Origin: Chloroflexota bacterium | GTDB taxonomy: Bacteria > Chloroflexota > Dehalococcoidia > UBA2979 | Length of the DNA stretch: 46,441 nt | Direction of reading: 5' to 3' | Assembly (NCBI GenBank): GCA_009840965.1 | Contig: VXMT01000159.1 | Coordinates: forward strand, 1-46,441 | Shown: positions 1 to 46,441 of the stretch, one piece after another | Numbering within the stretch: position 1 is the first letter of the stretch | Layout of the letters: each line of letters begins with the position of its first letter | Notes under the pieces: generated by a model | The model's database searches: none | Told to the model about the DNA's origin: nothing | Seen by the model: the letters and a program-made list of their open reading frames with translations, nothing else | Program-made: the position numbers and the translations under genes

Positions 1-1
1 C

Positions 2-1222
2 TACTTCCTCGAGCGCGGCATCGACATGCTGGCGGCCCGGCTGGGGATGGATCCCGCCGAGGTCCGCCGCCGCAACTTCATCCAGCCGGAGCAGTTCCCG
101 TACACGACCGCGGGCGGGATGGTCTACGACTCGGGCGAGTACGAGCGCGCGCTCGACCGGGCGCTCCAGAACGCCGGCTGGGAGGAGATGAAGGCGGCGC
201 GCGACTCCGCCCGCGCCGAGGGCCGCCTGGTCGGGCTCGGCCTCTCCTTCTACACGGAGATCTGCGGCTTCGGCCCCTCGGCGGCGATGCCGACCGTCGG
301 GCTCTGGGAGCACGCAAGCGTGAGCGTGGAACGCGACGGCAAGGTGATCGCCTCGAGCGGCGCGTCCTCGCACGGCCAGGGCCACGAGACGACGTTTGCG
401 CAGATGCTGGCGGATGACCTCGGTATCCCGATGGATGACATCTCGATCATCCATGGCGACACCGGGCAAGTCCGCGAGGGCACGGGCACCTTCGGCAGCC
501 GCTCGCAGGTGGTGGGCGGCACCGCGCTGCTCATGGCGAGCGGCAAGGTCAAGGACAAGATGCGCAAGTTCGCCGCGCAGATGCTCGAGACCCAGGCCGC
601 CGACCTCTCGTTCCGCGAGGGGATGATCGGACCGACGGGGCAGGAGGACACCGGCGTCGCCTTCGCCGAGGTCGCCGGCTTCGCCTACATCCCGATCCCG
701 CTCCCGCCGGACACCGAGCCCGGCCTGAGCGAGGAGGCGTTCTGGGAGCCCGAGGGCTTCACCTGGCCCTTCGGCTGCTACATCACCCAGGTCGAGATCA
801 ACCGGGACACAGGCGAGCTGGAACTCCAGCGCTTCGTCGGCGTCGACGACTGCGGCAACGTGATCAACCCGCTCATCGTGGCGGGGCAGATCCACGGCGG
901 CATCGCCCAGGGCGCCGGCCAGGCGATGACCGAGGAGGCGGTCTACGACGAGGAGAGCGGCCAGTTGCTGAGCGCCTCGTTCATGGACTACGCGATCCCG
1001 CGCGCGCGGGACCTGCCGCGCTTCGAGCTGGACCACACCGTGACTCCCTCGCCCCTCAACCCGATGGGCGTGAAGGGCATCGGCGAGGCCGGCACGATCG
1101 GGTCCACGCCCAGCATCGTCAACGCCGCCGTCGACGCGCTCAGCGAGTTCGGCGTGGAGCACGTCGACATGATGCTGCGCCCGGAGAAGCTCTGGCGTCT
1201 GATCCAGGGAGGCGACGCATGA
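2..1222 (+). CDS. Molybdenum-hydroxylase large (molybdopterin-binding) subunit, CoxL/xanthine-dehydrogenase family; only the C-terminal 406 aa, 5' end is outside the window
   Basis: The frame is open from the window edge (YFLERGIDMLAARLGMDP...). The sequence looks like a C-terminal MoCo-binding domain (DDCGNVINPLIVAGQIHGGIAQG, GVKGIGEAGTIGSTPSIVNA). The TGA stop overlaps the next start (ATGA at 1219-1222). Substrate class cannot be judged because the active-site loop lies upstream of the window. Confidence 0.85.
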   Translation, partial: YFLERGIDMLAARLGMDPAEVRRRNFIQPEQFPYTTAGGMVYDSGEYERALDRALQNAGWEEMKAARDSARAEGRLVGLGLSFYTEICGFGPSAAMPTVGLWEHASVSVERDGKVIASSGASSHGQGHETTFAQMLADDLGIPMDDISIIHGDTGQVREGTGTFGSRSQVVGGTALLMASGKVKDKMRKFAAQMLETQAADLSFREGMIGPTGQEDTGVAFAEVAGFAYIPIPLPPDTEPGLSEEAFWEPEGFTWPFGCYITQVEINRDTGELELQRFVGVDDCGNVINPLIVAGQIHGGIAQGAGQAMTEEAVYDEESGQLLSASFMDYAIPRARDLPRFELDHTVTPSPLNPMGVKGIGEAGTIGSTPSIVNAAVDALSEFGVEHVDMMLRPEKLWRLIQGGDA

Positions 1223-2064
1223 TCCCCTCAGCGTTCGAGTACCAGCGCGCCGGCTCCGTCGAGGAGGCGATCGCGCTCAAGCAGGCAGCGGAGGGCGACG
1301 CACGCTTCATCGCCGGTGGTCACAGCCTGATCCCGCTGATGAAGCTGCGCCTCGCCGAGCCGTCGCTGCTGATCGACATCGGTCGCATCCCCGGCCTCGC
1401 CGGGGTCAGCGAGGACGGCGGACGCATCTCGATCGGCGCGCTCACCACGCACGCCGAGTTGGAGGACGACCCGGTGCTGCTCGCCGCCGCGCCGGTCGTC
1501 GCCGAGGCGGCGGGCGAGATCGGCGACCAGCAGGTGCGCAACCGCGGGACCATCGGCGGCAGCCTCGCGCACGCCGACCCGGCGTCCGACCTTCCGGCGG
1601 TGGTTGTCGCGCTCGACGCCTCGATCCACCTTGCGGGTCCGGACGGCGAGCGCACCGTCGCTGCCGGCGACTTCTTCAGCGGGCTCTTCGAGGTCGACCT
1701 GGCGGAGGACGAGCTGATCACCTCGGTCAGCTTCGACGCGCCCTCGCAGGCGGCCTACGCGAAGCTCCGCCACCCCGCCTCGCACTTCGCGATCGTGGGG
1801 GTGGCCGCCTCGCTGACCGTCGAGGGCGGGGTCTGCACCGGCGCACGCGTCGCCGTGACCGGCGCCTCGACGCACGCGCAGCGCCTCGGGGCGGTCGAGG
1901 AGGCGCTGACCGGCTCGTCGCTCGACGACGACGCCATCGAGGCCGCCGCAGCGGCCGCTGCTGTCGATGACGTCAACGCGGACCTGGCGGGCTCGGAGGA
2001 GTACCGGCGGTCGATGACGCAGGTCTTCACCGGCCGCGCGATCGCCGCCGCCGCCGCTCGCTAG
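1219..2064 (+). CDS. Molybdenum-hydroxylase medium subunit, FAD-binding (CoxM/CutM-like)
   Basis: 281 aa, with FIAGGHSLIPLMKLRL and NRGTIGGSLAHADPASD motifs typical of the FAD-binding subunit. Translationally coupled to the preceding large subunit by a 4-nt overlap. Confidence 0.85.
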   Translation: MIPSAFEYQRAGSVEEAIALKQAAEGDARFIAGGHSLIPLMKLRLAEPSLLIDIGRIPGLAGVSEDGGRISIGALTTHAELEDDPVLLAAAPVVAEAAGEIGDQQVRNRGTIGGSLAHADPASDLPAVVVALDASIHLAGPDGERTVAAGDFFSGLFEVDLAEDELITSVSFDAPSQAAYAKLRHPASHFAIVGVAASLTVEGGVCTGARVAVTGASTHAQRLGAVEEALTGSSLDDDAIEAAAAAAAVDDVNADLAGSEEYRRSMTQVFTGRAIAAAAAR

Positions 2065-2107
2065 GCGCGGGGCGCCGTTGGCGCCTCGCTACAATCGGTG
2101 CACGAGC

Positions 2108-2142
2108 CTCGCGCCGGGACTGAGTCCCGGCGCGAGTGTTCT
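2108..2142 (+). terminator. Candidate intrinsic terminator after the CoxM-like gene
   Basis: Perfect 13-bp inverted repeat CTCGCGCCGGGAC (2108-2120) / GTCCCGGCGCGAG (2124-2136) with a 3-nt loop, followed by the T-containing tail TGTTCT. It lies 44 nt after the stop codon. Confidence 0.6.
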
Positions 2143-2173
2143 CGCCACCGGACGGACAGGAAGGTAGGAAGCC

Positions 2174-3112
2174 ATGCGAGGAGTGGGAGTCATCGAGTTC
2201 GGCGGCCCCGAGGCGCTCGAGGTCGTCGCCCTGCCCGAGGTCCACGCCGGACCCGGCGAGGTGCGGATCCGCAACCACGCCGCCGCGGTCAACCCGACCG
2301 ACACGATGCTGCGCAACGGCTCGCGCGCCGATGCGCTGCGCGACATCCAGTCGCCCCATATCCCCGGCATGGACGCCGCGGGCGTCATCGACGAGATCGG
2401 CCCCGGCACGGAGACCGACCTCGCCATCGGCGACGCGGTGATGGCGATGGTGCTCCCGCACGGCAGGCACGGCGCCTACCGGCAGAGCATCGTGCTCTCC
2501 GCCGACTCCGTCGTGCGCGCCCCGGCGGGCGCCGGCCACGTCGAGGCCTGCACCCTGCCGATGAACGCGCTCACCGCACGCCAGTCGCTCGACCAGCTCG
2601 CGCTTGAGCCGGGCCAGACCCTCGGCGTGACGGGGGCTGCCGGCTGCTACGGCGGCTACGTCGTGCAGCTCGCCAAGGCCGAGGGGCTGCGCGTCGTCGC
2701 CGACTCCTCGGACGCCGACTGGAAGCTGGTCCGCGACCTCGGGGCCGACATCATCGTGCCGCGCGGGGACGACGTCGCGGCGCGGATGCGCCTGGCCGTG
2801 CCCGGGGGCGTCGACGGGCTCGCCGACGGGGCTGTGCAGAACGAGCTGGCCGTGGGGGCGGTGCGCGACGGCGGCTCCTTCGCCGCGGTGCGCGGCTACG
2901 GCGGCACCGGCGAGCGCGGGATCAACTTCCACGTCACGATGGTGCGCAGCTACGACCAGCGCGCCGACCTGCTCGATACGCTGCGCCAGCAGGTGGAGGA
3001 CGGCGTGCTCAGCCTGCGTGTCTACGACACCTACGCGATGGAGCAGGCGCCGGACGCCCACGCCCGCCTCGAGGCGGGAGGCGCACGCGGCCGCTGCGTG
3101 ATCCTGTTCTAG
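2174..3112 (+). CDS. NADPH:quinone oxidoreductase-like, zinc-type alcohol dehydrogenase (MDR) superfamily
   Basis: 312 aa. N-terminal GroES-like region ([16 protein letters not shown]) and Rossmann motif [20 protein letters not shown]-like GGAAGGTAGGAAG lies upstream of the ATG. Confidence 0.8.
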
Positions 3113-3143
3113 GCGGCTGCCGCCGGCGCGGGGAGAGCCCTCG

Positions 3144-3905
3144 ATGACGACGACCGCCGGCGCCCTCGCTTTTCTCGGCGAGACCGTGGTCGAGGGCCGC
3201 GTCGCGGAGCGCCGCTTCGAGGTGCTGCGCGAGGGCGAGCCGATCCCGGGCATCCTCTGGGCGCCCGCTGCGGTGAGTCGCGCCGCGCCGCTCGTGCTGC
3301 TGGGCCACGGCGGCAGCGGGCACAAGCGCAGCGATCGCATGCTGGAGCTGGGCATCCGCTTCGCCCGCGACCGCGGCTTTGCCGCCGCGGCGATCGACGG
3401 GCCCGGCCACGGCGACCGCGGCGGCCTGACCTCCACCGACGACCCCGCTTACCGCGCGATCTGGCAGCGGCCGAACAACGTGCCCGAGATGGTGGCCGAC
3501 TGGCGGGCGGCGCTCGCCGCGTTGAGCGAGCTGGAGCTGGTCGACGCGGCCCGCGTCGGCTACTGGGGCCTCTCGATGGGCACGATGTTCGGGCTGCCGT
3601 TCGTGGCCACGGAGCCGCGGATCCGGGCGGCCGTGCTCGGAAAGGCAGGGCTCACCGGCAGCAGCGTCGACCGCAGCGGGATCGCGCCGCACCTGCGGGA
3701 GGCGGCTCCCAACGTCACGTGCCCCACGTACTTCCACGTGCAGTGGGACGACGAGCGCTTCGACCGCTACGGCTCGCTCTTCCTCTTCGATCAAATCGCG
3801 GCCGCCGAGAAGGAGCTGCACACGTTCCCCGGCCTGCACGCGGAGATGACGCCGCAGGCGCTCGAGAGCTCAATCGCCTTCCTCGCCCGTCACCTCTCCG
3901 CCTGA
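3144..3905 (+). CDS. Alpha/beta-fold hydrolase (dienelactone-hydrolase-like)
   Basis: 253 aa. Oxyanion-region-like LLGHGGSGHK and nucleophile elbow GLSMG. SD GGGGAGAG lies upstream. Confidence 0.6.
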   Translation: MTTTAGALAFLGETVVEGRVAERRFEVLREGEPIPGILWAPAAVSRAAPLVLLGHGGSGHKRSDRMLELGIRFARDRGFAAAAIDGPGHGDRGGLTSTDDPAYRAIWQRPNNVPEMVADWRAALAALSELELVDAARVGYWGLSMGTMFGLPFVATEPRIRAAVLGKAGLTGSSVDRSGIAPHLREAAPNVTCPTYFHVQWDDERFDRYGSLFLFDQIAAAEKELHTFPGLHAEMTPQALESSIAFLARHLSA

Positions 3906-4280
3906 AGGAGCCGGCGAGGCGTCGTAGTCGGGCGAGTCCTCGGCGACGACCAACTCCCGTCCGCTCCCGATCCGCAGCGGGATCGCCGTCTCCGTCTCGC
4001 CGTCATCGAAGAGAGCGACGATCCGCAGGCGGGCGCCGAGGCCCTCGAGGTACCTGCGGAGCGAGGACAGCCGGATGTCCTCGCCGTGCTCGAACTGCGA
4101 GACGGCCGGCTGGCTGCTGCCGATGCTCGCCGCAAGGTCGACCTGCGAGCGGTTGAGCGCCCGGCGCAGCTCGTGCAGCCCGATCTCGGCCACGGTGGCC
4201 TCGCGCAGCGCGGCGAGCCGCTCGGGCGCGCCGGGGCGGGCCACGACCCGCTCGTGGAGCTCGCGATAGTTCCTGGCCAT
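3870..4280 (-). CDS. XRE-family helix-turn-helix antitoxin (partner of the upstream Gp49/RelE-like toxin)
   Basis: Start chosen at ATG 4280 (MARNYRELHERV...), 13 nt after the toxin stop. The HTH core is LRRALNRSQVDLAASIGSSQPAVSQFEHGEDIRLSSLRRYLEGLG. The longer track ORF (to 4478) overlaps the toxin gene and is rejected. The 3' end overlaps the convergent hydrolase gene by 36 nt. Confidence 0.75.
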   Translation of the reverse strand: MARNYRELHERVVARPGAPERLAALREATVAEIGLHELRRALNRSQVDLAASIGSSQPAVSQFEHGEDIRLSSLRRYLEGLGARLRIVALFDDGETETAIPLRIGSGRELVVAEDSPDYDASPAPSGGEVTGEEGD

Positions 4281-4293
4281 GATCCCGACTCCT

Positions 4294-4668
4294 CTACCGG
4301 GCCTCGTTTCCGAGCAACCCCTCCGCTCGCAACTCCTCGAGGTGGGTGTCGTACAGCGCATCCGCCTCGAGGATCGCGCGCCGGTACCACTCATTCCACC
4401 GACCCGACTTGTCACCACCCAGCAGCAGGATCGCGTGACGCCGCGGGTCGAAGGCGAAGAGCACCCGCAACGCACCACCCTGTGAGGCCCTCAACTCCTT
4501 CATGTTGGCGTGGCGGGAGTTCGTGATCGTATCGACCACCGGCCGCCCGAGCCCCGGACCAACCTCCGCGAGCAGCATGACCCGATCGTCGAGCGCCTCC
4601 TGCTGTTCGATGCTCAGGCCTTCCCACCAGCCCTCGAACTGGTCGGTGTACTCCACTTCCCACGCCAT
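4294..4668 (-). CDS. Type II toxin, RelE/ParE superfamily (HigB / phage Gp49-like)
   Basis: 124 aa. W-V-Y N-terminus (MAWEVEYTDQFEGWW), KELRASQGGALRVLFAFDPRRHAILLLGGDKSG core and the toxin-first gene order typical of HigBA-type loci. Confidence 0.8.
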   Translation of the reverse strand: MAWEVEYTDQFEGWWEGLSIEQQEALDDRVMLLAEVGPGLGRPVVDTITNSRHANMKELRASQGGALRVLFAFDPRRHAILLLGGDKSGRWNEWYRRAILEADALYDTHLEELRAEGLLGNEAR

Positions 4669-4669
4669 G

Positions 4670-4697
4670 AGTATAAGTCATGCCTACTATAAGTCAA
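4670..4697 (-). promoter_or_regulatory. Direct-repeat operator/promoter candidate of the toxin-antitoxin operon
   Basis: On the minus strand TGACTTATA occurs twice with 16-nt spacing (plus-strand TATAAGTCA at 4672-4680 and 4688-4696), directly upstream of the toxin ATG (4668). It overlaps TTGACT, TATAGT and TATACT hexamers. This is the only AT-rich patch in the area. Confidence 0.4.
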
Positions 4698-4714
4698 GTC
4701 TTATTGAGTGCCCG

Positions 4715-5740
4715 CTACGCGTCGACCCGCACGAACTTCTGCAGCGCACGCGATCCGCGGTCGATGCCGCGGTAGGTTTCGGCGAGGTCGCCGACGTAGA
4801 TGCTGCCCTGCGAGTCCACCGCGAGGCCGTGTGGGCCGATCACGTGGCCGGCCGCCTGCTGCTCGGCCGGGCAGGGCGGGATCGGCGGCTGCTCCGGGCA
4901 GGTGCAGCCCTCGTCGCCCCAGCCGGCGAGGCGTTCGCCCTGCGGGCTCCAGATGCTGATGCGGTGCAGCAGCTCGGCGACGTAGGCGTTGCCGTCCGGG
5001 CCCCAGGCGAGGTCGTCCGGCAGGTTCACGCCGGACCACTCCTCCTGGTATTCACCGTCGGCGCTGAAGACCTGGATGCGGCGGTTGGAGCGGTCGCAGA
5101 CGTAGACGCGGCCGTCCGGGCCGATGCTGACGGCGTGCGGGTTCGAGAACTGGCCAGGGCCGGAGCCCGGGCTGCCCCAGCCGAAGCGGTACTCGCCGTC
5201 CGCGCTGAAGACGTGGATGCGCGCGTTGCCGTAGCCGTCGCTGACGTAGAGGTCGCCGTTGGCGGCCACGGCCACGCGCGTCGGCTCGTTGAACGGATCG
5301 CCGCCCATGCGGGGCGCGCTCTGGTGCGGGGTGCCGAGGCTGAGCAGCGGCTTCCCGTCCGGCGTGAACTTGCGCACGGTGTGGTCGCCCGTGTCGGCGA
5401 GCCAGACGTTGCCCTCGACATCGACCGTGATTCCGTGCGCCGTCGTGGTCACGTCGTCGCCCCACCAGTCGAGGAAGAAGCCGTCCCGGTCGTAGACCTG
5501 GACCGGGCGCCGCGAGCGCGAGAAGACGAAGACGCGGTCCTCGGCGTCGACGGCGACTCCGGCGACGTCGATCCACGCCCAGCCGCGCGGCCGGCGCGCC
5601 CAGTTGTCGACGACGTAGTAGCTGTGCTCGCCGGAGCCGAGCGGCTCCTCGACGATCCCGCGGGAGCGGGTCGCAGGAGCGCCCCAGCGCCCGTCGCTGT
5701 TCGCCCAGCCGTGGTGTTCGAGCCGCGTCACGTTCACCAT
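4715..5740 (-). CDS. NHL-repeat six-bladed beta-propeller protein (peptidyl-alpha-hydroxyglycine lyase-like fold), paralog 1
   Basis: 341 aa. Repeated NHL-type blades (PHGITVDVEGNVWLADTGDH, PTRVAVAANGDLYVSDGYGN, FSNPHAVSIGPDGRVYVCDRSNRRIQVF). No signal peptide. About two-thirds identical by eye to the 10226-11254 product. Confidence 0.75.
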   Translation of the reverse strand: MVNVTRLEHHGWANSDGRWGAPATRSRGIVEEPLGSGEHSYYVVDNWARRPRGWAWIDVAGVAVDAEDRVFVFSRSRRPVQVYDRDGFFLDWWGDDVTTTAHGITVDVEGNVWLADTGDHTVRKFTPDGKPLLSLGTPHQSAPRMGGDPFNEPTRVAVAANGDLYVSDGYGNARIHVFSADGEYRFGWGSPGSGPGQFSNPHAVSIGPDGRVYVCDRSNRRIQVFSADGEYQEEWSGVNLPDDLAWGPDGNAYVAELLHRISIWSPQGERLAGWGDEGCTCPEQPPIPPCPAEQQAAGHVIGPHGLAVDSQGSIYVGDLAETYRGIDRGSRALQKFVRVDA

Positions 5741-5762
5741 CGGGGTTGCGCCTTCCGGGCCG

Positions 5763-6683
5763 CTAGCGGCCAGGCCACGGCACCCGGCGATGATCGAGGT
5801 CCGGCCCCAGCTCCGCCGGTACGCGCTCGATCAGCGCATCCAGCGTCCACGGCCCCTCGCTGTGGATGTGCCTGACCCACTCGCGCTGGTTGAGGAGGTA
5901 GACCCCCCGCCCGACCGCGCCGAAGACTTGCCCGTTGATCGCGGCGGCCTCGTCGGTCAGCAGGTAGGCGACGATCGGCGCGACGTTCGCCGGGTCCATC
6001 GCGCCGCCGATCGCCTGTTCGCTCGGCAGCGGGTCGTCCTCGCCGACCTGTCCCATCTGCTGGGCCACGATGTCGTGCATGCGCGTCGCGCCGACAGGCA
6101 CGATGCAGTTCGAGGTGATCCCGAGCGGCTCGAGCTCCTCGGCGAGGCTGAGCGCGAAGCCGATCACGCCCGCCTTCGCGGTTGCGTAGGCGACGCGGAC
6201 GCCCGCGCCGGCGAGCGCGGTGCTCGAGGAGAAGGAGATGATGGTGCCGCTGCCCTGCTCGCGCATGACCGCGGCGGCCGCCCGCGCGCAGGAGAAGTGC
6301 CCGCGCAGATGCACGCCCATCGCCCGCTCCCAGGCGTCCGGGCTCACCTCCAGCAGGCCACCGTCGACGAGAATGCCGGCGCAGCAGATCATCGCGTCCA
6401 GCCGCCCGAAGTGGTCGATGGCCGTCGCGACGATCTGCTCGCCGCCCTCCATCGTCGAGACGTCGGCGCGGCTCGGGGCGGCCTCGCCGCCCGCGTCGAT
6501 GATCTCGTTGGCGACGACCTGGGCGACGTCCTGTTCCGGACCGCCCGCGCCGTCGACGGGTCCGCCGTAGTCGGCGACGACGACCTTCGCACCCTCGGCT
6601 GCGAGCCGCAGCGCGATCCCGCGGCCGATGCCGCGCCCGGCGCCGGTAACGGCGGCCACCTTGCCCTCGAGTGGTTGCGTCAT
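5763..6683 (-). CDS. Short-chain dehydrogenase/reductase (SDR)
   Basis: 306 aa. TGAGRGIGRGIALRLAAEGAKVVV cofactor motif and YATAKAGVIGF (YxxxK). Lies 22 nt upstream of NHL paralog 1, so a likely operon. Confidence 0.85.
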   Translation of the reverse strand: MTQPLEGKVAAVTGAGRGIGRGIALRLAAEGAKVVVADYGGPVDGAGGPEQDVAQVVANEIIDAGGEAAPSRADVSTMEGGEQIVATAIDHFGRLDAMICCAGILVDGGLLEVSPDAWERAMGVHLRGHFSCARAAAAVMREQGSGTIISFSSSTALAGAGVRVAYATAKAGVIGFALSLAEELEPLGITSNCIVPVGATRMHDIVAQQMGQVGEDDPLPSEQAIGGAMDPANVAPIVAYLLTDEAAAINGQVFGAVGRGVYLLNQREWVRHIHSEGPWTLDALIERVPAELGPDLDHRRVPWPGR

Positions 6684-6717
6684 GGGGCCATACTAGAGGA
6701 GCGTGGTCCGGGCCGGT

Positions 6718-6760
6718 GTTCACCCCGTGATTGACACGTTCACCCCTTGGTAGTACGTTC
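6718..6760 (+). promoter_or_regulatory. Candidate sigma70-like promoter plus direct-repeat operator for higBA (leaderless geometry)
   Basis: TTGACA (6731-6736), 17-nt spacer, TACGTT (6754-6759). The GTG start at 6766 lies 7 nt after the -10 and has no SD. GTTCACCCC is repeated at 6718-6726 and 6738-6746, flanking/overlapping the -35. Confidence 0.4.
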
Positions 6761-6765
6761 GCCAT

Positions 6766-7059
6766 GTGGAGATTCGCTTTCGTAACCGGCGGTTGCAGCG
6801 GGCCTTCGAGCAGAGCAACCGCGCGGTTCGGGAGTGGGGGCCTGTCGTAGGAGAGCGCTACGTTAACCGAGTGCGGACATTGCGACGCACGCAGCGCGTT
6901 GAGTACCTCGACAAGATACGGTCGCTGAACCTCCATCCGTTGACCGGCAACCGAAGAGGTCAGCATGCGCTGAGGTTGACGGGGCAGGTGCGAATGATCG
7001 TCACGATCGAGGACGAGCAGGCGATCATCATCGAGGAAGTGGTGGACTACCATGAGTGA
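6766..7059 (+). CDS. higB: HigB-type toxin (plasmid-maintenance killer protein, RelE/ParE superfamily)
   Basis: 97 aa, GTG start. IRFRNRRLQRAFEQ N-terminus and LHPLTGNRRGQHALRLTGQVRMIV core are typical of HigB killer proteins. 8-nt overlap with the following HTH gene. Confidence 0.8.
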   Translation: MEIRFRNRRLQRAFEQSNRAVREWGPVVGERYVNRVRTLRRTQRVEYLDKIRSLNLHPLTGNRRGQHALRLTGQVRMIVTIEDEQAIIIEEVVDYHE

Positions 7060-7345
7060 GACGTATCCCTACGTGGAATCGGATCTTGCCTCCCACCCGG
7101 GTTCTTTGCTCGGAGAGGAGCTTGATGTCCGGGGGATGTCCCAGCGTGAATTGGCGCGGCAAATGGGACGGCCCTACCAGGTGGTGAACGAGATTGTCCG
7201 AGGGCGGAAGGCAATCACTGCGGAGACCGCCTTGCAGCTTGAGGCCGCACTGGAGATCAAGGCCCACATCTGGCTGGGCCTGCAGACGGACTACGATCTT
7301 GTGATGGCGCGCAAGAAGCTCGAGTCGTCCGTGCTGACGTCGTAA
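7052..7345 (+). CDS. higA: HigA-type antitoxin (XRE-family HTH antidote protein)
   Basis: 97 aa. HPGSLLGEELDVRGMSQRELARQMGRPYQVVNEIVRGRKAITAETALQLEAAL matches the HigA/VapI HTH pattern. Overlaps the higB stop. Confidence 0.8.
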   Translation: MSETYPYVESDLASHPGSLLGEELDVRGMSQRELARQMGRPYQVVNEIVRGRKAITAETALQLEAALEIKAHIWLGLQTDYDLVMARKKLESSVLTS

Positions 7346-7372
7346 CCGCCGGGAAATGGGGCGAGCACTCCG

Positions 7373-8290
7373 ATGAGCTTGAAGCTGGGCATCCACACCG
7401 GGCCGCAGGACCTCTCGATGGAGGAGTTGCTGCGGGTCTGGCGGCGGGCGGACGAGGCCGGGTTCCACTGGGCATCCGTCTGGGACCACTTCTACGCCAA
7501 CCCCCTGAACCTGCGCGAGGACCCCTGCTTCGAGGGCGTCGCCTCGATGGCCGCGCTGGCCGGGGCGACCAGCAACATGCGCGTCGGCTGCCTCGTCTTC
7601 TGCGCGCTGTTCCGCAACCCGAGCCTGCTCGCCAAGGCCGCCGTCACCATCGACCACCTCTCCGGCGGGCGCGCCGAGATCGGCATCGGCGCCGGCTGGT
7701 TCGAGGAGGAGTTCCGCGAGTTCGGTTACGACTTCCCGCCGCTGGGCCAGCGCTTCGAGCAGCTCGAGGAGACGTTGCAGATCGTGCGCTCGCTGTGGCG
7801 CGATCCGGTGACGAACTTCGAAGGCAAGTACTACCGGCTCCCGGGCGCGGTCGGCAGCCCCAAGCCACTCAACCCGAACATGCGCCTCTGGGTCGGCGGC
7901 AACGGCCCGAGACGGACGCCGCGGCTCGCCGCCCAGTACGCCGACGGCTACAACGTCCCCTACCAGCCGCCCGAGGTCATCCGCGAGCGGCTGGACGCGC
8001 TGGAGCAGGCGTGCGAACGCCTGGGCCGCGACCCCGCCGAGATCGGGACCAGCGTCAACCTCCGCTTCCACATGCGCGCCCACGCCGGCGACAGCGATGC
8101 CGACCCGCCGGACAACTACGTGCCGGGCTCGATCACGGGCACGGCGCAGCAGGCGATCGACCGCATTGGCGAGTACGTCGAGACGGGCGTCGGCGGCCTC
8201 AACATCGCCTTCCGGCCGCCGATCAACTGGGACGCCTACGAGGCGTTCATCGAGGACGTGCTGCCGGTCTTCCACACCGCGAGCGCCTGA
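7373..8290 (+). CDS. Luciferase-like monooxygenase (LLM) class oxidoreductase, probably F420-dependent
   Basis: 305 aa. LGIHTGPQD...AGFHWASVWDHFY N-terminus, GGRAEIGIGAGW and LWVGGNGPRRT motifs typical of the LLM TIM-barrel. Confidence 0.8.
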   Translation: MSLKLGIHTGPQDLSMEELLRVWRRADEAGFHWASVWDHFYANPLNLREDPCFEGVASMAALAGATSNMRVGCLVFCALFRNPSLLAKAAVTIDHLSGGRAEIGIGAGWFEEEFREFGYDFPPLGQRFEQLEETLQIVRSLWRDPVTNFEGKYYRLPGAVGSPKPLNPNMRLWVGGNGPRRTPRLAAQYADGYNVPYQPPEVIRERLDALEQACERLGRDPAEIGTSVNLRFHMRAHAGDSDADPPDNYVPGSITGTAQQAIDRIGEYVETGVGGLNIAFRPPINWDAYEAFIEDVLPVFHTASA

Positions 8291-8302
8291 GAGGCAGGAC
8301 TG

Positions 8303-9385
8303 ATGCTGGAACGGTTCCACGTCCCCCGCGAGATCGAGGTGCGCGTCGATCCCGGCGTGATGCGCGCGACCGTCGAGGACCTGTTCGCCGCCCTCGGCAT
8401 GCCGCGCGAGCACGCCGTGCAGTCGGCGGACGTGCTGCTCTACGCGGACATCCGCGGCATCGACTCGCACGGCGTCTCGAACATGCTGCGCTACTACGTC
8501 GACGCGATCCGGGACGGCAGCATCAACCTCGATCCGCACTGGCGCATCACCCACGACAGCCCGGCCGCCTGCACCATCGACTCCGATGGCGCCCACGGTG
8601 GCGTGATCGGGCCCGAGGCGATGCGGATCGCGATCGAACGCGCGCGCCAGTACGGCATCGGCTCGGTCGCCGTCTACAACGGCGGGCACTACGGCGCCGC
8701 CGCCTATACGGCCGCGATGGCCCTCGACGAGGACATGATCGGCGTATCGATGACCGCAGGCGGCGTCAGCGTGACGCCCACCTTCGGGGCCGAGCCGCTC
8801 GTCGGCCTCAACCCGATCGCGGTCGCCGTGCCCACGCGCGAGGAGGCGCCGTTCATCTTCGACGGCTCGATGAGCTCGGTCGCCGGGAACAAGGTGCGGC
8901 TCGTGCAGCGCCTCGGCCGCGACACGCTGCCGGGCTGGATTGCCGGCGAGGACGGCGCGCCGATCATGGAGGAGCAGCCGATTCCCGAGCCGTTCCTGAT
9001 GCTGCCCCTGGGCGGCACGCGCGAGATCGGCTCGCACAAGGGCTACGGCCTCGCCGTGATGGTCGAGGTGCTGACGAGCCTGCTCTCAGGGGGCGCGGGA
9101 GGGCCGGATCGCCGCGTCCGCCAGGCGCACCACCTGCTCGCGTACCGCGTCGACGCGTTCACCGACCTCGATCAGTTCAAGGACGACATGGACGCCTACC
9201 TGCGACGCCTGCGCGGCGCGAAGACGGCGCCCGGCGAGGAGCGCGTCTACTACGCCGGCCTGCCCGAGCACGAGGAGGAGGCGATCCGCCGCGAGCGCGG
9301 CATCCCCTACCACCCCGAGGTGATCGAGTGGTTCCGCGGCATCCTCGCCGAGCTCGGCATCGGGGACCACCTGCCTGCGCTGTAG
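8303..9385 (+). CDS. Ldh_2 family (malate/L-lactate/sulfolactate dehydrogenase type 2) oxidoreductase
   Basis: 360 aa. DSHGVSNMLRYY and GSHKGYGLAVMVEVL motifs. 12 nt after the LLM gene. Confidence 0.8.
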   Translation: MLERFHVPREIEVRVDPGVMRATVEDLFAALGMPREHAVQSADVLLYADIRGIDSHGVSNMLRYYVDAIRDGSINLDPHWRITHDSPAACTIDSDGAHGGVIGPEAMRIAIERARQYGIGSVAVYNGGHYGAAAYTAAMALDEDMIGVSMTAGGVSVTPTFGAEPLVGLNPIAVAVPTREEAPFIFDGSMSSVAGNKVRLVQRLGRDTLPGWIAGEDGAPIMEEQPIPEPFLMLPLGGTREIGSHKGYGLAVMVEVLTSLLSGGAGGPDRRVRQAHHLLAYRVDAFTDLDQFKDDMDAYLRRLRGAKTAPGEERVYYAGLPEHEEEAIRRERGIPYHPEVIEWFRGILAELGIGDHLPAL

Positions 9386-9396
9386 CTTCCTGCGCG

Positions 9397-10200
9397 TCAG
9401 CGGCCGGTGTACTCCGGCGGGCGGTTCTCCTCGTAGGCGCGGATCGCCTCCTTGTGGTCCTCCATCTGCAGGGAGAGCCACTCCAGCGACGAGGCGGGCA
9501 GCTGGCCGAGCAGCACCTCCTCCTCCAGCCGGCGGTTGAGCGACATCTTCGTCCAGCGCACGGCCAGCCGCGGGTTGGCCGCGATGCGTCGCGCGAGGTC
9601 GAGCACGTGCTCCATCAGCTCTTCGCCCGGCACCACCTCGCTGAACAGGCCGAGGCGCTCCGCCTCGGCGGCGTCGATCAGGTCGCCGGTGAGCAGCAGC
9701 TGCTTCGCCTTCTGCGGGCCCAGCAGGTGCGAGAAGATCACGGTGCCGCCATCGCCCGGCACCATCCCCAGCTTGATGTGCGAATCGCCGATTCGGGCCG
9801 CGTCGCTCGCGATCACGATGTCGCAGAACAGCGCGAGCGTCGCGCCGACGCCGACCGCGACGCCGTTGACCGCGGCGATGATCGGCGGCTCGAGGGCGAG
9901 CAGGCCGCGGATGATGTCGTGGCGCCCCGGCTTGGGGATCGCCCAGGCGTGCTCCTCGTCGCCGGTGTTGCGGTCGGACATGGCCTGGATGTCACCGCCG
10001 GCGCAGAAGGCGCGGCCCGCGCCGGTGAGCACGACGACGTGCACGGCCGGGTCGCGGTTGATCTCGTGGAAGATCCGCTCCAGCTCATCGAGCATCGGCG
10101 GGTGAGCCGCATTCAGCCGCTCCGGGCGGTTGAGCGTGACGGTGAGGATGCCCGCGTCGTCGAGCGCGATCTTCAGGAACTCGTAGCGCTCGTACTCCAT
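9397..10200 (-). CDS. Enoyl-CoA hydratase/isomerase (crotonase) family protein
   Basis: Start taken at ATG 10200 (MEYERYEFLKIALDDAGILTVTLNRPERLNA). VVVLTGAGRAFCAGGDI oxyanion-hole motif. The longer track ORF start (10293) overlaps the upstream gene. Confidence 0.8.
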   Translation of the reverse strand: MEYERYEFLKIALDDAGILTVTLNRPERLNAAHPPMLDELERIFHEINRDPAVHVVVLTGAGRAFCAGGDIQAMSDRNTGDEEHAWAIPKPGRHDIIRGLLALEPPIIAAVNGVAVGVGATLALFCDIVIASDAARIGDSHIKLGMVPGDGGTVIFSHLLGPQKAKQLLLTGDLIDAAEAERLGLFSEVVPGEELMEHVLDLARRIAANPRLAVRWTKMSLNRRLEEEVLLGQLPASSLEWLSLQMEDHKEAIRAYEENRPPEYTGR

Positions 10201-10225
10201 GGCCGCCGCCCCGCCTGCCGGACGT

Positions 10226-11254
10226 TCAATCCACCGGCACGAACTTCTGGACCGCGCGCGCTCCGCGATCGATCCCGCGGTAGGTGTCGGCAAGGTCGCC
10301 GACGTAGATGTTGCCCTCGGAGTCGAGCGTGATGCCGTGCGGGCCGATCACCATCCCCGCGTCCTGGCTCTCCGCCGGGCACTGCGTGAGCGGCAGCGCG
10401 TTCTCCGGGCACTCGCAGCCCTCGTCGCCCCAACCCGCGACGCGGCGGCCGTCCGGGCTCCAGATCGTGATCCGGTGCAGCAGCTCGGCGATGTAGACCG
10501 TGCCGTCCGGGGCGACCACCAGGTCGTCCGGCAGGTGCACGCCGCGCCACTCCTCGAGGTACTCGCCGTCGAGGTTGAAGAGCTGGATGCGGCTGTTCAT
10601 GCGGTCGCAGACGTACACGCGCTGGTTGTGGTCGATGAAGATCGCGTGCGGCGTGCTGAACTGGCCGGGCCCGTCGCCGGGGCTGCCGAAGGTGAACCTG
10701 TGGTCGCCGCCGGCGTCGAAGACGTGGATGTGGCTGTTGCCGTAGCCGTCGCTGACGTAGAGGTCGCCGTTGGCGGCGACCGCCACGCGCGTCGGCCGGT
10801 TGAACGGCACTCCGCCCATGTCCGGCATGTTGATGTGACGCCGCCCGATCGCAAGCAGCAGCTTCCCGTCCGGCGTGCACTTCTTCACGAGGTGGTCGCC
10901 GGTGTCGGCCAGCCAGACATCGCCCGCCGCGTCGATCGTGATGCCGTGCGGGGTGGTGTGCTCGTCGTCGCCCCACCAATCGAGGAAGTCGCCGTCCTTG
11001 TCGTAGATCTGGATCGGGCGGCTCGAGCGGTTGTAGACGAAGAGGTTGTCATCCGCGTCGACGGCCACGCCCGCGACGTCGCCTAGCGCCCAGCCGCGAG
11101 GACGCCGCGCCCAGTTGTCGATCACCCGGTAGCGGTGGGCGCCCTCGCCGAAGACGGTGTCGGGCGTGCGGACCCAGCGGGTGAACGGCTCCGTGAGCTG
11201 GCCGGGCACGGCGGTCGAGCGCTCCCAGCTCGTCTTCTGCACGTCGAGAGTCAC
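10226..11254 (-). CDS. NHL-repeat six-bladed beta-propeller protein, paralog 2
   Basis: 342 aa, collinear with 4715-5740, including the C-terminal GDEGCxCPE...CPAE cysteine motif. Followed 25 nt later by the crotonase gene. Confidence 0.75.
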   Translation of the reverse strand: MTLDVQKTSWERSTAVPGQLTEPFTRWVRTPDTVFGEGAHRYRVIDNWARRPRGWALGDVAGVAVDADDNLFVYNRSSRPIQIYDKDGDFLDWWGDDEHTTPHGITIDAAGDVWLADTGDHLVKKCTPDGKLLLAIGRRHINMPDMGGVPFNRPTRVAVAANGDLYVSDGYGNSHIHVFDAGGDHRFTFGSPGDGPGQFSTPHAIFIDHNQRVYVCDRMNSRIQLFNLDGEYLEEWRGVHLPDDLVVAPDGTVYIAELLHRITIWSPDGRRVAGWGDEGCECPENALPLTQCPAESQDAGMVIGPHGITLDSEGNIYVGDLADTYRGIDRGARAVQKFVPVD

Positions 11255-11282
11255 GGCCCGCGATCCTCCCCGTGATCAGTAC

Positions 11283-11313
11283 GGCGCACGCCGGCGAGTG
11301 CCGGACGTGCGCC
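11283..11313 (-). terminator. GC-rich stem-loop between the binding-protein gene and the NHL gene (terminator/attenuator candidate)
   Basis: GGCGCACGCCGGC (11283-11295), GAGT loop, GCCGG-A-CGTGCGCC (11300-11313): a 13-bp stem with one bulge. No clear U-tract on the minus-strand transcript. Confidence 0.35.
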
Positions 11314-11352
11314 GCGTGATGACCGTCCGCGCTGCTCGCGCGGCGGCTGCTC

Positions 11353-13170
11353 CTACGAGTCCTCGACCCAGATCTCCTCGAAGAGGTGCGACTTGACGTT
11401 GCCGCCTCCGGAGAGACCGAAGCGGTACCCCTGGACCCGGTTCTTCCAGAACATGAAGCCCTGACCGCGCAGGCCGGGCGCGATGTACATGTTCTCGAGG
11501 ATGTGGCGCTCGACGTTGCGGTACACCTCGCGCCGCTCCTCGGGATCGAGGATTCCGCGCTGCTGCTCGATCATCGCGGTCAGATCGGGGTCGTCGACGC
11601 CGTAAGGGTTCTGCGACCCGCCGGGGTGGAAGGTCTGCAGGAACGAGTGGTCCACCGTGTCGCCGCCGCCGCGCGTCGTCGACTGGAAGCGGAAGTCCTC
11701 GTTCGCCTCGGCGTGCTCCGTGGAGATGATCCCGCCGCCGGGCAGGATCTTGAGCTCGGTCTTGATGCCGATGGTGGCGAGCTCCGCCTGGAGCACCTCG
11801 TTCTGCACCACGTAGTTCTCGCCGGTGTGCTGGGGCACCTCCAACTCGCCGCCGACGGCGGCCTGCACCAGTTGGGCGGCCTGCGCGATGTCCCCCTCCT
11901 TGTCCGGGCGGAAGCCGGGCTGCGCAAGGATCTCCTCGTCCGGGATGGTGAAGTACGGGTCGCGACCGCCGGGGGTCGTGAGCGAGGCGAAGCCCTCGTA
12001 CTGGAACTCAGCAAGCGCCTGCCGGTTGAACACCAGGTGTACGGCCACGCGCAGCCGCCAGTCGTTGAACGGCTCCCGCTGGAGCTGGTAGACGACACCG
12101 CTGTAGCCGCGGACGGCGCCATCGGAGTGCCAGACCGTCAGGTCCTCCTCCTCCTGCAGCTGGATGCCGAAGCTGTTCGGCCAGACTCGCGCCGGACCAT
12201 CGATCTCGCCGGCCTTGAAGAGGCCGAACTGCACCGAGTCGTCCGGGATGATTCGGTACTCGACCGCGTCGAGGTAGGGACGGCCGGCACGCCAGTAGTC
12301 CGGGTTCCGGACGTAGCGCCCGCCGACGCCGTCCTCGTGCGACTCGGAGAGGAACGGTCCCGTACCGATCAGCGCGCGCGGGTCGTTCAGGTCGTCGCCG
12401 GCCAGCTCCGCCACCTCGGGTGAAACCATCGCGTTGAAGAGCGAGGCCAGCGCGTCGAGGAAGTTGGCGTCCGGGCTCTTGAGGTTGAACTGCACCGTGG
12501 TGTCGTCGACGGCATCCACGCTCTCGAGCGTCGAGAACAGGAAGGCGCGCGGCGACCACTCGCTGAAGGCGATGCGCTCGACGTTGAACTTGGCGTCCGA
12601 CGCCGTGAACGGGCGGCCGTTGACGGGCGGGATGTTCTGCCACTTCGCTGCCGGGTCCAGGTTCGCGACGAGCGTGGTGTCGCCCGTCCACTCCCAATCG
12701 GTGACGAGGTCGCCGACGGCGAGCAGCGTCTCCGGGTCCGGCACGAAGAGCTGGTTGCCGACCAGGCCCCAGTGGTCCTGCGTCTGGATCGGTGAGGTCG
12801 CGCGATGCGGATCCCACGAGGTGCGGAGGCGGAAGAAGACCGTGACGATCTCGCCGCCCCGCTTCTCCGCCTCGGGGTCCGGTGTCGGCGTGGGCGTGGG
12901 AGTCGGCGTGGGTGGCGCTGTGGCCCGTGGCGTCGGGGTCGCCGCAGGCGCGGCGGCAGTTGCAGTTGGCGTAGCCGTCGCCTCGGGCGTAGCCGCCGCA
13001 GCGGTCGGCGTGGCGGCGGGCGTGGCGGGTGCGGGCGCCGGCTCTTCGTCGTCGTCGCCGTCGCAGCCGATGAGCGCGGCTGCGGCGAGTCCCGCGGCGC
13101 CCACCGCGCCGCCTCGCAGCAGCGCGCGACGGCTGAGGATTCCTCGCATCTCGAACGGGCTGTATGGCAT
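11353..13170 (-). CDS. ABC transporter substrate-binding protein, family 5 (peptide/nickel/opine, Opp/Dpp-type), Tat-signal lipoprotein
   Basis: Start taken at ATG 13170 (SD GAGGGGGAG upstream). SRRALLRGG twin-arginine motif, then the lipobox-like LIGC. The mature domain has SBP_bac_5-like length and motifs. Confidence 0.8.
   Translation of the reverse strand: MPYSPFEMRGILSRRALLRGGAVGAAGLAAAALIGCDGDDDEEPAPAPATPAATPTAAAATPEATATPTATAAAPAATPTPRATAPPTPTPTPTPTPDPEAEKRGGEIVTVFFRLRTSWDPHRATSPIQTQDHWGLVGNQLFVPDPETLLAVGDLVTDWEWTGDTTLVANLDPAAKWQNIPPVNGRPFTASDAKFNVERIAFSEWSPRAFLFSTLESVDAVDDTTVQFNLKSPDANFLDALASLFNAMVSPEVAELAGDDLNDPRALIGTGPFLSESHEDGVGGRYVRNPDYWRAGRPYLDAVEYRIIPDDSVQFGLFKAGEIDGPARVWPNSFGIQLQEEEDLTVWHSDGAVRGYSGVVYQLQREPFNDWRLRVAVHLVFNRQALAEFQYEGFASLTTPGGRDPYFTIPDEEILAQPGFRPDKEGDIAQAAQLVQAAVGGELEVPQHTGENYVVQNEVLQAELATIGIKTELKILPGGGIISTEHAEANEDFRFQSTTRGGGDTVDHSFLQTFHPGGSQNPYGVDDPDLTAMIEQQRGILDPEERREVYRNVERHILENMYIAPGLRGQGFMFWKNRVQGYRFGLSGGGNVKSHLFEEIWVEDS
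12862..13062 (-). repeat. Low-complexity Pro/Thr/Ala linker-coding region inside the binding-protein gene
   Basis: Encodes DGDDDEEPAPAPATPAATPTAAAATPEATATPTATAAAPAATPTPRATAPPTPTPTPTPTPDPE directly after the lipobox Cys. The DNA contains short GGCGTGGG-type reiterations. Confidence 0.7.
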
Positions 13171-13288
13171 CTGCTCCCCCTCTTGGCCACTCGTGCTGGC
13201 CTGCGTGACCATCGATCTAGCACACCTAGACACGGCCGTAATGAGCGGCATGCTAGCAGGTTCGGCGGGCAGCCGTCGCAGCGTTCGA

Positions 13289-14179
13289 TCACTCCCCGCG
13301 CAGCCGCGGATCGAGGACATCGCGCAGCGAGTCGCCGAACATGTTGAAGGCGAACACCACCAGCGTGAGGGCCGCCCCGGGGAACAGCACCAGCGAGGGG
13401 TTCGTCGCGAAGTAGAAGCGCGACTCCTCGCCGCCGATCATGCGCCCCCACGAGGGCGTGGGCGGCGGGACGCCCAGGCCCAGGAAGCTGAGAGCGCCCT
13501 CGGCCAGGATGACGCTGCCGAGGCTGACCGTCGCGATCACGATCAGCGGCGATACCACGTTCGGCAGGATGTGCCGCACGATCACGCGCGGCGTGTTGGC
13601 GCCCACCACCCTCGCCGCCTCGACGTAGGTCGACTCCTTGACCGCGAGCGTGGAGCCGCGAACCACGCGCGAGTTGGCCGCGATCATCAGCACGCCGAGC
13701 ACGAGCGTGACGTTGAGCGCGCTCGGCCCCAGCACGGCGACCGCCACCAGCGCGAGCACGAGCGGCGGGTACGCCATCACGCCGTCCACCACGCGCTGGA
13801 TGACGATGTCGACCTTTCCGCCGACGTACCCCACCCAGAGCCCGAGGATAGTAGCCGCCCCCGTTCCGATCGCGACCGCCCCGAAGCCGATGAAGACGGA
13901 GAGTCGCGCGCCGACGATGACGCGACTGAACTGATCGCGTCCGAACGCGTCCGTCCCGAAGGGGTGGTCCAGCGTGGGGCCGGAGAGGCGGGGCCCGACG
14001 GCGATCGCAGACGTATCGAACGGCACGATGTAGGGACCGATGGCGCCGAGCGCGATGAAGACGACCACGACCACGGCGCCAAAGGTCCCCAGCGGTTGCT
14101 TGCGCAGGAAGCGCCAGAGACTTCGTCGCAGCGAGCGCACGCGGCCGCCCGGACGGGAGAGGCTCGCCGCAGCCGTCAT
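13289..14179 (-). CDS. ABC transporter permease (DppC/OppC-like)
   Basis: 296 aa, multi-TM. Conserved cytoplasmic-loop motif YVEAARVVGANTPRVIVRHILPNV. Confidence 0.85.
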   Translation of the reverse strand: MTAAASLSRPGGRVRSLRRSLWRFLRKQPLGTFGAVVVVVFIALGAIGPYIVPFDTSAIAVGPRLSGPTLDHPFGTDAFGRDQFSRVIVGARLSVFIGFGAVAIGTGAATILGLWVGYVGGKVDIVIQRVVDGVMAYPPLVLALVAVAVLGPSALNVTLVLGVLMIAANSRVVRGSTLAVKESTYVEAARVVGANTPRVIVRHILPNVVSPLIVIATVSLGSVILAEGALSFLGLGVPPPTPSWGRMIGGEESRFYFATNPSLVLFPGAALTLVVFAFNMFGDSLRDVLDPRLRGE

Positions 14180-14231
14180 CGCCCGTCACCCATCGCAGTC
14201 ACCGCTCTTCGTCCCCGCCTCGCACGCCCGC

Positions 14232-15179
14232 TCATCCGTAACGGATCTGCGGGTTGAGGAACCCGTACACGAGGTCCACCGCCAGGTTGACGAGCATCAC
14301 GAACACGCCAAAGAGGAGCACCACGCTCTGGATCATCTCGAACTCCCGCTCGCGAATCGCCTCCAGCATCAGGCGCCCGAGTCCCGGCAGGCCGAAGATC
14401 GATTCGATGATCACGCTGCCGCCGAGCAGGGTCGCAACCGAGAGCCCGATCACCGTGACCACGGGGATCGCCGCGTTGCGGAAGGCGTGCCTCGTGACGA
14501 CGCGGTACTCGGTCAGGCCCTTCGCGCGGGCCGTTCGCACGTAGTCCGCACGGATCACCTCCAGCATCTCCGAACGGACCATGCGCATCACCGTGGCGCC
14601 GAGCCGCAGCGAGAGCACGAGCGCGGGCAGCAGCAGGAGCGTGACGTTCTCGACGGGGTCCTCCGCGAACGGGACGTACGGGCGCAACGGCGTCCACCCC
14701 CACCAGATCGCCGGCAGCACGATCAGCAGCGTCGCCAGCCAGAAGTTGGGGATCGACAGCCCGCCGATCGCGAGCGAGCGGACGGCCAGATCGATGAACG
14801 AACCCGGTTTCAGCGCCGAGATCAGGCCCGCGGGGACGCCGAGGACGACCGCAAAAAGGATCGAGAGCACGTCGAGCTCGACCGTGATCGGCAGCGCCCG
14901 CCAGACGCGCTCCCGCACGCTGTCCTTGCTGAATATCGAGTCGCCGAGGTCGCCCCGCGCCAGCCCGCCGATCCAGTCGAGGTACTGCTCCAGCAGGGGC
15001 CGGTCGAGCCCGAGATCGGCGCGGATCTTCACGCGATCGTCGGCCGGCACGCCGGCCTCGGCCAGCCGGTCGTCGAGAGCGTCGCCGGGCAGCAGCCGGA
15101 TCGAGCCGAATACGATCAGCGAGATGATGAACACCGTGGGCGGGACCAGCAGGACCCGCCGCATCACGTATTCGTTCAT
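14232..15179 (-). CDS. ABC transporter permease (DppB/OppB-like)
   Basis: 315 aa, multi-TM. DYVRTARAKGLTEYRVVTRHAFRNA loop motif. Confidence 0.85.
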   Translation of the reverse strand: MNEYVMRRVLLVPPTVFIISLIVFGSIRLLPGDALDDRLAEAGVPADDRVKIRADLGLDRPLLEQYLDWIGGLARGDLGDSIFSKDSVRERVWRALPITVELDVLSILFAVVLGVPAGLISALKPGSFIDLAVRSLAIGGLSIPNFWLATLLIVLPAIWWGWTPLRPYVPFAEDPVENVTLLLLPALVLSLRLGATVMRMVRSEMLEVIRADYVRTARAKGLTEYRVVTRHAFRNAAIPVVTVIGLSVATLLGGSVIIESIFGLPGLGRLMLEAIREREFEMIQSVVLLFGVFVMLVNLAVDLVYGFLNPQIRYG

Positions 15180-15327
15180 GGGCGCGCTCCGGCGTGTACG
15201 CCGCCCGACTATACACGCGCACCGTCGCCCTCCTGCTACCCGGCGCGCCGCGATCCGCCGTCGCCGTCTCTGCTATGAATGACCGCATGCACGGCGGCCG
15301 CGCCGGGCGAGACGAGGGAGCAGCGTG

Positions 15328-16206
15328 ATGGCCATGCCCAGCGACATCGGCGTCGTCGACACGCTGCTCGGCATCCCCACTCCCGGCCGCAAGGCCTACA
15401 GCGCCTTCCGCCCGCTGCTGCGCGACCACGAGTCGCTCGAGGTCTTCGACTATCCGGTGGAGTACCAGTACCGCAACCGCCCGGACATCCCGGAGACCGG
15501 CAGCCTCGAGGAGATGGTCGAGTTCACGCTCGCCGAGATGGACAGGCACGGCATCTGGCGCGCCCTCGTCGACGTGACCGCGGAGGACGGCGCCGGCCGG
15601 CGCGCCCTCGAGCTGCACCCCGACCGCTTCAGCGGCAGCTACACCGTGGATCCCAACGAGGGCGTCCCGGCGCTGCGCAGGCTGGAGCAGGCCGTGCGCG
15701 AGCTGGGCGTGAAGGCCGCGGCGGTCACGCCGGCCTTCGTCACCCCGCAGGTGCCGATCAACGACAAGCGGGCCTACCCCGTGTACGCGAAGTGCGTCGA
15801 GCTGGACATCGCGGTCACGGTCACCTCGGGAGTGCCGGGGCCGCGCGTGCCGATGCAGGCGCAGGACGTGGCGTTGATCGACGAGGTCTGCTGGTTCTTC
15901 CCGGAGTTGCGCTTCGTGATGCGCCACGGCGGCGAGCCGTGGACGGCGCTGGCGGTGAAGCTGCTGCTCAAGTGGCCGAACCTCTACTACTCGACGAGCG
16001 CGTTCGCGCCTCGCCACTACCCGCAAGACATCATCGACTTCGCGAACACGCGAGGCGCGGACAAGGTGCTCTACGCCGGCTACTTCCCCACGGGGCTCTC
16101 GCTGGACCGCATCTTCGAGGAGCTGGCGGAGGTTCCGTTCCGCGACCGCGTCTGGCCGAAGTTCCTGCGCGAGAACGCCGTGCGCGTCTTCAAGCTGGAG
16201 GAGTAG
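15328..16206 (+). CDS. Amidohydrolase_2 family metal-dependent hydrolase/decarboxylase (ACMSD-like)
   Basis: About 292 aa. ATG 15328 lies 8 nt after SD GAGGGAG (the track start GTG 15325 is also possible). TIM-barrel amidohydrolase-like pattern (VVDTLLGIP..., FVMRHGGEPW, YAGYFP). Confidence 0.6.
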   Translation: MAMPSDIGVVDTLLGIPTPGRKAYSAFRPLLRDHESLEVFDYPVEYQYRNRPDIPETGSLEEMVEFTLAEMDRHGIWRALVDVTAEDGAGRRALELHPDRFSGSYTVDPNEGVPALRRLEQAVRELGVKAAAVTPAFVTPQVPINDKRAYPVYAKCVELDIAVTVTSGVPGPRVPMQAQDVALIDEVCWFFPELRFVMRHGGEPWTALAVKLLLKWPNLYYSTSAFAPRHYPQDIIDFANTRGADKVLYAGYFPTGLSLDRIFEELAEVPFRDRVWPKFLRENAVRVFKLEE

Positions 16207-16224
16207 CGAGGAGCCTCGCGAGGC
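16206..16224. terminator. Small palindromic hairpin between convergent genes (bidirectional terminator candidate)
   Basis: GCGAGG-AG-CCTCGC (16206-16219) overlaps the 12-bp palindrome GCCTCGCGAGGC (16213-16224). It fills the 21-nt gap between two convergent stop codons. Confidence 0.3.
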
Positions 16225-16227
16225 CCG

Positions 16228-17154
16228 TCACTCGCCCCGCAGGTAGCGTGCCGCGGCGCCCGCTGCGGAGACGGCCTCGCCGACCGCCTCAGCCACGTGG
16301 CCGCCGTAGCCACGGCGCACTGCGCCCGCCGCGAAGACGCCCGGCAGCGAGGTCGCGAACTCCGCGTCCGTGACGACGTAGCCGTCCTCGCACGCCACCT
16401 CGGGAGGCAGGAACTCGCTGTTGGGGGCGGAGCCGATGAAGGGGAAGACGGCCTTGCAGGCCAGATCGCTGAGGCTGCCGTCCCCGACGCGGCGCAGCCG
16501 CACGCCCTCGACCGCCTCGCTTCCGAGGATCGCGTCGACCTCGCAGCCCCAGACGAACTCGACGTTACCGAGCCGGGAGAGCCGGGCGACGTAGTCCTGC
16601 TTCGCACGCAGCGGGCTGCGCGCGACGACGTGGACGGTGCGGCAGAAGTCGGCGAGGACCAGCGCCTCCTGCGCCGCCGCATCACCGCCGCCGATCACGG
16701 CGACGTCTTCGCCTCGAAACAGGTGGCCGTCGCACCAGGCGCACTGCGAGACGCCCTTGCCGAGCAGATCGCTCTCCCCGGGCACCCCGAGCTGCTTGAG
16801 CCGCGCGCCCGAGGCGACGACCACGGCGCGTGCCCGGTGGCGCTCGCCGCCGGCGGTCGCGACGTGCCCGCCGCCCTCGGCCGCGAGCGTCTCGACGGCT
16901 GCCTCGATGATCACGACGCCGAGCGAGCGGCACTGCTCGACGAGGCCAACGGCGAGGTCGACGCCGGAGAGCGCGCCGGCAGCCGGGTAGCCGTCGAGTT
17001 GCTCGACGGTCGCGATCTGGCCGCCGAAGAGCGGCTCGCCCTCGAGCAGCGCCGTGCTGAGGCCGCGGCGGGCGGCGTGCTGCGCAGCGGTCAGGCCGGT
17101 CACGCCGCCGCCGATCACGAGCACGTCGTACCTGCCGTGGCGGCGCTGCACCAT
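16228..17154 (-). CDS. Low-molecular-weight thioredoxin-reductase-like FAD-dependent pyridine nucleotide-disulfide oxidoreductase
   Basis: 308 aa. FAD motif VLVIGGGVTG, redox-active CAWC (canonical TrxR has CATC) and a second dinucleotide motif VAVIGGGDAAAQEAL. Starts 19 nt after the upstream gene stop. Confidence 0.8.
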   Translation of the reverse strand: MVQRRHGRYDVLVIGGGVTGLTAAQHAARRGLSTALLEGEPLFGGQIATVEQLDGYPAAGALSGVDLAVGLVEQCRSLGVVIIEAAVETLAAEGGGHVATAGGERHRARAVVVASGARLKQLGVPGESDLLGKGVSQCAWCDGHLFRGEDVAVIGGGDAAAQEALVLADFCRTVHVVARSPLRAKQDYVARLSRLGNVEFVWGCEVDAILGSEAVEGVRLRRVGDGSLSDLACKAVFPFIGSAPNSEFLPPEVACEDGYVVTDAEFATSLPGVFAAGAVRRGYGGHVAEAVGEAVSAAGAAARYLRGE

Positions 17155-17173
17155 CGTCGGGCTCTTCCGCCCG

Positions 17174-18916
17174 TCAGCGCGTGCGTGCCGCGGCCAGCTT
17201 CGCCTCCCAGCCGGCGGGCAGCTCGATCTTCTTCGCCACCGGGTAACCGAGCCTGCCGTTGTGCGCGAAGGTGCAGGCGTTGTTGCGGAGCGGGTCGCCG
17301 CCCACGGCGATCATGAAGTCGTCGGGCTCGAAGACGATCGGCACGAGCCGGTTCGGGTCGTCCGAATCGAGGAAAACGCGCGGGATCCTCCCGAGGTTCA
17401 CCTCGGCCTCGAGCGAGCGGATCACGTGGTCGGTCCAATCTCCGAGGTAGCGCTCGAACTCCCAGGCAGGGAGCCGGGCGTGGTCGAAGAGGTACTGCTT
17501 CACGTCCTGCTTGCTCCAGCCGGCCTTCGCGATCGTCTGCGCCAAAATCGGGCTGAGCACCAGCAGCGGCCGCAGCGAGCCCATCGACTTGCCGACGGTG
17601 AAGATCAGCTGCCAGGTGTTCTGCTTGAGCACCGCGTCGGCGATGTAGGGCAGGACGCGCTCGGGCGTGTCGCCGTAGACCGAGGCCATCATGTCGCTGC
17701 CGGTGTAGCGCGCGATGGTGACGGTGTTGTCGCCTGCCTCGAAGCCCATCTCCACGCTGTTGGGCGGCCAGCCGATCCCGGCGAGGACGTCCTCGTTCTC
17801 CGCCAGTACGACGCGCCAGGTGTTGCCGAACGTCGCCTTGTCGTTCTTGTGCAGCAGGAAGCCGGCGACGTTGCGCAGGTAGAGGCGCCAAAAGCGCCCG
17901 ACCGAGGTGTTCGCCTGGAAGCCGTCGCGCAGCGCGCCCTGCTCATAGTTGAAGCCCAGCTCCTTGATGATCGGGCCGTTGAGCGTGATCAGCGTCTCGG
18001 CGCCGGGCGTGTTGCCGCTGTGCTCCACCCCGTACTCGGGATCGGCCATCGCCTCGGCGAGGGCGACCAGCACCGGCATGTACTCCGGCCGGCAGCCCGC
18101 CATCACGCCGTTCACCGCGATGCTCCAGATCGTGACGGCGCGGTTGTCCGCGAGGATCACGCCCAGCACCTCGTCCGGGTCGCGATCCGTGAAGGCGAGG
18201 AACTCCTCCACCTTCGCGATGGTCGGCGGCACGACCGGCAGGCCGTCGCTCCACTCGCACTCGGTGAAGTAGCGGTTGACCTCCTCGAAGCTGCCCTCGA
18301 AGACGATCTCGCGCGGCGAGGGCTCGTCGAACGCGGGGGCGTCCTCGGGAGCCTCGAGCAGGTTGGCAACGACCGCGTCGAGGGTCACATCGAGGACGTT
18401 TTGCTTCATCTCCTCGTCGCTCTGGTTGCCGACGTGGCCGGGCACGAGCGCGAGGGGCAGGTTCGGCAGCCCGAGGCCGGCCGAGGTCGTGCCGGCCTGT
18501 CCGATGAAGCCCTCGCAGACCAACGAGGAGGTAGGGACGCCCGCCAGCTCGCACGCCGCGCTTGCCCGCATCACGGCGGGCGTGCAGCTGCCTCAGCAGC
18601 CCATCCCGGAGATGGCGGCGTCGACCCCCAGCTCCTTGAAGCGCTGCGGGAGCGAGGCGAGAACCTCGCGCTCCTCGGCGCCGTGCGTGGTGCCGAACTC
18701 GCGCCAGCTCACGAAGCGCACGCCGGGGTAGCGGGCTTCGAGCTGCGGTTCGAGCAGGTCGAAGACCTCGTCGCCGCGGTACACGTAGTCCCAGAGCTGG
18801 GCGATCGTCTTGCCGGCCAGGGTGTCCAGCCTCGGCGCGAGCGGCATCGGCTGGAGCTGGCGCTTGCTGCGGGGCCAGACGACCGGGTAGCGGCCGCCGT
18901 CGGTGCTGTTCGTCAT
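17174..18916 (-). CDS. Probable selenoprotein: UGSC-motif protein fused to a large uncharacterised C-terminal domain (580 aa if TGA 18593-18595 is read as Sec)
   Basis: Track ORFs 18593-18916 and 17174-18574 share one frame and are separated only by one TGA plus 6 sense codons. The junction reads ...AAISGMGC-[TGA]-GSCTPAV.... A strong SD (GAGGGAG, 7 nt) precedes ATG 18916, and none precedes the downstream ORF. A stem-loop follows the TGA. Confidence 0.65.
18551..18585 (-). other. Candidate bacterial SECIS stem-loop
   Basis: mRNA +11 to +45 from the UGA is GCACGCCCGCCGUGAUGCGGGCAAGCGCGGCGUGC. Either 7 bp GCACGCC/GGCGUGC (+3 bp) or 6 bp GCCCGC/GCGGGC with apical loop CGUGAU. A GU-containing loop lies about 20 nt from the UGA. 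Confidence 0.45.
18593..18595 (-). other. In-frame TGA, candidate selenocysteine codon (residue 108)
   Basis: Plus-strand tca at 18593-18595. Flanked by a Cys codon on the 5' side and Gly-Ser-Cys on the 3' side. Confidence 0.6.
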
Positions 18917-18943
18917 GTCGTGGCTCCCTCGAACCGGCGGCAG

Positions 18944-19004
18944 CCCGCAGGCACGGCTCGCTGCCGCCGTCAGAATCCTACCCGCTGCGGGTTGTGCCTG
19001 CGGG
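18944..19004. promoter_or_regulatory. Nested inverted repeats in the divergent intergenic region (operator or 5'-UTR structure candidate)
   Basis: CCCGCAGGCAC (18944-18954) and its exact reverse complement GTGCCTGCGGG (18994-19004), 39 nt apart. The 13-bp palindrome ACCCGCTGCGGGT (18980-18992) lies between them. Confidence 0.3.
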
Positions 19005-19051
19005 CCGCGCCGGATCGGCCAATGCGCCCTCGCTCGCGTGGTACCGTCGCC

Positions 19052-19885
19052 ATGTCCGACGAGGAGGAGAGCGCCATGGAGGAACTACAGGGAAGGGTTG
19101 CAGTCGTAACGGGCGCCGGTAGCGGTATCGGGCGCGGCATCGCGGACGCGCTCGCCGATGCAGGTGCGCGCCTCGTCATCGCCGACATCGAGGGACGGGC
19201 GGCCGAGGCGGTCGCAGCCGCGATCCGGGACGCGGGCCACCCGGCGATCGCCCGGCACGTCGACGTGACCGACGGCGACGACATCGAGAGCCTTGCCGAG
19301 GCTACGATCGAGGCGTTCGGAGCGGTGCACGTGCTGGTCAACAACGCCGGCGTGATGACGATGGGGCCTCTGGCAGAGGCGACCGAGGCCGACTGGAACT
19401 GGCTGTTCGAGGTGAACGTCCACGGCATGGTGCGCGGCGTGCGCGCCTTCCTCCCGCACCTGCGCGCAAACGCGCCCGCGCACATCGTCAACACAGTCTC
19501 GATGGCCCCCGTCGCGCCACGGCTCGACGGCGAGATGGGGATCTACACGGCCTCGAAGGGGGCCGCGATCGGGTTCTCCGAGGTGTTGCGCGCGGAGCTG
19601 GCGGACGAGGAGATCGGCGTGACGGCGCTCTGCCCCGGTCCGGTGGCGACACGCCTCTACGAGGCCGAGCGCAACCGGCACGCCCGCTTCGGCGGGCGCA
19701 CGGGGATGGAGGCGCCCGCACGCACCCACCGCCAGCAGCCGGACGAGGTCGGCGCGATGGTCGTCGACGGAATCCTCCGCAACGCCGGGTACGTCTTCAC
19801 GGACCTCGAGTCACGCGGTCGCATCGAGGCGCGCGAAGCGCGGATCCGCGAGGCGCTGGACGACCTCGAGCGGGGCGGCGCGTAA
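19052..19885 (+). CDS. Short-chain dehydrogenase/reductase (SDR)
   Basis: Real gene within the 943-aa shadow ORF. ATG 19052 (alternative 19076). VTGAGSGIGRGIADALADAGARLVI, NNAG and YTASKGAAIGF motifs. Confidence 0.85.
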   Translation: MSDEEESAMEELQGRVAVVTGAGSGIGRGIADALADAGARLVIADIEGRAAEAVAAAIRDAGHPAIARHVDVTDGDDIESLAEATIEAFGAVHVLVNNAGVMTMGPLAEATEADWNWLFEVNVHGMVRGVRAFLPHLRANAPAHIVNTVSMAPVAPRLDGEMGIYTASKGAAIGFSEVLRAELADEEIGVTALCPGPVATRLYEAERNRHARFGGRTGMEAPARTHRQQPDEVGAMVVDGILRNAGYVFTDLESRGRIEAREARIREALDDLERGGA

Positions 19886-19948
19886 CGCCGGGCACTGCCC
19901 CGGACGCTGGAACGGGGGCCGGCCATCGAGGCACAGTCACGGGGCCGG

Positions 19949-21175
19949 GTGCGGACGTTCCGCTCCCTCGAGGACCGGAACTTCCGCTGGTTCCTGACCT
20001 CGATCTTCTCCGGCTTCACCTCGAACGACATGCAGCAGTTCCTGCGGGGCTGGCTGGTCTTCGAGCTGACCGGCTCGTTCGCGGCGCTCGGGCTGATGTC
20101 GCTGATCAACGGCCTGACGGGACTGCTGCTGGCGCTGGTCGGCGGGGTCGTCGCGGACCTCGTGAAACAGCGCAAGCACGTCGTGCAGATCGGGCAGGGG
20201 CTGAGCGGGATCAACGCGCTCGTGCTCGCACTGCTGGTGTTCGCCGACCTGCTGCGCGTGGAGCACGTGCTGATCGCGGCGGCGCTTCACGGCGGGTCGA
20301 ACAACCTCACGATGCCCTCGAGGCAGGCGCTGACGCCCGACGTGGTGGGGCCCGAACGGCTGATGAACGCGATGGGGCTCTACAGCACGAGCCAGAACGC
20401 GGCGAAGCTGCTGATGCCCGGGCTCGCCGGCGGCATGGTCGGCTTCCTCAGCGACCCGGGCACGATCGGCGGCGCGGCCTACGTCTACGTGCTGATCTTC
20501 AGCATCTACGCGGTCTCCGTCGCGACCATGTTCCCGGTGCGCGTCCCGGACCGCACGCCGGGCGCACGTTCCTTCGCCTCGCTGCGCGGCGACCTGGCCG
20601 ACGGCTTCCGCTTCGTGGCCGGACACCGGCCGCTCGCCGTGCTGCTGGCCTGCAACCCGCTCTTTGCGCTGCTGGGCCTCGGCCACTTCGTGATGCTGCC
20701 CGGCTTCGCCAAGGAGGTGCTCGACGCCGGTCCGGGGCAGCTCGGGCTGCTCACCAGCGTCTCGGGCGTCGGCGCGGTGATCGGATCGCTGGTCGTCGCC
20801 TCCCTGCCGGGCAGACGCCGAGGCGTGCTGATGCTGGGGAGCTCGGTGCTGCTCGGCGTAGCGCTCGTCGCGTTCGCGGCGTCGACCTCCTTCTGGCTCT
20901 CGCTCGCGATCATCCTCGTCGTCGGCCTCGGTCAGGCGGGCTACCTGGGGCTGATGAACGTGCTCGTGCAGGTGCTCGCCGGCAACACCTACCGAGGGCG
21001 CGTGATGAGCATCTACATGATGGAGTTCAACATCACGCAACTGCTGCTCTTCGGGATGGGCATCCTGGCGAGCATCTACGGCCCGAGGGCCACGTTCGCG
21101 GCCGCCGGCATCGCCCTCGTGCTGCTCGCGCTGGCGCTGCTCGCGCGATCGCCGACGCTGCGCCGGATCGAGTAG
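19949..21175 (+). CDS. MFS transporter (EntS/MFS_3-like)
   Basis: 408 aa, GTG start, about 12 hydrophobic segments. N-terminal FRSLEDRNFRWFL is typical of this MFS subgroup. Confidence 0.8.
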   Translation: MRTFRSLEDRNFRWFLTSIFSGFTSNDMQQFLRGWLVFELTGSFAALGLMSLINGLTGLLLALVGGVVADLVKQRKHVVQIGQGLSGINALVLALLVFADLLRVEHVLIAAALHGGSNNLTMPSRQALTPDVVGPERLMNAMGLYSTSQNAAKLLMPGLAGGMVGFLSDPGTIGGAAYVYVLIFSIYAVSVATMFPVRVPDRTPGARSFASLRGDLADGFRFVAGHRPLAVLLACNPLFALLGLGHFVMLPGFAKEVLDAGPGQLGLLTSVSGVGAVIGSLVVASLPGRRRGVLMLGSSVLLGVALVAFAASTSFWLSLAIILVVGLGQAGYLGLMNVLVQVLAGNTYRGRVMSIYMMEFNITQLLLFGMGILASIYGPRATFAAAGIALVLLALALLARSPTLRRIE

Positions 21176-21184
21176 CGCGCCGCC

Positions 21185-21796
21185 CTACTCCCCGTTGCGC
21201 CGGGGCACCTCGAGCTGCTCCATCACCTGCTCGAAGACCGCGTACTCCTGCGCGCCTACCACGGCGTCGCGCTCGTTGAAGATGAAGGTCGGCACGCCGC
21301 GCACCCCGATCTCGCGGGCGATCGTGATGCGCTCGTCCACCTGCTCCCGGTAGCGCCCCTCGTCCAGCACCGCTCGCAGTTCGTCGCGGTCGAGCCCCTG
21401 CTCTCCGCCGATCTCAAGCAGCGTCTCGAGGTCCCCGATGTCGGCCTCGCCCTCGAAGTGCGCGGCGAAGAGCGCACGGTGCAGGCCCTCGTCGTCGTGG
21501 CCGATCTCCTGCGCGTACTCGGCGGTCTCGAGGGCGAGGTGGGAGTTCGGCGTGAAGCGTCGCCCGCGGCGGAAGGTGATGCCGGCGCGTTCGCCTCGCA
21601 GCTCCAGGTGCGTCGGCGGATCGTCCGGCTTCGTGCGCGGCTCGCGCTCACGGCCCTGGGGCGGAATCGAGGGGTCGAGCAGGTACGGCCACCAGTGCAC
21701 GTCCAGCTCGTACTCCCGCCGCAGCTTCTCGACCTCCACGAGGCCGACGTAGCACCACGGTCAGATGAAGTCGCTGACGATGATGAGTGAGGTCAT
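21185..21796 (-). CDS. Probable selenoprotein: DsbA/FrnE-like thiol-disulfide oxidoreductase with U-P-W-C active site (203 aa if TGA 21761-21763 is read as Sec)
   Basis: The track ORF (21185-21739) lacks the family N-terminus. Extending upstream in frame gives MTSLIIVSDFI-[TGA]-PWCYVGLVEVEKL..., i.e. the family CPWC motif with TGA at the first Cys. An ATG with SD-like GGAAGGCGAGGG lies upstream. The C-terminal GVRGVPTFIFN...GAQ is typical of DsbA-fold proteins. Confidence 0.7.
21729..21747 (-). other. Candidate bacterial SECIS stem-loop
   Basis: mRNA +17 to +35 from the UGA is UCGGCCUC-GUG-GAGGUCGA, an 8-bp stem (one G-U pair) with a GU-containing apical loop about 22 nt after the UGA. Confidence 0.4.
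21761..21763 (-). other. In-frame TGA, candidate selenocysteine codon (residue 12)
   Basis: Plus-strand tca at 21761-21763. Followed by Pro-Trp-Cys codons. Confidence 0.65.
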
Positions 21797-21938
21797 GACG
21801 GCCCTCGCCTTCCGGCCCGCGTCCGCTCACCTCAGTATGACGCCTCGGGATCGCGGCTGCGCGCTCGCCCGGCATCGCAAACGGCGTCGCTGCTACCATC
21901 CACGCCCCACCGCCACGGCCCGAAGGGAGCGAGAGCGC

Positions 21939-22874
21939 ATGAACTTCGGACTGTTCCTGATCGAGTCGCCGCACCGCGCGCACGTCGGGCCCAGTGGACG
22001 CCACGCCGCGCCCGGACAGGGCGCCGCGCTCACCTCGCCCGAGTACCTCGGCGGCCTCGCACGCTTCGCCGAGGAGGTCGGGTTCGACTTCGTCTCGTTC
22101 CCGGAGCACGTGGTCCTGCCCGTGGACTACGAGTCGCGCTACCCGTACCAGCAGTACGAGGGCGGCGACTTCAAGCGCTACCCCTACGACGAGACGGCGT
22201 TCCCGGAGCCGGTCACCGCCCTCACCTTCGTCGCCGCCGTGACCGAGCGGCTGGAGTTGGGCACCTCGGTGCTGATCCTGCCGCAGCGCAACCCGGTGAT
22301 CCTCGCCAAGCAGCTCGCCACCCTCGACGCGCTCTCGCACGGCCGCGTCAGCCTGACGGTCGGCATCGGCTGGCTGCGCGAGGAGTTCGCCGCGATCGGC
22401 GTGCCCTGGGAGCGCCGCGGGCGGCGCGCGGACGAGTACATCCAGGCGCTGCGCAAGCTCTGGCGCGACGAGGTGTCCACCTTCCAGGGCGAGACCGTCT
22501 CCTTCGAGCGTATCCGCTGCCTCCCGAAGCCCGCGCAGCCGGACGGCCCGCCGATCATCGTCGGTGGGCACAGCCTCGGCGCGGCTCGGCGCGCGGGACG
22601 GCTCGGCGACGGCTTCATGCCGCTCGGCCTCGGCGGCTTCGGCGGCGAGGACATCACGCCGCTGCTCGAGGCCTGGCGCGAGGCGGCGGCCGCCGCCGGA
22701 CGCGAGCAGGCGGCGACGGAGCTGCGCATGGGCGCCGCGCCCGACCTCGAGTCGGTGCAGCGCGTCGCCGAGCGCGGCGCGACGCGCATCCACTTCTCCT
22801 TCTCCGCGCCAAGCCTCGACGAGGCGAAGCGCGAGCTGGAGCGGATCGCCAACGAGGTGATCGAGCGCTTCTAG
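21939..22874 (+). CDS. LLM class oxidoreductase, probably F420-dependent
   Basis: Start at ATG 21939 (SD GAAGGGAG upstream), 311 aa. FAEEVGFDFVSFPEHVV, GRVSLTVGIGW and PIIVGGHS motifs. The 5' extension of the track ORF is rejected. Confidence 0.8.
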   Translation: MNFGLFLIESPHRAHVGPSGRHAAPGQGAALTSPEYLGGLARFAEEVGFDFVSFPEHVVLPVDYESRYPYQQYEGGDFKRYPYDETAFPEPVTALTFVAAVTERLELGTSVLILPQRNPVILAKQLATLDALSHGRVSLTVGIGWLREEFAAIGVPWERRGRRADEYIQALRKLWRDEVSTFQGETVSFERIRCLPKPAQPDGPPIIVGGHSLGAARRAGRLGDGFMPLGLGGFGGEDITPLLEAWREAAAAAGREQAATELRMGAAPDLESVQRVAERGATRIHFSFSAPSLDEAKRELERIANEVIERF

Positions 22875-22974
22875 CCGCGAGCTGCCCTCGCAGCCCGCGA
22901 ACGCGCCCACGCGACTCGGCGGCGCGGTACAGTCTCGGCACGCGGTCGGCGACCGCGACGGAGTGAGGTGAGGC

Positions 22975-25266
22975 ATGACGACTGCGCAGCGCTCGCATCG
23001 GGTGGTGGGGACACGGCCGGTGCGCCCGGACGGCGTCGAGAAGGTCACGGGGCGCGCCGGCTACAGCGCCGACACGCGGCTGCCCGGGATGCTCTACGGC
23101 CGCCTCAAGCGCAGCCCCCACGGGCACGCCCGGATCCTTTCGATCGACACCTCGAAGGCCGCGGCGCTTCCCGGCGTCCGCTCCGTGATCACGGCGGCGG
23201 ACTTCCCCGGCGATCGCGAGGAGATGATCCGCACGATGCGCGGCCACACGACGCGCAAGTGGTTCCAGGACATGATCATGGCCTCGGACAAGGTGCTGCA
23301 CTACGGCCACGCCGTCGCCGCCGTCTGCGCCACCGACCCCCACATCGCCGAGGACGCGCTCGACCTGATCGAGGTGGAGTACGAGCCGCTGCCTCCGGTG
23401 CTCGACGTGCTGGAAGCGATGACCGAGGGCGCGCCGATCCTCCACGAGGAGATGCGCACCGTGACGATGCTCGGGCGCGGGATGCCGGGCGAACCGATCA
23501 ACGACAACCCCTCGAACGTCGTCAGCCACATGCCGCTGGAGAAGGGCGACCCCGACCAGGGCTTCGCCGACTCCGACATCGTGATCGAGCGAGAGTTCCG
23601 CACGGGGATGGCGCACCAGGGATACATCGAGCCTCAGAGCGCGACGGCGCAGTGGAGCCCGGACGGGATGCTCACCGTTTGGGCGAGCAGCCAGGGCGCG
23701 TTCAACTTCCGCGACCAGCTCGCCGTGATCCTGCAGGTCCCGACGGCGCACATCACCGTCGTGCCGACCGAGATCGGGGGCGGCTTCGGCGGCAAGCTCT
23801 ACATGTACGTCGAGCCGATCGCCGCGCTGTTCTCGCAGCGCACGGGCAGGCCGGTGAAGGTCTCGCTCTCACGCGAGGAGGTGCTGGCCGCGACCGGGCC
23901 GACCTCCGGCACCTACGTGCGCGTGAAGCTGGGCGCGAAGCGCGACGGCACGCTGCTGGCCGCCGAGGCGGAGCTCGCCTACGAGGCGGGCTCGCATCCG
24001 CCCTCGCCCGTGGCGGGCGGCTGCATGACGGTCTTCGGCCCCTACGACATCCCCAACGAGCGCGTCGACGGCTACGACGTCGTGCTCAACAAGCCGAAGG
24101 TGTCCAGCTACCGCGCGCCCGGCGCCTGCCAGCCGACGCTCGCCGTCGAGTCCGTGCTCGACGAGATCGCCGAGGAGCTGGGCATCGAGCCGATGGAGCT
24201 GCGGCTGCGCAACGCGGCGCGCGAGGGTACGCGCGTCCTCGACGGCCGCGCCTTCCCGATCATTGGGGCGGTCGACGTGATGGAGGCGCTGCGCCGGTCC
24301 GAGCATTACCGCTCCGAGCTGGGCGGCGAGTACCAGGGCCGCGGCGTGGCGATCGGCTACTGGTACAACGGCGGCGGCGAGGGCACCGCCACCGCCAGCA
24401 TCAACGCCGACGGCACCGTGAGCCTGATCTTCGGTTCGGTCGACATCGGCGGGCAGCGCGCCGCGCTGGCCATGCATATGGCGGAGGCGATGGGCATCCC
24501 CTACGAGGACGTCCGCCCGCATGTCGTCGACACCGAGTCGATCGGCTACACGGGCCTCACGGCCGGCTCGGCGACCACCTTCAAGACCGGCTGGGCCGTC
24601 TACAAGCTGGCGCAGGAGCTGCAGGGCAAGCTGCAGGGCCGCGCGGCGCGGATCTGGGACGTGCCCTCGGAACAGGTCGAGTACCGCGCGGACGCGACGA
24701 TCCACGGACCTCCCGACGAGGACGGCAACGCGCGCTCGTTCACGTTCAGGGAGCTCGCCGGCCAGTTGCCGGGGACCGGCGGCAACATCGCCGCCCAGGC
24801 CGACTCGAACGAGACGACGTGGGGACCCTGCTTCGCCGGGCACATCGTCGACGTGGAGGTGGACCCGGCCACCGGCAAGGTCGACATCCTGCGCTACACG
24901 GCGGTGCAGGACGTGGGCACCGCGGTGCACCCCTCCTACGTCGAGGGACAGATGCAGGGCGGCGCCTCGCAGGGCGCGGGCATGGCGCTGAGCGAGGAGT
25001 ACATCTACGGCGAGGACGGGCGGCTCCAGAACGCGAGCCTGCTCGACTACCGCATGCCGACGACCGTCGATCTGCCGATGGTGGAAACCGTGCTCGTCGA
25101 GGTGCCGAACCCCGGACACCCCTACGGCGTGCGCGGCGTCGGCGAGGTGCCAATCGTGCCCCCGCTGGGCGCGATCGCGAACGCGATCTACGACGCCACC
25201 GGCGTGCGGATGCGGCACCTGCCGATCAATCCCGAGCGCGTGCTCGAGGCGCTCGGCGAGATCTGA
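22975..25266 (+). CDS. Xanthine dehydrogenase/aldehyde oxidase family molybdopterin-binding subunit (stand-alone large subunit)
   Basis: 763 aa. N-terminal VGTRPVRPDGVEKVTGRAGYSAD, central QGYIEPQ and C-terminal GVRGVGEVPIVPPLGAIANAI motifs. SD GGAGTGAGGTGAGG upstream. Confidence 0.85.
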   Translation: MTTAQRSHRVVGTRPVRPDGVEKVTGRAGYSADTRLPGMLYGRLKRSPHGHARILSIDTSKAAALPGVRSVITAADFPGDREEMIRTMRGHTTRKWFQDMIMASDKVLHYGHAVAAVCATDPHIAEDALDLIEVEYEPLPPVLDVLEAMTEGAPILHEEMRTVTMLGRGMPGEPINDNPSNVVSHMPLEKGDPDQGFADSDIVIEREFRTGMAHQGYIEPQSATAQWSPDGMLTVWASSQGAFNFRDQLAVILQVPTAHITVVPTEIGGGFGGKLYMYVEPIAALFSQRTGRPVKVSLSREEVLAATGPTSGTYVRVKLGAKRDGTLLAAEAELAYEAGSHPPSPVAGGCMTVFGPYDIPNERVDGYDVVLNKPKVSSYRAPGACQPTLAVESVLDEIAEELGIEPMELRLRNAAREGTRVLDGRAFPIIGAVDVMEALRRSEHYRSELGGEYQGRGVAIGYWYNGGGEGTATASINADGTVSLIFGSVDIGGQRAALAMHMAEAMGIPYEDVRPHVVDTESIGYTGLTAGSATTFKTGWAVYKLAQELQGKLQGRAARIWDVPSEQVEYRADATIHGPPDEDGNARSFTFRELAGQLPGTGGNIAAQADSNETTWGPCFAGHIVDVEVDPATGKVDILRYTAVQDVGTAVHPSYVEGQMQGGASQGAGMALSEEYIYGEDGRLQNASLLDYRMPTTVDLPMVETVLVEVPNPGHPYGVRGVGEVPIVPPLGAIANAIYDATGVRMRHLPINPERVLEALGEI

Positions 25267-25370
25267 GGCGCCTCGCCGATCTCGGCGCTCACCCGGCCGC
25301 TGCTAGACTCCAGCGCGCACGGTCGGGCGCGCTCGCCCGCGCCTCCGTGTAGTTGGGCGGGCTGCCGGCG

Positions 25371-26717
25371 ATGAGCACTACCCAATCGCCGCCGCCCGAG
25401 GCCGCCCCGGCACGCCGCACCCGGGGGTTCTCCTTCCGCACCTTCGACTCGCTGAAGCAGGTCGAGTTCCGCTGGCTCTTCGCGTCCCTGTTGGGCCAGA
25501 TGGCCGCGATCCAGATGCAGATCCTGATGCGCAGCTACGTGGTGTACGAGTTGACGGCGTCGTTCGCGGCGATCGGGGTCGTCGCCCTCGCGAGCGCCGT
25601 GCCGATGCTGCTGCTCTCGGTCTTCGGAGGCGTGCTGGCCGACCGCATGCCGAGGAAACAGATCCTGCAGATCGGGCATGTGCTCAACGGTGGCTTCGCC
25701 TTCCTGATTGCGACCCTGCTGCTGCTCGACGTGCTCACCGTGGAGCACCTCTTCGTGATCGCGCTGCTGCAGGGCACCGTGCTCGCGCTCACGATCTCGG
25801 CGGGCCAGGCGATCGTGCCCGAGGTGGCGGGCATGGAGCGGCTCATGAACGCCGTCTCCCTGAACGCCGCGGGCATGAGCTTCATGCGCCTCGTTGCCCC
25901 CGCCGTGGCCGCCGGGGTGATCGCGGCGGTCGGGGCGGGCTCGGCCTACCTCACGATCGGGATCTTCTACGCCATGGCGCTGCTCCTGCTCGCGCCGGTC
26001 CGCACCCGCAGGCCCGGCGCGATGCAAGGGGCGCCACCCGGCGCTCCCGCGGGCGGGCCCGGCGCGAGACAAGGCGCGCCTCCCGGCGCTCCCGCAGGCG
26101 GACCCCCCGGCGGGACCTCGGGCGGGTTCGGCGAGCTGATCGCGGGCCTGCGCTACGCCTACGAGCACAAGGTGATCTTCTGGGTCCTGGTCCTCAACTT
26201 CGTCACCGCGATCCTCGCGATGCCGTACATGGTCCAGCTCCCCGGCTACGTCGCCGACGTCTTCGAGGGCGGCCCCGGCATGCTGGCGTGGTTCGCCGCC
26301 GTGAGCGGGGCCGGCTCGCTGCTCGCCACGCTCGTCATCGCCTCGCTGCCGGAGCGGCGGCGCGGCGCGCTGCTGCTCGGCAGCTCGGCGCTGCTCGGCC
26401 TCTCGCTGGCCGTGTACGCCTCGACCTCCGTCGTCTGGCTGGGCCTGCTCTTCATGTTCGTCGTCGGCGTCTGGACGGCGGGGCGGCAGGCGCTGGCGAT
26501 GGTGATCATCCAGACGCAGGTCGAGGACACGCACCGGGGACGCGTCATGTCGATCTTCATGACGCAGATCTCGATGGTCCTGATCGGCGGGTTCATCGTC
26601 GGGCTGATGGCGGAAGCAACAGGCATCCAGACCGCGATCGGCGGCCTCGGGCTCGTGCTGGCGGTCTTCACCCTCGGCGTCGCCGTGTTCGTGCCGAGGC
26701 TGCGCCGCGTGACGTAG
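25371..26717 (+). CDS. MFS transporter (EntS/MFS_3-like), paralogous in type to 19949-21175
   Basis: ATG 25371 (the track TTG 25353 is possible). FRTFDSLKQVEFRWLF N-terminus and multiple TM segments. A Gly/Pro/Ala-rich central loop contains a tandem duplication. Confidence 0.8.
   Translation: MSTTQSPPPEAAPARRTRGFSFRTFDSLKQVEFRWLFASLLGQMAAIQMQILMRSYVVYELTASFAAIGVVALASAVPMLLLSVFGGVLADRMPRKQILQIGHVLNGGFAFLIATLLLLDVLTVEHLFVIALLQGTVLALTISAGQAIVPEVAGMERLMNAVSLNAAGMSFMRLVAPAVAAGVIAAVGAGSAYLTIGIFYAMALLLLAPVRTRRPGAMQGAPPGAPAGGPGARQGAPPGAPAGGPPGGTSGGFGELIAGLRYAYEHKVIFWVLVLNFVTAILAMPYMVQLPGYVADVFEGGPGMLAWFAAVSGAGSLLATLVIASLPERRRGALLLGSSALLGLSLAVYASTSVVWLGLLFMFVVGVWTAGRQALAMVIIQTQVEDTHRGRVMSIFMTQISMVLIGGFIVGLMAEATGIQTAIGGLGLVLAVFTLGVAVFVPRLRRVT
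26011..26100 (+). repeat. Two 45-nt tandem duplications inside the MFS gene (central loop)
   Basis: Units at 26011-26055 and 26056-26100 differ at a handful of positions. They encode (R)PGAMQGAPPGAPAGG / PGARQGAPPGAPAGG. Confidence 0.75.
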
Positions 26718-26735
26718 CGCGGCCGCCGGCCGGCC

Positions 26736-28022
26736 CTACGGCGTTGCGACCGCGCCGTCCGAGTGCAACGCCTCGATCTCCTCGGCCGACAATCCCGCCT
26801 CCCCCAGCACCTCGCGGGTGTGGCGCCCGAGCAGCGGCGAGGGCTTGGGCGAGCCCGTGGGCGAGCCGGACATCTCGACGAGCGAGCCGACGAACTGCTC
26901 CCGGCCGGCAAGCTCGTGCTCGACCTCGAGCATGATCCCGGCTTCCTGCACCCCGGGGTCGTCGGCGAGCTCCTCCGGGAGGTTGACCTTCGAGGCCGGG
27001 ACGCCGAGCCGGTCGAACTCGGCGATCCACTCGTCGGCCGTGCGGGTGCGCAGCGCCTCGGCGATCTTGCGGTGCGTGCGGTCGATCGCCGGGCGGTTCG
27101 CCGGGTCGAGGACGTCGAACTCCAGGTCCTCGGTCGGGTCGTCGTCGATGCCGAGCAGGTCGCGGATCTGCTGGCGGTTCCGGTCGCTGAGCGCGCCGAT
27201 GATGATCGCGCCGTCGCGAACGGCGTAGCCGCCGTAGTAGAGGCGCAGCTGCGGGCCGAGCAGGTCGTAGACGCCGCCGCGCTCGTTGACCACCTCGCAG
27301 TAGTCGCCGCCGCGCTCCCGCACGGCGGTGATGCGCTCCATCATCGGGTCGCGTGTGACCGCGTCGAAGATCGGGGAGCGGGCGATCTCGCGGCCCATCA
27401 TCATCATGCCCGTGGAGAGCAGCGAGCTGCGGACCAGCTGCCCCTCGCCGGTGCGCTCGCGGTGGACCAGGGCGGCGCAGACGCCCATCGCGAGGACCAC
27501 GCCGGCGGGGTAGTCGACGATGCCGGTGCACTGCACCAGCTCGGGGCCGCCCAGCTCGTCGCACTTGACCTCGGCGGCCATCAGCCCGCTGTAGGCCTGC
27601 GCGACGATGTCGGAGCCGGCGCGGCTGGCGTTGCGGCCGTGGCCGCCGAAGCCCGTGTTCTCCGCCCAGATCAGGTCCTCGCGGTAGCGCCGCAGCGAGT
27701 CGTAGTCGATGCCAAGGCGCTCCGCGGCGCCGTACCCCATGTTCGAGACGACGACGTCGAAGGTCGGAACGAGTTGCGCCATCAGGCGCTCCGCGTCCGG
27801 GTGCTTCAGGTCGATGGCGATGCTGCGCTTGCCTCGATTGAGGGCGTGGAACGTCTTGTTCTCGCCCGGCAGCGCGCTGCGCCGCCGCCGCGATGGTCCA
27901 CCGTCGATCGGCTCGACCTTGACCACGTCCGCGCCGAAGTCGGCGAGCGCGACGCCACAGAAGGGTCCGGCGATGATCTGCGTGAACTCGAGCACGCGAA
28001 TGCCTTCGAGTGGTCCGCCCAT
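26736..28022 (-). CDS. Type III CoA-transferase (CaiB/BaiF family)
   Basis: 428 aa. LEGIRVLEFTQIIAGPFCGVALADFGADVVKVEP N-terminus. Strong SD AGGAGGG upstream. Confidence 0.85.
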   Translation of the reverse strand: MGGPLEGIRVLEFTQIIAGPFCGVALADFGADVVKVEPIDGGPSRRRRSALPGENKTFHALNRGKRSIAIDLKHPDAERLMAQLVPTFDVVVSNMGYGAAERLGIDYDSLRRYREDLIWAENTGFGGHGRNASRAGSDIVAQAYSGLMAAEVKCDELGGPELVQCTGIVDYPAGVVLAMGVCAALVHRERTGEGQLVRSSLLSTGMMMMGREIARSPIFDAVTRDPMMERITAVRERGGDYCEVVNERGGVYDLLGPQLRLYYGGYAVRDGAIIIGALSDRNRQQIRDLLGIDDDPTEDLEFDVLDPANRPAIDRTHRKIAEALRTRTADEWIAEFDRLGVPASKVNLPEELADDPGVQEAGIMLEVEHELAGREQFVGSLVEMSGSPTGSPKPSPLLGRHTREVLGEAGLSAEEIEALHSDGAVATP

Positions 28023-28112
28023 GATCGCCCTCCTGTCTCCTGCCGCCCGTGCCGGGGCCGGATGGTAGCAGCCAGAGGACCGGGCATGACCGCGAAGACG
28101 CGGCTGCGGAGG

Positions 28113-28991
28113 CTACGCGCCGCCGACGCCGAGCGGGCGCATCACCTCCTCCGCGAAGCGCTCGATCGCCTCGATCTTCGCCTCGACGGGCGACTCCTCG
28201 CCGGCCGGTTCCCAGGCGGGGATGCGGATACCGTCGAGGCCGGCGCGGCCCAGCTCGTCCAGCACCTCCGCGGTGGGCCACTCGCGGGGCTGGATCGTGA
28301 TCTCGAAGTCCGCCGGGTCTCGCCCGTTCTCCTCGAGGTACCCGTGCAGGCGGTCGATGACCTCGGGCACCGCGGTCGCCGAGGACCCGCCGCCAACCCA
28401 GCCGTCGGCGATGCGGGTGGCGCGCCGCAGCGCGATCTCGCTGCGGCCGCCGAGCGTGATCGGGATCGGAGCGGGCGGGACGGGCGCCATCGAGACGGCG
28501 TCGAAATCGAACCACTCGCCGTGGTGCTCCACCCAGCCGCCCGCCCAGAGGCGCCGCAGCACCTCGATCATCTCGGCCATGCGGCGGCCGCGGCCGGAGA
28601 AGGCCTGCCCGGTCTGGTCGAACTCCTCGCGGCACCAGCCCGCCCCGAGCCCGGCCACGACGCGTCCCTGGGTGAGCACGGCGGCGGTCGAGATCGACTT
28701 GGCGACGGTGAAGAGGTCGCGCGCGGGCGCGATGTAGACGGCGGTCATGCAGCGCAGCGTCGTCGTGACCGCGCCCACCGCCGAGGCGAGCGCCCAGGGG
28801 TCGGGCCAGTGCGTATCGGGGCGCCAGAACGGCACGCCGTCGGCGGTGCCGGGGTAGGCGGGGACGATCTCCTGCGGGTAGAAGAGATGGTCGGGGATCG
28901 CGAGGCCCTCGAACCCGAGCCGCTCCGACGCCTGTGCGAGCGGGAGCACCTGCTCCGTCGGCATGAAGCCAGTGAACTGCCAGAATCTCAT
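28113..28991 (-). CDS. LLM class oxidoreductase, probably F420-dependent
   Basis: 292 aa. LGFEGLAIPDHLFYP, GRVVAGLGAGW and PITLGGRS motifs. Confidence 0.8.
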   Translation of the reverse strand: MRFWQFTGFMPTEQVLPLAQASERLGFEGLAIPDHLFYPQEIVPAYPGTADGVPFWRPDTHWPDPWALASAVGAVTTTLRCMTAVYIAPARDLFTVAKSISTAAVLTQGRVVAGLGAGWCREEFDQTGQAFSGRGRRMAEMIEVLRRLWAGGWVEHHGEWFDFDAVSMAPVPPAPIPITLGGRSEIALRRATRIADGWVGGGSSATAVPEVIDRLHGYLEENGRDPADFEITIQPREWPTAEVLDELGRAGLDGIRIPAWEPAGEESPVEAKIEAIERFAEEVMRPLGVGGA

Positions 28992-29057
28992 TGCCGCCCC
29001 GCTCCCTCGACTGCACCGCGTTGCCCGCTACCATAGCCGCGAGCGGAGGGTGCCGCG

Positions 29058-30116
29058 ATGCAATTCGGCTTCTGCTACATCCCGGACTACTACCCGGACC
29101 TGCACGGCGAGTTCCGCGACTGGTACGAGCGGCTGCTCTCCGAGTGGGCCTGGGCCGACGAACTCGGCTACGACTCGGTATGGATCGCGGAGCACCGCTA
29201 TCCGGGCTACGCCTTCTCCTCGACACCGGTCGTGTTGCAGGCAATGGCCGATCGCACGAAGCAGATTCGCATCGGGACGGCCGTGGCGCTGATCACCCAG
29301 CGGCACCCGGTGCTGAGCGCCGAGCACTGGGCCGCGGTCGACGTGCTCTCCGGCGGACGGCTCAACTTCGGCATCGGCCGCGGCATCTCGGAGTACGACT
29401 TCGAGACCGTCGGCGTGCCCTCGGAGGAGTCGCGCGAGCGCTTCGAGGAGGCGTGGGAGGTGATCCGCCGGCTCTGGACCGAGGACGAGGTGGTGCACAA
29501 CGGCAAGTACTGGTCGTTCGACGTGCACACCCTGCGGCCGCGCCCGCTGCAGCAGCCGATGCCGCCGATCTACGTCTCCGCGCTGGCGTCGCCGGAGACG
29601 TACCGCTGGGCCGGGCGCAACGGCTACCACCTGCTGGTCGCGCCGTTCCTGCTCGACACCAACGAGCGGCAGCGCGGCTTCCTCGAGATCTACCGCGAGG
29701 AGCTGGCCAACGCCGGGCACGATCCCGCCGCGTTCGAGGTCCTCGGGACGTACCACCTGAGCATCGTCGAGCGGGAGAGCCAGCTCGAGGGGGCGGACCA
29801 GTACTTCTACAACTACCTCAACTTCATCCAGAACACCGGGAAGGAACGAACCGGCGTGAAGGAGGCGCTGGCCGGCGAGGCCAACCGCGCCTACCAGACC
29901 GGCGAGGGCCTGTACAAGGACGTCGAGGCGATGCGCCGTCAGCGCACCGTGATCGGCACCCCGCAGCAGTGCATCGAGCTTATGTCGGAGCTGGCCGAGG
30001 CATGCGGCATCACCGGCTGGTCGTTCGAGATCAGCTACGGCGGCATGCCCCCCGAGATGACCCGGGACCAGATGCAGCTCTTCGCCGAGGAGGTCATCCC
30101 CGTCCTGCGCCCGTAG
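29058..30116 (+). CDS. LLM class flavin-dependent oxidoreductase
   Basis: 352 aa. ADELGYDSVWIAEHRY, GRLNFGIGRG and PPIYVSA motifs. Confidence 0.8.
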   Translation: MQFGFCYIPDYYPDLHGEFRDWYERLLSEWAWADELGYDSVWIAEHRYPGYAFSSTPVVLQAMADRTKQIRIGTAVALITQRHPVLSAEHWAAVDVLSGGRLNFGIGRGISEYDFETVGVPSEESRERFEEAWEVIRRLWTEDEVVHNGKYWSFDVHTLRPRPLQQPMPPIYVSALASPETYRWAGRNGYHLLVAPFLLDTNERQRGFLEIYREELANAGHDPAAFEVLGTYHLSIVERESQLEGADQYFYNYLNFIQNTGKERTGVKEALAGEANRAYQTGEGLYKDVEAMRRQRTVIGTPQQCIELMSELAEACGITGWSFEISYGGMPPEMTRDQMQLFAEEVIPVLRP

Positions 30117-30131
30117 CCGCCGCGCGCGGCA

Positions 30132-31235
30132 TCAGGGCACGAGCATCCCTCGGGACACCGCCGTCTGGCGCTCGTTCCACTCCGCCTCGGCGAAAGCCTC
30201 GTTGACCTGGTCGAGCGGGTACTCGTTGGAGACGATGCGCTCGTAGGGCACCTTGCCCTGGTTCTTGACCAGCGTCTCCATCATCAGCGGCAGCAGGTGC
30301 GGGCGGTACATCAGCGAGCCCATGATCTTCTTGCCGCGCAGGATCGTGGAGGGGTCGAACTCCACCGTGCGGCCGCGCACGATGTCCCCGATCTCGATGA
30401 ACGTCCCGCCGTTGGTGAGGTAGCTGACGCCCTCGACCAGCAGCTCCGCCTTGCCGACGAGCTCCATCGCGATGTTGGCGCCGCGCCCGTCGGTCAGCTC
30501 GAGCACCCGGGCGAGCCGCGCCTCGGGTGTGTCGTAGTCCTCGATGTTGATCGTGTAGTCCGCGCCGAACGCCTCGGCCAGCTCCAGCCGGTCGGCGAGG
30601 CGGTCGAGGACGATCACGCGGTGCGCGCCCATGTCCTTGGCCATCGCCGTCGCGTTGAGGCCGAGGCCGCCCGCGCCCTGGATGACGATGTAGTCGCCCT
30701 CGGCGGCGCCGGCGCGCATCAGGCCCTCGGTGACGGTGCCCATCGCGCAGTTGACCCAGCCGAGGACGGAGTCCGGCAGCTCGTCGGGCACCTTGAAGAC
30801 GGGGTGGTTGGGGCGGATCCAGTAGTAGTCGGCGTAGGTGCCGGTGAAGTAGGGCCACTCGCCGGCGTCGGCGTAGGGGCTGCTGGGGCACCAGTTAGGC
30901 TCGCCGCGCATGCACTGGTAGCAGTTGCCGCAGGGCTTGATCGCCGAGTACATGACGCGGTCGCCCTCGCGCAGCGGCTGGCCATTGGAGTCCGTCGTCG
31001 TGCCCTTGCCGAGCTGGTAGACGACCCCCGTGCCCTCGTGGCCCATCACGCGGCCGCTCTCCGGGAGCGGGATGTTGACCTGGTCACCACGCCAGGTGTG
31101 CAGGTCGGAGCCGCAGATGCCGGCCTGGGTGATCTTCAGCACCAGCCCGCCGGGCTCCGGGTCCGGGCAGTCGTACTCCTCGATCACGAACGGCTTGCGG
31201 TACTCCTTGACGACGACGACGCGGCCTGTGGTCAC
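30132..31235 (-). CDS. Zinc-dependent alcohol dehydrogenase (MDR family)
   Basis: 367 aa. GICGSDLHTWRG, GHEGTGVV, structural-zinc Cys cluster CGNCYQCMRGEPNWC and Rossmann motif IQGAGGLGLNA. Confidence 0.85.
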   Translation of the reverse strand: MTTGRVVVVKEYRKPFVIEEYDCPDPEPGGLVLKITQAGICGSDLHTWRGDQVNIPLPESGRVMGHEGTGVVYQLGKGTTTDSNGQPLREGDRVMYSAIKPCGNCYQCMRGEPNWCPSSPYADAGEWPYFTGTYADYYWIRPNHPVFKVPDELPDSVLGWVNCAMGTVTEGLMRAGAAEGDYIVIQGAGGLGLNATAMAKDMGAHRVIVLDRLADRLELAEAFGADYTINIEDYDTPEARLARVLELTDGRGANIAMELVGKAELLVEGVSYLTNGGTFIEIGDIVRGRTVEFDPSTILRGKKIMGSLMYRPHLLPLMMETLVKNQGKVPYERIVSNEYPLDQVNEAFAEAEWNERQTAVSRGMLVP

Positions 31236-31257
31236 GATTCGCCCTCCTTCAGAGCGC

Positions 31258-31273
31258 GCAGCCTCGAGGCTGC
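31258..31273. promoter_or_regulatory. Perfect 16-bp palindrome between the LLM and ADH genes (operator or terminator hairpin candidate)
   Basis: GCAGCCTCGAGGCTGC lies 23 nt upstream of the ADH start codon and 50 nt downstream of the LLM stop. Confidence 0.3.
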
Positions 31274-31322
31274 CGACGCATCATAGCGAGGCAGCCCGCG
31301 GCGGGCGCGAGGGAGGCGGGGG

Positions 31323-32630
31323 CTAGCGCTCCTCGGGGACCACGCCCGCGCGGGTGATCAGGTTCTTGCTGATCGCCTGGAAGGAGTCGGGCTCCAGCTC
31401 GTCCACGTCGGCCTTCCCGGACTCGACGACCTCGCGCTTGAACGGCTCGAAGCTCGGGATCTCGTCGTCGGCGAGGGGCTGCATCCACTGCTTGCGCTCC
31501 ATGGCGGCCTCGATGTACGGGGCCAGCTCCTCCAGCCTGCGCGCCCGGCGCTGGTCCTCCGCCACGGACTTGAACTCCGGCATGACCTCCTCGGAAAAGA
31601 GGCGCAGCGAGTCGCAGATCTCTCCGTGCGTGACGCGGCCGGCCTGGGCGCCGAGCATCACCTGGTCGGCGCCGGCCTCGATCAGCAGGTGGATCGCCTC
31701 GCGCGCCTCCTCGGGCGTGCCGATGCAGCTCGGTTGCCGGCGCGTGTGCTCGGCCTCGAGGCGGTCACGCGCGTCTTCGAAGATGTTCCAGAGGTTCGTG
31801 CGGCCTGGCGTGTGGCGGCCCGCAACGTAGAAGTGCGCGACGCCGGTGCTGAAGAACAGCCGGTTCGGCAGCGCGCGCTCGAAGGCCGCGTCGCTGTCGT
31901 AGTCGAGGACGAGCGGCTCGGCGATCGCGAAGTTGGCGTTGACGAAGTGACCGATCGGGACGCACTCGGTCTTGATCGCCTCGTAGTAGTCGTCGATCCA
32001 GCCGCCGACCTCGCCGGGCGGGAGGAAGGAGAAGCAGAGCACGCCGAGGCCGAGCCGGCCGGCGAGCCTGACCGCCTCGCGGTTGGAGCAGGCCATCCAC
32101 ATCGGCGGGTGCGGCCGCTGCACGGCCTTCGGAACGATGTTGCGGCAGGGCATCGAGAAGTACTCGCCGTCGTAGCCGGGGTAGGGGTCGAGCGCGAGCA
32201 TGTTCGCGGCCTGCTCGGTGGCCTCGAGCCACATCGCGCGCTTGTGCTCGAGCGGGACGCCGTAGCCCTCGAGCTCGCTGCGCGAGGCGGTCTCGCCCGT
32301 CCCGAAGTCGACGCGGCCGCCGGAAACGAGGTCGAGCGTGGCGATCCGCTCGGCGACGCGGGCGGGGTGGTTGTAGTTGGGCGGCATCGCGACGATGCCG
32401 TGGCCGAGCCGGATGCGCTTCGTGTTGCGCGCCGCCGCCGCGAGCACGATCTCGGGTGCGGAGGAGTGCGAGTACTCCTCGAGGAAGTGGTGCTCGACCT
32501 CCCAGACGTGGTCGATGCCGAGCTCGTCGGCGAGCTCGATCTGCTCGATCGTGTTCTGGAAGAGCTGCTGCTCGCTGCCTTCCGTCCAGGGCCGCGGGTG
32601 CTGGATCTCCAGGAAGATGCCGAACTTCAT
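31323..32630 (-). CDS. LLM class flavin-dependent oxidoreductase (long form)
   Basis: 435 aa. MKFGIFLEIQHPRPW..., ADELGIDHVWEVEHHFL and GRVDFGTGE motifs. Confidence 0.8.
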   Translation of the reverse strand: MKFGIFLEIQHPRPWTEGSEQQLFQNTIEQIELADELGIDHVWEVEHHFLEEYSHSSAPEIVLAAAARNTKRIRLGHGIVAMPPNYNHPARVAERIATLDLVSGGRVDFGTGETASRSELEGYGVPLEHKRAMWLEATEQAANMLALDPYPGYDGEYFSMPCRNIVPKAVQRPHPPMWMACSNREAVRLAGRLGLGVLCFSFLPPGEVGGWIDDYYEAIKTECVPIGHFVNANFAIAEPLVLDYDSDAAFERALPNRLFFSTGVAHFYVAGRHTPGRTNLWNIFEDARDRLEAEHTRRQPSCIGTPEEAREAIHLLIEAGADQVMLGAQAGRVTHGEICDSLRLFSEEVMPEFKSVAEDQRRARRLEELAPYIEAAMERKQWMQPLADDEIPSFEPFKREVVESGKADVDELEPDSFQAISKNLITRAGVVPEER

Positions 32631-32678
32631 CGCTCGCTCCGTTCCGGTTCGCGCGCGGCGGCAAGTATACCGATGGTC

Positions 32679-33488
32679 TCAGTTAGCTTCGCCGAGGAAG
32701 TCCTCCGCGGCGTCCTGCGGCACATGGCCGAGCACCTCGGTGCTGTGGCTGTAGTCGCGGAAACGCCAGCGGTTGTTTGAGATCCCGAAGAAGATGTCGA
32801 AGCGCACCTCCTCGGGCGCCTCGATGCTGCGCACGACGAGGTCGGCGACATCGCGATGGCTGACGAAGATCGCCTGGTTCCACGGATCGCCCTCGCGGGG
32901 CCGCCCGTGCGCCGAGCAGGCGCCGATCCGCAGGCAGATGATCGAGAGGTCCGTCGTCCCCACGTACAGTCGCGCCAGATCCTCACCGAACAGCTTGGAC
33001 ACCGCGTAGAGGTTCAACGGTCTCGGCTCGTCGCTCGGGCGCAGCATGCGCCACTCCGAGGGCACGCGATCGTACTCCCCGCGCGTGATCTCGGCGTAGG
33101 GCGACACGCTCTGGTAGCCGCTCATGGTCGCGCCGCTCGACGCGAAGACGACGCGCCGCACCCCCGCCTGCAACGAGGCCTCGAAGACGTTGCGCGTGCC
33201 GGTGATGTTGTGGTGCAGGATCTCGTCCCAGGCAGCCTCCCACATCCCGCGCGGCGAGTTCACCCCGCCGTAGGCGGCGAGGTGGACGACCGTGTCCACG
33301 CCCGCGAAGGCCGGCGCGATCTCCTCGAGGACGGCGATGTCGCCGCGGAAGTCCCGCTCGGGCGGCAGGCCCTCGACGCCGCCGCGCGAGAGCGCGACGA
33401 CCTCGAAGCGCTCTTCGAGGGCGGGGCGAACCGCGCCGCCGACCGCGCCTCCGAGCCCCGTGACCAGCACGCGCCGTCGGTCCGTCAT
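32679..33488 (-). CDS. NAD-dependent epimerase/dehydratase family (extended SDR) protein
   Basis: 269 aa. VLVTGLGGAVGGAV glycine motif and YAVSKLFGE (YxxxK). Confidence 0.75.
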   Translation of the reverse strand: MTDRRRVLVTGLGGAVGGAVRPALEERFEVVALSRGGVEGLPPERDFRGDIAVLEEIAPAFAGVDTVVHLAAYGGVNSPRGMWEAAWDEILHHNITGTRNVFEASLQAGVRRVVFASSGATMSGYQSVSPYAEITRGEYDRVPSEWRMLRPSDEPRPLNLYAVSKLFGEDLARLYVGTTDLSIICLRIGACSAHGRPREGDPWNQAIFVSHRDVADLVVRSIEAPEEVRFDIFFGISNNRWRFRDYSHSTEVLGHVPQDAAEDFLGEAN

Positions 33489-33567
33489 GCTCGCTCCGTT
33501 CCCCGCGCGCCCGGGCGCACTCGTGCGATCCGCCGCGCCAGTCTAGCGACGGGCAGCCGCAGGCGCG

Positions 33568-34848
33568 TCAGCGCGAGGCGAGTTGCGCCCAGGTCGGGCG
33601 GCGGATCAGCAGCAACAGGACCGCCCCGCTGAGGGTGACGAGCGCGTAGACGGTGAAGACGAGCCGGTAGCTGCCCAGCTCGTCGAACGTCCAGCCGGCG
33701 ATGATCGGCGTGGCGAAGCCGAGCGGCATCATCATCGTCGAGGTCAGCCCGCGGATCGTGGCGAAGTAGCGGGTACCGAAGTAGTCGGCGACCAGCGTCA
33801 TGAACATCGCCACCCAGGCCGCGTGCGCGAACGGGAAGGTGAGGAAGTAGGCCGGCAGCAGCCACATCCGATCGGGCGAGAGCCAGGCGAAGATCAGCAT
33901 CCCGAGGGACTGCAGGAGGTAGGCGATCACGTACAGCCGGCGGCGTCCGATGATGTCGCCGAACCAGCCGCAGATGAAGCGCAGGGGCACCTGGAACAGC
34001 CCGTAGGCGCCGGTGATCAGGGCTGCGCCCTGCAGCGTGAAGCCGACGTTCTGGAGATGCGGCACCTGGTGCACGATCCAGCTGATCTGCGTCGCGCCGC
34101 CGATCGCCGTGGCCGCGCCGAGCAGATAGAACGCCGGCGTGCGCAGCGCCTGGGCGACCGTCATGCCGTCGCCCAGCGAGCTTGCCGCCGACGCCTCGGC
34201 GGGCGTCGCCGGCGCGGCGGCGCCGTCCGGCCGGTACCCGTACGGCTCCGGCCGGTTGCGCAACACGAAGGAGAGCGGCAGCGCGACGCCGACGATGACG
34301 ACCGCGGCAATCACCAGCGTCGAGCGCCAGCCGAACGCGCCGATCAGCACCGCCAGCGCCGGCACCATGAAGTAGCCCGCGCCCCGAGCCGAGGCGAGCA
34401 GCCCCAGCGCCTGCCCTCGCTTGCGATCGAACCAGCGCATCAGCGACGCCGAGTACGCCGTCGACGAGCCAAGGCTCTCGCCCGACCCGACCACGAGGCT
34501 CGCGAGGTAGTAGACCCAGAGCACGCGCGCCTGGGAGAAGAGCAGCAGCCCGACGCCGACGATCAGCACGCCTGCGATCGCCATCCGCCGCGCCCCGAGG
34601 CGGTCGACGAGCGCACCGGTGACGGGGGCGAGCAGCCCGTGCTCGAAGCTGCGCAGCGAGAACCCGACGGAGATCGCCGCCAGGCTCCAGCCGGTCTCCT
34701 CGCGGATCGGCTCGATGAAGACCCCGAAGCCGAACCCGACGACGCCGAAGGTGAAGAAGCTGGTGAAGGCGCCGGCGAGCGCGATGTACCAGCCGTAGAA
34801 AATCCGGCCGCGTACGAGGTCACCTGCGGGGCCCAGGGCGAGTCGCAT
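33568..34848 (-). CDS. MFS transporter
   Basis: Start taken at ATG 34848 (MRLALGPAGDLVRGRIFYGWYIALAGAF...), 426 aa, about 12 TM segments. The Arg-rich 5' extension of the track ORF is rejected. Confidence 0.8.
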   Translation of the reverse strand: MRLALGPAGDLVRGRIFYGWYIALAGAFTSFFTFGVVGFGFGVFIEPIREETGWSLAAISVGFSLRSFEHGLLAPVTGALVDRLGARRMAIAGVLIVGVGLLLFSQARVLWVYYLASLVVGSGESLGSSTAYSASLMRWFDRKRGQALGLLASARGAGYFMVPALAVLIGAFGWRSTLVIAAVVIVGVALPLSFVLRNRPEPYGYRPDGAAAPATPAEASAASSLGDGMTVAQALRTPAFYLLGAATAIGGATQISWIVHQVPHLQNVGFTLQGAALITGAYGLFQVPLRFICGWFGDIIGRRRLYVIAYLLQSLGMLIFAWLSPDRMWLLPAYFLTFPFAHAAWVAMFMTLVADYFGTRYFATIRGLTSTMMMPLGFATPIIAGWTFDELGSYRLVFTVYALVTLSGAVLLLLIRRPTWAQLASR

Positions 34849-34964
34849 CGCGTCTCCGTCCGGGCGCCAGCCCTCGCGAGGCCGGCGTCGCGCGCAGCGT
34901 AGCGCGTGGCCGCCGCGCCGCGGCGCCGATCGCGTAGCATCGCCGCGCATCCGAGGAGCAGACG

Positions 34965-36347
34965 ATGATCCAGGCACGACCGACCGAGTTGCGCGTCCGT
35001 GATCCCGGGATCCGCGCCCTCTTCACGCAGGAGGCGCGCTGGCAGTCGTGGCTCGACGTGGAGGTGGCGCTCGCCTCGGCGCAGGCCGGGATCGGGATGA
35101 TTCCCGAGGCGGCCGCGACGGAGATCGGGCGCAAGGCGCGCCTCGAGCTGTTCGACCTCGAGCGCGTGACCGAGGGGCTGCGCGTCACCGGGCATGGCCT
35201 CGTGCCGCTCGTCTGGGAGCTCGACCGGCTGTGCGAGGGCGATGCTGGTGGGTATGTCCACTGGGGCGCGACCACGCAGAACATCACCCAGACGGGCGCC
35301 CTGCTCCAGCTGCGCAAGGCGCACCACATCCTGTTCGCCGAGATCGCGGACCTGCTTCAGGCCCTCGCCGGCCTCGCGGAGCGCACGAAGGACGACGCGA
35401 TTGCCGGGCGCACGCACGGGCAGCATGCGGTGCCCTCGACCTTCGGCGCGAAGGTCGCCGTCTGGATCGACGAGCTCTGCCGCCACGCGGAGCGGCTGCG
35501 GCAGTTGGAGCCGCGCACGTTCGCCGCGATGCTCGGCGGCGGGGCCGGCACGGCCGCCTCGTTCGAGGGCCACGCGCCCGCGCTGCAGCGCAGGATGGGC
35601 GAGTTGCTCGGGCTCGGCTCGATGCCTCTGCCCGGCCGCACCATCTACGACCACATGACCGAGTACGTCCTCGCCCTCGCGCTGCTCTGCACGAGCTGCG
35701 GCAAGACCGCGCGCGAGGTGCGCAAGCTCATGGCCGAGGAGTTCGGCGAGGTCGAGGAGCACGTGCCCCCGGGCACGGTCGGCAGCAGCACGATGCCGCA
35801 GAAGCGCAACCCGAAGCTCTGCCAGGACATCATCGCCGACGAGACGAACGTGCGGTCCCTCGTCCCGCTCGCCCTCGAGGCGATGCTCGGCGACCACGAG
35901 GCGGACGGCAGCCGCTCGATGATGATCGACCGTGCGCTGCGGCAGGCGGTCGAGCTGACCGGCGACATCCTCGTGCGGCTGCTCGACGTCGTCTCGGGGC
36001 TGCGCGTCTTCCCGGAGCGGATGCGCGAGAACCTCGATCTCTCGGGCGGGCTGATCATGTCGGAGAGCCTGATGCTCGAGCTGGGGCGCGAGATCGGGCG
36101 GCAGCGCGCGCACGACGCCGTATACGAGGCGGCGCAGGAGGCCGCGACGAGCGGGGAGTCGTTCGCCTCGCTGCTTGCGAGCGACGAGGAGGTCGCCGCA
36201 CGGCTCGGCGCGGAGCGCCTGGCGGAGCTGCTGGACCCGACGCGCTACACCGGCGACAGCGCGCGCCAGGCCGAGGAGCAGGCCGCCCGCGCCCGAGGGG
36301 TGGCCGCCGGGCTGCGCGAGGCGATCGCCACGGGCGTCCTCGGATAG
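34965..36347 (+). CDS. Class II fumarase/aspartase-superfamily lyase (adenylosuccinate lyase / 3-carboxy-cis,cis-muconate cycloisomerase-like)
   Basis: 460 aa. Signature GSSTMPQKRNP, with HWGATTQN and TFGAK motifs. Confidence 0.8.
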   Translation: MIQARPTELRVRDPGIRALFTQEARWQSWLDVEVALASAQAGIGMIPEAAATEIGRKARLELFDLERVTEGLRVTGHGLVPLVWELDRLCEGDAGGYVHWGATTQNITQTGALLQLRKAHHILFAEIADLLQALAGLAERTKDDAIAGRTHGQHAVPSTFGAKVAVWIDELCRHAERLRQLEPRTFAAMLGGGAGTAASFEGHAPALQRRMGELLGLGSMPLPGRTIYDHMTEYVLALALLCTSCGKTAREVRKLMAEEFGEVEEHVPPGTVGSSTMPQKRNPKLCQDIIADETNVRSLVPLALEAMLGDHEADGSRSMMIDRALRQAVELTGDILVRLLDVVSGLRVFPERMRENLDLSGGLIMSESLMLELGREIGRQRAHDAVYEAAQEAATSGESFASLLASDEEVAARLGAERLAELLDPTRYTGDSARQAEEQAARARGVAAGLREAIATGVLG

Positions 36348-36356
36348 AATCTCGCC

Positions 36357-38840
36357 ATGAACCGGGTACTCAGCGGGTGGAGTTGGCTGGTCACGGTCCG
36401 GCCGTACGCCACGATCGCCGTCCTCTTCGTGATCACCGTCGTCCTGGCGGCGGGCGCCGGCCGGCGCGCCGAGGTAATCGAGGGCGCGGCCCTGGCGTTC
36501 CTGCCTCCGGGGAACGCGGTCGCGGAGGCGATCGCGGAGATCGGCGAGCGCTTCGAGGAGACGGGCGACGTCCGGGTCGTGACGCTCGTCTTCCGCGGGG
36601 AAGCACTGACGCCGGAGGCGCTCACCCAGGCGGACGCCCTGCTCGACCGCATCATCGGCGACCCTGACGTGGGGGCGCTGTTCGCGCCCGGCGATCCGGT
36701 TGTGGCGCTCAGTCCGCTGCTCGAGGCCGCGCTCCAGGTGGACGGCTTCGCATCGGTCACGCAGGCGGAGATCGACGCCGTTCGCGGCGTCCCGGAGATC
36801 GGGGCCGTGATCGGCGCGCTCACGGGGACCGATGCGGACGGCACGCCGGTCGCGATCGCCACGATCCGCCTGACGGACACCGGGGACGAACGCATCGAGG
36901 AAGCCGAGCGGCGGATCAACGAGCTGGCGGTCGAGGACGAAGGCCCGCTACGCGTGAGCAGCGTCTCGCCCGTGGTGGTCGAGGACGAGTACAAGAAGGC
37001 CACCGAGGAAGGCACGGCGCCCCTGATTGGGCTGGCGCTGCTGCTGATCGCGGTGCTGCTCCTGGTCTTCCTGCGCACGCCCTCCGATCTGCTGCTCACC
37101 CTGCTCGGCCTACTCTTCTCGCTGATCTGGGTCATCGGGGCGGAGGGCTGGCTGGGACCGAACGGGCTGGCGCTGATCGGCCCGCCAAGCTCCCTCACCG
37201 CGCTGGTGCCGATCATCGTGATCAGCCTCACGGTGGACTACGCGATCCAGGCCGTCTCGCACTATCGAGAGCAGCGAAACGCCGGCGAGCCGGTGTTGGC
37301 CGCGGTCCGCCGAGGACTGCAGCACGTCACCGTGCCGCTGGTGCTGGCCGCCGTCACGACGATCGCAAGCCTGCTGGTGAACCTGCTCTCCCCGATCGGC
37401 GTCATGGGCGACTTCGGCATCGTCGCAGGGCTGGGCGTCGGGATGAGCCTGATCGTGATGCTGACGCTGATCCCGGCGGGCCGGCTGATCATCGACCGGC
37501 GGCGCGAGGCGCGGGGCACGTTGCGGGAGCCTCGCCCGGTCGCGAACGCCCTGCCGGGTATCACGAGGTTCGCCGAGCTGCTGGGGACGTCGGTCGCGCG
37601 GCAGCCGGCGCCCTACCTGGTGGTTGTGATCGTCGTGACCATCGGGCTTGGCTTCGCGGCCAGGGATCTCGAGTCGGGGTTCAACATTCGCGACATCCTG
37701 CCCAGCAGCGGGAGCGTGATCGAAGACCTCGACACCCTCGACAGCTCCGTCGGCGGCTCAACGGAGCTGGCCAGCGTCCTCGTGCGGGCGGAGGCGACGG
37801 AAGCCCGCACGCTGCTGAACCTGCACGACCTGCGGACCGCCTTCGACGACCCGGCGCGCCGCCCGGCGGCGGCCGCGGGACCGCTCCAGACATCGTACGA
37901 GTTGCTCGTGCAGGACTGGATCGAGGACAGCGGGGAGCCCGGCGACAAGTACGACCCGGAGCTCGCCGCGCTCTTCCGGGACGCCACCGCGGGAGTGGGC
38001 CTCGATCAGGCGCTGATGCAGGAGTTCCTCGACGGGCTCCAGGCGCGTGATCCCGCCGCCGCGCACGCGCTGGTGGACAACCCCAACGGCGCCGACCTGC
38101 TGCTGGTCCAGTTCCCGACCTTCTCCGGCGACCCCGCCATCACCAGGGAGCTCCAGGAGGACATCGAGGCGCTCTGGTTCGGGGAGGACGGCGCGATCAC
38201 GGCGACATCGGCCAGCATCACCGCGGTCACCGTGACGGACGAGATCACGAGCCGGCAGACCGCGGCGATCAGCACGACCATCGCAGTCGCCCTCAGCATC
38301 CTCGCCCTCTTCTTCTGGGTGACGCAGCGCCAGCCCTTACTGGCGGTGGTCGCGGTGGGGCCGATCGTGCTGGTCCTGATCTGGGTGCTGGGCACGATGG
38401 CGCTGCTGGACATTCCCTACTCGCTGGTCACGTCGATCATCACCGCGCTCTCGATCGGCATCGGGGTGGACTACACGATCCACCTGATCCATCGCTACAA
38501 GGAGGAGTTCGGTCGCGAGCGCAATCCGGAGCGAGCGGCGATCCAGACGCTGAAGACAACGGGCTCCGCGCTCCTCGGTTCCGCCCTCACCACGGCGCTT
38601 GGGCTCGGCGTGCTGGTAGCCTCGCCGGTGCTCGCGTCCCAGCAGTTCGGGATTACCGCGGCGATCACGATCGCCTACTGCCTGATCGTCTCGATGCTGG
38701 TCGTGCCGCCGGTGATGACGGTCTGGGGCGCCTACCAGAACATGCGCCTGCGCTCGATGGTGGACCGCATGGCGGAGGAGCTGGACCTGATGATCGAAGA
38801 CGTGCACCGGCGTCACGAGCAGGAGCAAGCCTCGTCGTAG
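36357..38840 (+). CDS. RND-superfamily MMPL/HAE3-type membrane transporter
   Basis: 827 aa. Two TM bundles (about aa 225-385 and 650-800) are separated by large soluble domains. The repeated motif LSIGIGVDYTIH / SLTVDYAIQ is typical of MMPL/HAE3 (HpnN-like) transporters. Native high-GC composition. Confidence 0.8.
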   Translation: MNRVLSGWSWLVTVRPYATIAVLFVITVVLAAGAGRRAEVIEGAALAFLPPGNAVAEAIAEIGERFEETGDVRVVTLVFRGEALTPEALTQADALLDRIIGDPDVGALFAPGDPVVALSPLLEAALQVDGFASVTQAEIDAVRGVPEIGAVIGALTGTDADGTPVAIATIRLTDTGDERIEEAERRINELAVEDEGPLRVSSVSPVVVEDEYKKATEEGTAPLIGLALLLIAVLLLVFLRTPSDLLLTLLGLLFSLIWVIGAEGWLGPNGLALIGPPSSLTALVPIIVISLTVDYAIQAVSHYREQRNAGEPVLAAVRRGLQHVTVPLVLAAVTTIASLLVNLLSPIGVMGDFGIVAGLGVGMSLIVMLTLIPAGRLIIDRRREARGTLREPRPVANALPGITRFAELLGTSVARQPAPYLVVVIVVTIGLGFAARDLESGFNIRDILPSSGSVIEDLDTLDSSVGGSTELASVLVRAEATEARTLLNLHDLRTAFDDPARRPAAAAGPLQTSYELLVQDWIEDSGEPGDKYDPELAALFRDATAGVGLDQALMQEFLDGLQARDPAAAHALVDNPNGADLLLVQFPTFSGDPAITRELQEDIEALWFGEDGAITATSASITAVTVTDEITSRQTAAISTTIAVALSILALFFWVTQRQPLLAVVAVGPIVLVLIWVLGTMALLDIPYSLVTSIITALSIGIGVDYTIHLIHRYKEEFGRERNPERAAIQTLKTTGSALLGSALTTALGLGVLVASPVLASQQFGITAAITIAYCLIVSMLVVPPVMTVWGAYQNMRLRSMVDRMAEELDLMIEDVHRRHEQEQASS

Positions 38841-38853
38841 GCGCGGCAGTCTG

Positions 38854-39888
38854 CTAGAGGGGCTTTCGAGCCAGGAAGCAGTACAGCGGTGTGAAGATGC
38901 CCGTCTTGCCGCCCGCGACATAGGCATCCGCGGTCCGATCCAGCATTCGGGCAACTTCCGCGGAGCCCTTCGGAAACAGCCGCACGAGTTCGGCCAGCCT
39001 CAGTCCTGTGATGAGCGCTTTGCGGCCCCACGGAAGCATGTGCAAGGTGCCGCCCAATGTCCCATGGCGACTCTCCATGGGTTGGTACCACGGTGTTGAT
39101 GGTCCCGTTGTGGCTCCTCGGTCTATCCCTTCGAGCACGTGGAATCCGGCCGCTTCGAGAGCGTGATCCACCTCCCTGAACGTCGCGATGTCGTTCAGCG
39201 CAATCCCGTGCATGAGGTCCAGCTTGATGGTCCGATGCCGGTCGTCGCTGGGATCGAACTCCTCCGTCAGACACATCTCCTGGCCCCAGAGGAGGGCGCC
39301 GGGCTTCAGCACGCGGAATATCTCCTCGAACGCGCCTTGCTTGTCCGGCGCATGGCACGTCGACTCGATGGCATAACCCCGGTCGAAGGTCTCGTCTCCT
39401 ATGGCGCTCATATCCATGAAGCTGCACGCCTCAAAATCGACCATGTGGTCCAGCCCGGACTCGGCGTTCAACCTCTTCGCCATATCCAGCTGGATCTCGT
39501 TGATGTTGATTCCTGTAACCCGGACACCAGCCTCACGTACGACGCGGCGCATTGGTCCGCCAACCCCACATCCAACATCGACCACCGTCATACCCTGCTG
39601 CAGCTCCAGCTTGGAGATCATCAACCGCTGATGCCGGACTATGGATTGCTCCAGCGTCTCATCAGGCCTGAGGGGTGCGAAGTGCAGGGACTCGCCCCAC
39701 AGGCAGACCATGAACGCGCTGGAAAGCGCGTAGTACTCGTTCGCCGTTTCGGCGTGGTCGGGGGCGCTCGCACCATCACCCCCCGCCACCCCCAGTCCGG
39801 TTCGGTCGTCGAAGTGCTGGATCCGACGCGAGACGTCGGATCGCTGGTAGCCGCGCCTGAGCTCCTTGAGCAGTCTGACTAGCTGCAT
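38854..39888 (-). CDS. SAM-dependent C-methyltransferase of the sterol 24-C-methyltransferase (SMT/ERG6) family
   Basis: SMT-region motifs YYALSSAFMVCLWGESLHFAP, SAM motif VVDVGCGVGGP, YAIESTCHAP and C-terminal PWYQP...GIFTPLYCFLARKP (Sterol_MT_C-like). The start is uncertain: ATG 39888 is preferred and ATG 39984 is possible. Confidence 0.8.
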   Translation of the reverse strand: MQLVRLLKELRRGYQRSDVSRRIQHFDDRTGLGVAGGDGASAPDHAETANEYYALSSAFMVCLWGESLHFAPLRPDETLEQSIVRHQRLMISKLELQQGMTVVDVGCGVGGPMRRVVREAGVRVTGININEIQLDMAKRLNAESGLDHMVDFEACSFMDMSAIGDETFDRGYAIESTCHAPDKQGAFEEIFRVLKPGALLWGQEMCLTEEFDPSDDRHRTIKLDLMHGIALNDIATFREVDHALEAAGFHVLEGIDRGATTGPSTPWYQPMESRHGTLGGTLHMLPWGRKALITGLRLAELVRLFPKGSAEVARMLDRTADAYVAGGKTGIFTPLYCFLARKPL

Positions 39889-40003
39889 GTCGTGGTACTC
39901 GCCTTTGCCTTTAGTCAAGCGTAGCCACACGCCGCGTTCGCGGCCAGCCGCGCCCTGGTGGGCGCGTCCGCCACGAGCCGGCAACCTCAGTCGCGATCGC
40001 GCG

Positions 40004-42028
40004 TCAGACGGGTAGCTCGCGCCGCCGCTCGGCGATGTGGAACTTCAGCTTCTTGCTCACCGAGAGCGACGGGAACGGGTCGATCTTGAGATTGTAGTTC
40101 TTTGGCGACACCTCGATCGTGAAGTGGTGCGCGAGCAGCAGCAGGTTGACCGCCAGCTGCAGCTCCATCCAGCGGTTGCCGAGGCAGGTGTGGGTGCCCA
40201 GCCCGAACGGGGCGTACCCGGGGCTGAGGTGCTCGTTGCGGTCGGGCAGATAGCGGTCGATATCGAACTCCCACGGATCGGGGAACACGCGGTCCATGTA
40301 GTGCGCGGCCGCCTGGGCGATGAACACCCGCGAACCCTGGGGAATCTCGTAGCCCTCCACCACGCACGCATTCATCACGTTCCGCACGGACATCGGAACG
40401 ATCGAGTACATGCGCATGGACTCCATGATGAAGCGGCGCGTGACGTCGACCGACTCCTCCGTGAAGTCCTCGCGTCCGGGATCGCCGCCATCGAACAGGG
40501 CGTCGGCCTCCTCGCGGATCCTGGCGTAGAGATCGGGCTGGGACGCCATCGCGTAGAGCGCGAAGCTCAGCCCATCGCCGAGGTAGACGCTGGCAATCAG
40601 CGGCGCCGAGAGGACGAAGCGCAGGTTCGACTCCGGGAGGAACGCAGGGTCGCTCGAGTGCATGCTGAGCAGGTCGTCCGCGAGATCGCGAGGGCGACCG
40701 GCCCGCTGGGCGGCCGTATGGACACCCTGGACGCGCTGCAGCAGCACCTCGATGCTCTTCGCGCGACGCCGCATCGCCGGGGTCTTGAGCATGAACTTGG
40801 GCATGACGCCCAGGACGTGCGTGGACAGCGCCCGTGTCTTGTACTTGACCAGATCGTCCAGGACGTCCTGCGAATCGACGCTGATCATCAGGGGCGAGAT
40901 CTGGGCGTTGATGAAGTGCCGGCACATAGCCACCGCGGGCATGGTGTCTCCGGCCTCCCAGGTCGCCATGTGTGATCGGATGTAGTCGTAGAGATTCTCC
41001 AGTTGCCCTTCCAGCCTCGCGCGCGAGTACCCCGGCGCCATCGCCTTGCGGAACCGGAAGTGATCGGCGCCGTCCAGCGCGGGCAGGATCCCGGATGCGC
41101 CATAGACCTTCTCGAAGTCCTGGAGGTAGTCCCGGGCGCGCAGGTACATGCGCCCCTGGCGGTGCGCCCAGTAGTTCGTCTCGGGCCCCGCCAGGATGAG
41201 CATGGGCTGCTGGAACGGCGGGTTGACCTGGTACACGGGCCCGTACTGCTCCGCGAGATCCGCGAACAGGGCAGGGAGGTTCCCGTCGCGAAGATGCCGA
41301 TGCAGCGCGAACTTGTGCAGCGGCACCTTCGGGATTGACTTGGTCAGGCCGCGCCGCAGCAACGGGACGTTGATGTTCTGGCTTACCGCCTCGGCGATCG
41401 CCCGGCCGATCAGGTCCATCCGGCAGATCAGCTCGATCCGCTCCTCCGACTCGTCATCGAGCTGGAACATGAAGCGGAAGACATCGCACGTGTCGATGAG
41501 GGCGACAATGATGATATCGCGAGGTGTGGGAATCTCGTTGGTGAAGATCACCTTGCTGATGCGCGTCTTGACGAACTCGGCGGCGGTGCCTTCCCCCTCG
41601 CTGCTGAACATCTCCGTCTGCCAGGCGGTACGAGCCAGCGTCCAGAAGTCGCCTTCGTGATGCTCGAGGATCTTCAGGTCAACCAGACGGTCCAGCGACA
41701 GGTCGATGATCGTCTCTGCCCGGGGAGCGAGCCGCTCGATCCAGTACTGGGCATTCCGCTGCGCCGGTTCGGCGGCGATCTGCTTGAGGACGGGATCCAG
41801 GGCCGGGTCACCCGTCTCCGTCTCGTCGAGCAGGATCAGGGAGTCCATGTCCGTGTCGATACGCGAGATGAGGGAGAGCTCCGCGAGCACGGCGCCGGCA
41901 ACGGCGCAGTTCAGACTCCAGCCGGGTACCTGGTGAAAGTACCCGCTCTCCTCGTTGAGCAGCATCAGGACGAGCTCTTCGGGCAACGTCAACAGTTGCG
42001 TCGCAACAGGATCCCTGGCGAGGGTCAT
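40004..42028 (-). CDS. Fusion protein: N-terminal GPP34/GOLPH3-family domain plus C-terminal cytochrome P450
   Basis: Start at ATG 42028 (SD GGAG 8 nt upstream), 674 aa. GPP34-like LPEELVLMLLNEESGYF...AVAGAVLAELSLISRI...GDPALDPVLKQI. P450 ExxR (ESMRMY) and heme loop FGLGTHTCLG. The track ORF extension to 42904 is antisense to the Rieske gene and is rejected. Confidence 0.8.
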   Translation of the reverse strand: MTLARDPVATQLLTLPEELVLMLLNEESGYFHQVPGWSLNCAVAGAVLAELSLISRIDTDMDSLILLDETETGDPALDPVLKQIAAEPAQRNAQYWIERLAPRAETIIDLSLDRLVDLKILEHHEGDFWTLARTAWQTEMFSSEGEGTAAEFVKTRISKVIFTNEIPTPRDIIIVALIDTCDVFRFMFQLDDESEERIELICRMDLIGRAIAEAVSQNINVPLLRRGLTKSIPKVPLHKFALHRHLRDGNLPALFADLAEQYGPVYQVNPPFQQPMLILAGPETNYWAHRQGRMYLRARDYLQDFEKVYGASGILPALDGADHFRFRKAMAPGYSRARLEGQLENLYDYIRSHMATWEAGDTMPAVAMCRHFINAQISPLMISVDSQDVLDDLVKYKTRALSTHVLGVMPKFMLKTPAMRRRAKSIEVLLQRVQGVHTAAQRAGRPRDLADDLLSMHSSDPAFLPESNLRFVLSAPLIASVYLGDGLSFALYAMASQPDLYARIREEADALFDGGDPGREDFTEESVDVTRRFIMESMRMYSIVPMSVRNVMNACVVEGYEIPQGSRVFIAQAAAHYMDRVFPDPWEFDIDRYLPDRNEHLSPGYAPFGLGTHTCLGNRWMELQLAVNLLLLAHHFTIEVSPKNYNLKIDPFPSLSVSKKLKFHIAERRRELPV

Positions 42029-42193
42029 CGGTCCCGCTCCTAACCCATCACCTTCAAGCGTAGCCACCGAGGTCACGCCCCGCAAGGCGATCCCGTACGG
42101 GTGCGACGGAGGAAATATGTCTCGTATCCTAGAAGGGACACCAGCCGGCCAGGGAGCCGTCGCCCCTCGATTGCGGGTGAGGAGTGGCGAACG
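42029..42193. promoter_or_regulatory. Divergent intergenic region between the P450 fusion and Rieske genes (promoters/operator expected)
   Basis: 165 bp. Contains the 10-bp palindrome CCCGTACGGG (42092-42101) and an AT-richer patch GGAAATATGTCTCGTATCCTAGAA. No specific site can be assigned. Confidence 0.3.
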
Positions 42194-43240
42194 ATGGTAG
42201 CCCGACATGGCGAGCCTGCGATCGTCGCGCTGCCTCCGTTCCCCGAGGGCTGGTACTTCGTCACGAGCCGCAAGGCCCTGCAGAAGGCCGGGCTGATCCA
42301 GACGACCTGGATGGGCGAGAACATCGTCGTCTGGAGCGACGATGAGGGGCGCGCCTGCGTCGCCGAGGCCTTCTGCCCGCACCTGGGCTCCGAACTCGGA
42401 CCGGACGCCGGAGGGCGCGTCTCCGCCGGGCGATTGGTCTGCCCCTTCCACGGCTTCGAGTTCGATACGACGGGCCAGTGCGTCGACACCCCCTACGCGC
42501 CCCCGCCCAGGTCCGCCAGGCTGCGCGTCTTCGAGACACGCGAGATCGCGGGCCTGATCTTCGGCTGGTGGGGAATCGGGGGGCGGGAGCCGCAGTGGGG
42601 CCTGCCCGAGGAGGCGCCGGACCAGACGGGCTGGAGCGAGGTGTACGTCCAGACGCTCCGCTTCCCCGGCCACCCCCAGGAGATCGCGGAGAACTCGGTC
42701 GACCTGGCCCACCTCCGCTACATCCACGGCTACGACAGCGTCAACCGCGTCGAACCGGCCTCGATTGACGGGCACCACATGGTGAGCCGGTTTGACTTCA
42801 CGAGTCGCCGCAAGGTCGCCAGAGTGGCGACGCTCACCTTCGAGATCTCCGCCGACACCGACATCTACGGGTTGGGCTACTCGTTCGTGAGCATCCGGGA
42901 GCACACGATCGGCATGGATATGCGCCTGTGGATCCTGGCGACGCCCGTCGACGGCGAGCTCGTCGACATGACGCTGGCCTCGCAGGTGCGGGAGATCCGC
43001 AACCCGAAGCGACTGTTCGTTGGCCTGGGACTCCTCCCGACGAGGCTGCGCGCGCCGCTCATGAACAGGTTCATGGCGTCCCGGCAGCGCCAGGACGTGC
43101 TCGACGACGTCGTGATCTGGGGGCGCAAGAAGTACGTCTCGCCTCCGCGCCTCAATCGTTCCGACGGCGAGATCATGGCCTACCGGGCCTACTGCGCCCA
43201 GTTCTACCCCGACCCGAGCGACTGCAGCGCCACGTCCTGA
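42194..43240 (+). CDS. Rieske [2Fe-2S] non-heme-iron oxygenase (oxygenase alpha-subunit type, KshA/Neverland-like class)
   Basis: ATG 42194 with SD GAGGAG upstream, 348 aa. Rieske ligands CPHLG...CPFHG. Mononuclear-iron motif ENSVDLAHLRYIH (D-x2-H-x4-H). Confidence 0.85.
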   Translation: MVARHGEPAIVALPPFPEGWYFVTSRKALQKAGLIQTTWMGENIVVWSDDEGRACVAEAFCPHLGSELGPDAGGRVSAGRLVCPFHGFEFDTTGQCVDTPYAPPPRSARLRVFETREIAGLIFGWWGIGGREPQWGLPEEAPDQTGWSEVYVQTLRFPGHPQEIAENSVDLAHLRYIHGYDSVNRVEPASIDGHHMVSRFDFTSRRKVARVATLTFEISADTDIYGLGYSFVSIREHTIGMDMRLWILATPVDGELVDMTLASQVREIRNPKRLFVGLGLLPTRLRAPLMNRFMASRQRQDVLDDVVIWGRKKYVSPPRLNRSDGEIMAYRAYCAQFYPDPSDCSATS

Positions 43241-43282
43241 GGCTCGCCACCGGCTGGCTGCGGATCCGCGCGGCCTCGCGCG

Positions 43283-43732
43283 CTACTCGCTGAGTTCGTC
43301 GCGCACGGCGCCCTGGCCCGGGTGCATCCACTCACTCTCGTAGCGCCGGTGCGCGAACTTCCACTCGCCGTCCACCTTGCGCAGGTGGTCGAAGTAGCGG
43401 CCCGCGAGGCGAAAGAGCCCGTCCGACATCCCCCACGCCGCGATGTAGCACTCGACCCGCGCCTCGTCCGGCGCGCCCTCGACGGCCTCGATGGCGAGGC
43501 TGTTCGTCCAGTGGCGGTAGTCGTCGCCGGTCACCTCGAAGAGGCGGCGCATGTAGGCTTCGAGCCCCTCGCGCCCTTCATGGCGGAACGCCCAGTCCGG
43601 ACCGATCAGTTCGAGCACGCCGTCCTCGGTGAACATCGCCGCCGTCCGCTCGGCCTCGCGGCGGTCGTAGGCGAGGTTCTGGCGGGCGAAGAGGTCACGG
43701 ATCGCCTCGCGGTCCTCGAGCGTCAGCGCCAT
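43283..43732 (-). CDS. NTF2-like / SnoaL-like fold protein
   Basis: 149 aa. REAIRDLFARQNLAYDRREAERTAAMFTEDGVLE N-terminus, typical of SnoaL_4/NTF2-like (ketosteroid-isomerase fold) proteins. Native high GC. Confidence 0.6.
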   Translation of the reverse strand: MALTLEDREAIRDLFARQNLAYDRREAERTAAMFTEDGVLELIGPDWAFRHEGREGLEAYMRRLFEVTGDDYRHWTNSLAIEAVEGAPDEARVECYIAAWGMSDGLFRLAGRYFDHLRKVDGEWKFAHRRYESEWMHPGQGAVRDELSE

Positions 43733-43856
43733 TGGTTCCCCCGTACATGCGCACTCCGACTATAGGCCAGGGCTGTTGTGGCGCCGCCCGTCGCGAGCCC
43801 GCTAGCATGCGTTCCCCCTCGCAGTCAGCGGCCACGCCGCGGAAGGGCCATCCCCA

Positions 43857-45089
43857 ATGTCCGACGAGAGCCAGGAGAGCCAGTACTCGATCCGCTACAC
43901 GAACCCGATCTACGGCGAGGAGGAGATCGCCGCCGTCGTCGAGGCGCTGCGCAACGAACCCGAGCTGCAGGTGGGTCCGCGCGTGCGCGAGATGGAGAGC
44001 CGCGTCGCGGCGATGTTCGACAAGAAGTACGGCGTCATGACCAACTCCGGCACCTCGGCGCTCTACCTCGCCGTCGAGCTGCTCGACCTGCCGCCGGGCA
44101 GCGAGATCATCACCTCGATCATCAGCTTCTCGGCGACGTTCGCGCCGATCGTGCGCGGCGGCTTCGTCGCCTCCTACGTGGACGTGGAGTTCGACACCTA
44201 CAACATCGACGTCGACAAGATCGAGGAGATGATCACGCCCAACACGCGGGCAATGCTGATCCCCAACCTGATCGGCAACGCGCCGGACTGGGAGAAGATC
44301 CGCGCCATCGCGGACCGTCACGACCTCAAGGTGATCGAGGACTCGGCGGACACGCTCGGCGCGGAGCTGCGAGGCAAGACGACCGGCACCTGGACCGACA
44401 TCAGCATGACGAGCTTCGCCCGCTCGCACATCATCACCAGCGGGGGCAGCGGCGGCCTCGTCGCCGTCAACAGCGAGGAGGAGTGGGACCGCGCCCTGCT
44501 GCTGCGCCGCTGGGGCCGCACCTCCGAGGTCCAGATGTTCGGCTCGAAGCAGGGCTCCGGCGATCGCTTCGAGGCCGTGATTGACGGCATCCCCTACGAC
44601 ACCTACTTCATCTTCGACGAGGTCGGCTGGAACTTCGAGCCCTCGGAGATGCACGCGGCGTTCGGGCTCGTGCAGCTCGGCAGGCTCAACGAGTTCTACG
44701 AGGCTCGCAAGCGGCGCTTCGACATGCACACGGACTTCTTCAACCTCGAGCGCATCAGCGAGCGCTTCGTGCCGGCGCGCCAGCTGGAGGACCTGAAGAC
44801 GAGCTGGATCTCCTACCCGCTGATGATCCGCGAGGACGCGGGGTTCAGCCGGGCCGAGTTCCAGCAGTACATGGAAGCGAACGGCGTCCAGACCCGGATG
44901 GTCTGGTCCGGCAACATCCTCCGCCAACCCGCGTTCAAGGACACCCCGCACAAGGCCGCCCCCGAGGGCTACCCGAACGCCGACCGGGTCATGGAGTACG
45001 GCCTGATCCTGCCCATGAGCCACGCCGTGCCGACAGACGACATCGAGCAGATCCACGGGCTGATCGACGAGTTCGTGCGGACGCGCTGA
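43857..45089 (+). CDS. DegT/DnrJ/EryC1-fold PLP/PMP enzyme of the sugar 3-dehydratase type (RfbH/E1/ColD-like)
   Basis: 410 aa. The RfbH-like pattern includes TNSGTSALYLA, IEDSADTLGA, SFARSHIITSGGSGG (His where aminotransferases have the Schiff-base Lys), RRWGR and VWSGNILRQPAF. The protein contains no cysteine. Confidence 0.7.
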   Translation: MSDESQESQYSIRYTNPIYGEEEIAAVVEALRNEPELQVGPRVREMESRVAAMFDKKYGVMTNSGTSALYLAVELLDLPPGSEIITSIISFSATFAPIVRGGFVASYVDVEFDTYNIDVDKIEEMITPNTRAMLIPNLIGNAPDWEKIRAIADRHDLKVIEDSADTLGAELRGKTTGTWTDISMTSFARSHIITSGGSGGLVAVNSEEEWDRALLLRRWGRTSEVQMFGSKQGSGDRFEAVIDGIPYDTYFIFDEVGWNFEPSEMHAAFGLVQLGRLNEFYEARKRRFDMHTDFFNLERISERFVPARQLEDLKTSWISYPLMIREDAGFSRAEFQQYMEANGVQTRMVWSGNILRQPAFKDTPHKAAPEGYPNADRVMEYGLILPMSHAVPTDDIEQIHGLIDEFVRTR

Positions 45090-45106
45090 GCGGGAGGCGA
45101 GCGGCC

Positions 45107-46297
45107 ATGGCGTACGGGGACACCGGGCACGACGAGGCGCTGCGAACGGCGTGGCACGCCTTCTGCGACCGACTCAAGGACGTGGGAGAGCTCGTCTTCG
45201 CGGACCCCGCACCGGCGACACCCCTCGAGCGCGCGGTCGGGCTGCAATACGTCGCCCGCAACATCTCGGCGGGGCTGGAGATCGGACTCGAGCACGCCGA
45301 TCCGCTGTTCCCGCAGCTGTTCCGCATGATGGGGCCGAACCGCAAGCGGGGCGGCGACAACCCGGACTGCGTCTACTATCTCGGGATCATCGACGGCAGC
45401 GAGACCTACCGCCTGGTCGGCAACCGCGGCGGCGCCCACTTTGTCGCATTCTCCGCGGTCCGGCCGCTGGAGACCATCCCGGAGGGCGAGGCGGCGGAGG
45501 TGGGACGGCTGCTCGGCGACGAGCTCGAGACCGGGTGGGACGGGAGCTTCGTCGTCACGGTCAGCCCCGACCCGCACCCCGGCAACTGGGTGCGCACGAC
45601 GCCCGAGGTCGACAAGGTCTGGATCCGCCAGTTCTACGGCGACTGGGAGCGCGAACAGCCGATGAACGTGCGCATCGAGCGCGTCGGCGCCGAGGGCGCG
45701 CCGCCGCGCCTCACGCCGGAGCGCCTGATCGAGGGCCTCGAGGCGGCCGTCGAGGAGATCCACGAGACCGTCGACTACTGGCGGGGCTGGCAGGAGCACT
45801 ATCGCGCCCAGCCCAACCAATTCCTCGAGTCCCCCACGGCGCGGAAGCTGGGCGCCGCCCCGGGCGGGCTGCCGCAGCACGTCTACTTCATGGTGCAGCC
45901 GGACGAGGCGCTGCTGATCGAGTTCACGCCCCCAGAGTGCTCCTACTGGAACTTCGAGCTGAACACCTACTGGATGACCTCGATCGACTATCGCTACCAC
46001 CTCTCCAGCATCAACGGCACGCAGGCCGTCCTGGAGGAGGACAGCTCTGTGATCCTCGTCGTCGCCCACGACGACCCCGGCGTCCCCAACTGGCTGGCGA
46101 CGGACGGGCACTGCGAGGGCCACATCGGGCTGCGCTGGATGCAGGCCGACTCGCAGCCGACCCCCGCCACGAGGCTGGTGAAGCTCGCCGACCTGCCCTC
46201 AGTCCTGCCGCCGGGCGCGCGGCGCATCGACGAGGCGGGGCGCAGGGAGCAGCTGCGCGGCAGGCGCATCGGCGTGGATCGGCGCTTCCGGATCTAG
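45107..46297 (+). CDS. Conserved hypothetical protein (possibly DUF1214-like)
   Basis: 396 aa with normal composition and coding-like third-position GC bias. Starts 17 nt after the preceding gene. I do not recognise a functional family with confidence. Confidence 0.5.
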   Translation: MAYGDTGHDEALRTAWHAFCDRLKDVGELVFADPAPATPLERAVGLQYVARNISAGLEIGLEHADPLFPQLFRMMGPNRKRGGDNPDCVYYLGIIDGSETYRLVGNRGGAHFVAFSAVRPLETIPEGEAAEVGRLLGDELETGWDGSFVVTVSPDPHPGNWVRTTPEVDKVWIRQFYGDWEREQPMNVRIERVGAEGAPPRLTPERLIEGLEAAVEEIHETVDYWRGWQEHYRAQPNQFLESPTARKLGAAPGGLPQHVYFMVQPDEALLIEFTPPECSYWNFELNTYWMTSIDYRYHLSSINGTQAVLEEDSSVILVVAHDDPGVPNWLATDGHCEGHIGLRWMQADSQPTPATRLVKLADLPSVLPPGARRIDEAGRREQLRGRRIGVDRRFRI

Positions 46298-46441
46298 CCC
46301 GTGTCGAGACCTTCGCGAACTCCCACAAGCCCGATCCGGCCCCCTCTCCCCCTGGGTGTTATACACCTCTACGAGCCCACGAGACAAGAGGCCAGAGTGA
46401 ATGGAGTGGAGGGGGTTTTGAAAATAAATCTGAGGGGGGGG

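Follow-up and report, generated by a model that had tools for sequence, protein, structure and literature searches.

Selenoproteins of the UGSC family are among the most abundant in aquatic metagenomes, and no function or partner has been assigned to them since 2005-2008 (PMC2398784, PMC1976440, PMC13188914). In the 46,441-nucleotide stretch of Chloroflexota DNA analysed here (the window), a gene for a UGSC fusion protein is followed closely by one for a flavoprotein related to thioredoxin reductase (TrxR). This raises the question of whether the two proteins form a functional unit and, if so, where its electrons originate and what they are used for.

Layout of the locus

The features of the locus, numbered as in the window, are:

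15325-16206, plus strand: Amidohydro_2 gene, convergent to the TrxR-like gene across a 21-nt gap
16211-16226, minus strand: small hairpin (6-bp stem, 4-nt loop) between the stops of the TrxR-like and Amidohydro_2 genes
16228-17154, minus strand: TrxR-like FAD/NAD(P)H disulfide reductase, 308 aa, of the 'class 1', UGSC-linked subfamily
16600-16692, minus strand: pyridine-nucleotide site, with GGGDAA at residues 155-160 and ARSPLRAK at residues 178-185 (16623-16600) in place of HRRDxxRA
16732-16743, minus strand: redox-active CAWC (C138, C141), both Cys invariant in 27 subfamily members
17155-17173, minus strand: 19-nt intercistronic spacer, with an SD-like GGAAGAG 7 nt ahead of the TrxR-like ATG
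17174-18916, minus strand: UGSC-'Unknown_1' fusion selenoprotein gene, 580 aa plus stop, a continuous frame with a single UGA read through
17176-17174, minus strand: stop codon of the fusion gene
17177-18319, minus strand: C-terminal 'Unknown_1' domain, aa ~200-580, with motifs W-x-DGLP-x-x-PPT and A-x-N-[AG]-V-M-A-G-C
18092-18094, minus strand: Cys275 codon (NGVMAGC), candidate catalytic or resolving Cys of the C-terminal domain
18365-18883, minus strand: UGSC domain, aa 12-184 (PF24696, E 1.9e-29), redox motif U108-x-x-C111
18564-18581, minus strand: SECIS-like hairpin GCCCGC-CGUGAU-GCGGGC, beginning 11 nt past the UGA, with a 6-bp GC stem and a GU-containing loop
18593-18595, minus strand: Sec codon UGA, residue 108, motif C-U-G-S-C in the context GMGC-U-GSCTP
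18917-19051: 135-bp divergent intergenic region between the UGSC and SDR genes
19052-19885, plus strand: SDR gene, Pfam-confirmed, divergent from the UGSC gene

The start of the TrxR-like gene 19 nt past the stop of the fusion gene on the same strand, to which the earlier note had drawn attention, is read directly from the sequence, and the spacers of other loci with the TrxR-fusion order are also short (17-28 nt). The two genes are most likely co-transcribed. The divergent region is presumed to hold the promoter of the two-gene unit, and a promoter scan of these 135 bp upstream of the UGSC gene returned no sigma-70 consensus. The hairpin reported after the TrxR-like stop is present but weak: it lacks a U tract, 48 of 200 shuffled sequences fold equally well (z = -0.67) and a terminator scan made no call. 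GC3 is 0.93-0.96 in all three minus-strand pieces of the region, and the long plus-strand ORFs lying over it are high-GC shadows. The neighbours of the pair within the window are Amidohydro_2, ABC transporter, SDR, MFS, DSBA-like and luciferase-like (LLM) genes. Many LLM oxidoreductase genes are found in the window, one of which (21765-22874) is Pfam-confirmed.

In GenBank the TrxR-like protein is entered as 'FAD-dependent oxidoreductase' (MYE46525.1), and the fusion gene appears as two hypothetical proteins, MYE46527.1 (107 aa) and MYE46526.1 (465 aa), a split that renders the module invisible to routine pipelines.

Selenocysteine in the UGSC fusion

The UGA lies in frame at a position where homologues have Cys and is followed shortly downstream by a SECIS-like stem-loop, the two features by which bacterial selenoproteins are recognised. 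Over 30 homologues, 94% of the cells of the stem are paired, against 31-52% in slid controls, and synonymous sites in the hairpin region are invariant; covariation is limited to one pair, the outer G-C being replaced by A-U in four sequences. The single-sequence fold is not significant, and Rfam contains no model for this hairpin. Collectively, the sequence evidence indicates that the selenocysteine is genuine. It is barely conceivable that the TGA is a true stop between two unrelated small genes of 107 and 465 aa, since, although the public annotation gives two hypothetical proteins, an in-frame GTG/ATG lies 6-7 codons past the TGA and the 46-kb window holds neither sel genes nor tRNA-Sec, the Pfam UGSC alignment (PF24696) runs across the UGA, the homologous codon in 80 genome loci is TGA in 57 and TGC or TGT in 13 (unreadable in 10), protein conservation (GSCTPAV) is continuous between the TGA and the start given in the annotation, the hairpin that follows is itself conserved, and full-length Cys forms occur as single ORFs (e.g., P0072, 586 aa). 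The motif CUGSC, as first described for this locus, is right for the window protein; in the family, however, conservation covers the redox motif [U/C]-G-x-C but not the Cys that precedes U.

The two domains of the fusion protein

The window fusion, with C-U-G-S-C at residues 107-111, scores 103.4 bits against PF24696 (cut-off 25) and thus belongs to the UGSC family. It is probably the same fusion as the 'UGSC/Unknown_1 fusion' of that family described by Zhang and Gladyshev in 2008 (PMC2398784; PF24696; NF041046). NF041046 models the stand-alone UGSC form of ~147 aa, with an equivalog cut-off of 125 bits. All 17 full-length fusion forms match it (best E 1.2e-28), but the window fusion reaches only 51.7 bits and the first of the 17, the sole one compared with the cut-off, 46.6 bits; because these scores fall below the cut-off, the fusion appears to be a distinct subfamily of UGSC. 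Whereas a Trx-like fold had been proposed for UGSC (PMC2398784), the AF2 model of the domain predicts a flavodoxin-like alpha/beta fold, its sole Foldseek matches being weak and all to flavodoxin-like domains. Among the 17 full-length members the UGSC domain also matches weakly to PrdB (7 of 17), GrdB (4 of 17), GrdH (three) and GrdF (two), all of which are UxxC selenoproteins (PMC2398784, Table 2). The window fusion lies outside the selenoprotein B family, scoring 17.4 bits against the PrdB model (cut-off 300), and these weak but recurrent matches therefore indicate distant homology only to that family (PrdB/GrdB).

The 'Unknown_1' domain gave no match in Pfam, NCBIfam or PDB sequence searches, and its AF2 model (pLDDT 84) no Foldseek match at E <= 1e-3. 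A profile search with the domain gathered 5133 clusters at 50% identity, and Cys275 is kept in 140 of 145 fused, paralogous and stand-alone homologues. Because the domain has no known relative, the suggestion that it reduces a substrate comes from the conserved Cys residues only. In one stand-alone Unknown_1 protein the place of UGSC is taken by a Trx-like CPTC domain at the N-terminus. Cys forms of the fusion are found in Curtobacterium and, exported, in gut anaerobes. At two loci in Bacillota, genes for DsbD_TM (CcdA) and a TlpA-like redoxin follow signal-peptide-bearing Cys forms, which, like the CPTC-bearing protein, independently points to a requirement for a thiol reductant. The CcdA/ResA-TlpA pathway, which supplies reductant to an exported client and so parallels the cytoplasmic TrxR-like partner, is itself absent from the window.

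Conserved pairing of fusion and reductase

Co-occurrence of the two families, a check suggested by the earlier note, is confirmed from both sides. All five sampled flavoprotein homologues (49-61% identity) adjoin a split UGSC gene, and of the metagenome loci that share the motif class of the window protein, all 15 with sufficiently long flanks have a UGSC fusion beside the flavoprotein. From the fusion side, 26 genome loci have a fusion at >= 55% identity, and the reductase is found at 14 of them, against only 2 of 36 distant loci. About half of the close fusion genes have no TrxR-like gene within 8 kb, which suggests that the partner can be dispensed with, is encoded at another site or has its place taken by the housekeeping system. 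The pair is carried by Chloroflexota, Alpha- and Betaproteobacteria and Acidobacteria, and more weakly by Actinomycetota, in three gene orders (fusion-TrxR, fusion-paralogue-TrxR and TrxR-fusion); cultured carriers are Vineibacter terrae (L038), Actinomycetospora aeridis (L076) and, with the Cys form, Nocardioides sediminis (L055). Pairwise identities of the two families correlate (r = 0.88 over 26 loci; Mantel 0 of 2000), a co-diversification that may in part be due to shared species phylogeny. Canonical HRR-type TrxRs, taken as a control, are never beside UGSC. When the neighbours at 87 loci were clustered, only the TrxR-like gene, an Unknown_1 paralogue and lineage-typical Bug/TctC genes emerged.

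The recurrence of the pairing in several bacterial phyla means that the fusion and the flavoprotein almost certainly work together. The proposal of a functional unit is supported, well beyond what adjacency in a single genome could show, by linkage in both directions, varied gene order, co-diversification and the negative control of canonical TrxRs. A literature search turned up no characterised system of such composition, in agreement with what had been supposed, and the UGSC literature found makes no mention of a reductase partner, a paralogue gene or linkage to sel clusters.

A proposed redox module

We favour, with moderate confidence, a self-contained redox module in which electrons flow from NAD(P)H to FAD, on to a CxxC dithiol, then to the Sec/Cys centre and finally to a putative substrate. 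The flavoprotein would be a specialised paralogue of low-Mr TrxR, passing electrons from NAD(P)H via FAD to the C138/C141 dithiol, which would in turn re-reduce the Sec/Cys centre of the fusion protein. Within the UGSC domain, the Sec108-x-x-Cys111 pair would cycle between the selenol/thiol and selenenylsulfide states, and the C-terminal domain, with its almost invariant Cys275, would bind and reduce the putative substrate. Transfer from flavoprotein to fusion is probably direct, because no dedicated thioredoxin is encoded nearby; direct recognition of a flavodoxin-like, rather than Trx-fold, UGSC domain by a TrxR homologue would be unusual.

Linkage to selenium genes

Members of the flavoprotein family recur within selA-selB(-selD) clusters. 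A sister subtype (CADC, V-H-R-G-x-x-F-R-A) directly follows selA-selB at 29 metagenome loci, and in around half of those with enough flank a gene for a UGSC fusion, or for Unknown_1 on its own, lies within 1-3 kb. Similarly, three loci of the window type have the order selA-selB-TrxR-like-UGSC (L084, L087 and L093, with selD nearby in the first and last), while selD lies divergently upstream at L004 and L006 and selA-selB downstream at L024. This embedding fits equally well with a role in selenium handling, whereby the flavoprotein and UGSC/Unknown_1 would belong to the Sec-utilisation trait and not form a reductase for an ordinary metabolite; they might provide SelD with selenide by reducing selenite or selenotrisulfides, or might carry or recycle selenium. 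There is a parallel in E. coli, where TrxR/Trx reduce selenite and are needed for its assimilation into FdhH. However, sel genes are usually found clustered near a genome's principal selenoprotein, as they are near fdh, and their linkage to UGSC may signify no more than that UGSC holds this position. Moreover, a part in Sec synthesis is unlikely for the Cys-only forms of Curtobacterium and the gut anaerobes, and no sel gene or tRNA-Sec accompanies the pair in the window. On balance we consider a selenium-handling role unlikely, if worth keeping in view. There is likewise a modest chance that the HRR-less TrxR-like flavoproteins as a whole, both UGSC-linked and of the CADC sister subtype, are an unrecognised accessory of the Sec trait that acts with UGSC/Unknown_1 in the reduction, delivery or salvage of selenium for SelD. 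If true, an orphan selenoprotein family that ranks among the most abundant would have its role in selenium metabolism itself.

The flavoprotein and its electron donor

The low-Mr TrxR architecture attributed to the flavoprotein in the earlier note is borne out: the FAD fingerprint GxGxxG is present as GGGVTG (residues 15-20), the CxxC lies in the nucleotide domain and the best PDB relatives are low-Mr TrxRs, the closest being 2q7v (full-length alignment, 195 bits). The CAWC, although present at C138-C141, is no family trait, with CATC, CASC, CAHC, CAFC and CADC also found in the subfamily, and the FAD 'GD' motif reads AAGA-V-R-x-G-Y-G. The TrxB equivalog model TIGR01292 has a cut-off of 343.45 bits, which the window protein, at 251.6 bits, does not reach; scores are 210-230 bits for the other UGSC-linked members and 238-256 bits for those linked to sel genes, whereas canonical HRR/CATC TrxRs from the same scan reach 376-401 bits. 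AhpF models are the second-best family match (182 bits).

It could be argued that coupling is indirect, a divergent but ordinary TrxR reducing a Trx encoded elsewhere and this Trx reducing the UGSC centre or, at the extreme, that the flavoprotein is the housekeeping TrxR and the adjacency meaningless. The full TrxR architecture and bona fide TrxR relatives are consistent with this, as is a CDG-x-[FL]-[FY] loop in the subfamily, which in E. coli TrxR contacts Trx. Furthermore, GrdA is reduced through Trx and not directly (PMC10880999). Indirect coupling nevertheless seems quite improbable, given that no trxA-like gene is found within the ~4-8 kb searched at any UGSC-linked or sel-linked locus, whereas trxA adjoins canonical TrxRs at four loci, that the scores fall under the TrxB cut-off, unlike those of the canonical controls, and that every sampled member of the subtype sits beside UGSC, unlike a housekeeping gene.

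The electron donor of the proposed module can be addressed through the nucleotide site. The earlier observation of ARSPLRAK where canonical TrxR has HRRDxFRA holds at residues 178-185, HMMER aligning 'vva.rsplrak' with 'VIHrRDTLRAN' of D. radiodurans TrxR. Across the subfamily G155, G157, D158, A160, R179 and A184 are invariant, S180 is conserved at >= 90%, and a second basic residue (R183; Arg/Lys) is kept before Ala184. The canonical HRR has thus become x-R-[S/G], with the His and one Arg lost and R179 and R183 kept, so that two of three phosphate-binding arginines are retained, and no acidic residue takes the place of the His. With GGGDAA, R179, S180, R183 and A184 retained, NAD(P)H is therefore a plausible donor, and NADPH, or dual use of NAD(P)H, appears likeliest. 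The non-canonical donor postulated previously finds no support, given an invariant GGGDAA and two remaining phosphate-binding arginines. It is accordingly very improbable that ferredoxin, F420 or another carrier supplies the electrons, as in FFTR, DDOR and DTR. H175 and one Arg of HRR are indeed missing, the LLM genes of the window may signify F420 chemistry, and structures of FFTR (6gna, E 5e-22) and DDOR (5j60, 3e-35) are detectable relatives; canonical TrxRs are far closer than FFTR (1e-56 to 1e-48, with 2e-56 for NADPH-dependent TrxR), however, and the defining trait of ferredoxin-dependent TrxRs is that GxGxxA and HRRxxxR are both lost (PMC10880999).

Comparison with known systems

The closest analogy is glycine reductase. 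In the Clostridioides difficile grd operon (grdABCDEX), trxA3/trxB3 reduce the selenoprotein GrdA (PMC10880999). The earlier note had ascribed dedicated Trx/TrxR genes to glycine and proline reductases alike, which holds for the former; for the latter, the literature gives PrdC as the electron-transfer partner. In both glycine reductase and the pair described here, the gene for a Sec-containing reductase component neighbours that for a TrxR-family flavoprotein dedicated to it. The UGSC domain is weakly but recurrently homologous to selenoprotein B, which has the same UxxC (PMC2398784), and the expected flow is from NAD(P)H via flavin and dithiol to selenenylsulfide. The differences are considerable. 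The pair has no thioredoxin gene, and the Stickland partners PrdA/GrdE (the pyruvoyl proprotein), GrdA, GrdC/D and PrdC are found neither among its neighbours nor in the neighbour clusters of the 87 loci. Its Sec domain is fused to a ~380-aa domain without known relative, its flavoprotein lacks HRR and falls under the TrxB cut-off, and its carriers (Chloroflexota, Proteobacteria, Acidobacteria) are mostly aerobic heterotrophs, not Stickland fermenters.

AhpF/AhpC offers a second parallel, in that a specialised TrxR homologue with an HRR altered relative to TrxB is encoded beside the sole protein that it reduces. However, AhpF has an N-terminal double Trx-fold electron-shuttle domain, of which the 308-aa protein has none, and the partner here is no peroxiredoxin. 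Canonical TrxB (2q7v, 1tde) shares with the flavoprotein the two-domain architecture, FAD motif, CxxC in the NADPH domain and GxGxxA, but not the HRR, the FAD 'GD' motif, the score or the neighbourhood, which here is UGSC or sel genes instead of trxA. FFTR, DDOR and DTR resemble it in combining the TrxR fold with a non-canonical nucleotide region, but lack the GxGxxA that is present here as GGGDAA together with two basic residues, and are much less similar to it than NADPH-dependent TrxRs are.

Implications for UGSC selenoproteins

With a reductase of its own accompanying the fusion form, the function of UGSC becomes experimentally approachable. The pair implies that a Stickland-type arrangement, a selenoprotein B-like domain with its own TrxR, exists well outside the anaerobic fermenters and fused to a new, putatively catalytic domain. 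The presence of the flavoprotein inside selA-selB clusters may also point to an unrecognised step in bacterial selenium metabolism. For a selenoprotein that ranks among the most common uncharacterised ones of water and soil, pairing with a reductase offers a way in.

A two-gene unit conserved across phyla

Within the window (46 kb of a Chloroflexota MAG contig, ~70% GC), the UGSC fusion and the thioredoxin reductase (TrxR)-like flavoprotein are encoded in tandem, and the features that define the unit are as follows:

18916-17174, minus strand: UGSC fusion gene, a single frame interrupted once, by TGA (18595-18593) within GMGC-U-GSCTP
18581-18564, minus strand: SECIS-like hairpin GCCCGC-CGUGAU-GCGGGC, beginning eleven nt past the UGA
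17154-16228, minus strand: TrxR-like ORF of 308 aa, starting 19 nt past the fusion stop and preceded by GGAAGAG

An SD-like GAGGGAG lies upstream of the fusion start at 18916, and GC3 is 0.93-0.96 in all three minus-strand pieces, as is typical of real genes; the overlapping plus-strand ORFs of this region are high-GC shadows. The layout, spacing and motifs described in the earlier note are all present on direct reading. The hairpin that it placed after the TrxR-like stop also exists, as a small hairpin in the 21-nt gap before the convergent Amidohydro_2 gene, but it is weak evidence, lacking a U tract and being no more stable than shuffled sequences when this 70% GC DNA is folded as a single sequence. 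Scans of the window for promoters and terminators gave no result, and an Rfam scan of its whole length found no match. GenBank splits the selenoprotein (17174-18916) into MYE46527.1 (107 aa) and MYE46526.1 (465 aa, with an internal Met start), both hypothetical, and names the reductase, MYE46525.1, only 'FAD-dependent oxidoreductase'.

The pairing of the two genes is conserved and specific. If a TrxR-like gene counts as linked when it shares the strand and lies within 2 kb, then of the genome loci whose flank suffices it is linked in 14 of the 26 whose fusion is at least 55% identical to that of the window, and in 2 of 36 more distant ones. From the reductase side, all five sampled flavoprotein homologues (49-61% identity) adjoin a split UGSC gene. 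Metagenomes scanned with an alignment of the flavoprotein gave 80 loci, which were divided into three classes by the motif following the GGGDxA strand. Class 1, the window type (x-R-[S/G]-x-[LF]-[RK]-A-[RK]), has an adjacent UGSC fusion in every locus with enough flank (15/15); class 2, a sister subtype, combines CADC with V-H-R-G-x-x-F-R-A; and class 3, with canonical HRRDxxRA and CATC, is never adjacent to a UGSC fusion among these loci. The classes are cleanly separated by TIGR01292 score (376-401 bits for class 3, 210-256 bits for classes 1 and 2) and by trxA, which is next door in class 3 and not found nearby in classes 1 and 2.

Gene order varies, being fusion-TrxR in the window and at the homologous loci L011, L025 and L083, fusion-paralogue-TrxR at ten loci, and TrxR-fusion at L003, L004, L006, L084, L086 and others; genes that abut are separated by 17-50 nt. 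Over 26 paired loci, the pairwise identities of one protein correlate with those of the other (r = 0.88; Mantel 0/2000). Carriers of the pair belong to the Chloroflexota, Alpha- and Betaproteobacteria and Acidobacteria, so that the co-occurrence in other genomes on which the earlier note had made its reading depend extends over multiple phyla. Reductases of Actinomycetota are more divergent. At L055 (Nocardioides sediminis, 6758-7603) and L076 (Actinomycetospora aeridis, 9419-10084) a very divergent TrxR-like gene (32-34% identity) abuts the fusion, one a Cys form and the other a Sec form; its nucleotide motif is degenerate (e.g., VVGDDEWTA at L076), and at L055 the domain is partly deleted. 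In many proteobacterial loci, though not in the window, a paralogue of the C-terminal domain, ~400 aa long, stands between fusion and TrxR-like gene (L002, L009, L012, L017, L019, L020, L021, L024, L038, L081 at 5791-6996, L092, L112, L134, L144). This protein, at ~30-35% identity, lacks a UGSC domain and carries a conserved N-terminal extension, LW-x-x-PAGQRA-x-G-x-WIDDTL.

The unit is probably a bicistronic redox module that carries electrons from NAD(P)H to a substrate. Electrons would pass from NAD(P)H through FAD to C138/C141 of the TrxR-like protein, then to Sec108/Cys111 of the UGSC domain and finally, perhaps by way of Cys275, to a substrate bound by the C-terminal domain, on which the fusion would act as a reductive catalyst.

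Linkage to the selenocysteine machinery

A role in handling selenium is an unlikely alternative to this module, and it draws on the recurrence of TrxR-like/UGSC pairs and class-2 genes inside selA-selB(-selD) clusters. Class-2 flavoprotein genes lie directly 3' of selA-selB in 29 metagenome loci (L091, L094, L103, L106, L108, L110, L111, L116, L120-L122, L124-L128, L130, L138, L142, L146 and others), as exemplified by L106 (selA 976-2472, selB 2469-4481, TrxR-like 4495-5397). Where the flank of a class-2 locus is long enough, about half of the loci also have, within 1-3 kb, either a UGSC fusion (~40% identity) or a gene for stand-alone Unknown_1. Among class-1 loci, L084, L087 and L093 have the order selA-selB-TrxR-like-UGSC, with selD nearby in L084 (cluster at 3656-11820) and L093. 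Similarly, selD lies divergently upstream in L004 and L006 (~5620-6680, minus strand), and selA-selB lie downstream in L024 (12899-16188). The window itself has no sel genes and no tRNA-Sec.

Downstream of the sel-linked TrxR-like genes, pairs of AtuA-like (PF07287) and DUF4387 genes recur, as do MmgE/PrpD genes and Bug/TctC binding-protein genes (L128 6817-8519; L142 5784-7753; L111 ~6868-7080; L045 85-893; L116, L120, L124, L138). At L045 the gene just upstream of a transporter and the UGSC fusion is DUF4387-like, as recognised by eye.

The reductase and its electron donor

The TrxR-like protein has the full low-Mr TrxR architecture, that is, GGGVTG, C138-A-W-C141, GGGDAA and an AAGA FAD motif, and scores 251.6 bits against TIGR01292 (cut-off 343.45). 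CAWC was rejected as a family signature because its middle residues vary. Indirect or housekeeping coupling of the fusion to its reductant is improbable: since no trx gene lies nearby, the TrxR-like protein may well reduce UGSC directly, as the module proposes.

Other forms provide independent hints that the fusion would need a thiol reductant. In gut and anaerobe lineages the Cys forms bear signal peptides and are 634-676 aa long (L059 7500-10286; L060 5217-8669; also L062, L063, L066, L069, L071, L080). In two Bacillota Cys-form loci the fusion is followed by DsbD_TM (CcdA), and L060 also has a TlpA/ResA-like redoxin; these neighbours are the extracytoplasmic equivalent of supply by TrxR. 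At L126 (7352-8791, minus strand) a stand-alone Unknown_1 protein begins with a Trx-like CPTC domain in the place of UGSC (Pfam Thioredoxin_2, 24.3 bits, slightly below cut-off).

A non-canonical electron donor, as proposed in the earlier note, finds no support, and one other than a nucleotide is very improbable. HMMER aligns VVA-RSPLRAK of the TrxR-like protein with VIHRRDTLRAN of D. radiodurans TrxR. Within the subfamily the nucleotide site is retained: GGGDAA is kept (G155, G157, D158 and A160 invariant), R179 and A184 are invariant, S180 is nearly so and position 183 is basic; the subfamily alignment has no acidic residue at the His position of HRR. What marks ferredoxin-dependent TrxRs is that GxGxxA and HRRxxxR have both been lost (PMC10880999). 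On this alignment, loss of the His and one Arg does not appear to point to a non-nucleotide donor, and may shift the preference between NADPH and NADH.

Recoding and domains of the fusion

Comparison with relatives indicates that the in-frame UGA encodes selenocysteine. Of 80 genome loci that code for relatives of the fusion, 57 have TGA at the homologous codon and 13 have TGC/TGT, the codon being unreadable in the other 10, and Cys forms exist as single ORFs of 563-588 aa. The hairpin at 18581-18564 is 94% paired across 30 homologues, as against 31-52% with the partner slid; its outer pair switches from G-C to A-U in homologues and its synonymous positions are invariant. Comparative analysis alone is informative here, the SECIS region folding no better than shuffles as a single sequence in 70% GC DNA. 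That the region holds no Sec at all is, given these data, extremely improbable. As a redox motif the family conserves [U/C]-G-x-C but not the Cys before U.

The Pfam UGSC domain covers residues 12-184 and spans the TGA (E 1.9e-29). NCBIfam matches of 17 full-length forms are weak but recur (PrdB 7, GrdB 4, GrdH 3, GrdF 2), and because of this recurrence the domain is best read as distantly related to the selenoprotein B family with its UxxC motif. A Trx-like fold was proposed in 2008 (PMC2398784); the AF2 model of the full-length Cys form P0072 (pLDDT 79, pTM 0.82) shows a flavodoxin-like alpha/beta fold rather than a Trx fold, and flavodoxin-like proteins are the sole weak Foldseek matches of the domain.

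Neither Pfam nor NCBIfam has a match for residues ~200-580. These residues belong to a family of 5133 clusters at 50% identity, with superfamily-wide invariants W-x-DGLP-x-x-PPT and A-x-N-[AG]-V-M-A-G-C; the Cys of the latter (C275 in the window) is shared by 140 of 145 members, whether fused, paralogous or stand-alone. The window domain alone was modelled confidently by AF2, with pLDDT 84 and pTM 0.87. Foldseek found nothing in the PDB at E <= 1e-3 for either model, and neither the fusion profile nor the UGSC domain matched any PDB chain by sequence. The best Foldseek hits, to class I fumarate hydratase and to cyclic amide hydrolases of the Toblerone fold (TM 0.17-0.30), were rejected for their weakness. 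Long multi-domain relatives (P0294, P0313, P0312, P0357 and others) join UGSC to pentapeptide, Cu_amine_oxidN1 or UBA-like pieces only and are uninformative.

Genes around the unit

The neighbourhood of the unit is catabolic-looking. Neighbour clustering over 87 loci found Bug/TctC binding-protein genes frequently near the fusion in Betaproteobacteria; they are treated as lineage background because this family has expanded hugely in that lineage. SDR and MFS genes are shared by the window, L086 and the P0218 locus and are not a conserved cluster over the 87 loci; the pair is divergent from the unit in the window and a similar pair flanks it at the other two. The window also has SDR, CoA-transferase-like and molybdopterin-hydroxylase-like genes, and LLM-class (luciferase-like) oxidoreductase genes at 7373-8290, 21765-22874, 28113-28991, 29058-30116 and 31323-32630, with Pfam support for 21765-22874 alone.

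Positions 38000-43000 have a GC content of ~0.65 against ~0.70 elsewhere and may represent an island or a site of integration. Two features overlap there:

42352-42433, plus strand: tRNA-Arg(CCG)
40004-42904, minus strand: 966-aa ORF with atypically low GC3 (0.81), probably spurious

Relation to known systems

In its proposed mode of action the module resembles AhpF/AhpC and the glycine-reductase selenoproteins, whose Trx system is encoded in their operon. It belongs to neither group, because its proteins score below the selenoprotein-B and TrxB cut-offs, GrdA, the pyruvoyl subunits and Trx are absent, and the TrxR-like protein lacks the AhpF N-terminal domain. What is probably this fusion was recorded in 2008 as 'UGSC/Unknown_1', with function unassigned (PMC2398784). 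Our literature search found no paper that connects UGSC with a TrxR-like gene or puts such a gene in a selAB operon. Nor did it turn up any account of the reductase partner, of the paralogue gene, of exported forms linked to CcdA or of the linkage to selAB.

For the bacteria that carry it, the sel-cluster data fit two readings: UGSC may be their principal selenoprotein, with the sel genes clustering round it, or the role of the UGSC/TrxR-like module may lie within selenium metabolism itself.

Follow-up and report, generated by a model that had tools for sequence, protein, structure and literature searches.

A predicted UGSC-family selenoprotein fused to a large conserved domain, and its probable thioredoxin-reductase-like partner, in a Dehalococcoidia contig

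A TGA codon inside a C-U-G-S-C motif on the minus strand of a Dehalococcoidia contig almost certainly encodes selenocysteine (Sec), as judged by comparing sequences across genomes. In our best explanation, taken together with the mechanism proposed below, positions 18916-17174 quite likely form one gene for a 580-residue selenoprotein, called UGSC-X here after its N-terminal UGSC domain and its C-terminal domain, X. The gene lies in the 46,441-nt stretch of DNA that was analyzed (the window; contig VXMT01000159.1 of assembly GCA_009840965.1), and its features are collected in Table 1.

Table 1. Features of the UGSC-X locus, in window coordinates
Feature	Position	Strand	Details
UGSC-X selenoprotein CDS (predicted), complete	17174..18916	-	580 aa; start ATG 18916; terminal TGA 17176..17174
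Shine-Dalgarno GAGGGAG	18924..18930	-	7 nt 5' of ATG 18916; read from sequence
In-frame UGA, codon 108, almost certainly selenocysteine	18593..18595	-	TGA in 84/84 copies; Cys in 13/13 full-length homologues
UGSC domain, residues 12-184, with C-U-G-S-C	18365..18883	-	Pfam PF24696, 1.9e-29
C-terminal X domain, residues 200-580	17177..18319	-	Outside Pfam/NCBIfam families
SECIS-like hairpin	18560..18585	-	RNAalifold consensus, pairing counts, codon entropy
Thioredoxin-reductase (TrxR)-like flavoprotein, CAWC redox motif	16228..17154	-	308 aa; Pfam Pyr_redox_2 1.2e-32

The gene layout described in an earlier, sequence-only reading of this DNA was reproduced throughout. Two open reading frames, 18593-18916 (107 aa plus the TGA) and 17174-18574, share one minus-strand frame and are bridged by the TGA and six sense codons (GGC AGC TGC ACG CCC GCC). 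From 18916 to 17174 this TGA is the sole internal stop codon, and the read-through product contains ...SGMGC-U-GSCTPAVMRASAACE.... The Shine-Dalgarno element that had been proposed upstream is present (Table 1), and inspection of the sequence before the internal GTG at 18574 found no purine-rich counterpart, again as proposed. Third-position GC content reaches 0.88 across the stop-to-stop stretch that precedes the TGA and 0.95 in the part that follows it. TGA terminates 15 of the 34 predicted genes in the window, UGSC-X among them and including the ordinary stops at 1220-1222 and 3903-3905 that had been cited against a global reassignment; the genetic code is therefore not reassigned.

How well conserved is the in-frame TGA? 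It occupies the identical codon in every one of 84 copies from 80 related loci in other genomes, spanning at least five phyla (Dehalococcoidia, Alpha-, Beta-, and Gammaproteobacteria, Acidobacteria, Myxococcota, and Actinobacteria) and including complete chromosomes and cultured strains. With the protein conserved on either side as well, this recurrence is far beyond chance. In each of the 13 full-length homologues whose sequence includes this column, the residue is Cys, and these proteins (578-607 aa) can be aligned end to end with the 580-aa product. A UGA conserved among orthologues, with Cys homologues at the same position, is the pattern expected of a bacterial selenoprotein gene, and it bears out the earlier proposal that a UGA within a UxxC motif encodes Sec. 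An error in sequencing or assembly, or a mutation that had destroyed a Cys codon and left a pseudogene, would take a single base change (TGC or TGT to TGA) and might be entertained for a metagenome-assembled contig. However, the same TGA recurs in all of these independent assemblies, and neither codon bias nor protein conservation diminishes past it, so that this explanation is effectively refuted and its probability is negligible.

Public annotations of the UGSC-X gene are systematically cut to about 465 aa: the source record annotates the downstream part alone, as 465 aa, and gene callers have split most database relatives likewise. Such annotations accord with a genuine stop and two proteins, a 107-aa peptide and a 466-aa protein whose start would be GTG 18574 or ATG 18571, and a split architecture does exist in one locus (L081), yet there the break falls elsewhere, after a complete UGSC domain. 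A stop at the TGA would instead bisect a single Pfam domain and leave an internal start that lacks a Shine-Dalgarno sequence. The six-codon stretch that separates the TGA from the GTG (GSCTPA) is invariant across phyla. Moreover, the Cys-form homologues are continuous, and the hairpin described below is selected only together with the TGA codon. We regard two separate proteins as extremely unlikely and treat UGSC-X as one polypeptide in what follows.

Downstream of the UGA, an RNAalifold consensus identified a small, GC-rich hairpin that is conserved. Its outer pairs join 18585/18584 with 18561/18560 (+8/+9 with +32/+33 after the UGA), its core stem joins GCCCGC (18581-18576) with GCGGGC (18569-18564; +12..+17 with +24..+29), and its 6-nt apical loop, CGUGAU (18575-18570), carries G-U. 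The hairpin cells pair in 97.4% of cases, vs. 22-54% in slid controls, and one pair shows a compensatory G-C to A-U exchange in nine sequences. Three hairpin codons, GCC, GTG, and CGG, are fixed in all 84 copies with a codon entropy of zero, against 1.2-1.8 bits for other invariant residues; they are relaxed in five Cys-form genes, and pairing is maintained in the divergent Sec forms of L081 and L082. The hairpin is thus under RNA-level selection only where the codon is UGA, as expected of a bacterial SECIS element. Bacterial SECIS elements are stem-loops directly 3' of the UGA, with an apical loop that contains G/U and lies roughly 16-37 nt from it; here the loop occupies +18..+23. The sequence-only reading had anticipated a SECIS stem-loop with a GU-containing loop about 20 nt from the UGA, and this part stands; the extent that it gave, +11..+45, does not, as the conserved element spans +8..+33. 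Folded as a single sequence, 18530-18598 has an energy at the level of shuffled sequences (z = -0.07), a measure that is uninformative by itself in a genome of 70% GC. A longer hairpin that RNAfold drew from the window sequence alone was rejected, being unconserved and no better in energy than shuffles. An Rfam search of the whole window returned no matching family.

Can the source organism decode Sec? There is no selA, selB, selD, or tRNA-Sec gene in the window, and in the five closest Dehalococcoidia genomes none lies within 10 kb of UGSC-X on either side, so Sec decoding in the source organism is something that we infer. Elsewhere, selA, selB, or selD lies within 10 kb of UGSC-X in 19 of the 80 loci, and tRNA-Sec in five; one locus (L046) holds a full selD-selA-selB-TrxR-fusion-tRNASec island. 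Beside the tRNA-Sec genes of the five loci, the ORFs tested there included no Sec machinery; it was in other loci, upstream of UGSC-X, that the machinery turned up. The window also contains a second candidate selenoprotein, a DsbA-like gene in which a TGA (21763..21761) replaces the first Cys of CPWC; this TGA is conserved in relatives of the same lineage. The missing sel genes and tRNA-Sec would fit a Dehalococcoidia lineage that perhaps has no Sec machinery and reads the UGA through as Cys or Trp, by near-cognate or other recoding. However, the visible part of the genome amounts to only about 46 kb, and the frozen hairpin is identical to that of lineages in which selA, selB, selD, and tRNA-Sec adjoin the gene. 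The conserved active-site TGA of the DsbA-like gene and the frequent use of TGA as a true stop also argue against Cys or Trp read-through, which we consider very unlikely.

The N-terminal domain belongs to the UGSC family, as had been proposed: its match to the Pfam model scores 103.4 bits (gathering threshold, 25), covers profile positions 2-168 of 172, and spans the TGA, and the family motif, U/C-G-S-C with Sec and Cys alternating at one column, is present. Against the NCBIfam model for the small standalone UGSC protein (NF041046; about 147 positions, cutoff 125), the full protein scored 51.7 bits and the domain alone 55.1, below the cutoff. All 14 UGSC domain sequences compared match this model (best E 3e-15), and all probably fall below its cutoff, judging from the best E-value, as the score is displayed for the first alone. 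By these profile comparisons, the fused UGSC is a subfamily distinct from the small standalone protein.

For the fold, we used an AlphaFold2 model of a full-length Cys homologue (P0024; 68% identical to the window protein; pLDDT 94.2). The model predicts an alpha/beta UGSC domain, with the U-G-S-C pair in the loop that follows a strand and where the next helix begins. Its best Foldseek matches in the PDB are weak (the MccF N-domain, FtsZ, SIS, and flavodoxin-like alpha/beta/alpha domains), and the matches listed include no thioredoxin-fold entry. These Rossmann/flavodoxin-like matches seem to belong to the UGSC domain, to which they were assigned from aligned length rather than coordinates. 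In sequence searches, 11 of the 14 UGSC domains match the model of PrdB weakly but reproducibly over about 95 residues that include the Sec (best E 1.8e-4), and the GrdH, GrdF, and GrdB models match only at E 4e-4 to 3e-2. With TIGR04483 scores of 17-20 bits against a cutoff of 300, the resemblance may reflect distant homology to PrdB/GrdB, as opposed to membership. No PrdA/GrdE pyruvoyl partner or GrdA was found among the annotated window genes or the recurrent neighbor clusters. A speculative and rather doubtful proposition is that UGSC is remotely related to the Sec-bearing part of PrdB/GrdB/GrdH and that its Sec acts as a nucleophile to cleave a bond reductively.

The X domain has relatives in 4193 representative clusters at E<=0.001, and among thousands of database relatives the fused form, UGSC-X, predominates. 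The hallmark motifs of X are W-S/T-D-G-L-P-x-x-P-P-T and N-G/A-V-M-A-G-C-R-P-E, the latter containing the single conserved and nearly invariant Cys of the domain, Cys275. Searches of X against Pfam and NCBIfam gave no family match, and those against PDB sequences no relative. An AlphaFold2 model of the window's own X domain (pLDDT 95.7) predicts that Cys275 lies between two helices. Kinship with class I fumarate hydratases or Toblerone-fold hydrolases was considered and rejected, the Foldseek matches being marginal (TM-scores 0.17-0.33); an Fe-S cluster, prompted by the fumarate-hydratase matches, was set aside in view of the one conserved Cys. A pyruvoyl-forming role for Cys275 like that in PrdA/GrdE was likewise dismissed, given the lack of family similarity and the predicted position between helices. 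As X is without a known relative, any catalytic role for it is a guess. The sequence-only reading was right to expect one polypeptide fused to a large unassigned domain; its hope that the fusion would be a handle on UGSC function was not borne out, since a domain with no recognizable relative provides none by itself.

Do the two halves occur as separate genes? In L081, the UGSC and X genes are separate and abutting, with the break after the whole UGSC domain and not at the TGA. The two seemingly standalone X proteins examined from the representative search proved otherwise: one (P0230, from L082) is a mis-called fusion and the other (P0185, from L081) is half of the split pair, so that neither is an independent X gene. 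A standalone paralogue of X, here X', does occur in many genomes with UGSC-X.

Starting 19 nt past the UGSC-X stop, the TrxR-like gene is a probable operon partner. A homologue adjoins UGSC-X on the same strand in 36 of the 80 Sec-form loci, where three gene orders occur, and in all six Cys-form loci examined, a tight adjacency typical of a dedicated partner. Two cultured hosts, Steroidobacter flavus CGMCC 1.10759 and Novosphingobium sp. MW5, combine the Sec form with the adjacent gene. Roughly half of the Sec-form loci lack the adjacency, among them some with full 10-kb flanks, and other neighbors of UGSC-X vary widely among loci. The protein scores 251.6 bits against the TIGR01292 equivalog model, below the cutoff of 343.

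How might these parts work together? SelB-tRNA(Sec) would bind the hairpin and insert Sec at the UGA, and the ribosome would then continue until the true stop, the TGA at 17174. The presumably cotranscribed TrxR-like flavoprotein would pass electrons from NAD(P)H through FAD to its CAWC disulfide and on to a Sec108-Cys111 selenylsulfide. Once reduced, the Sec108-Cys111 center would reduce or reductively cleave a substrate held by X, possibly with the involvement of Cys275; in many genomes X' may take part too. We think this relay as a whole somewhat more probable than improbable. A true selenoprotein need not be a TrxR-driven reductase: it could be a peroxidase-like antioxidant, a sensor, or a protein that binds or traffics Se, Hg, or As, with the adjacent TrxR-like gene serving general redox upkeep. 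The Sec-form loci without that gene, the varied neighbors, and the absence of a catalytic clue from X fit such roles, and the selenium-utilization genes around UGSC-X would suit selenium handling too. Yet the TrxR-like protein, which falls short of the TrxB equivalog cutoff, is a separate paralogue, and its same-strand placement is kept through three gene orders and in every Cys-form locus examined; a nonreductase role is conceivable, though we lean away from it. For the proposed relay, a broader and rather less likely reading is that UGSC-X and a dedicated TrxR-like protein, often with X', constitute an uncharacterized NAD(P)H-driven selenoenzyme system that joins a Sec module with distant kinship to the Stickland reductases PrdB/GrdB to a catalytic domain of new fold. 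If so, the system is widespread in Proteobacteria and Dehalococcoidia and, where selD-selA-selB-tRNASec flank it, may be the main reason that the Sec machinery is kept.

How does UGSC-X relate to known systems? It belongs to the UGSC selenoprotein family described by Zhang & Gladyshev in 2007-2008 (PMC1976440, PMC2398784), the function of which is still unknown after nearly 20 years (PMC2398784; 2026 review PMC13188914). Like that family, it has U-G-S-C with Sec/Cys alternation at the same column and a SECIS directly downstream, and is abundant in nonmarine and aquatic bacteria; unlike the small standalone protein of NF041046, its UGSC makes up just the N-terminal third of 580 residues. Such a fusion had been described before: the 2008 metagenome study of the GOS data published a "UGSC/Unknown_1 fusion" (PMC2398784, Fig. 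S1A). There, too, UGSC is joined in aquatic organisms to a conserved domain without an assigned function that has conserved Cys, and the architecture is very probably the same. The 2008 paper also proposes a thioredoxin-like fold for UGSC, unlike the weak Rossmann/flavodoxin-like matches of our model, and makes no mention of a TrxR-like partner, of X', or of sel genes linked to the fusion. What is new is the linkage of UGSC-X to the TrxR-like gene and to selA/selB/selD and tRNA-Sec.

Selenoprotein B of the D-proline, glycine, sarcosine, and betaine reductases (PrdB, GrdB, GrdF, and GrdH) likewise carries a UxxC Sec motif. Genes of the grd operons are coupled to a thioredoxin-reductase-type flavoprotein, and PrdB/GrdB share with UGSC-X this coupling. 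Unlike those systems, UGSC-X has no PrdA/GrdE, GrdA, or thioredoxin gene nearby, and its domain order differs. The hosts differ as well: PrdB/GrdB occur in amino-acid-fermenting Firmicutes, whereas UGSC-X occurs in cultured Steroidobacter and Novosphingobium, which are aerobes, and in Dehalococcoidia metagenome-assembled genomes. The flavoprotein disulfide reductase and redox-carrier pairs TrxB-TrxA and AhpF-AhpC resemble UGSC-X in that a low-molecular-weight TrxR-type CxxC flavoprotein is encoded beside a protein whose U/CxxC redox pair lies at the N terminus of a helix; in contrast to both, the UGSC-X acceptor has fold matches that are not thioredoxin-like, has no thioredoxin gene nearby, and is fused to a large extra domain. 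The useful handles on function are the adjoining TrxR-like gene and the weak PrdB/GrdB similarity. Although the window gene adds no new family, comparing it with its relatives replaces a mere motif by a system that can be tested and whose parts are defined: a TrxR-like partner, UGSC and X fused or split and with or without X', a SECIS, and confident structure models.

Does the in-frame TGA at 18595..18593 separate two genes or lie within one? On the minus strand, 18916→17174 comprises 581 codons in one frame, and on translation its sole internal stop is this TGA, codon 108 (...AISGMGC-[TGA]-GSCTPAVMRASAACE...). The sequence-only reading had joined two ORFs (18593-18916 and 17174-18574) across it into a UGSC-type selenoprotein fused to a large domain. 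Both ORFs are present, a GAGGGAG Shine-Dalgarno motif with a 7-nt spacer precedes the first ATG, and the internal GTG/ATG (18574/18571) lacks one, all as described there. GC content is 70% in the window, and GC3 in the fusion gene is 0.95 after the TGA and 0.88 in the stop-to-stop stretch before it. TGA is the terminal stop in 15 of 34 predicted window genes, the fusion gene counted; thus, the genetic code is not reassigned, and the expectation of no global reassignment was borne out. We conclude that this is almost certainly a single selenoprotein gene and that the earlier interpretation was essentially right.

Features of the window and of homologous loci (L numbers) in other genomes
Sequence	Feature	Coordinates	Strand	Description
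Window	UGSC-X selenoprotein CDS	18916→17174	minus	single frame, one internal TGA
Window	SECIS-like hairpin	18585..18560	minus	RNAalifold consensus
Window	TrxR-like flavoprotein	16228-17154	minus	starts 19 nt past fusion-gene stop; CAWC motif
Window	DsbA-like gene	21185-21796	minus	Pfam DSBA 3.6e-22
L046	Selenium island	4167-11841		selD-like (minus strand), selA, selB, TrxR-like, UGSC-X fusion, tRNA-Sec, in order
L081	Split module	409-2132		UGSC gene with Sec TGA at 715, its stop abutting a separate X gene
L082	Distant fused subfamily	5410-7242		U-G-T-C motif, different SECIS-like hairpin

The Pfam UGSC family (PF24696) matches residues 12-184 (1.9e-29); therefore, one domain runs across the TGA. 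Against NF041046, the NCBIfam equivalog for the small UGSC protein, the product scores 52 bits (cutoff 125); it belongs to a divergent, fused UGSC subfamily, and identity with the canonical small protein is rejected. A search of 5.8 billion proteins returned more than 5000 relatives. Fourteen of the top 120 (578-607 aa) span 98-99% of the read-through query, and all 13 of these full-length homologues that were aligned have Cys exactly at the TGA column. We also scanned one genome per GTDB species, which yielded at least 525 relatives, and analyzed the best 80 loci, from Dehalococcoidia, Alpha-, Beta-, and Gammaproteobacteria, Acidobacteria, Myxococcota, and Actinobacteria; cultured hosts among them are Steroidobacter flavus CGMCC 1.10759 and Novosphingobium sp. 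MW5. The equivalent of codon 108 is TGA in 84 of 84 copies, extra paralogues in L012, L013, and L071 counted, and the protein is conserved on either side. Cys or Sec at this column is what the sequence-only reading had proposed checking for in homologues. Each of the three loci with extra copies holds two Sec-form (TGA-containing) UGSC-X paralogues 4-10 kb apart, and both members of the pair carry a TGA and a hairpin. In the public record, the exact window protein is a 465-aa hypothetical protein from a Chloroflexi MAG, a length implying that only the part beyond the TGA was called. Most database relatives are likewise annotated as 464-466 aa, and calling only the post-TGA part (17174-18574 in the window) is a systematic misannotation of this selenoprotein family.

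Is there a signal for Sec insertion? Folding of the window sequence alone was uninformative (z = -0.07), and Rfam gave no match anywhere in the window. RNAalifold on 82 distinct 78-nt slices found one consensus hairpin, GC..GCCCGC[CGUG(A/U/C)U]GCGGGC..GC, with 97.4% of cells paired on the consensus structure, versus 22-54% for controls with the partner shifted 1-3 columns. In nine sequences, A-U takes the place of G-C at the closing pair, through a synonymous ACG→ACA and an Ala→Val on the opposite arm. Codon entropy is zero (0 bits) in 84/84 copies for Ala +6 (GCC), Val +7 (GTG), and Arg +9 (CGG), and Pro +5 uses CCC in 81/84; Gly/Ala residues that are just as invariant elsewhere in the slice have 1.2-1.8 bits. 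This codon usage shows an RNA-level constraint. Five Cys-form genes (Cys codon at the motif), taken as DNA for a control, use CCA/CCT/CCC/CCG, GCC/GCG, and CGT/CGC at the hairpin codons, and only 5-6 of the 8 hairpin pairs are possible in them. Among divergent Sec forms, L081 keeps the hairpin with both sides of one pair changed, and L082 forms another GC-rich stem, equally far from the TGA. The comparative analysis is decisive for this putative SECIS element. Of the hairpin proposed earlier, the geometry holds: a loop containing GU lies about 20 nt past the UGA. Its extent (+11 to +45) was too long, the consensus element being shorter.

Neither tRNA-Sec nor sel genes occur within the 46-kb window. 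In relatives, such genes often neighbor the fusion gene. Fifteen tRNAs were found across the 80 relatives' loci, and five, in five loci, are tRNA-Sec, directly adjoining the fusion gene in L021 and L046 (the latter a Novosphingobium MAG). At least one of selA, selB, and selD lies ≤10 kb from the fusion gene in 19 of 80 loci; selA and selB precede the TrxR-like and fusion genes in L019 and L072, and L068 carries selD along with selA and selB. The DsbA-like gene of the window reads MTSLIIVSDFI-[TGA]-PWCYVG..., with the TGA (21763..21761) standing in for the first active-site Cys (CPWC), and a GGCCUC/GAGGUC hairpin with a GUG loop follows 16-31 nt downstream. This TGA is kept in L001, L003, L007, and L076 (three Dehalococcoidia relatives and one Rhodospirillaceae locus). 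The gene probably encodes another selenoprotein, one belonging to the known DsbA-like Sec family, and indirectly supports Sec decoding in the window's own lineage.

The TrxR-like product scores 251.6 bits against TIGR01292 (cutoff 343) and is a low-molecular-weight thioredoxin-reductase paralogue. A divergent SDR upstream and a convergent amidohydrolase downstream flank the pair, so the operon appears to comprise two genes, fusion and TrxR-like. A TrxR-like homologue is present in 36/80 Sec-form loci. In 15 it directly precedes the fusion gene on the same strand (median gap 9 nt), in 16 it comes directly after (median gap 22 nt), and in some loci it follows a standalone X paralogue that lies in between. 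The six Cys-form loci examined all have it as a same-strand neighbor. At least 15 loci have the standalone paralogue, X' (about 380-405 aa), after the fusion gene; it keeps the hallmark motifs, with the Cys retained in 8/9 aligned sequences; X and X' are fused in one database protein, P0078. No pathway is indicated by the remaining neighbors, which differ among loci and include TctC receptors, SDRs, and luciferase-like oxidoreductases. We lean toward the TrxR-like flavoprotein being the dedicated electron donor of UGSC-X.

What is the C-terminal X domain? Neither Pfam nor NCBIfam has a family that matches it. Searching 1.84 billion representatives exhaustively yielded 4193 clusters (E ≤ 0.001); architectures among them include Sec-truncated calls, complete fusions, and larger proteins that join UGSC to repeated X. 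Nearly invariant residues include W222, D224-G-L-P227, P230-P-T232, N269, V271-M-A-G-C275, R341, and N349. Two apparent standalone X proteins were rejected: that in L082 is a miscalled fusion, and that in L081 belongs to a split pair. The database proteins P0184 (1254 aa), P0197 (1226 aa), P0198 (845 aa), and P0078 (861 aa) combine UGSC with two X-type stretches, and P0197 additionally has copper amine oxidase N-terminal-like repeats.

AlphaFold2 gave confident models of the full-length Cys homologue P0024 (pLDDT 94.2, pTM 0.93) and the window X domain (pLDDT 95.7, pTM 0.94). PDB sequence profiles and Foldseek found no convincing relative. Homology of the X domain to class I fumarate hydratase was rejected (best matches E ≈ 1e-3, TM 0.17-0.33). 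In the P0024 model, the Sec-equivalent Cys105 sits in a loop after strand 97-103, and helix 108-121 begins with Cys108. Weak Foldseek matches of the full-length model are to Rossmann/flavodoxin-like α/β/α domains, in alignments of about 170-200 columns, matching the UGSC domain in size; its listing contains no thioredoxin-fold entry. This speaks against the Trx-like fold proposed for UGSC in 2008.

Elsewhere in the window, a sterol-methyltransferase-like gene (38854-39984, minus strand; Sterol_MT_C 1.7e-18) adjoins an MMPL/sterol-sensing-domain transporter (36357-38840), with a KshA-like Rieske oxygenase (42101-43240) nearby; 36357-43240 may be a sterol-modifying cluster in a Chloroflexi MAG. 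ARAGORN called an 82-nt tRNA-Arg(CCG) at 42352-42433 (+), probably a false positive, as it lies inside the Rieske-domain coding region and Rfam at gathering score finds no tRNA there. Five luciferase-like monooxygenase paralogues in 46 kb (7373-8290, 21765-22874, 28113-28991, 29058-30116, and 31323-32630), accompanied by many SDR, Zn-ADH, CoA-transferase, and MFS genes, suggest a catabolic gene-rich region.

How does UGSC-X relate to known selenoproteins? UGSC-containing proteins were described in 2007-2008 as selenoproteins of unknown function; in GOS data they were among the most abundant families (255 Sec versus 21 Cys forms) and commoner in non-marine samples, and that work names a "UGSC/Unknown_1 fusion," drawn in a supplementary figure (PMC1976440, PMC2398784). 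The fusion gene adds a member to a known selenoprotein family, and its architecture has very probably been reported before. UGSC is still without a listed function in later surveys and in a 2026 review, and the papers from one full-text search do not mention a TrxR-like partner, sel-gene linkage, or fold. The gene itself is ordinary for the family; its comparative context makes an old functional question experimentally approachable. No PrdA/GrdE or GrdA gene was found near the fusion gene. Eleven of 14 UGSC domains match the model of the D-proline reductase selenoprotein PrdB (best E 1.8e-4), and the remaining matches are to GrdH, GrdF, GrdB, and a generic selenoprotein-B model; these cover residues 88-183, Sec within, at scores far under the family cutoffs. 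A PrdB/GrdB-like reductive mechanism for UGSC-X is conceivable, if unlikely. The UGSC domain is weakly similar to these selenoproteins, and with membership rejected, the similarity is a lead on a possible mode of action.

Follow-up and report, generated by a model that had tools for sequence, protein, structure and literature searches.

A FrnE/DsbA-like gene of a Dehalococcoidia bacterium, truncated by annotation, very probably encodes a member of the known DsbA-like selenoprotein family

DsbA-like selenoproteins (COG2761, UxxC) were defined as a family in 2005 from nine Sargasso Sea sequences (PMC1088965), as the original prediction for the present locus had correctly stated. Members were reported in 2006 from Anaeromyxobacter, Desulfovibrio and Desulfotomaculum (PMC1794560), the family was counted in 41 organisms in 2016 (PMC5029168), and a 2026 review carries the entry "DsbA-like protein form 1, PF01323, UxxC" (PMC13188914). 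Two cysteine-based systems are also close by fold. FrnE of D. radiodurans (DR_0659; PDB 5CNW, 5CP1 and 5E59) is a cytoplasmic disulfide oxidoreductase/isomerase; it reduces insulin and acts as a disulfide isomerase, and its mutant shows sensitivity to cadmium and to diamide (PMC8945050). Periplasmic DsbA of E. coli has a CPHC active site and is reoxidised by DsbB.

Here we analyse a FrnE/DsbA-like gene within a 46,441-nucleotide stretch of Dehalococcoidia DNA, referred to throughout as the window. In common with the DsbA-like selenoprotein family the gene has a DSBA domain, a predicted Sec at the first Cys of CxxC, widespread Cys homologues and a SECIS-type hairpin. Nothing essential differs between the two, the comparison being with the family as described rather than with the reference sequences AACY01178397 and NIP15863.1; what is particular to the window gene is that it comes from a Dehalococcoidia lineage of high GC, where most forms have Sec and the hairpin is nearly invariant. 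The gene is a mis-annotated member of this known family, and the result is an annotation correction, not a discovery, which adds no new biology on DsbA-like selenoproteins. Its main value is annotation hygiene, as the Sec forms retrieved from protein databases start at the GUG of their own SECIS loop and have lost the catalytic centre. No NCBIfam model of this selenoprotein family was reached by the product; its one NCBIfam match, to part of the model of the Rcas_1661 seleno-lipoprotein, fell far below cut-off and was rejected.

The coding sequence occupies 21185..21796 on the minus strand and comprises 203 codons, including Sec12, followed by TAG, as judged from translation, the Pfam match and the match to FrnE. 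The program-made ORF (21185-21739) begins at a GTG and misses the codons upstream of it. This start is internal and leaves the N-terminus out, as had been noticed from the sequence, and we add that the same GTG is the apical loop of the hairpin described below. Read from 21796 to 21185, the frame gives MTSLIIVSDFI, the TGA and then PWCYVGL…, with eleven sense codons preceding the TGA, and translation so confirms the proposed in-frame extension from the ATG at 21796. The pieces of the minus-strand translation are MTSLIIVSDFI, the TGA, PWCYVGLVEVEKLRREY…GVRGVPTFIFNERDAVVGAQEY…PRRNGE, and PWCYVGLVEVEKL… runs from the TGA to the TAG at 21187-21185 without a further stop or frameshift. The ATG (21794..21796, minus strand) was read from the sequence and is shared by the closest orthologues (L001, L012-L019, L029 and L030), in which MTSLIIVSDFI starts at the same codon while the sequence 5' of it diverges. 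The purine-rich stretch that had been likened to a Shine-Dalgarno element is GAGGG at 21802..21806 (minus strand), separated from the ATG by a spacer of 5 nt, and may serve as one. The true stop, TAG at 21185..21187 on the same strand, follows from the sequence and its translation. With the internal stop replaced by Cys, the read-through product matched Pfam DSBA (PF01323) with E=1.8e-31 over residues 4-191 of 203 and profile positions 2-189 of 191. The match starts at residue 4, and the eleven codons before the TGA therefore belong to the domain. On sequence grounds it is very probable that 21796-21185 (minus strand) is a real gene for a small thiol-disulfide enzyme in which Sec stands in place of the first catalytic Cys.

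The in-frame TGA, the proposed Sec codon for residue 12, lies at 21761..21763 (minus strand), and alignment and conservation place it at the first Cys of CxxC. The predicted redox motif U-P-W-C (Sec12-Pro13-Trp14-Cys15) spans 21752..21763 on that strand and is aligned to C22-P-W-C25 of D. radiodurans FrnE, with IVSDFI[U]PWCYVG opposite IWSDIACPWCYIG and the TGA column at Cys22 of CPWC. FrnE is the nearest solved structure (PDB 5CNW/5CP1; phmmer E=5e-18, residues 6-185). Full-length Cys homologues carry SDF[IV]CPWC, again with the first Cys in the TGA column, and the proposal that the TGA takes the place of this residue is upheld by them, by the Pfam DSBA match and by the alignment to FrnE 5CNW. 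Cys15 is the sole cysteine of the 203-residue product, and Sec12 and Cys15 would be its only redox residues. The cis-Pro P169, in GVPTF, is invariant.

The window protein and FrnE of D. radiodurans have in common a CP(W/F)C-type motif near the N-terminus, a thioredoxin fold of DsbA-like type that carries a helical insertion, and the lack of a signal peptide. A cytoplasmic location is likely, because a signal peptide would not fit into the 11 residues that precede the active site. The window protein differs in its predicted Sec in place of Cys22 and in its length of 203 residues, against 260 in the crystallised chain. It is also without the C-terminal CxxxxC tail, through which D. radiodurans FrnE has its active site regenerated, and there is no Cys after Cys15. 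The tail is likewise missing from the FrnE proteins of S. roseofulvus and D. maricopensis (PMC8945050), and because some FrnE homologues lack it, it is not strictly defining for the subfamily. Of the features that describe the FrnE subfamily (cd03024), the window protein has the N-terminal active site, the cytoplasmic DsbA-like domain and the similarity to FrnE, and is without CxxxxC. With periplasmic DsbA it shares PF01323, the thioredoxin-like fold and a CxxC-type centre; unlike DsbA it has no signal peptide, and its active-site dipeptide is PW where DsbA has PH. No match to the DsbB or VKOR families was found among the window ORFs. In annotation the protein should be kept apart from the periplasmic DsbA proteins that form disulfide bonds.

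A homologue search of a collection of 5.8 billion proteins returned 243 proteins. The close homologues, from 95% to ~54% identity, are nearly all of 181-190 residues and start MEVEKL…; P0001-P0016 among them begin with MEVEKL and carry the same truncation as the window ORF. All Sec forms retrieved from the collection are cut to ~184 residues and are without the catalytic centre. Six of the truncated proteins (P0003, P0015, P0042, P0087, P0086 and P0099) were traced back to their contigs, which represent 8 distinct loci; TGA stands at the same codon everywhere, preceded in 8/8 by an open and conserved N-terminal peptide. We also scanned species representatives, one genome per species, which gave 80 loci, 78 of them containing the site. 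Nearly all of these come from MAGs with the label Dehalococcoidia or Chloroflexi/Chloroflexota, and the best match, at 94%, is Chloroflexi bacterium SB0662_bin_38. TGA occupies the site in 62/78, at identities from 94% to ~46%, and TGC or TGT in the other 16/78. In a scan of metagenomes the codon was TGA in 48/68 loci and a Cys codon in 20/68. After removal of duplicates, the distinct genomic segments from all loci number 64 with TGA and 15 with TGC/TGT.

The original prediction had named TGC in close relatives, together with further disabling changes in this copy, as the mark of a pseudogene. The reverse was found: relatives at 86-94% identity (L012-L019, L029 and L030) all have TGA, and no other disabling mutation occurs among the close relatives or the 62/78 species genomes with TGA. 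The upstream peptide (S/T)x(I/V)(I/V)VSD(F/Y)(I/V) is kept while its codons vary synonymously (agc/tcg/tcc/tca, gac/gat). In more than 100 loci, VSDF(I/V) before the TGA and PWCY(V/I)GL after it are kept with synonymous variation. A rough neighbour-joining tree placed the window gene within a tight all-Sec clade and the Cys forms at several separate places, one of them (L066) nested among Sec forms; in L066 the hairpin is lost.

The 8-bp stem-loop with apical GUG that had been predicted at +17 to +35 from the UGA was found as described, at 21729..21747 on the minus strand, by folding and comparison. It reads UCGGCCUC-GUG-GAGGUCGA, with 8 bp and a 3-nt loop, and the loop (21737..21739, minus strand) is the GTG that serves as false start of the ORF finders and of public annotations (184 aa, MEVEKL…). 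Counting the T of TGA as 1, stem positions 17-24 pair with 28-35, the loop is 25-27, and the hairpin begins 13 nt after the UGA; the segment also encodes G-L-V-E-V-E. Bacterial SECIS elements are described as stem-loops directly 3' of the UGA whose small apical loop contains a G (PMC1088965), and the window hairpin has these features, lying directly after the UGA with a small G-bearing loop. Single-sequence folds show a possible extended lower stem around it (21719..21760, minus strand), which is not established because the pairing partners vary among orthologues.

Comparison among orthologues carries the case for this element. Of 52 distinct TGA sequences (taken as 51 nt from the TGA), all have UCGGCCUC-NNN-GAGGUCGA at positions 17-35. 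Across these 52, 99% of pair cells are standard pairs and six of the 8 pairs are invariant. The only double (compensatory) change is at pair 21-31, which is C-G in 49 and U-A in 3; it is possibly a single evolutionary event, and covariation support is thin. The closing pair is open in 4/52 sequences, giving a 5-nt loop. Loop base 1 is G in 52/52, the loop being GUG in 34, GUC in 8, GGC in 5 and another triplet in 5. The metagenome set contains further one-sided changes that preserve pairing (U-A to U-G, G-C to G-U). Peptide GLVEVE is encoded by the same nucleotides, and selection on it could account for part of the conservation of the stem, but the contrast at synonymous sites argues against this: third-codon positions 18, 21, 24, 30 and 33 within the stem are 94-100% conserved in TGA forms versus 53-80% in Cys forms, while flanking third-codon positions are variable in TGA and Cys forms alike. 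In the Cys forms only 3-7 of the 8 stem pairs are left.

Folding energies were less informative. The hairpin alone folds at -11.5 kcal/mol (z=-2.65), equalled by 3/200 shuffles, and the UGA plus 46 nt at -25.1 kcal/mol (z=-2.98), equalled by 1/200; a wider 71-nt slice cannot be told apart from its shuffles (z=-0.10). The single-sequence energies, only moderately unusual, are therefore weak evidence in a sequence of 70% GC. At gathering threshold Rfam gave no match in the whole window, and a search of 21650-21830 at E<=10 returned noise, including a mis-registered SECIS_3 match (E=3.7), and no significant SECIS model. The proposed check on a SECIS element accordingly came out as a G-first hairpin 13 nt after the UGA, near-invariant in TGA forms and lost in Cys forms, with nothing significant from Rfam. 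The numeric limits on spacing and loop size by which we judged the hairpin are those that we take the bSECISearch description to set.

The same GTG gives rise to a different account of the gene, in which the true product would be the 184 residues from GTG 21739, a DsbA fold without CxxC, and the upstream codons an untranslated leader. GTG is a legal start codon and public gene callers do annotate the protein from it, with the MEVEKL start. In the supposed leader, however, lie the codons for the first β-strand of the DSBA domain, which is conserved, and for the PWC of this domain, and the leader is kept at the amino-acid level with synonymous nucleotide changes. Moreover, no Shine-Dalgarno sequence precedes the GTG, which is placed in the loop of a stable hairpin, and in relatives with the loops GUC, GGC, GUU and others (for example L008 and L021) the start is removed and the gene is intact. 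We consider a 184-residue product very unlikely. That the gene encodes a Sec-containing DsbA-like protein which automated annotation truncates is supported by the alignment, the conservation of the TGA, the hairpin and the database proteins that start MEVEKL.

We searched for the Sec machinery with ARAGORN and with tblastn, using approximate E. coli SelA, SelB and SelD queries. Across the 46-kb window and ~1.3 Mb of related loci these searches revealed no selA, selB, selD or tRNA-Sec, and a 10-kb left extension of the window (through the identical protein in GCA_965243685.1) contained no sel genes. Two SelB-like tblastn matches (L068 and L129) involve the GTPase N-terminus and were rejected; the ORF of L068 reads as BipA/TypA, and L129 is presumably the same. 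The stop codons of 35 coding-like window ORFs are 20 TAG, 15 TGA and 0 TAA. GC content is ~70% throughout the window, and the absence of TAA may simply reflect it. TGA ends 15/35 ORFs, and therefore the code is standard and an internal TGA needs special decoding.

When the window was scanned for more in-frame TGAs with flanking coding signal, a single further site emerged; the other candidates were ordinary gene junctions. This site belongs to a second predicted selenoprotein gene, of the UGSC family, a 580-codon ORF at 17174-18916 on the minus strand, ~2 kb from the FrnE-like gene. Its TGA (18593-18595, minus strand) stands in GMGC-TGA-GSC, where UGSC proteins are known to have their Sec, and the Pfam UGSC profile match is broken exactly at 18595-18593. 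The TGA is kept at three of the loci compared (L001, L014 and L092). An N-terminal UGSC domain is fused to ~390 C-terminal residues without a Pfam match. With the NCBIfam model UGSC_fam, whose cut-off is 125, it scores 51.7, and the gene is therefore an atypical long form. Public gene calls split it into products of 107 and 465 aa. It is followed by a thioredoxin-reductase-like flavoprotein gene (16231-17310, minus strand).

The BSepDB survey, in which selenoproteins were sought only in genomes with at least 2 Sec-pathway genes, places two Dehalococcoidia MAGs in its top ten, and these have 46 and 49 selenoprotein genes (PMC13326102). One of these belongs to the same UUID-named MAG series as loci found here, and the genes of this clade are probably already listed there. 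The standard code, the UGSC gene and the Dehalococcoidia of BSepDB argue indirectly that the Sec machinery is present in the source genome. The FrnE-like gene and the nearby UGSC gene together mark the source Dehalococcoidia as a probable selenocysteine user, which bears on the reconstruction of the organism's redox metabolism and of its trace-element needs.

Two further readings draw on the machinery not having been seen in the window and the ~1.3 Mb of related loci. The UGA might be read through without selenium, by near-cognate Trp or Cys or by a reassignment in the lineage, with the hairpin as a generic stimulator, since stem-loops 3' of stop codons can promote read-through. Reassignment does not agree with the use of TGA as terminator in 15/35 window ORFs. 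Decoding without selenium would also not explain why the recoded codon falls exactly on the catalytic Cys, why the alternative in relatives is always Cys (TGC/TGT), the signature of a Sec/Cys pair, why a second TGA in the window sits at the known UGSC-family Sec site, or why the hairpin has bacterial SECIS hallmarks, with a small G-bearing loop at the expected spacing; we regard selenium-free read-through as extremely improbable. A pseudogene, made from a Cys-type FrnE-like gene by a single nonsense mutation, is scarcely credible, for although TGA is one transition from TGC and Cys-type homologues exist, the same TGA recurs in 64 distinct sequences from genomes and at 48 metagenome loci, and a nonsense lesion would not survive in dozens of species; the reading frame is also intact to either side without secondary lesions, the upstream codons vary synonymously and the hairpin is co-conserved.

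Returning to the selenoprotein, the 203-residue product would, with high confidence from the sequence evidence, be a cytoplasmic FrnE-type thiol-disulfide oxidoreductase of DsbA fold with the active site Sec12-Pro-Trp-Cys15. Through the bacterial Sec pathway, the UGA at codon 12 would be read as selenocysteine. SelB is predicted to bind, with its Sec-tRNA(Sec), to the 8-bp hairpin with the G-first triloop, 13 nt 3' of the UGA, and to bring Sec to the ribosome, where it would compete with release factor 2. In UxxC oxidoreductases Sec acts as the attacking nucleophile. Here, the selenolate would take this role in place of the N-terminal Cys of CxxC, and Sec12 would cycle with Cys15 via a selenenylsulfide while disulfides of partner proteins are reduced or isomerised. 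The enzymatic activity itself is proposed by homology to D. radiodurans FrnE.

Concerning the history of the site, we suggest only tentatively that Sec is ancestral and dominant in this Dehalococcoidia FrnE-like clade, and that at least 3-4 lineages have independently gone back to Cys, after which the hairpin decayed in each. It is possible, though we would put it no more strongly, that the SECIS element is an unusually rigid one, of 8 bp and a 3-nt loop at a fixed spacing of 13 nt, which locks the peptide as G-L-V-E-V-E or G-L-G-E-V-D. If true, the clade would be a natural data set on how a coding-region SECIS constrains protein sequence, and on the rate at which it erodes after Sec is lost.

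A distant lineage of lower GC in the metagenomes (L160:108, L170:940 and L177:1681), at 31-35% identity, also has TGA at this site, in the motif FTD(F/Y)V-TGA-PWCYLSTGRIEKL. In the L160, L170 and L177 sequences the downstream hairpin is a different one, which begins almost at the UGA (z=-4.0), and the Sec form therefore occurs with at least two unrelated SECIS designs.

The gene neighbourhood is not conserved between lineages and gives no functional clue. In several other Dehalococcoidia lineages (L004-L011, loci around P0042, P0087, P0086 and P0099), the gene lies a few kb from DoxX, a MaoC-dehydratase and a menaquinone cluster with MenA to MenF-like Pfam families. In the window lineage it is near MFS, luciferase-like and xanthine-dehydrogenase-type genes, and not near DoxX, MaoC or menaquinone genes. 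The genes of the window are mostly luciferase-like monooxygenases (six copies), family III CoA-transferase, enoyl-CoA hydratases, MFS transporters, xanthine-dehydrogenase-type molybdoenzymes and NHL-repeat proteins, a content that we take to resemble that of SAR202-type Dehalococcoidia. Proteins identical to those of the window occur in GCA_965243685.1 (contig CBDEVK010000007.1, 1.08 Mb) and in the metagenomes SAMN12347671, SAMN12347672 and SAMN12347686.

Elsewhere in the window, 38857-43237 is a stretch of lower GC (0.65 vs 0.70 elsewhere). It holds a methyltransferase with a sterol methyltransferase C-terminal domain (38857-39984, minus strand; PF08498, E=1.7e-18), a cytochrome P450 together with a GPP34-like domain (both inside 40007-42904, minus strand), and a Rieske/KshA-type oxygenase (42044-43237, plus strand). 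Possibly this is a Dehalococcoidia island devoted to sterol or steroid side-chain modification. Within the ORF of the Rieske oxygenase, ARAGORN called an 82-nt 'tRNA-Arg(ccg)' at 42352-42433 (plus strand) with the anticodon at position 39; Rfam at gathering threshold found no tRNA at 42352-42433, and the call is probably a false positive. A gene at 4297-4677 (minus strand) encodes a Gp49/HigB-like toxin domain (PF05973, E=6.7e-17). The gene call on its NCBI contig counterpart also includes an HTH_3 domain, which beside the HigB-like domain suggests a toxin-antitoxin pair.

Follow-up and report, generated by a model that had tools for sequence, protein, structure and literature searches.

Gene content of the locus

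The window analysed here is a 46,441-nucleotide stretch of DNA from a Chloroflexota bacterium, in which five neighbouring genes form the locus of interest. An 827-aa MMPL/HAE3-type RND lipid transporter (36357–38840, + strand; Pfam MMPL 3.1e-47, Sterol-sensing 2.1e-13, Patched 3.9e-11) converges on a 344-aa SAM-dependent C-methyltransferase of the SMT family (ERG6/SMT, clade 2; 38854–39888, − strand; Sterol_MT_C 1.4e-18 plus Methyltransf_11), their stops at 38840 and 38854 lying 13 nt apart. Directly upstream of the methyltransferase on the same strand is a 674-aa GPP34 (GOLPH3-like)–cytochrome P450 fusion (40004–42028, −; GPP34 1.3e-29, p450 1.8e-40), with the GPP34 domain encoded at ~41350–42028 and the P450 domain at ~40004–41300. 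Divergent from it runs the gene for a 348-aa KshA/Neverland-type Rieske non-haem-iron oxygenase (42194–43240, +; Pfam Rieske 1.5e-18, KshA_C 4.8e-25), followed by a SnoaL_4/NTF2-fold gene (43283–43732, −; SnoaL_4 5.4e-25). A first-pass annotation had described this five-gene set, and translations and Pfam matches confirm each of the five as present and intact. The 13-nt gap and the orientations of the P450 and Rieske genes are as it described, and its SMT motifs (CLWGESLHFAP, VVDVGCGVGGP, YAIESTCHAP, TPWYQPMESR and CFLARKPL) all occur in the translation.

The open reading frame at 40004–42904 is too long for the P450 gene, which we place at 40004–42028 following the ENA gene call; for the Rieske gene, 42194 is a likelier start than 42101. 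The P450 and SMT genes probably form one operon. The 165-bp region between the divergent P450 and Rieske genes (42029–42193), as set by the gene coordinates, is presumably a shared promoter region, in which we found no match to the sigma-70 consensus. Consistent with the earlier annotation, sterol-cyclisation genes are absent from the window, where OSC, SHC and SMO were not found; neither were CYP51, ERG24, SdmAB, or a ferredoxin or reductase partner. Many flanking genes encode an enoyl-CoA hydratase, CoA-transferase, SDR or luciferase-like monooxygenase.

The methyltransferase belongs to the SMT family, with a divergent Region I

The first-pass annotation had placed the methyltransferase among the SMTs, and would have given up its reading had the protein fallen outside that family. 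The protein scores 67 bits against Sterol_MT_C (cut-off 21.7) and is 33% identical to ERG6 (E 4e-53) and 43% identical to the canonical bacterial SMT that adjoins OSC. Regions II and III are conserved. Regions I and IV differ from canonical SMTs across the whole clade: Region I reads F-M-V-C-L-W-G in the window protein and F-Y-E-Y-G-W-G in ERG6, and Tyr81 is replaced by Met in 81 of 81 clade sequences. Two further Region I substitutions, W to C and G to L, are unique to the window copy. The non-canonical Region I and these two unique changes make the substrate, and even the activity, of the window enzyme uncertain.

More than 500 genome matches share 67–83% identity with the window SMT. It is also ~71% identical to its Nitrospirales orthologue, the SMT listed by Brown et al. 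2023 as 'Nitrospira sp., coral reef 2 of 2' (IMG 2682229270), an enzyme cloned in that study and tested on desmosterol and 24-methylenecholesterol (PMC10070321). Four of the 24 bacterial SMTs that they assayed were inactive (PMC10070321).

Two oxygenases, one fused to a GPP34 domain

The first-pass annotation did not report the N-terminal GPP34/GOLPH3-like domain of the P450 (PF05719, 1.3e-29, residues 19–220). This two-domain architecture is common to all of the best 120 of 2086 homologues. The haem site is intact, with the haem-ligand motif FGLGTHTCLG, and the I-helix lacks the acid–alcohol pair. Among solved structures, an AF2 model (pLDDT 75.6) comes closest to CYP184A1 and Methylococcus capsulatus CYP51, at ~20% identity; CYP184A1, the best structural match, binds a fatty acid (bound oleic acid), and the nearest NCBIfam models are terpene oxygenases. 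An identical architecture, GPP34_L, is reported to be exclusive to sponge symbionts, where it forms a monophyletic family spread over many symbiont phyla (Microbiome 2025, PMC11706023). Rare GPP34+Rieske fusions also exist (PMC11706023), which ties GPP34 to the module's other oxygenase.

The Rieske protein aligns over its full length with KshA, the 3-ketosteroid 9α-hydroxylase (4qdc; 4.7e-24). The likeness to KshA (4qdc, 2zyl) covers the Rieske [2Fe-2S] domain and the KshA_C catalytic domain, with the C-x-H...C-x-x-H and D-x-x-H-x4-H iron motifs in register. Identity, however, is ~25–30% by eye, the window lacks both a KshB reductase and a catabolic context, and the window protein is paired with a methyltransferase rather than with KstD. 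Neverland/DAF-36, the animal cholesterol 7-desaturase, is related to KshA. We rejected an assignment to SdmA, whose model gives 34.6 bits against a cut-off of 600. SdmA, which acts with SdmB in C-4 sterol demethylation, is likewise a sterol-acting Rieske protein and occurs in the same Nitrospirota loci as the module, but its catalytic domain is of the VanA_C type rather than KshA_C, and the window has no SdmB.

The core genes stay together across phyla

We compared the locus with 80 related loci, nearly all from uncultured MAGs, spanning about ten phyla (Chloroflexota, Gemmatimonadota, Latescibacterota, Nitrospirota, Nitrospinota, Actinomycetota, Binatota, Verrucomicrobiota, Bacteroidota and Pseudomonadota). 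The same GPP34-P450 lies near an SMT-family gene in 77 of the 80, and the same KshA-type Rieske protein (56–90% identity) in about 65. In 64 of those 77 loci no more than 400 bp separate the P450 from the SMT, and in 45 the P450 is immediately upstream on the same strand; the order of the three genes varies among lineages. Because the same genes occur together in most of 80 independent loci, their co-location is not due to chance. About 37 related loci also carry an amine-oxidase-family flavoprotein, absent from the window, that resembles LkcE and the fatty-acid isomerase 2b9w.

Nine loci, of which eight are Nitrospirota and one is unclassified, place the module directly against a complete de novo sterol-synthesis cluster comprising SMO-OSC, CYP51, ERG24, SdmAB and a second, canonical SMT. 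The first-pass annotation had held that conserved synteny with an unrelated pathway would speak against a sterol module; what is conserved is the SMT/P450/Rieske set itself, abutting sterol genes in these nine loci. One of these nine corresponds to the Nitrospira contig studied by Brown et al. 2023, which it matches in the identity of its SMT to ERG6 (35.63%).

Transport partners differ with lineage

An RND-type transporter recurs with the module in two non-orthologous forms. An adjoining MMPL orthologue (65–81% identity) is confined to Chloroflexota, where 24 of 25 loci have it next to the SMT. AcrB, MFP and OEP genes occur in 31 loci, this AcrB/MFP/TolC form being that of Latescibacterota and Gemmatimonadota, and an outer-membrane barrel is the transport partner in Nitrospirota-type loci. 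The module always has a transport partner, one that varies with the cell envelope, and MMPL is the lineage-specific partner in Chloroflexota.

HpnN (hopanoid) and BstA (sterol) move lipid out of the inner membrane. Like the window MMPL they belong to the RND/MMPL superfamily, each genetically linked to a polycyclic triterpenoid pathway, but the window protein is orthologous to neither, and other phyla use an AcrB-type tripartite pump with the module. We rejected both as orthologues on score (HpnN 112.7 against 751.85 bits; BstA 28 against 1400). The protein also falls below the NCBIfam HAE3 cut-off (188.6 against 351.9 bits) and far below that of the MmpL3 model, and its PDB matches, to MmpL4/5, Patched and HpnN, are weak.

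The module is shared horizontally

The SMT clade is tight: mean identity between phyla is 77%, equal to that within Chloroflexota, with a maximum of 98%, and the nearest SMT neighbour comes from another phylum in 14 of 69 loci. GC3 is 0.77 for the SMT and 0.89 for the P450, against 0.947 ± 0.017 (sd) for flanking genes; the codon composition of the SMT looks foreign in the window. MMPL, at 0.93, is native-like. Pairwise distances of the three genes correlate only moderately (0.3–0.4), too weakly to prove that they moved together as one unit. The module is shared horizontally among sponge symbionts of about ten phyla. Horizontal transfer and enrichment in sponge microbiomes were reported by both Brown et al. 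2023 (PMC10070321) and Kelly et al. 2022 (PMC9531527).

A candidate sterol-tailoring module

Taken together, these data favour a sterol-tailoring module, shared horizontally and associated with sponge symbionts, of which this region is the Chloroflexota version; we assign this reading a probability of about 0.62. The first-pass annotation had proposed a co-localised set that oxidises, methylates and possibly exports a sterol-like lipid, and family assignments and conserved synteny support that proposal. The sterol would reside in the cytoplasmic membrane, and would either be made by a sterol cluster at another site in the genome or be obtained from the host. The P450, kept at the membrane surface by its GPP34 domain, would oxidise or desaturate it, as would the Rieske oxygenase; the methyltransferase would then add a SAM-derived methyl group to the resulting olefin, and the adjoining MMPL/RND pump would move the product out of that membrane in the direction of the cell surface or the host. 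We infer this scheme, including the order and regiochemistry of its steps. The earlier suggestion that the substrate could be exogenous stands as one option; it need not be so, given that sponge MAGs, those of Dehalococcoidia symbionts among them, are reported to be enriched in sterol gene clusters and SMT (Kelly et al. 2022, PMC9531527).

Bacterial SMTs and GPP34-P450 proteins were each already known, and are not linked to one another in PMC10070321, PMC9531527 or PMC11706023. In the systems of Brown et al. 2023 and Kelly et al. 2022, the Nitrospirota orthologue of the window SMT stands beside SMO-OSC, CYP51, ERG24, SdmAB and a second SMT, whereas the window has no de novo genes and its SMT belongs to a clade with a non-canonical Region I. 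The GPP34-P450, KshA-type Rieske protein, flavoprotein and transporters are unmentioned as partners in PMC10070321 and PMC9531527; a term search found none of 'P450', 'Rieske' or 'transporter' in the former, and neither 'Rieske' nor 'GPP34' in the latter.

The substrate may instead be a non-sterol lipid (a hopanoid or other triterpenoid, a carotenoid-like polyene or an unsaturated fatty acyl chain), with the methyltransferase a diverged SMT relative that has acquired a new substrate. The clade-wide divergence of Regions I and IV points this way, as do the oleic-acid-bound CYP184A1 and the terpene oxygenases nearest to the P450, the LkcE- and 2b9w-like flavoprotein, and the inactivity of some assayed bacterial SMTs on sterols. 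We nonetheless consider it unlikely: the methyltransferase keeps an intact Sterol_MT_C domain and intact Regions II and III, the full length of the Rieske protein aligns with KshA_C, a steroid-specific family, and the module abuts OSC, CYP51, ERG24 and SdmAB, where undirected inspection noticed no hopanoid or carotenoid genes. The same KshA_C similarity, with the CoA-, SDR- and monooxygenase-rich flanks, could suggest steroid uptake and catabolism, the KshA-like and P450 enzymes attacking the ring or side chain of a host sterol for carbon. That is very improbable, as the 80 loci show no conservation of any of those flanking genes alongside the module, no recognised genes of steroid catabolism (kstD, hsa or fad) turned up among the annotated neighbours that recur in at least eight loci, a SAM-dependent C-methyltransferase is an anabolic enzyme, and the Nitrospirota loci have the module as an extension of a biosynthetic cluster.

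We regard as quite improbable a third account, in which the GPP34-P450 is a secreted effector that binds host phosphatidylinositol-4-phosphate (PI4P) and blocks phagosome maturation, the SMT, Rieske and transporter genes being unrelated neighbours. A PI4P-binding secreted effector is what PMC11706023 proposes, making no mention of sterols or methyltransferases; the domain is a true PF05719 member, the long GPP34 form is reported from sponge symbionts only, and eukaryotic GOLPH3 binds PI4P (PMC11706023). Unlike in that account, the window protein is linked to an SMT and a steroid-type Rieske protein, and its PI4P pocket is not conserved; pocket residues and SMT neighbours were outside the scope of the effector study (PMC11706023). 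On direct reading, the protein begins with the first GPP34 helix and has no signal peptide, while a haem P450 requires cytoplasmic redox partners. Its gene has the SMT as a close neighbour in 64 of the 77 loci, and in Nitrospirota it stands beside sterol-synthesis genes. By profile alignment to human GOLPH3, only one of the four pocket residues (W81, R90, R171 and R174) is kept: W81 is conserved, R90 is V or A, and the segment bearing R171 and R174 is absent.

Returning to the proposed sterol-tailoring module, one gene of the original five appears to stand apart. The NTF2/KSI-fold gene is indeed beside the Rieske gene, as first annotated, but does not hold up as a conserved partner: related loci give only five weak matches, at ~30% identity and ~8 kb from the SMT. 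The SnoaL_4/NTF2 gene is a neighbour in the window's organism only and probably lies outside the module.

Gene content of the module

The region at 36.3–43.8 kb of the window is best supported as a sterol-tailoring module. It carries five genes, all intact in the ORF list and Pfam scans. An MMPL/RND transporter (36357-38840, plus strand, 827 aa) converges on a methyltransferase with a Sterol_MT_C domain (SMT; 38854-39888, minus strand, 344 aa), and the 13-nt gap between their stop codons reported in the first-pass annotation is correct. These are followed by a cytochrome P450 (40004-42028, minus strand, 674 aa), a Rieske oxygenase with a KshA_C catalytic domain (42194-43240, plus strand, 348 aa) and a SnoaL_4/NTF2 protein (43283-43732, minus strand, 149 aa). 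The P450 and Rieske gene starts were taken from ENA gene calls on an identical contig. In tblastn searches with the sterol-synthesis proteins of two related loci, L051 and L035, as queries, no OSC/SHC, squalene monooxygenase, CYP51, ERG24 or SdmAB was found across the 46-kb window.

A discrete clade of sterol methyltransferases

The window SMT scores 67.2 bits against Sterol_MT_C (PF08498; cut-off 21.7) over residues 282–343, and is 33.4% identical to S. cerevisiae ERG6 over 335 aa (E 4e-53). The ERG6 sequence used for comparison was validated by its exact match to the published 35.63% identity for IMG 2682229270. With the domain above cut-off, full-length similarity to ERG6, and Regions II and III present, the protein belongs to the sterol-methyltransferase family, and all motifs quoted in its favor earlier were found in the translations of the ORF list. 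Within a library of 1.84 billion representatives, 233 match the window SMT at E <= 1e-30. The next full-length neighbors outside its clade are 54%, 47% and then <=43% identical, an identity gap that marks the clade as discrete; identity to the canonical bacterial SMT is 43%.

Region II (VVDVGCGVGGP; reference SAM-binding motif L-D-V-G-C-G-V-G-G-P) and Region III (YAIESTCHAP; reference Y-A-I-E-A-T-C-H-A-P) are both present in the window protein and (nearly) invariant in 81 clade members, across which the C-terminal motif is essentially invariant as well. Region I lines the sterol side-chain pocket (Nes laboratory literature), and its Tyr81 controls successive methylation in yeast. The canonical aromatic motif of this region, F-Y81-E-Y-G-W-G-x-S-F-H-F, is absent from the clade, whose consensus is F-M-V-W-G-W-G-E-S-L-H-F against F-Y-E-Y-G-W-G-S-S-F-H-F in ERG6, with Tyr81 replaced by Met in 81/81 sequences. 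Region IV reads Q-E-M in the clade versus Y-E-W in ERG6. From these sequences, it is plausible that the substrate or regiochemistry of the clade has changed relative to canonical SMTs. The window protein itself reads F-M-V-C-L-W-G-E-S-L-H-F, with C and L in place of a conserved W and G, a combination unique among the 81, and could be a copy whose function has shifted or relaxed.

Conserved linkage across symbiont phyla

We sought relatives of the SMT in one genome per species, which returned 541 encoding stretches, and kept the best 80 (67–83% identity). Nearly all of these best 80 of 541 are MAGs, and they span Chloroflexota/Dehalococcoidia, Gemmatimonadota, Latescibacterota, Nitrospirota, Nitrospinota, Actinomycetota, Binatia, Opitutales, Rhodothermales and Gammaproteobacteria. 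Closest to the window are SB066x bins, from a series in which the Poribacteria members are recorded as sponge-associated Entoporibacteria; the IRC, RHO, COS and APA bins among the relatives are sponge MAGs too.

Linkage was counted by tblastn of the window proteins against the best 80 loci together with all-against-all ORF clustering. Among these best 80 of 541, a GPP34-P450 (a P450 with an N-terminal GOLPH3-like domain) lies no more than 10 kb from the SMT in 77 loci, and a KshA-type Rieske gene does so in ~65. The P450–SMT distance is below 400 bp in 64 of the 77, with the P450 on the same strand and directly upstream in 45. How the SMT, P450 and Rieske genes are ordered and oriented relative to one another varies by lineage, and linkage kept through such rearrangement is a classical signature of a functional unit. 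This synteny excludes chance co-location of the module genes. The SnoaL, DegT, DUF1214, lyase and MFS genes found around the window's module show no conservation beside it in the best 80 loci, and the SnoaL/NTF2 gene, noted earlier as following the Rieske gene, was rejected as a module partner for this reason.

Several variants were seen among the relatives. In one cluster, a 477-aa product (P0060) has the C-terminal part of a KshA_C-type protein fused in frame to a full SMT; this could be a genuine Rieske–SMT fusion or a gene-calling artefact. At L051:9605-9955 (Nitrospira sp. bin75), the Rieske partner between two SMT genes has shrunk to a 116-aa remnant, which indicates that the module is able to lose its Rieske gene. 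A divergent second type of GPP34-P450, 42–46% identical to the window protein, sits beside the SMT in Nitrospirota/Nitrospinota-type loci (L014, L019, L023, L036, L042, L044, L048, L054 and L067), most of which also have an outer-membrane barrel and several a TPR gene. One or two extra SMT paralogues occur in some loci (L015:1443-3531, L050:3425-4336, L054:3896-4906), ~40% identical to the window SMT and ~50% to the canonical type, so that a 10-kb span can hold as many as three SMT genes.

Two oxygenases

Residues 19–220 of the P450 form a GPP34 (GOLPH3-like) domain missed in the first-pass annotation (PF05719, 1.3e-29, 104 bits against a cut-off of 29.1, 199/201 profile positions). The window protein therefore has the two-domain GPP34+P450 architecture of GPP34_L, the long form known from sponge symbionts (PMC11706023). 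Its Cys ligand loop (FGLGTHTCLG) and ExxR motif are intact, and its I-helix segment L-I-A-S-V-Y-L-G-D aligns to A-G-x-E-T-T without the acid–alcohol pair. Foldseek searches with an AF2 model (pLDDT 75.6, pTM 0.72) returned generic P450 folds only, the best being CYP184A1 and Methylococcus CYP51 at ~20% identity, and offered no hint of the substrate. We rejected an assignment as CYP51, for which both the tblastn search of the window and NCBIfam were negative.

For the GPP34 domain, we built a family HMM and aligned it to human GOLPH3, whose PI4P pocket we take to be W81, R90, R171 and R174; 3kn1 served as a cross-check on the N-terminal part of this alignment. The profile keeps W81, has V/A at R90, and offers no counterpart to the R171/R174 segment, where the alignment is of low confidence. 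By this profile alignment, the basic PI4P pocket appears not to be kept. The GOLPH3 fold has a membrane-inserting hairpin, and the AF2 model of the P450 has a beta-hairpin at residues 121–131.

The Rieske protein scores 67 bits for the Rieske domain and 89.3 bits for KshA_C (cut-off 23.3), and aligns full length to KshA (4qdc, 4.7e-24), the two metal sites falling in register. In this alignment, CPHLG...CPFHG (the C-x-H...C-x-x-H cluster) pairs with CRHMG...CPFHD, and at the D-x-x-H-x4-H iron site ENSVDLAHLRYIH pairs with DNVVDMAHFFYIH. As a candidate SdmA (4beta-methylsterol monooxygenase), the protein was rejected at 34.6 bits against a cut-off of 600 for NF052579. The true SdmA of L035 and L051 carries VanA_C, whereas the module Rieske protein carries KshA_C, so these are two different enzymes and the analogy to SdmA drawn earlier fails. 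None of the module proteins matched an NCBIfam equivalog.

Transporter and flavoprotein partners

The transport partner differs by lineage, in keeping with the type of cell envelope. An MMPL orthologue fills this position in 24 of 25 Chloroflexota loci; AcrB with a membrane-fusion protein and an outer-membrane factor does so in 31 loci from Latescibacterota, Gemmatimonadota, Opitutales, Rhodothermales, a gammaproteobacterium and several unclassified MAGs; and Nitrospirota/Nitrospinota-type loci have an outer-membrane beta-barrel, sometimes with a TPR protein. Because non-orthologous transporters have been recruited, we argue that lipid movement across the envelope is part of module function, and the earlier suggestion that the module possibly exports its product gains support. 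The window MMPL passes the general Pfam MMPL model only. Against NCBIfam, it stays below cut-off for HpnN (112.7 bits; cut-off 751.85), BstA (28; 1400), MmpL3 (32.9; 1400) and the HAE3 subfamily (188.6; 351.9). Its matches to Sterol-sensing and Patched reflect general RND homology and were not counted as evidence for sterol binding.

A further partner is an Amino_oxidase-family flavoprotein of ~460 aa, 69–81% identical across phyla, which belongs to the module at ~37 of the best 80 of 541 loci (for example L035:5582-7432 and L058:8054-9442). At L002, the closest relative of the window, it lies between the Rieske and P450 genes (L002:6344-7828). There is no copy within the 46-kb window. Its nearest solved relatives are LkcE and 2b9w.

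Adjacency to sterol synthesis

Among the best 80 of 541 loci, nine have sterol-synthesis genes beside the module (eight Nitrospirota and one unclassified). In L051, a Nitrospira MAG, the order is SdmB, SdmA, ERG24, CYP51, an SMO-OSC fusion, a canonical SMT, the orthologue of the window SMT, and the GPP34-P450. One stretch of L035 holds ERG24, SdmA, SdmB, a canonical SMT, the flavoprotein, an outer-membrane protein, the KshA-type Rieske gene, the SMT orthologue and the GPP34-P450. The L035 orthologue is 35.632% identical to ERG6, equal to the published 35.63% for IMG gene 2682229270, "SMT 2 of 2"; L035 is the "Nitrospira sp., coral reef" contig of Brown et al. 2023 (PMC10070321). That study, which assayed an orthologue of the window SMT, demonstrated sterol methylation by bacterial SMTs from sponge metagenomes and described clusters with OSC, CYP51, ERG24 and SdmAB. 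Two more of its enzymes, "A. aerophoba JGIcombinedJ30088_10000835 2 of 2" and "T. swinhoei Chromatiales 2 of 2", are tentatively placed in the clade of the window SMT on the strength of their 34–35% identity to ERG6. The P450, the Rieske partner and the transporter are unmentioned in its text and supplements.

In a search for homologues of the OSC domain, the named matches among the best 120 came only from Nitrospira, Acidimicrobiia, Alphaproteobacteria and Rhodospirillales. The SMO-OSC fusion (L051:4360-8022 and homologues) is 77–92% identical across MAGs bearing these names, and on this basis the de novo sterol genes also look horizontally shared. In Kelly et al. 2022 (PMC9531527), 115 of 537 Ircinia MAGs, spread over ten phyla and with Dehalococcoidia among them, carried ERG24-CYP51-LSS clusters; purifying selection, horizontal transfer and SMT enrichment were reported as well. 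Since Dehalococcoidia are represented there, the window organism may make sterols with genes elsewhere in its own genome.

Horizontal sharing of the module

SMT identity between phyla averages 77%, equal to the mean within Chloroflexota, with a maximum of 98%. Of 69 classified loci, 14 have their nearest SMT in a different phylum, and the flavoprotein shows the same cross-phylum pattern at 81%. Within the window, GC3 is 0.77 in the SMT, the lowest value of the stretch, and 0.89 in the P450, against 0.947 ± 0.017 in 32 flanking genes; the Rieske and MMPL genes, at 0.93, look native. Pairwise-distance correlations between module genes are weak to moderate (0.1–0.45), so we do not claim that transfer was always as one block.

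Model and alternatives

The first-pass proposal of a co-localised set for oxidising and methylating a sterol-like lipid holds with amendments, supported by the conserved linkage and by the adjacency to sterol synthesis in relatives. In the sterol-tailoring module, two oxygenases and a SAM-dependent C-methyltransferase would act on a membrane sterol, and the lipid pump would handle the product. Desaturation or oxidation first and methylation second would be a reasonable order, because the SMT requires an olefin. The GPP34 domain could dock a bacterial P450 that would otherwise be soluble peripherally at the membrane, as suggested by the PI4P pocket that is not kept, the predicted hairpin, and the occasional fusion of GPP34 to a Rieske oxygenase.

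Other explanations deserve weighing. A Microbiome 2025 study (PMC11706023) found the GPP34+P450 long form to be monophyletic and exclusive to sponge symbionts, alongside rare GPP34+Rieske fusions. Its proposal is that the protein is secreted, binds PI4P and acts as an effector that keeps phagosomes from maturing; sterols and methyltransferases are unmentioned there, and the pocket residues were not examined. That the GPP34-P450 is such an effector seems quite improbable to us, given that the pocket is not conserved and that the gene sits in an operon context. A module substrate that is a non-sterol lipid would suit the non-canonical Region I of the SMT clade; with sterol-synthesis genes adjacent in relatives, we regard it as unlikely. 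Steroid catabolism might be expected of a KshA-type oxygenase, but no KshB reductase or recognised catabolic gene occurs in the window or among the annotated conserved-neighbor clusters, and the methyltransferase is anabolic, which makes this reading very improbable.

The sterol-tailoring module can be extended to a broader proposal, which we hold tentatively, at a probability of roughly 0.15: the GPP34-P450, the clade-2 SMT (the window SMT and its close relatives) and the KshA-type Rieske oxygenase, with the flavoprotein in many relatives, would form a mobile symbiosis cassette with which many phyla convert host or self-made sterols to unconventional alkylated or desaturated ones and export them. 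GPP34_L would then be a sterol enzyme rather than a PI4P effector, and symbionts would be a direct source of unusual sponge sterols, such as 26-methyl sterols or others alkylated away from C-24; the fossil steranes of such sterols are taken as the earliest sign of animals. Side-chain-alkylated steranes, among them 24-isopropylcholestane and 26-methylstigmastane, serve as the oldest chemical evidence of animal life, and the debate over them hinges on whether sponge bacteria make or modify such sterols.

Our literature search found no paper joining the strands of bacterial SMTs, sponge sterol clusters and GPP34-P450. Each component of the module was known on its own. What appears to be new is that they are conserved together, that the transporters match the envelope and that a flavoprotein joins them. 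The result further implies that GPP34_L works as an enzyme in a sterol pathway. Of the two bacterial SMT clades, one thus travels with two oxygenases and a lipid pump, in a set common to ~10 symbiont phyla. The locus provides a concrete, testable three- or four-gene pathway around an SMT so far assayed alone. For the GPP34-P450, a protein lately singled out as a hallmark of sponge symbiosis, it offers a different function that can be tested. It suggests that symbionts may remodel and export sterols as part of their life inside sponges.

Surroundings of the module in the window

Elsewhere, the window encodes molybdopterin dehydrogenase subunits, SDRs, luciferase-like monooxygenases, NHL-repeat proteins, a peptide ABC transporter, MFS transporters, a CoA-transferase and an enoyl-CoA hydratase. 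Scans for promoters and terminators gave no informative signal in the window DNA, whose G+C is ~70%. ARAGORN called an 82-nt tRNA-Arg(CCG) at 42352-42433, inside the conserved Rieske CDS; it is most likely a false positive, as Rfam has no tRNA there at gathering score. Four luciferase-like monooxygenase paralogues fall within 25 kb (7373-8290, 21765-22874, 29058-30116 and 31323-32630), and neither these nor the accompanying SDRs, CoA-transferase and enoyl-CoA hydratase are conserved with the module. Two NHL-repeat beta-propeller proteins are encoded at 4715-5740 and 10226-11254; sponge symbionts are often rich in eukaryote-like repeat proteins of this kind. An SDR at 32679-33488, three genes upstream of the MMPL gene and not noticed beside the module in other lineages, has Pfam matches to Epimerase and 3Beta_HSD and a faint likeness to SdmB/HpnA.

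Follow-up and report, generated by a model that had tools for sequence, protein, structure and literature searches.

GOLPH3 is a peripheral membrane adaptor. In GOLPH3, PI4P is contacted by residues W81, R90, R171, and R174, and the R90L substitution by itself abolishes PI4P binding (PMC3596250). Bacterial proteins that combine a GPP34 (GOLPH3/Vps74-like) domain with a cytochrome P450 were described by Ferreira et al. (2025, Microbiome 13:4; PMC11706023) under the name “GPP34_L”; all 656 of these proteins came from sponge symbionts, their genes were transcribed in Aplysina, and they were proposed to be secreted PI4P-binding effectors. Among sponge symbionts, sterol-synthesis clusters are known from Dehalococcoidia, Nitrospiria, and Binatia (Kelly et al. 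2022; PMC9531527). In vitro methylation of sterols has been shown for bacterial methyltransferases encoded in sponge metagenomes, although some bacterial homologues did not act on the sterols that were assayed (Brown et al. 2023; PMC10070321). Here, we examined a GPP34–P450 fusion gene of a Chloroflexota bacterium together with its surroundings in the window, that is, the whole 46,441-nucleotide stretch of DNA that was analysed. The coordinates of the features are collected in Table 1.

Table 1. Positions of the fusion gene, its parts, and the neighbouring genes in the window
Feature	Position	Strand	Evidence
GPP34–cytochrome P450 fusion gene (674 codons plus stop; ATG at 42028, stop at 40004)	40004..42028	-	ORF and translation, both Pfam domains
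Shine-Dalgarno-like AGGAG, 8 nt 5' of the fusion ATG	42037..42041	-	Read from sequence
GPP34 (GOLPH3/Vps74-like) domain, aa 15–216	41381..41986	-	Pfam PF05719
Inter-domain segment, aa 217–246, basic, Pro-rich (...PLLRRGLTKSIPKVP...)	41291..41380	-	Between Pfam domain boundaries
Cytochrome P450 domain, aa 247–659	40052..41290	-	Pfam PF00067
I-helix kink A479-S-V-Y-L-G-D485, without acid-alcohol pair	40574..40594	-	HMMER alignments to PDB P450s
Heme-ligand loop FGLGTHTCLG, F608–G617, C615	40178..40207	-	Translation
ERG6-type sterol C-24 methyltransferase homologue, 344 aa	38854..39888	-	Pfam Sterol_MT_C
HAE3/MMPL-type RND transporter, SSD-like membrane domain, 827 aa	36357..38840	+	Pfam MMPL, Sterol-sensing, Patched
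Rieske [2Fe-2S] oxygenase, KshA-type catalytic domain, 348 aa	42194..43240	+	Pfam Rieske and KshA_C

A GPP34_L family member in a Chloroflexota genome

The fusion is encoded by a single ORF with its own Shine-Dalgarno sequence, as the first-pass annotation of this DNA had described it without giving the strand, which is the minus strand. All homologues of the fusion start at the same MTL... methionine; a longer ORF of 966 aa beginning at a GTG at position 42904 was rejected as the start because it overlaps the divergent Rieske gene. A scan of positions 38700–43400 for promoters and terminators found none above the shuffled expectation. When the 674-aa protein was used as the query in a protein search, a 100%-identical public protein (P0001) was found, and homologues with both domains, 672–687 aa in length and 68–100% identical to the query, formed at least 120 clusters at the 90% identity level, drawn from independent assemblies. 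Among GTDB species representatives, at least 552 loci in at least seven phyla encode a relative of the fusion; 80 of these loci, all of them near-full-length fusion matches and with complete long-read chromosomes among them, were inspected. The architecture of approximately 675 aa was kept across the clusters and inspected loci.

The first-pass annotation had warned that a frameshift or an assembly error might have joined two separate genes. No evidence in favor of such an artefact was found, whereas the same architecture and length recur in the independent protein clusters and in the inspected GTDB loci, the inter-domain linker is conserved among the homologues, and the published survey contains 656 such proteins (PMC11706023). 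Artefactual joining is refuted by this conservation across assemblies, and we consider its probability to be practically nil.

The fusion is a member of the GPP34_L family, with which it shares an identical architecture (N-terminal GPP34 and C-terminal P450 in a similar length), an occurrence in many phyla, and no structural difference. Its closest relatives, at 88–90% identity, are encoded by Chloroflexota metagenome-assembled genomes of the SB06xx bins, a series attributed by Ferreira et al. to Ircinia ramosa (PMC11706023). Two points of the first-pass annotation need mending: the fusion, of which it was aware of no characterised example, has already been described, and bacterial GPP34 proteins do not only stand alone, since numerous fusion forms in several subfamilies exist. 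A reported GPP34–Rieske fusion was not found among the GPP34 matches of 430–560 aa, which were either truncated P450 fusions or GPP34 domains with a tail that had no assignment.

The GPP34 fold and the altered P450 I-helix

The GPP34 similarity of the N-terminal part, which had been recognized from motifs, was confirmed in the Pfam search by a match to PF05719 (E = 1.3e−29, 104.1 bits, with the cut-off at 29.1) that covered profile positions 1–199 of 201. A profile of 25 bacterial GPP34 domains matched GOLPH3 at E = 1e−18 in a search against the PDB. When the AF2 model of the domain (pLDDT 88, pTM 0.86) was compared with known structures, GOLPH3 and Vps74 were the sole Foldseek matches with E <1e−3, at TM scores of 0.5–0.69 (best match, E = 2e−8 and TM 0.69). 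The predicted fold of the domain is that of GOLPH3/Vps74, including the helical core and the beta-hairpins. In contrast to those proteins, the bacterial domain is covalently joined to an enzyme, is acidic overall (pI 4.4), contains an invariant, bacterial-specific R-I-D-T-D motif, and lacks the residues of the PI4P pocket. In a profile alignment, W81, R90, R171, and R174 of GOLPH3 corresponded to P35, A44, E105, and I108 of the fusion; in other words, none of the four PI4P-contact residues is kept, and in the wider bacterial GPP34 consensus only the Arg equivalent to R174 is retained. The phosphoinositide analogy that the first-pass annotation had drawn from GOLPH3/Vps74 is therefore not transferable to this domain.

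These features bear on the proposal of Ferreira et al. (2025) that the protein is secreted and directed at the host, with the GPP34 domain binding phagosome PI4P and blocking maturation and the P450 being accessory. The proposal draws on the report of the family only from sponge symbionts, on its transcription in the sponge (PMC11706023), and on the homology of GPP34 to a eukaryotic PI4P effector, GOLPH3. A sequence scan of the fusion protein found neither a signal peptide nor a transmembrane helix; type III and type IV effectors need no classical signal peptide, so that its lack does not by itself speak against secretion. However, replacement of the contact residues in a family where R90L suffices to abolish GOLPH3 binding (PMC3596250), the strong acidity of the domain, and the cytoplasmic heme loading and redox partners that a heme P450 requires all argue against a secreted PI4P binder.

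The C-terminal part is a complete P450 in which every motif quoted by the first-pass annotation was found again (PF00067, E = 1.7e−40, 139.6 bits). The ExxR of the K-helix (E536–R539) is conserved, residues G609, G611, H613, C615, L616, and G617 of the heme loop are invariant in 37 close homologues, and C615 is at least 90% conserved in 26 diverse fusions. The suspicion that the I-helix departs from the usual motif was essentially correct. The canonical AGxET aligned to A479-S480-V481-Y482-L483 with one residue deleted, indicating that the acid-alcohol pair is absent and that Tyr482-Leu483 stands in its place. Y482, G484, and D485 are invariant in the 37 homologues, whereas sister fusion clades keep the canonical AGxDT. 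One of these, clade B, was sought in metagenomes with a single degenerate pattern; most of the 80 loci found in this way were stand-alone P450s from soil or peat, and about a dozen were usable fusion loci.

The acid-alcohol pair, an acidic residue and a Thr, normally relays protons for the activation of O2. With the pair replaced, non-standard oxygen activation is therefore expected; it may be assisted by a hydroxyl group of the substrate, or the reaction may be other than monooxygenation. P450s without the I-helix pair include P450eryF, P450cin, CYP74, CYP8A1, and CYP152, which likewise lack the conserved Thr and acidic residue; however, the combination of Tyr-Leu, a one-residue deletion, and an invariant Gly-Asp fits none of them, and the heme loop of the fusion is standard, unlike that of CYP74 or CYP8A1. 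The best PDB matches of the P450 domain were CYP184A1, CYP102-type enzymes, and CYP51, at about 20–25% identity, and CYP51 structures (E of about 1e−19, about 19% identity) scored no better than the CYP102 and CYP184 types. Fatty-acid and sterol enzymes were thus the nearest structures at equal scores in both the Foldseek and the PDB sequence searches, so that these matches do not discriminate the substrate. Identification as CYP51 was rejected because there is no close similarity and the I-helix differs from the HT[ST] signature of CYP51. No NCBIfam equivalog was found for the fusion; the matches, such as that to pentalenene oxygenase, were far below threshold, and the P450 is accordingly given no CYP family assignment.

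P450BM3 of CYP102 and the CYP51-ferredoxin protein of Methylococcus capsulatus likewise combine a P450 with a second domain; the P450 domain of the fusion is most similar, at about 20% identity, to heme domains of the CYP102 type, of CYP184A1, and of the M. capsulatus CYP51. In the fusion, however, the extra domain is N-terminal and is no redox partner, having neither flavin nor iron-sulfur motifs. In function, the GPP34 domain is most nearly comparable to the N-terminal anchor by which microsomal P450s sit in the membrane. The alignment with P450DA begins at about aa 232 of the fusion, corresponding to residue 8 of the P450DA heme domain; that is, the P450 starts directly past the linker, where class-II P450s start past their anchor. 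The linker proper (approximately aa 218–231) was not modelled by AF2, with pLDDT <50 for aa 218–227, and the full-length model (pLDDT 69, pTM 0.56) is too weak to judge how the GPP34 surface lies relative to the P450 substrate channel.

A conserved and probably mobile cassette around the fusion gene

The gene immediately downstream of the fusion encodes a methyltransferase that matched Sterol_MT_C in Pfam at 67 bits (cut-off, 21.7), as well as CMAS and other methyltransferase domains, and that aligned end to end with yeast ERG6 at 33% identity (E = 7e−62). ERG6-like enzymes can also methylate non-sterol triterpenes, as the Botryococcus enzymes do. The Rieske oxygenase gene is divergently transcribed from the fusion gene. 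Its product had KshA as the best PDB match over its full length (E = 4e−24), with SxtT and DdmC also among the matches, and reached only 34.6 bits with the SdmA model, whose cut-off is 600, so that it falls outside that model. KshA_C-type oxygenases also act on non-steroids. The RND transporter gene, convergent with the methyltransferase gene, gave partial NCBIfam matches to HAE3 and HpnN-like models; the HpnN score (112.7 bits) exceeded that of BstA (28 bits), both being far below their cut-offs. The “sterol-sensing” Pfam match of this pump mostly reflects general homology of the RND membrane domain. The GC3 values of the fusion (0.89) and methyltransferase (0.77) genes are lower than those of neighbouring genes (0.93–0.97). 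The window also encodes NHL-repeat “eukaryotic-like” proteins.

In the 80 inspected loci, whose genomes are related and are not independent samples, a KshA-type Rieske oxygenase was encoded in 64, an ERG6-type methyltransferase in 56, an RND/MMPL transporter in 60 (MMPL in 48 and an AcrB-type RND in 12 further loci), and an amine-oxidase-like FAD oxidase in 50; this common FAD gene is absent from the window. At least one partner gene occurred in nearly every locus (77/80) and all four in 30/80, arranged in at least 15 gene orders, whereas the remaining flanking genes of the window recurred in 0–1 of the loci. The set of Rieske oxygenase, methyltransferase, and RND transporter genes, often with the FAD enzyme gene, has been kept through many rearrangements in at least seven phyla. 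A pair of MFS and LppX/LprG-type lipoprotein genes was present in 22/80 loci. Across phyla, the fusions are 67–72% identical and their partners 57–75%, values consistent with a joint horizontal transfer. More divergent fusions adjoin genes for sulfotransferases, acyltransferases, RND pumps, Rieske oxygenases, and FAD enzymes, which are tailoring and export functions for hydrophobic molecules.

These partners also weigh on the effector proposal, since they are bacterial membrane pumps and lipid-modifying enzymes rather than secretion systems. Pocket residues, secretion signals, and sterol-related neighbours lay outside the analyses of PMC11706023. The secreted PI4P-binder proposal is not supported by our analyses of residues, charge, and gene neighbourhood, and we consider it improbable.

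The cassette resembles the sterol clusters of sponge metagenomes (PMC10070321, PMC9531527) in combining an ERG6-type methyltransferase with a Rieske oxygenase in the same symbiont phyla, and those clusters are likewise thought to have been horizontally transferred. They differ in centering on oxidosqualene cyclase, CYP51, ERG24, and SdmA/SdmB; none of these, and no ferredoxin or P450/KshB-type reductase, was found in the window. The named scaffolds of Brown et al. (2023) matched none of the loci of this analysis. A link of GPP34_L to a sterol methyltransferase, a Rieske oxygenase, or an RND pump is not mentioned by Ferreira et al., and the words “sterol,” “methyltransferase,” and “MMPL” each have zero occurrences in that paper (PMC11706023); nor did we find literature linking a GPP34–P450 fusion to sterol genes in bacteria. 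What is new here is the setting of the fusion, a probably mobile cassette that also encodes a sterol methyltransferase, a lipid pump, and a Rieske oxygenase of the steroid type.

A candidate role in lipid tailoring

This cassette suggests that the fusion modifies sterol-like lipids. We propose, at about an even chance of being right, that the protein is a cytoplasmic, membrane-docked oxygenase that tailors such lipids as the P450 of the mobile cassette. Its place of action would be intrabacterial, on the cytoplasmic side of the membrane. The GPP34 domain would stand in for the N-terminal anchor of eukaryote-type P450s and dock the enzyme to the membrane itself, to a lipid ligand, or to a partner, for example the Rieske oxygenase or the transporter. 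The PI4P pocket known from GOLPH3 is not conserved and would play no part in this docking. A sterol or a closely related polycyclic isoprenoid, either host-derived or made by the symbiont, may then be modified in succession by the P450, the Rieske oxygenase, and the methyltransferase, and the RND pump may carry the product across the membrane. The idea of the first-pass annotation that GPP34 serves as a membrane or lipid tether, or delivers a lipid, is still the most plausible reading of the domain and is strengthened by the lipid-tailoring and transport neighbourhood and by the location of GPP34 at the anchor position.

The same docking logic would hold if the cassette tailored a hydrophobic substrate other than a sterol, for example a hopanoid or some other triterpenoid derived from squalene, an isoprenoid resembling carotenoids, or a long-chain lipid. 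The pump is closer to the hopanoid exporter HpnN than to the sterol transporter BstA, albeit below both cut-offs; fatty-acid-binding P450s (CYP184A1 and CYP102 types) are among those nearest in structure; the FAD partner is a member of the amine-oxidase/phytoene-desaturase-like superfamily; and the recurrent MFS–lipoprotein pair and the absence of sterol-synthesis genes from the window point in the same direction. Nevertheless, the methyltransferase has a Sterol_MT_C domain and the end-to-end alignment with ERG6, the Rieske partner has the steroid hydroxylase KshA as its closest relative of known structure, and homologues of the methyltransferase from sponge metagenomes are proven sterol methylases (PMC10070321). 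We therefore regard a non-sterol substrate as unlikely, though less so than the effector role.

A further alternative is catabolism of host sterols on the model of cholesterol degradation in actinobacteria, where a CYP125-like P450 acting on the side chain and KshA open up the steroid as a carbon source. Sponges are rich in sterols, and a KshA-type oxygenase and a P450 do occur here together with a lipid transporter. However, C-24 methylation is a biosynthetic rather than a degradative step, and RND pumps normally export. Genes for a KshB-type reductase, KstD, Hsa ring cleavage, and side-chain beta-oxidation were neither conserved in the 80 neighbourhoods nor present near the fusion in the window, and catabolism is in our judgment very unlikely. 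The KshAB steroid 9-alpha-hydroxylase catabolic system was likewise rejected, the KshA-like oxygenase being present without KshB, KstD, or Hsa.

If the cassette acts on sterols, as in the tailoring role that we favor, it would provide a concrete, expressible set of four to five genes from at least seven symbiont phyla, a first way into the function of bacterial GPP34 domains, and a test between a secreted PI4P effector and intracellular enzyme docking. The Tyr-Leu I-helix, set against the canonical sister clades, is a ready-made comparison for P450 mechanism. Unconventional sponge sterols bear additional alkyl groups on the side chain, are oxygenated at multiple positions, and carry sulfate groups. 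To our knowledge, the methyltransferase step is the only part of their formation shown for symbiont enzymes so far. It is a tentative and rather unlikely extension that the cassette, with the sulfotransferases found beside sister clades, is the bacterial machinery behind these sterols and that GPP34 is a prokaryotic module for lipid handling or membrane docking. If so, the GOLPH3 fold would have served ancestrally to dock lipids or enzymes and not to recognise PI4P. The identity of the maker of unusual sponge sterols also matters for the use of 24-isopropylcholestane and similar steranes as the oldest biomarkers of animals.

Fusion gene, family, and distribution

The GPP34-cytochrome P450 fusion gene proved, as the first-pass annotation had claimed, to be a single 674-aa ORF with its own SD sequence (AGGAG, 8 nt 5' of the ATG); it lies on the minus strand. 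The start shared by all homologues is the same MTL... methionine. The mechanical ORF is open 292 codons further 5', to a GTG at 42904, overlapping the divergent Rieske gene in antisense; the window has 70% GC, and automatic ORF lists therefore give a 966-aa ORF. Both domains that had been read from the translation were recovered with Pfam: GPP34 (PF05719) at aa 15–216 (E = 1.3e−29) and a complete P450 (PF00067) at aa 247–659 (E = 1.7e−40), with the ExxR motif (E536, R539) and the heme loop FGLGTHTCLG (C615) confirmed and both conserved.

Among 5.8 billion proteins searched, more than 120 clusters contained both domains (68–100% identity; 659–719 aa, most 672–687), one of them 100% identical and from a 187-kb ENA contig. 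When one genome per GTDB species was scanned, at least 552 loci encoded a relative of the fusion, and the best 80 of these all gave near-full-length matches, many on complete long-read chromosomes. Because the same architecture is conserved across these clusters and assemblies, a frameshift or chimera, proposed earlier as a possible refutation, is excluded, and artefactual joining of two genes is practically out of the question. The implied novelty of the fusion, in turn, does not hold, since the family was published in January 2025: the fusion is a member of the known GPP34_L family, which has exactly the GPP34+P450 architecture (Ferreira et al. 2025, Microbiome 13:4; PMC11706023). That study counted 656 such proteins, in one clade and all from sponge symbionts, showed transcription in Aplysina aerophoba, and noted rare GPP34+Rieske and GPP34+PotA fusions; in the literature searched, we found no other paper on bacterial GPP34.

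The best 80 loci belonged to Chloroflexota/Dehalococcoidia (60), Nitrospirota (7), Latescibacterota (6), Binatia (3), Opitutales (2), Thermodesulfobacteriota (1), and Gemmatimonadota (1), and the sequence identity of the fusion between phyla (67–72%) indicates horizontal transfer. The nearest relatives (88–90% identical) were Dehalococcoidia/Chloroflexi MAGs, including SB06xx bins from the sponge Ircinia ramosa. One fusion-bearing MAG, L064 (JAAXIB010000027.1, Nitrospirales isolate Plut_88904), may derive from the coral Porites lutea and not from a sponge, judging from the isolate name; if so, the "sponge-exclusive" distribution needs qualifying. The GC3 values of the fusion (0.89) and the methyltransferase gene (0.77) were below those of neighbouring genes (0.93–0.97), with overall GC of 0.65 and 0.62, respectively; the lower GC of the fusion, and especially of the methyltransferase gene, fits a later acquisition.

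Domain features

The bacterial GPP34 domain is related to eukaryotic GOLPH3 and Vps74. A profile built from 25 bacterial GPP34 domains matched GOLPH3 at E = 1e−18 and Vps74 at E = 1e−16, the AF2 model of aa 1–228 was confident (pLDDT 88, pTM 0.86), and its significant Foldseek matches were GOLPH3 and Vps74 only (E = 2e−8 to 3e−5, TM ≤0.69); judged from these profile and model matches, the homology and fold are solid. A R56-I-D58-T-D60 motif, W96, R156, P167, D171, and R197 were invariant in bacterial GPP34. Tandem double-GPP34 variants also occurred, with and without a P450 (P0134, 872 aa; P0129, 444 aa).

Ferreira et al. proposed that secreted GPP34 binds host PI4P and blocks phagosome maturation (PMC11706023); their paper analyses neither pocket residues nor secretion signals, and the words sterol, methyltransferase, and MMPL are absent from it. 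In GOLPH3, PI4P is contacted by W81, R90, R171, and R174, and binding is lost in the R90L mutant (PMC3596250). These residues aligned to P35, A44, E105, and I108 of the fusion, whose GPP34 domain, unlike GOLPH3, thus keeps none of the four; only the arginine equivalent to R174 was common among diverse bacterial GPP34 domains. Furthermore, the domain is acidic (pI 4.4; K+R 19 vs D+E 39), and sequence analysis of the protein detected no transmembrane helix and no signal-like hydrophobic N-terminus. Pocket residues, charge, cofactor, and gene neighbourhood all speak against a secreted PI4P effector, which we consider unlikely.

The P450 domain was remote from every solved P450 (identity ~20%, E ~1e−19 to 1e−21), its best PDB matches being CYP184A1, CYP102-type heme domains, taxadiene hydroxylase, and CYP51, including the lanosterol-bound Methylococcus enzyme. 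Because it also matched no NCBIfam equivalog model, it probably represents a new CYP family. The PDB alignments began at about aa 232 (opposite residue 8 of the heme domain of P450DA), so that the P450 starts directly after a short, basic, Pro-rich, poorly modelled linker (aa 218–231), and GPP34 would thus stand where eukaryote-type P450s have their N-terminal membrane anchor. The full-length AF2 model (pTM 0.56) was too weak to show the GPP34/P450 orientation. The atypical I-helix noticed at first pass was also borne out: the canonical AGxET aligned to A479-S-V-Y482-L483-G-D485 with one residue deleted, and Y482, G484, and D485 did not vary among 37 close homologues. When 26 divergent fusions were aligned, the I-helix fell into two classes, namely x-Y-x-G without the acid–alcohol pair in the window's clade and a few relatives, and a retained AG(L/I)(D/E)T in a second large clade; on this alignment, the altered I-helix is a derived, conserved feature of the window's clade.

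Gene neighbourhood

Coordinates of features in the window and in related loci (L-numbers, loci with relatives of the fusion)
Feature	Sequence	Position	Strand	Remark
GPP34-P450 fusion ORF, 674 aa	window	ATG 42028 to stop 40004	-	translation
Open frame before fusion start	window	42029-42904	-	antisense to Rieske gene
RND/MMPL transporter	window	36357-38840	+	convergent with methyltransferase gene
ERG6-type methyltransferase	window	38854-39888	-	115 nt 3' of fusion
Rieske oxygenase	window	42194-43240	+	divergent from fusion
Lower-GC region	window	38854-42028		methyltransferase and fusion
UGSC ORF pair	window	17174-18916	-	in-frame TGA 18593-18595
Luciferase-like monooxygenases	window	7373-8290; 21765-22874; 28113-28991; 29058-30116; 31323-32630		
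NHL-repeat proteins	window	4715-5740; 10226-11254	-	
Gp49-like (HigB-type) toxin homologue	window	4294-4668	-	
FAD amine-oxidase-like gene	L021	18024-19424		example
MFS transporter + lipoprotein	L018	16863-19129		example
Sulfotransferases	L082	9986-11230		3' of fusion
Sulfotransferases	L084	9163-11362		3' of fusion; same sample as window
Sulfotransferases	L085	2641-3555		3' of fusion

The methyltransferase and fusion genes lie between the outer transporter and Rieske genes. The methyltransferase carries Sterol_MT_C (Pfam, 67 bits) and aligned end-to-end with yeast ERG6 (33% identity, E = 7e−62). The Rieske protein carries KshA_C, shows CxH/CxxH cluster ligands and a DxxHxxxxH iron motif in its translation, and among solved structures is closest to the steroid 9-alpha-hydroxylase KshA (E = 4e−24, full length); against the model of the C-4 demethylase SdmA it reaches 34.6 bits, below the cut-off of 600. 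The pump is of the HAE3/MMPL type with partial likeness to HpnN, and its "sterol-sensing" Pfam match is for the most part one that RND pumps have in common. The 46-kb window contained no cyclase, CYP51, or redox partner.

The window's genes were compared by tblastn with the 80 loci (±10 kb, ≥50% query coverage), which are related and mutually non-independent: the Rieske oxygenase recurred in 64, the methyltransferase in 56, the MMPL pump in 48, and an AcrB-type RND pump in 12. All 12 AcrB-type pumps were in non-Chloroflexota loci, which lack MMPL, and this brings the loci with an RND pump to 60/80. Clustering of all ORFs of the loci (L002–L081) detected an FAD amine-oxidase-like protein (466 aa, PF01593) in 50/80, which makes it a common fifth component of the cassette; the 46-kb window has no homologue. 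At least one partner gene was present in 77 of the 80 loci and all four in 30; the loci showed at least 15 different orders and orientations, whereas the other window neighbours (lyase, SnoaL, DegT, DUF1214) recurred in 0–1. The clustering has therefore survived rearrangement and inter-phylum transfer, which argues for the cassette being a functional unit rather than reflecting shared ancestry of the genomic region. Near the cassette, 22/80 loci also had an MFS transporter and LppX/LprAFG-type lipoprotein pair, recalling the mycobacterial LprG-P55 lipid export pair.

The neighbourhoods of divergent fusions (30–45% identity) were looked up individually. One or two sulfotransferases lay directly 3' of three canonical AGxDT fusions, and an Acyl_transf_3 gene followed four divergent fusions (L082, L091, L092, L138), which suggests hydroxylation and then sulfation or acylation for those fusions. 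Others adjoined AcrB-type pumps, Rieske and FAD genes, or a methyltransferase, the common theme being tailoring and export of hydrophobic molecules; several of the contigs stem from metagenomes of Aplysina aerophoba and Petrosia ficiformis. Stand-alone P450 relatives (~36% identity) had no GPP34 gene nearby and occurred on non-sponge metagenome contigs (soil/peat by accession series).

Elsewhere in the window, two adjacent same-frame ORFs match Pfam UGSC (profile 2–91 and 101–168) and are split by a single TGA (G-C-TGA-G-S-C); from its sequence, the pair looks like one selenoprotein gene with a selenocysteine codon, and a hairpin 3' of the TGA was no different from shuffled sequence (z −0.4). 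There are also five luciferase-like monooxygenase paralogues, with more on the adjoining contig part (L001), two beta-propeller proteins with NHL repeats, an "eukaryotic-like" class often enriched in sponge symbionts, and a Gp49-like toxin homologue that may be half of a toxin-antitoxin pair.

Proposed function

The best explanation, to which we give an even chance, is a cytoplasmic, membrane-docked oxygenase that tailors sterol-like lipids. The protein would work on the cytoplasmic side of the bacterial membrane, where GPP34, in place of a transmembrane anchor, would dock it to membrane, ligand, or partner protein. Its substrate would be a sterol or a sterol-like isoprenoid; the ERG6 homologue would methylate the same compound and the KshA-like enzyme would oxygenate it, and the RND pump would then move the product. 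The Tyr-Leu I-helix would imply substrate-assisted or non-canonical oxygen chemistry. Counting against this explanation, cyclase, CYP51, and redox-partner genes are missing from the window, and ERG6-like and KshA_C-like enzymes can take non-sterol substrates; a non-sterol lipid or terpenoid handled by the same docking logic is a minor possibility. Sterol catabolism is very unlikely, as the methyltransferase is anabolic and KshB, KstD, Hsa, and beta-oxidation genes were found neither close to the fusion in the window nor as a conserved feature of the 80 loci. For the tailoring of sterols, bacterial methyltransferases from sponge metagenomes alkylate sterols in vitro (PMC10070321), and among sponge symbionts, Dehalococcoidia, Nitrospiria, and Binatia are known to have sterol-synthesis clusters (PMC9531527).

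In the searchable literature, we found no cassette with sterol methyltransferase, KshA-like oxygenase, FAD oxidase, and RND pumps, no mention of complete PI4P-pocket loss in GPP34_L, and no report of a clade-specific loss of the P450 acid–alcohol pair. Together, these three features lead from an odd domain fusion to a testable hypothesis on who modifies sponge sterols.
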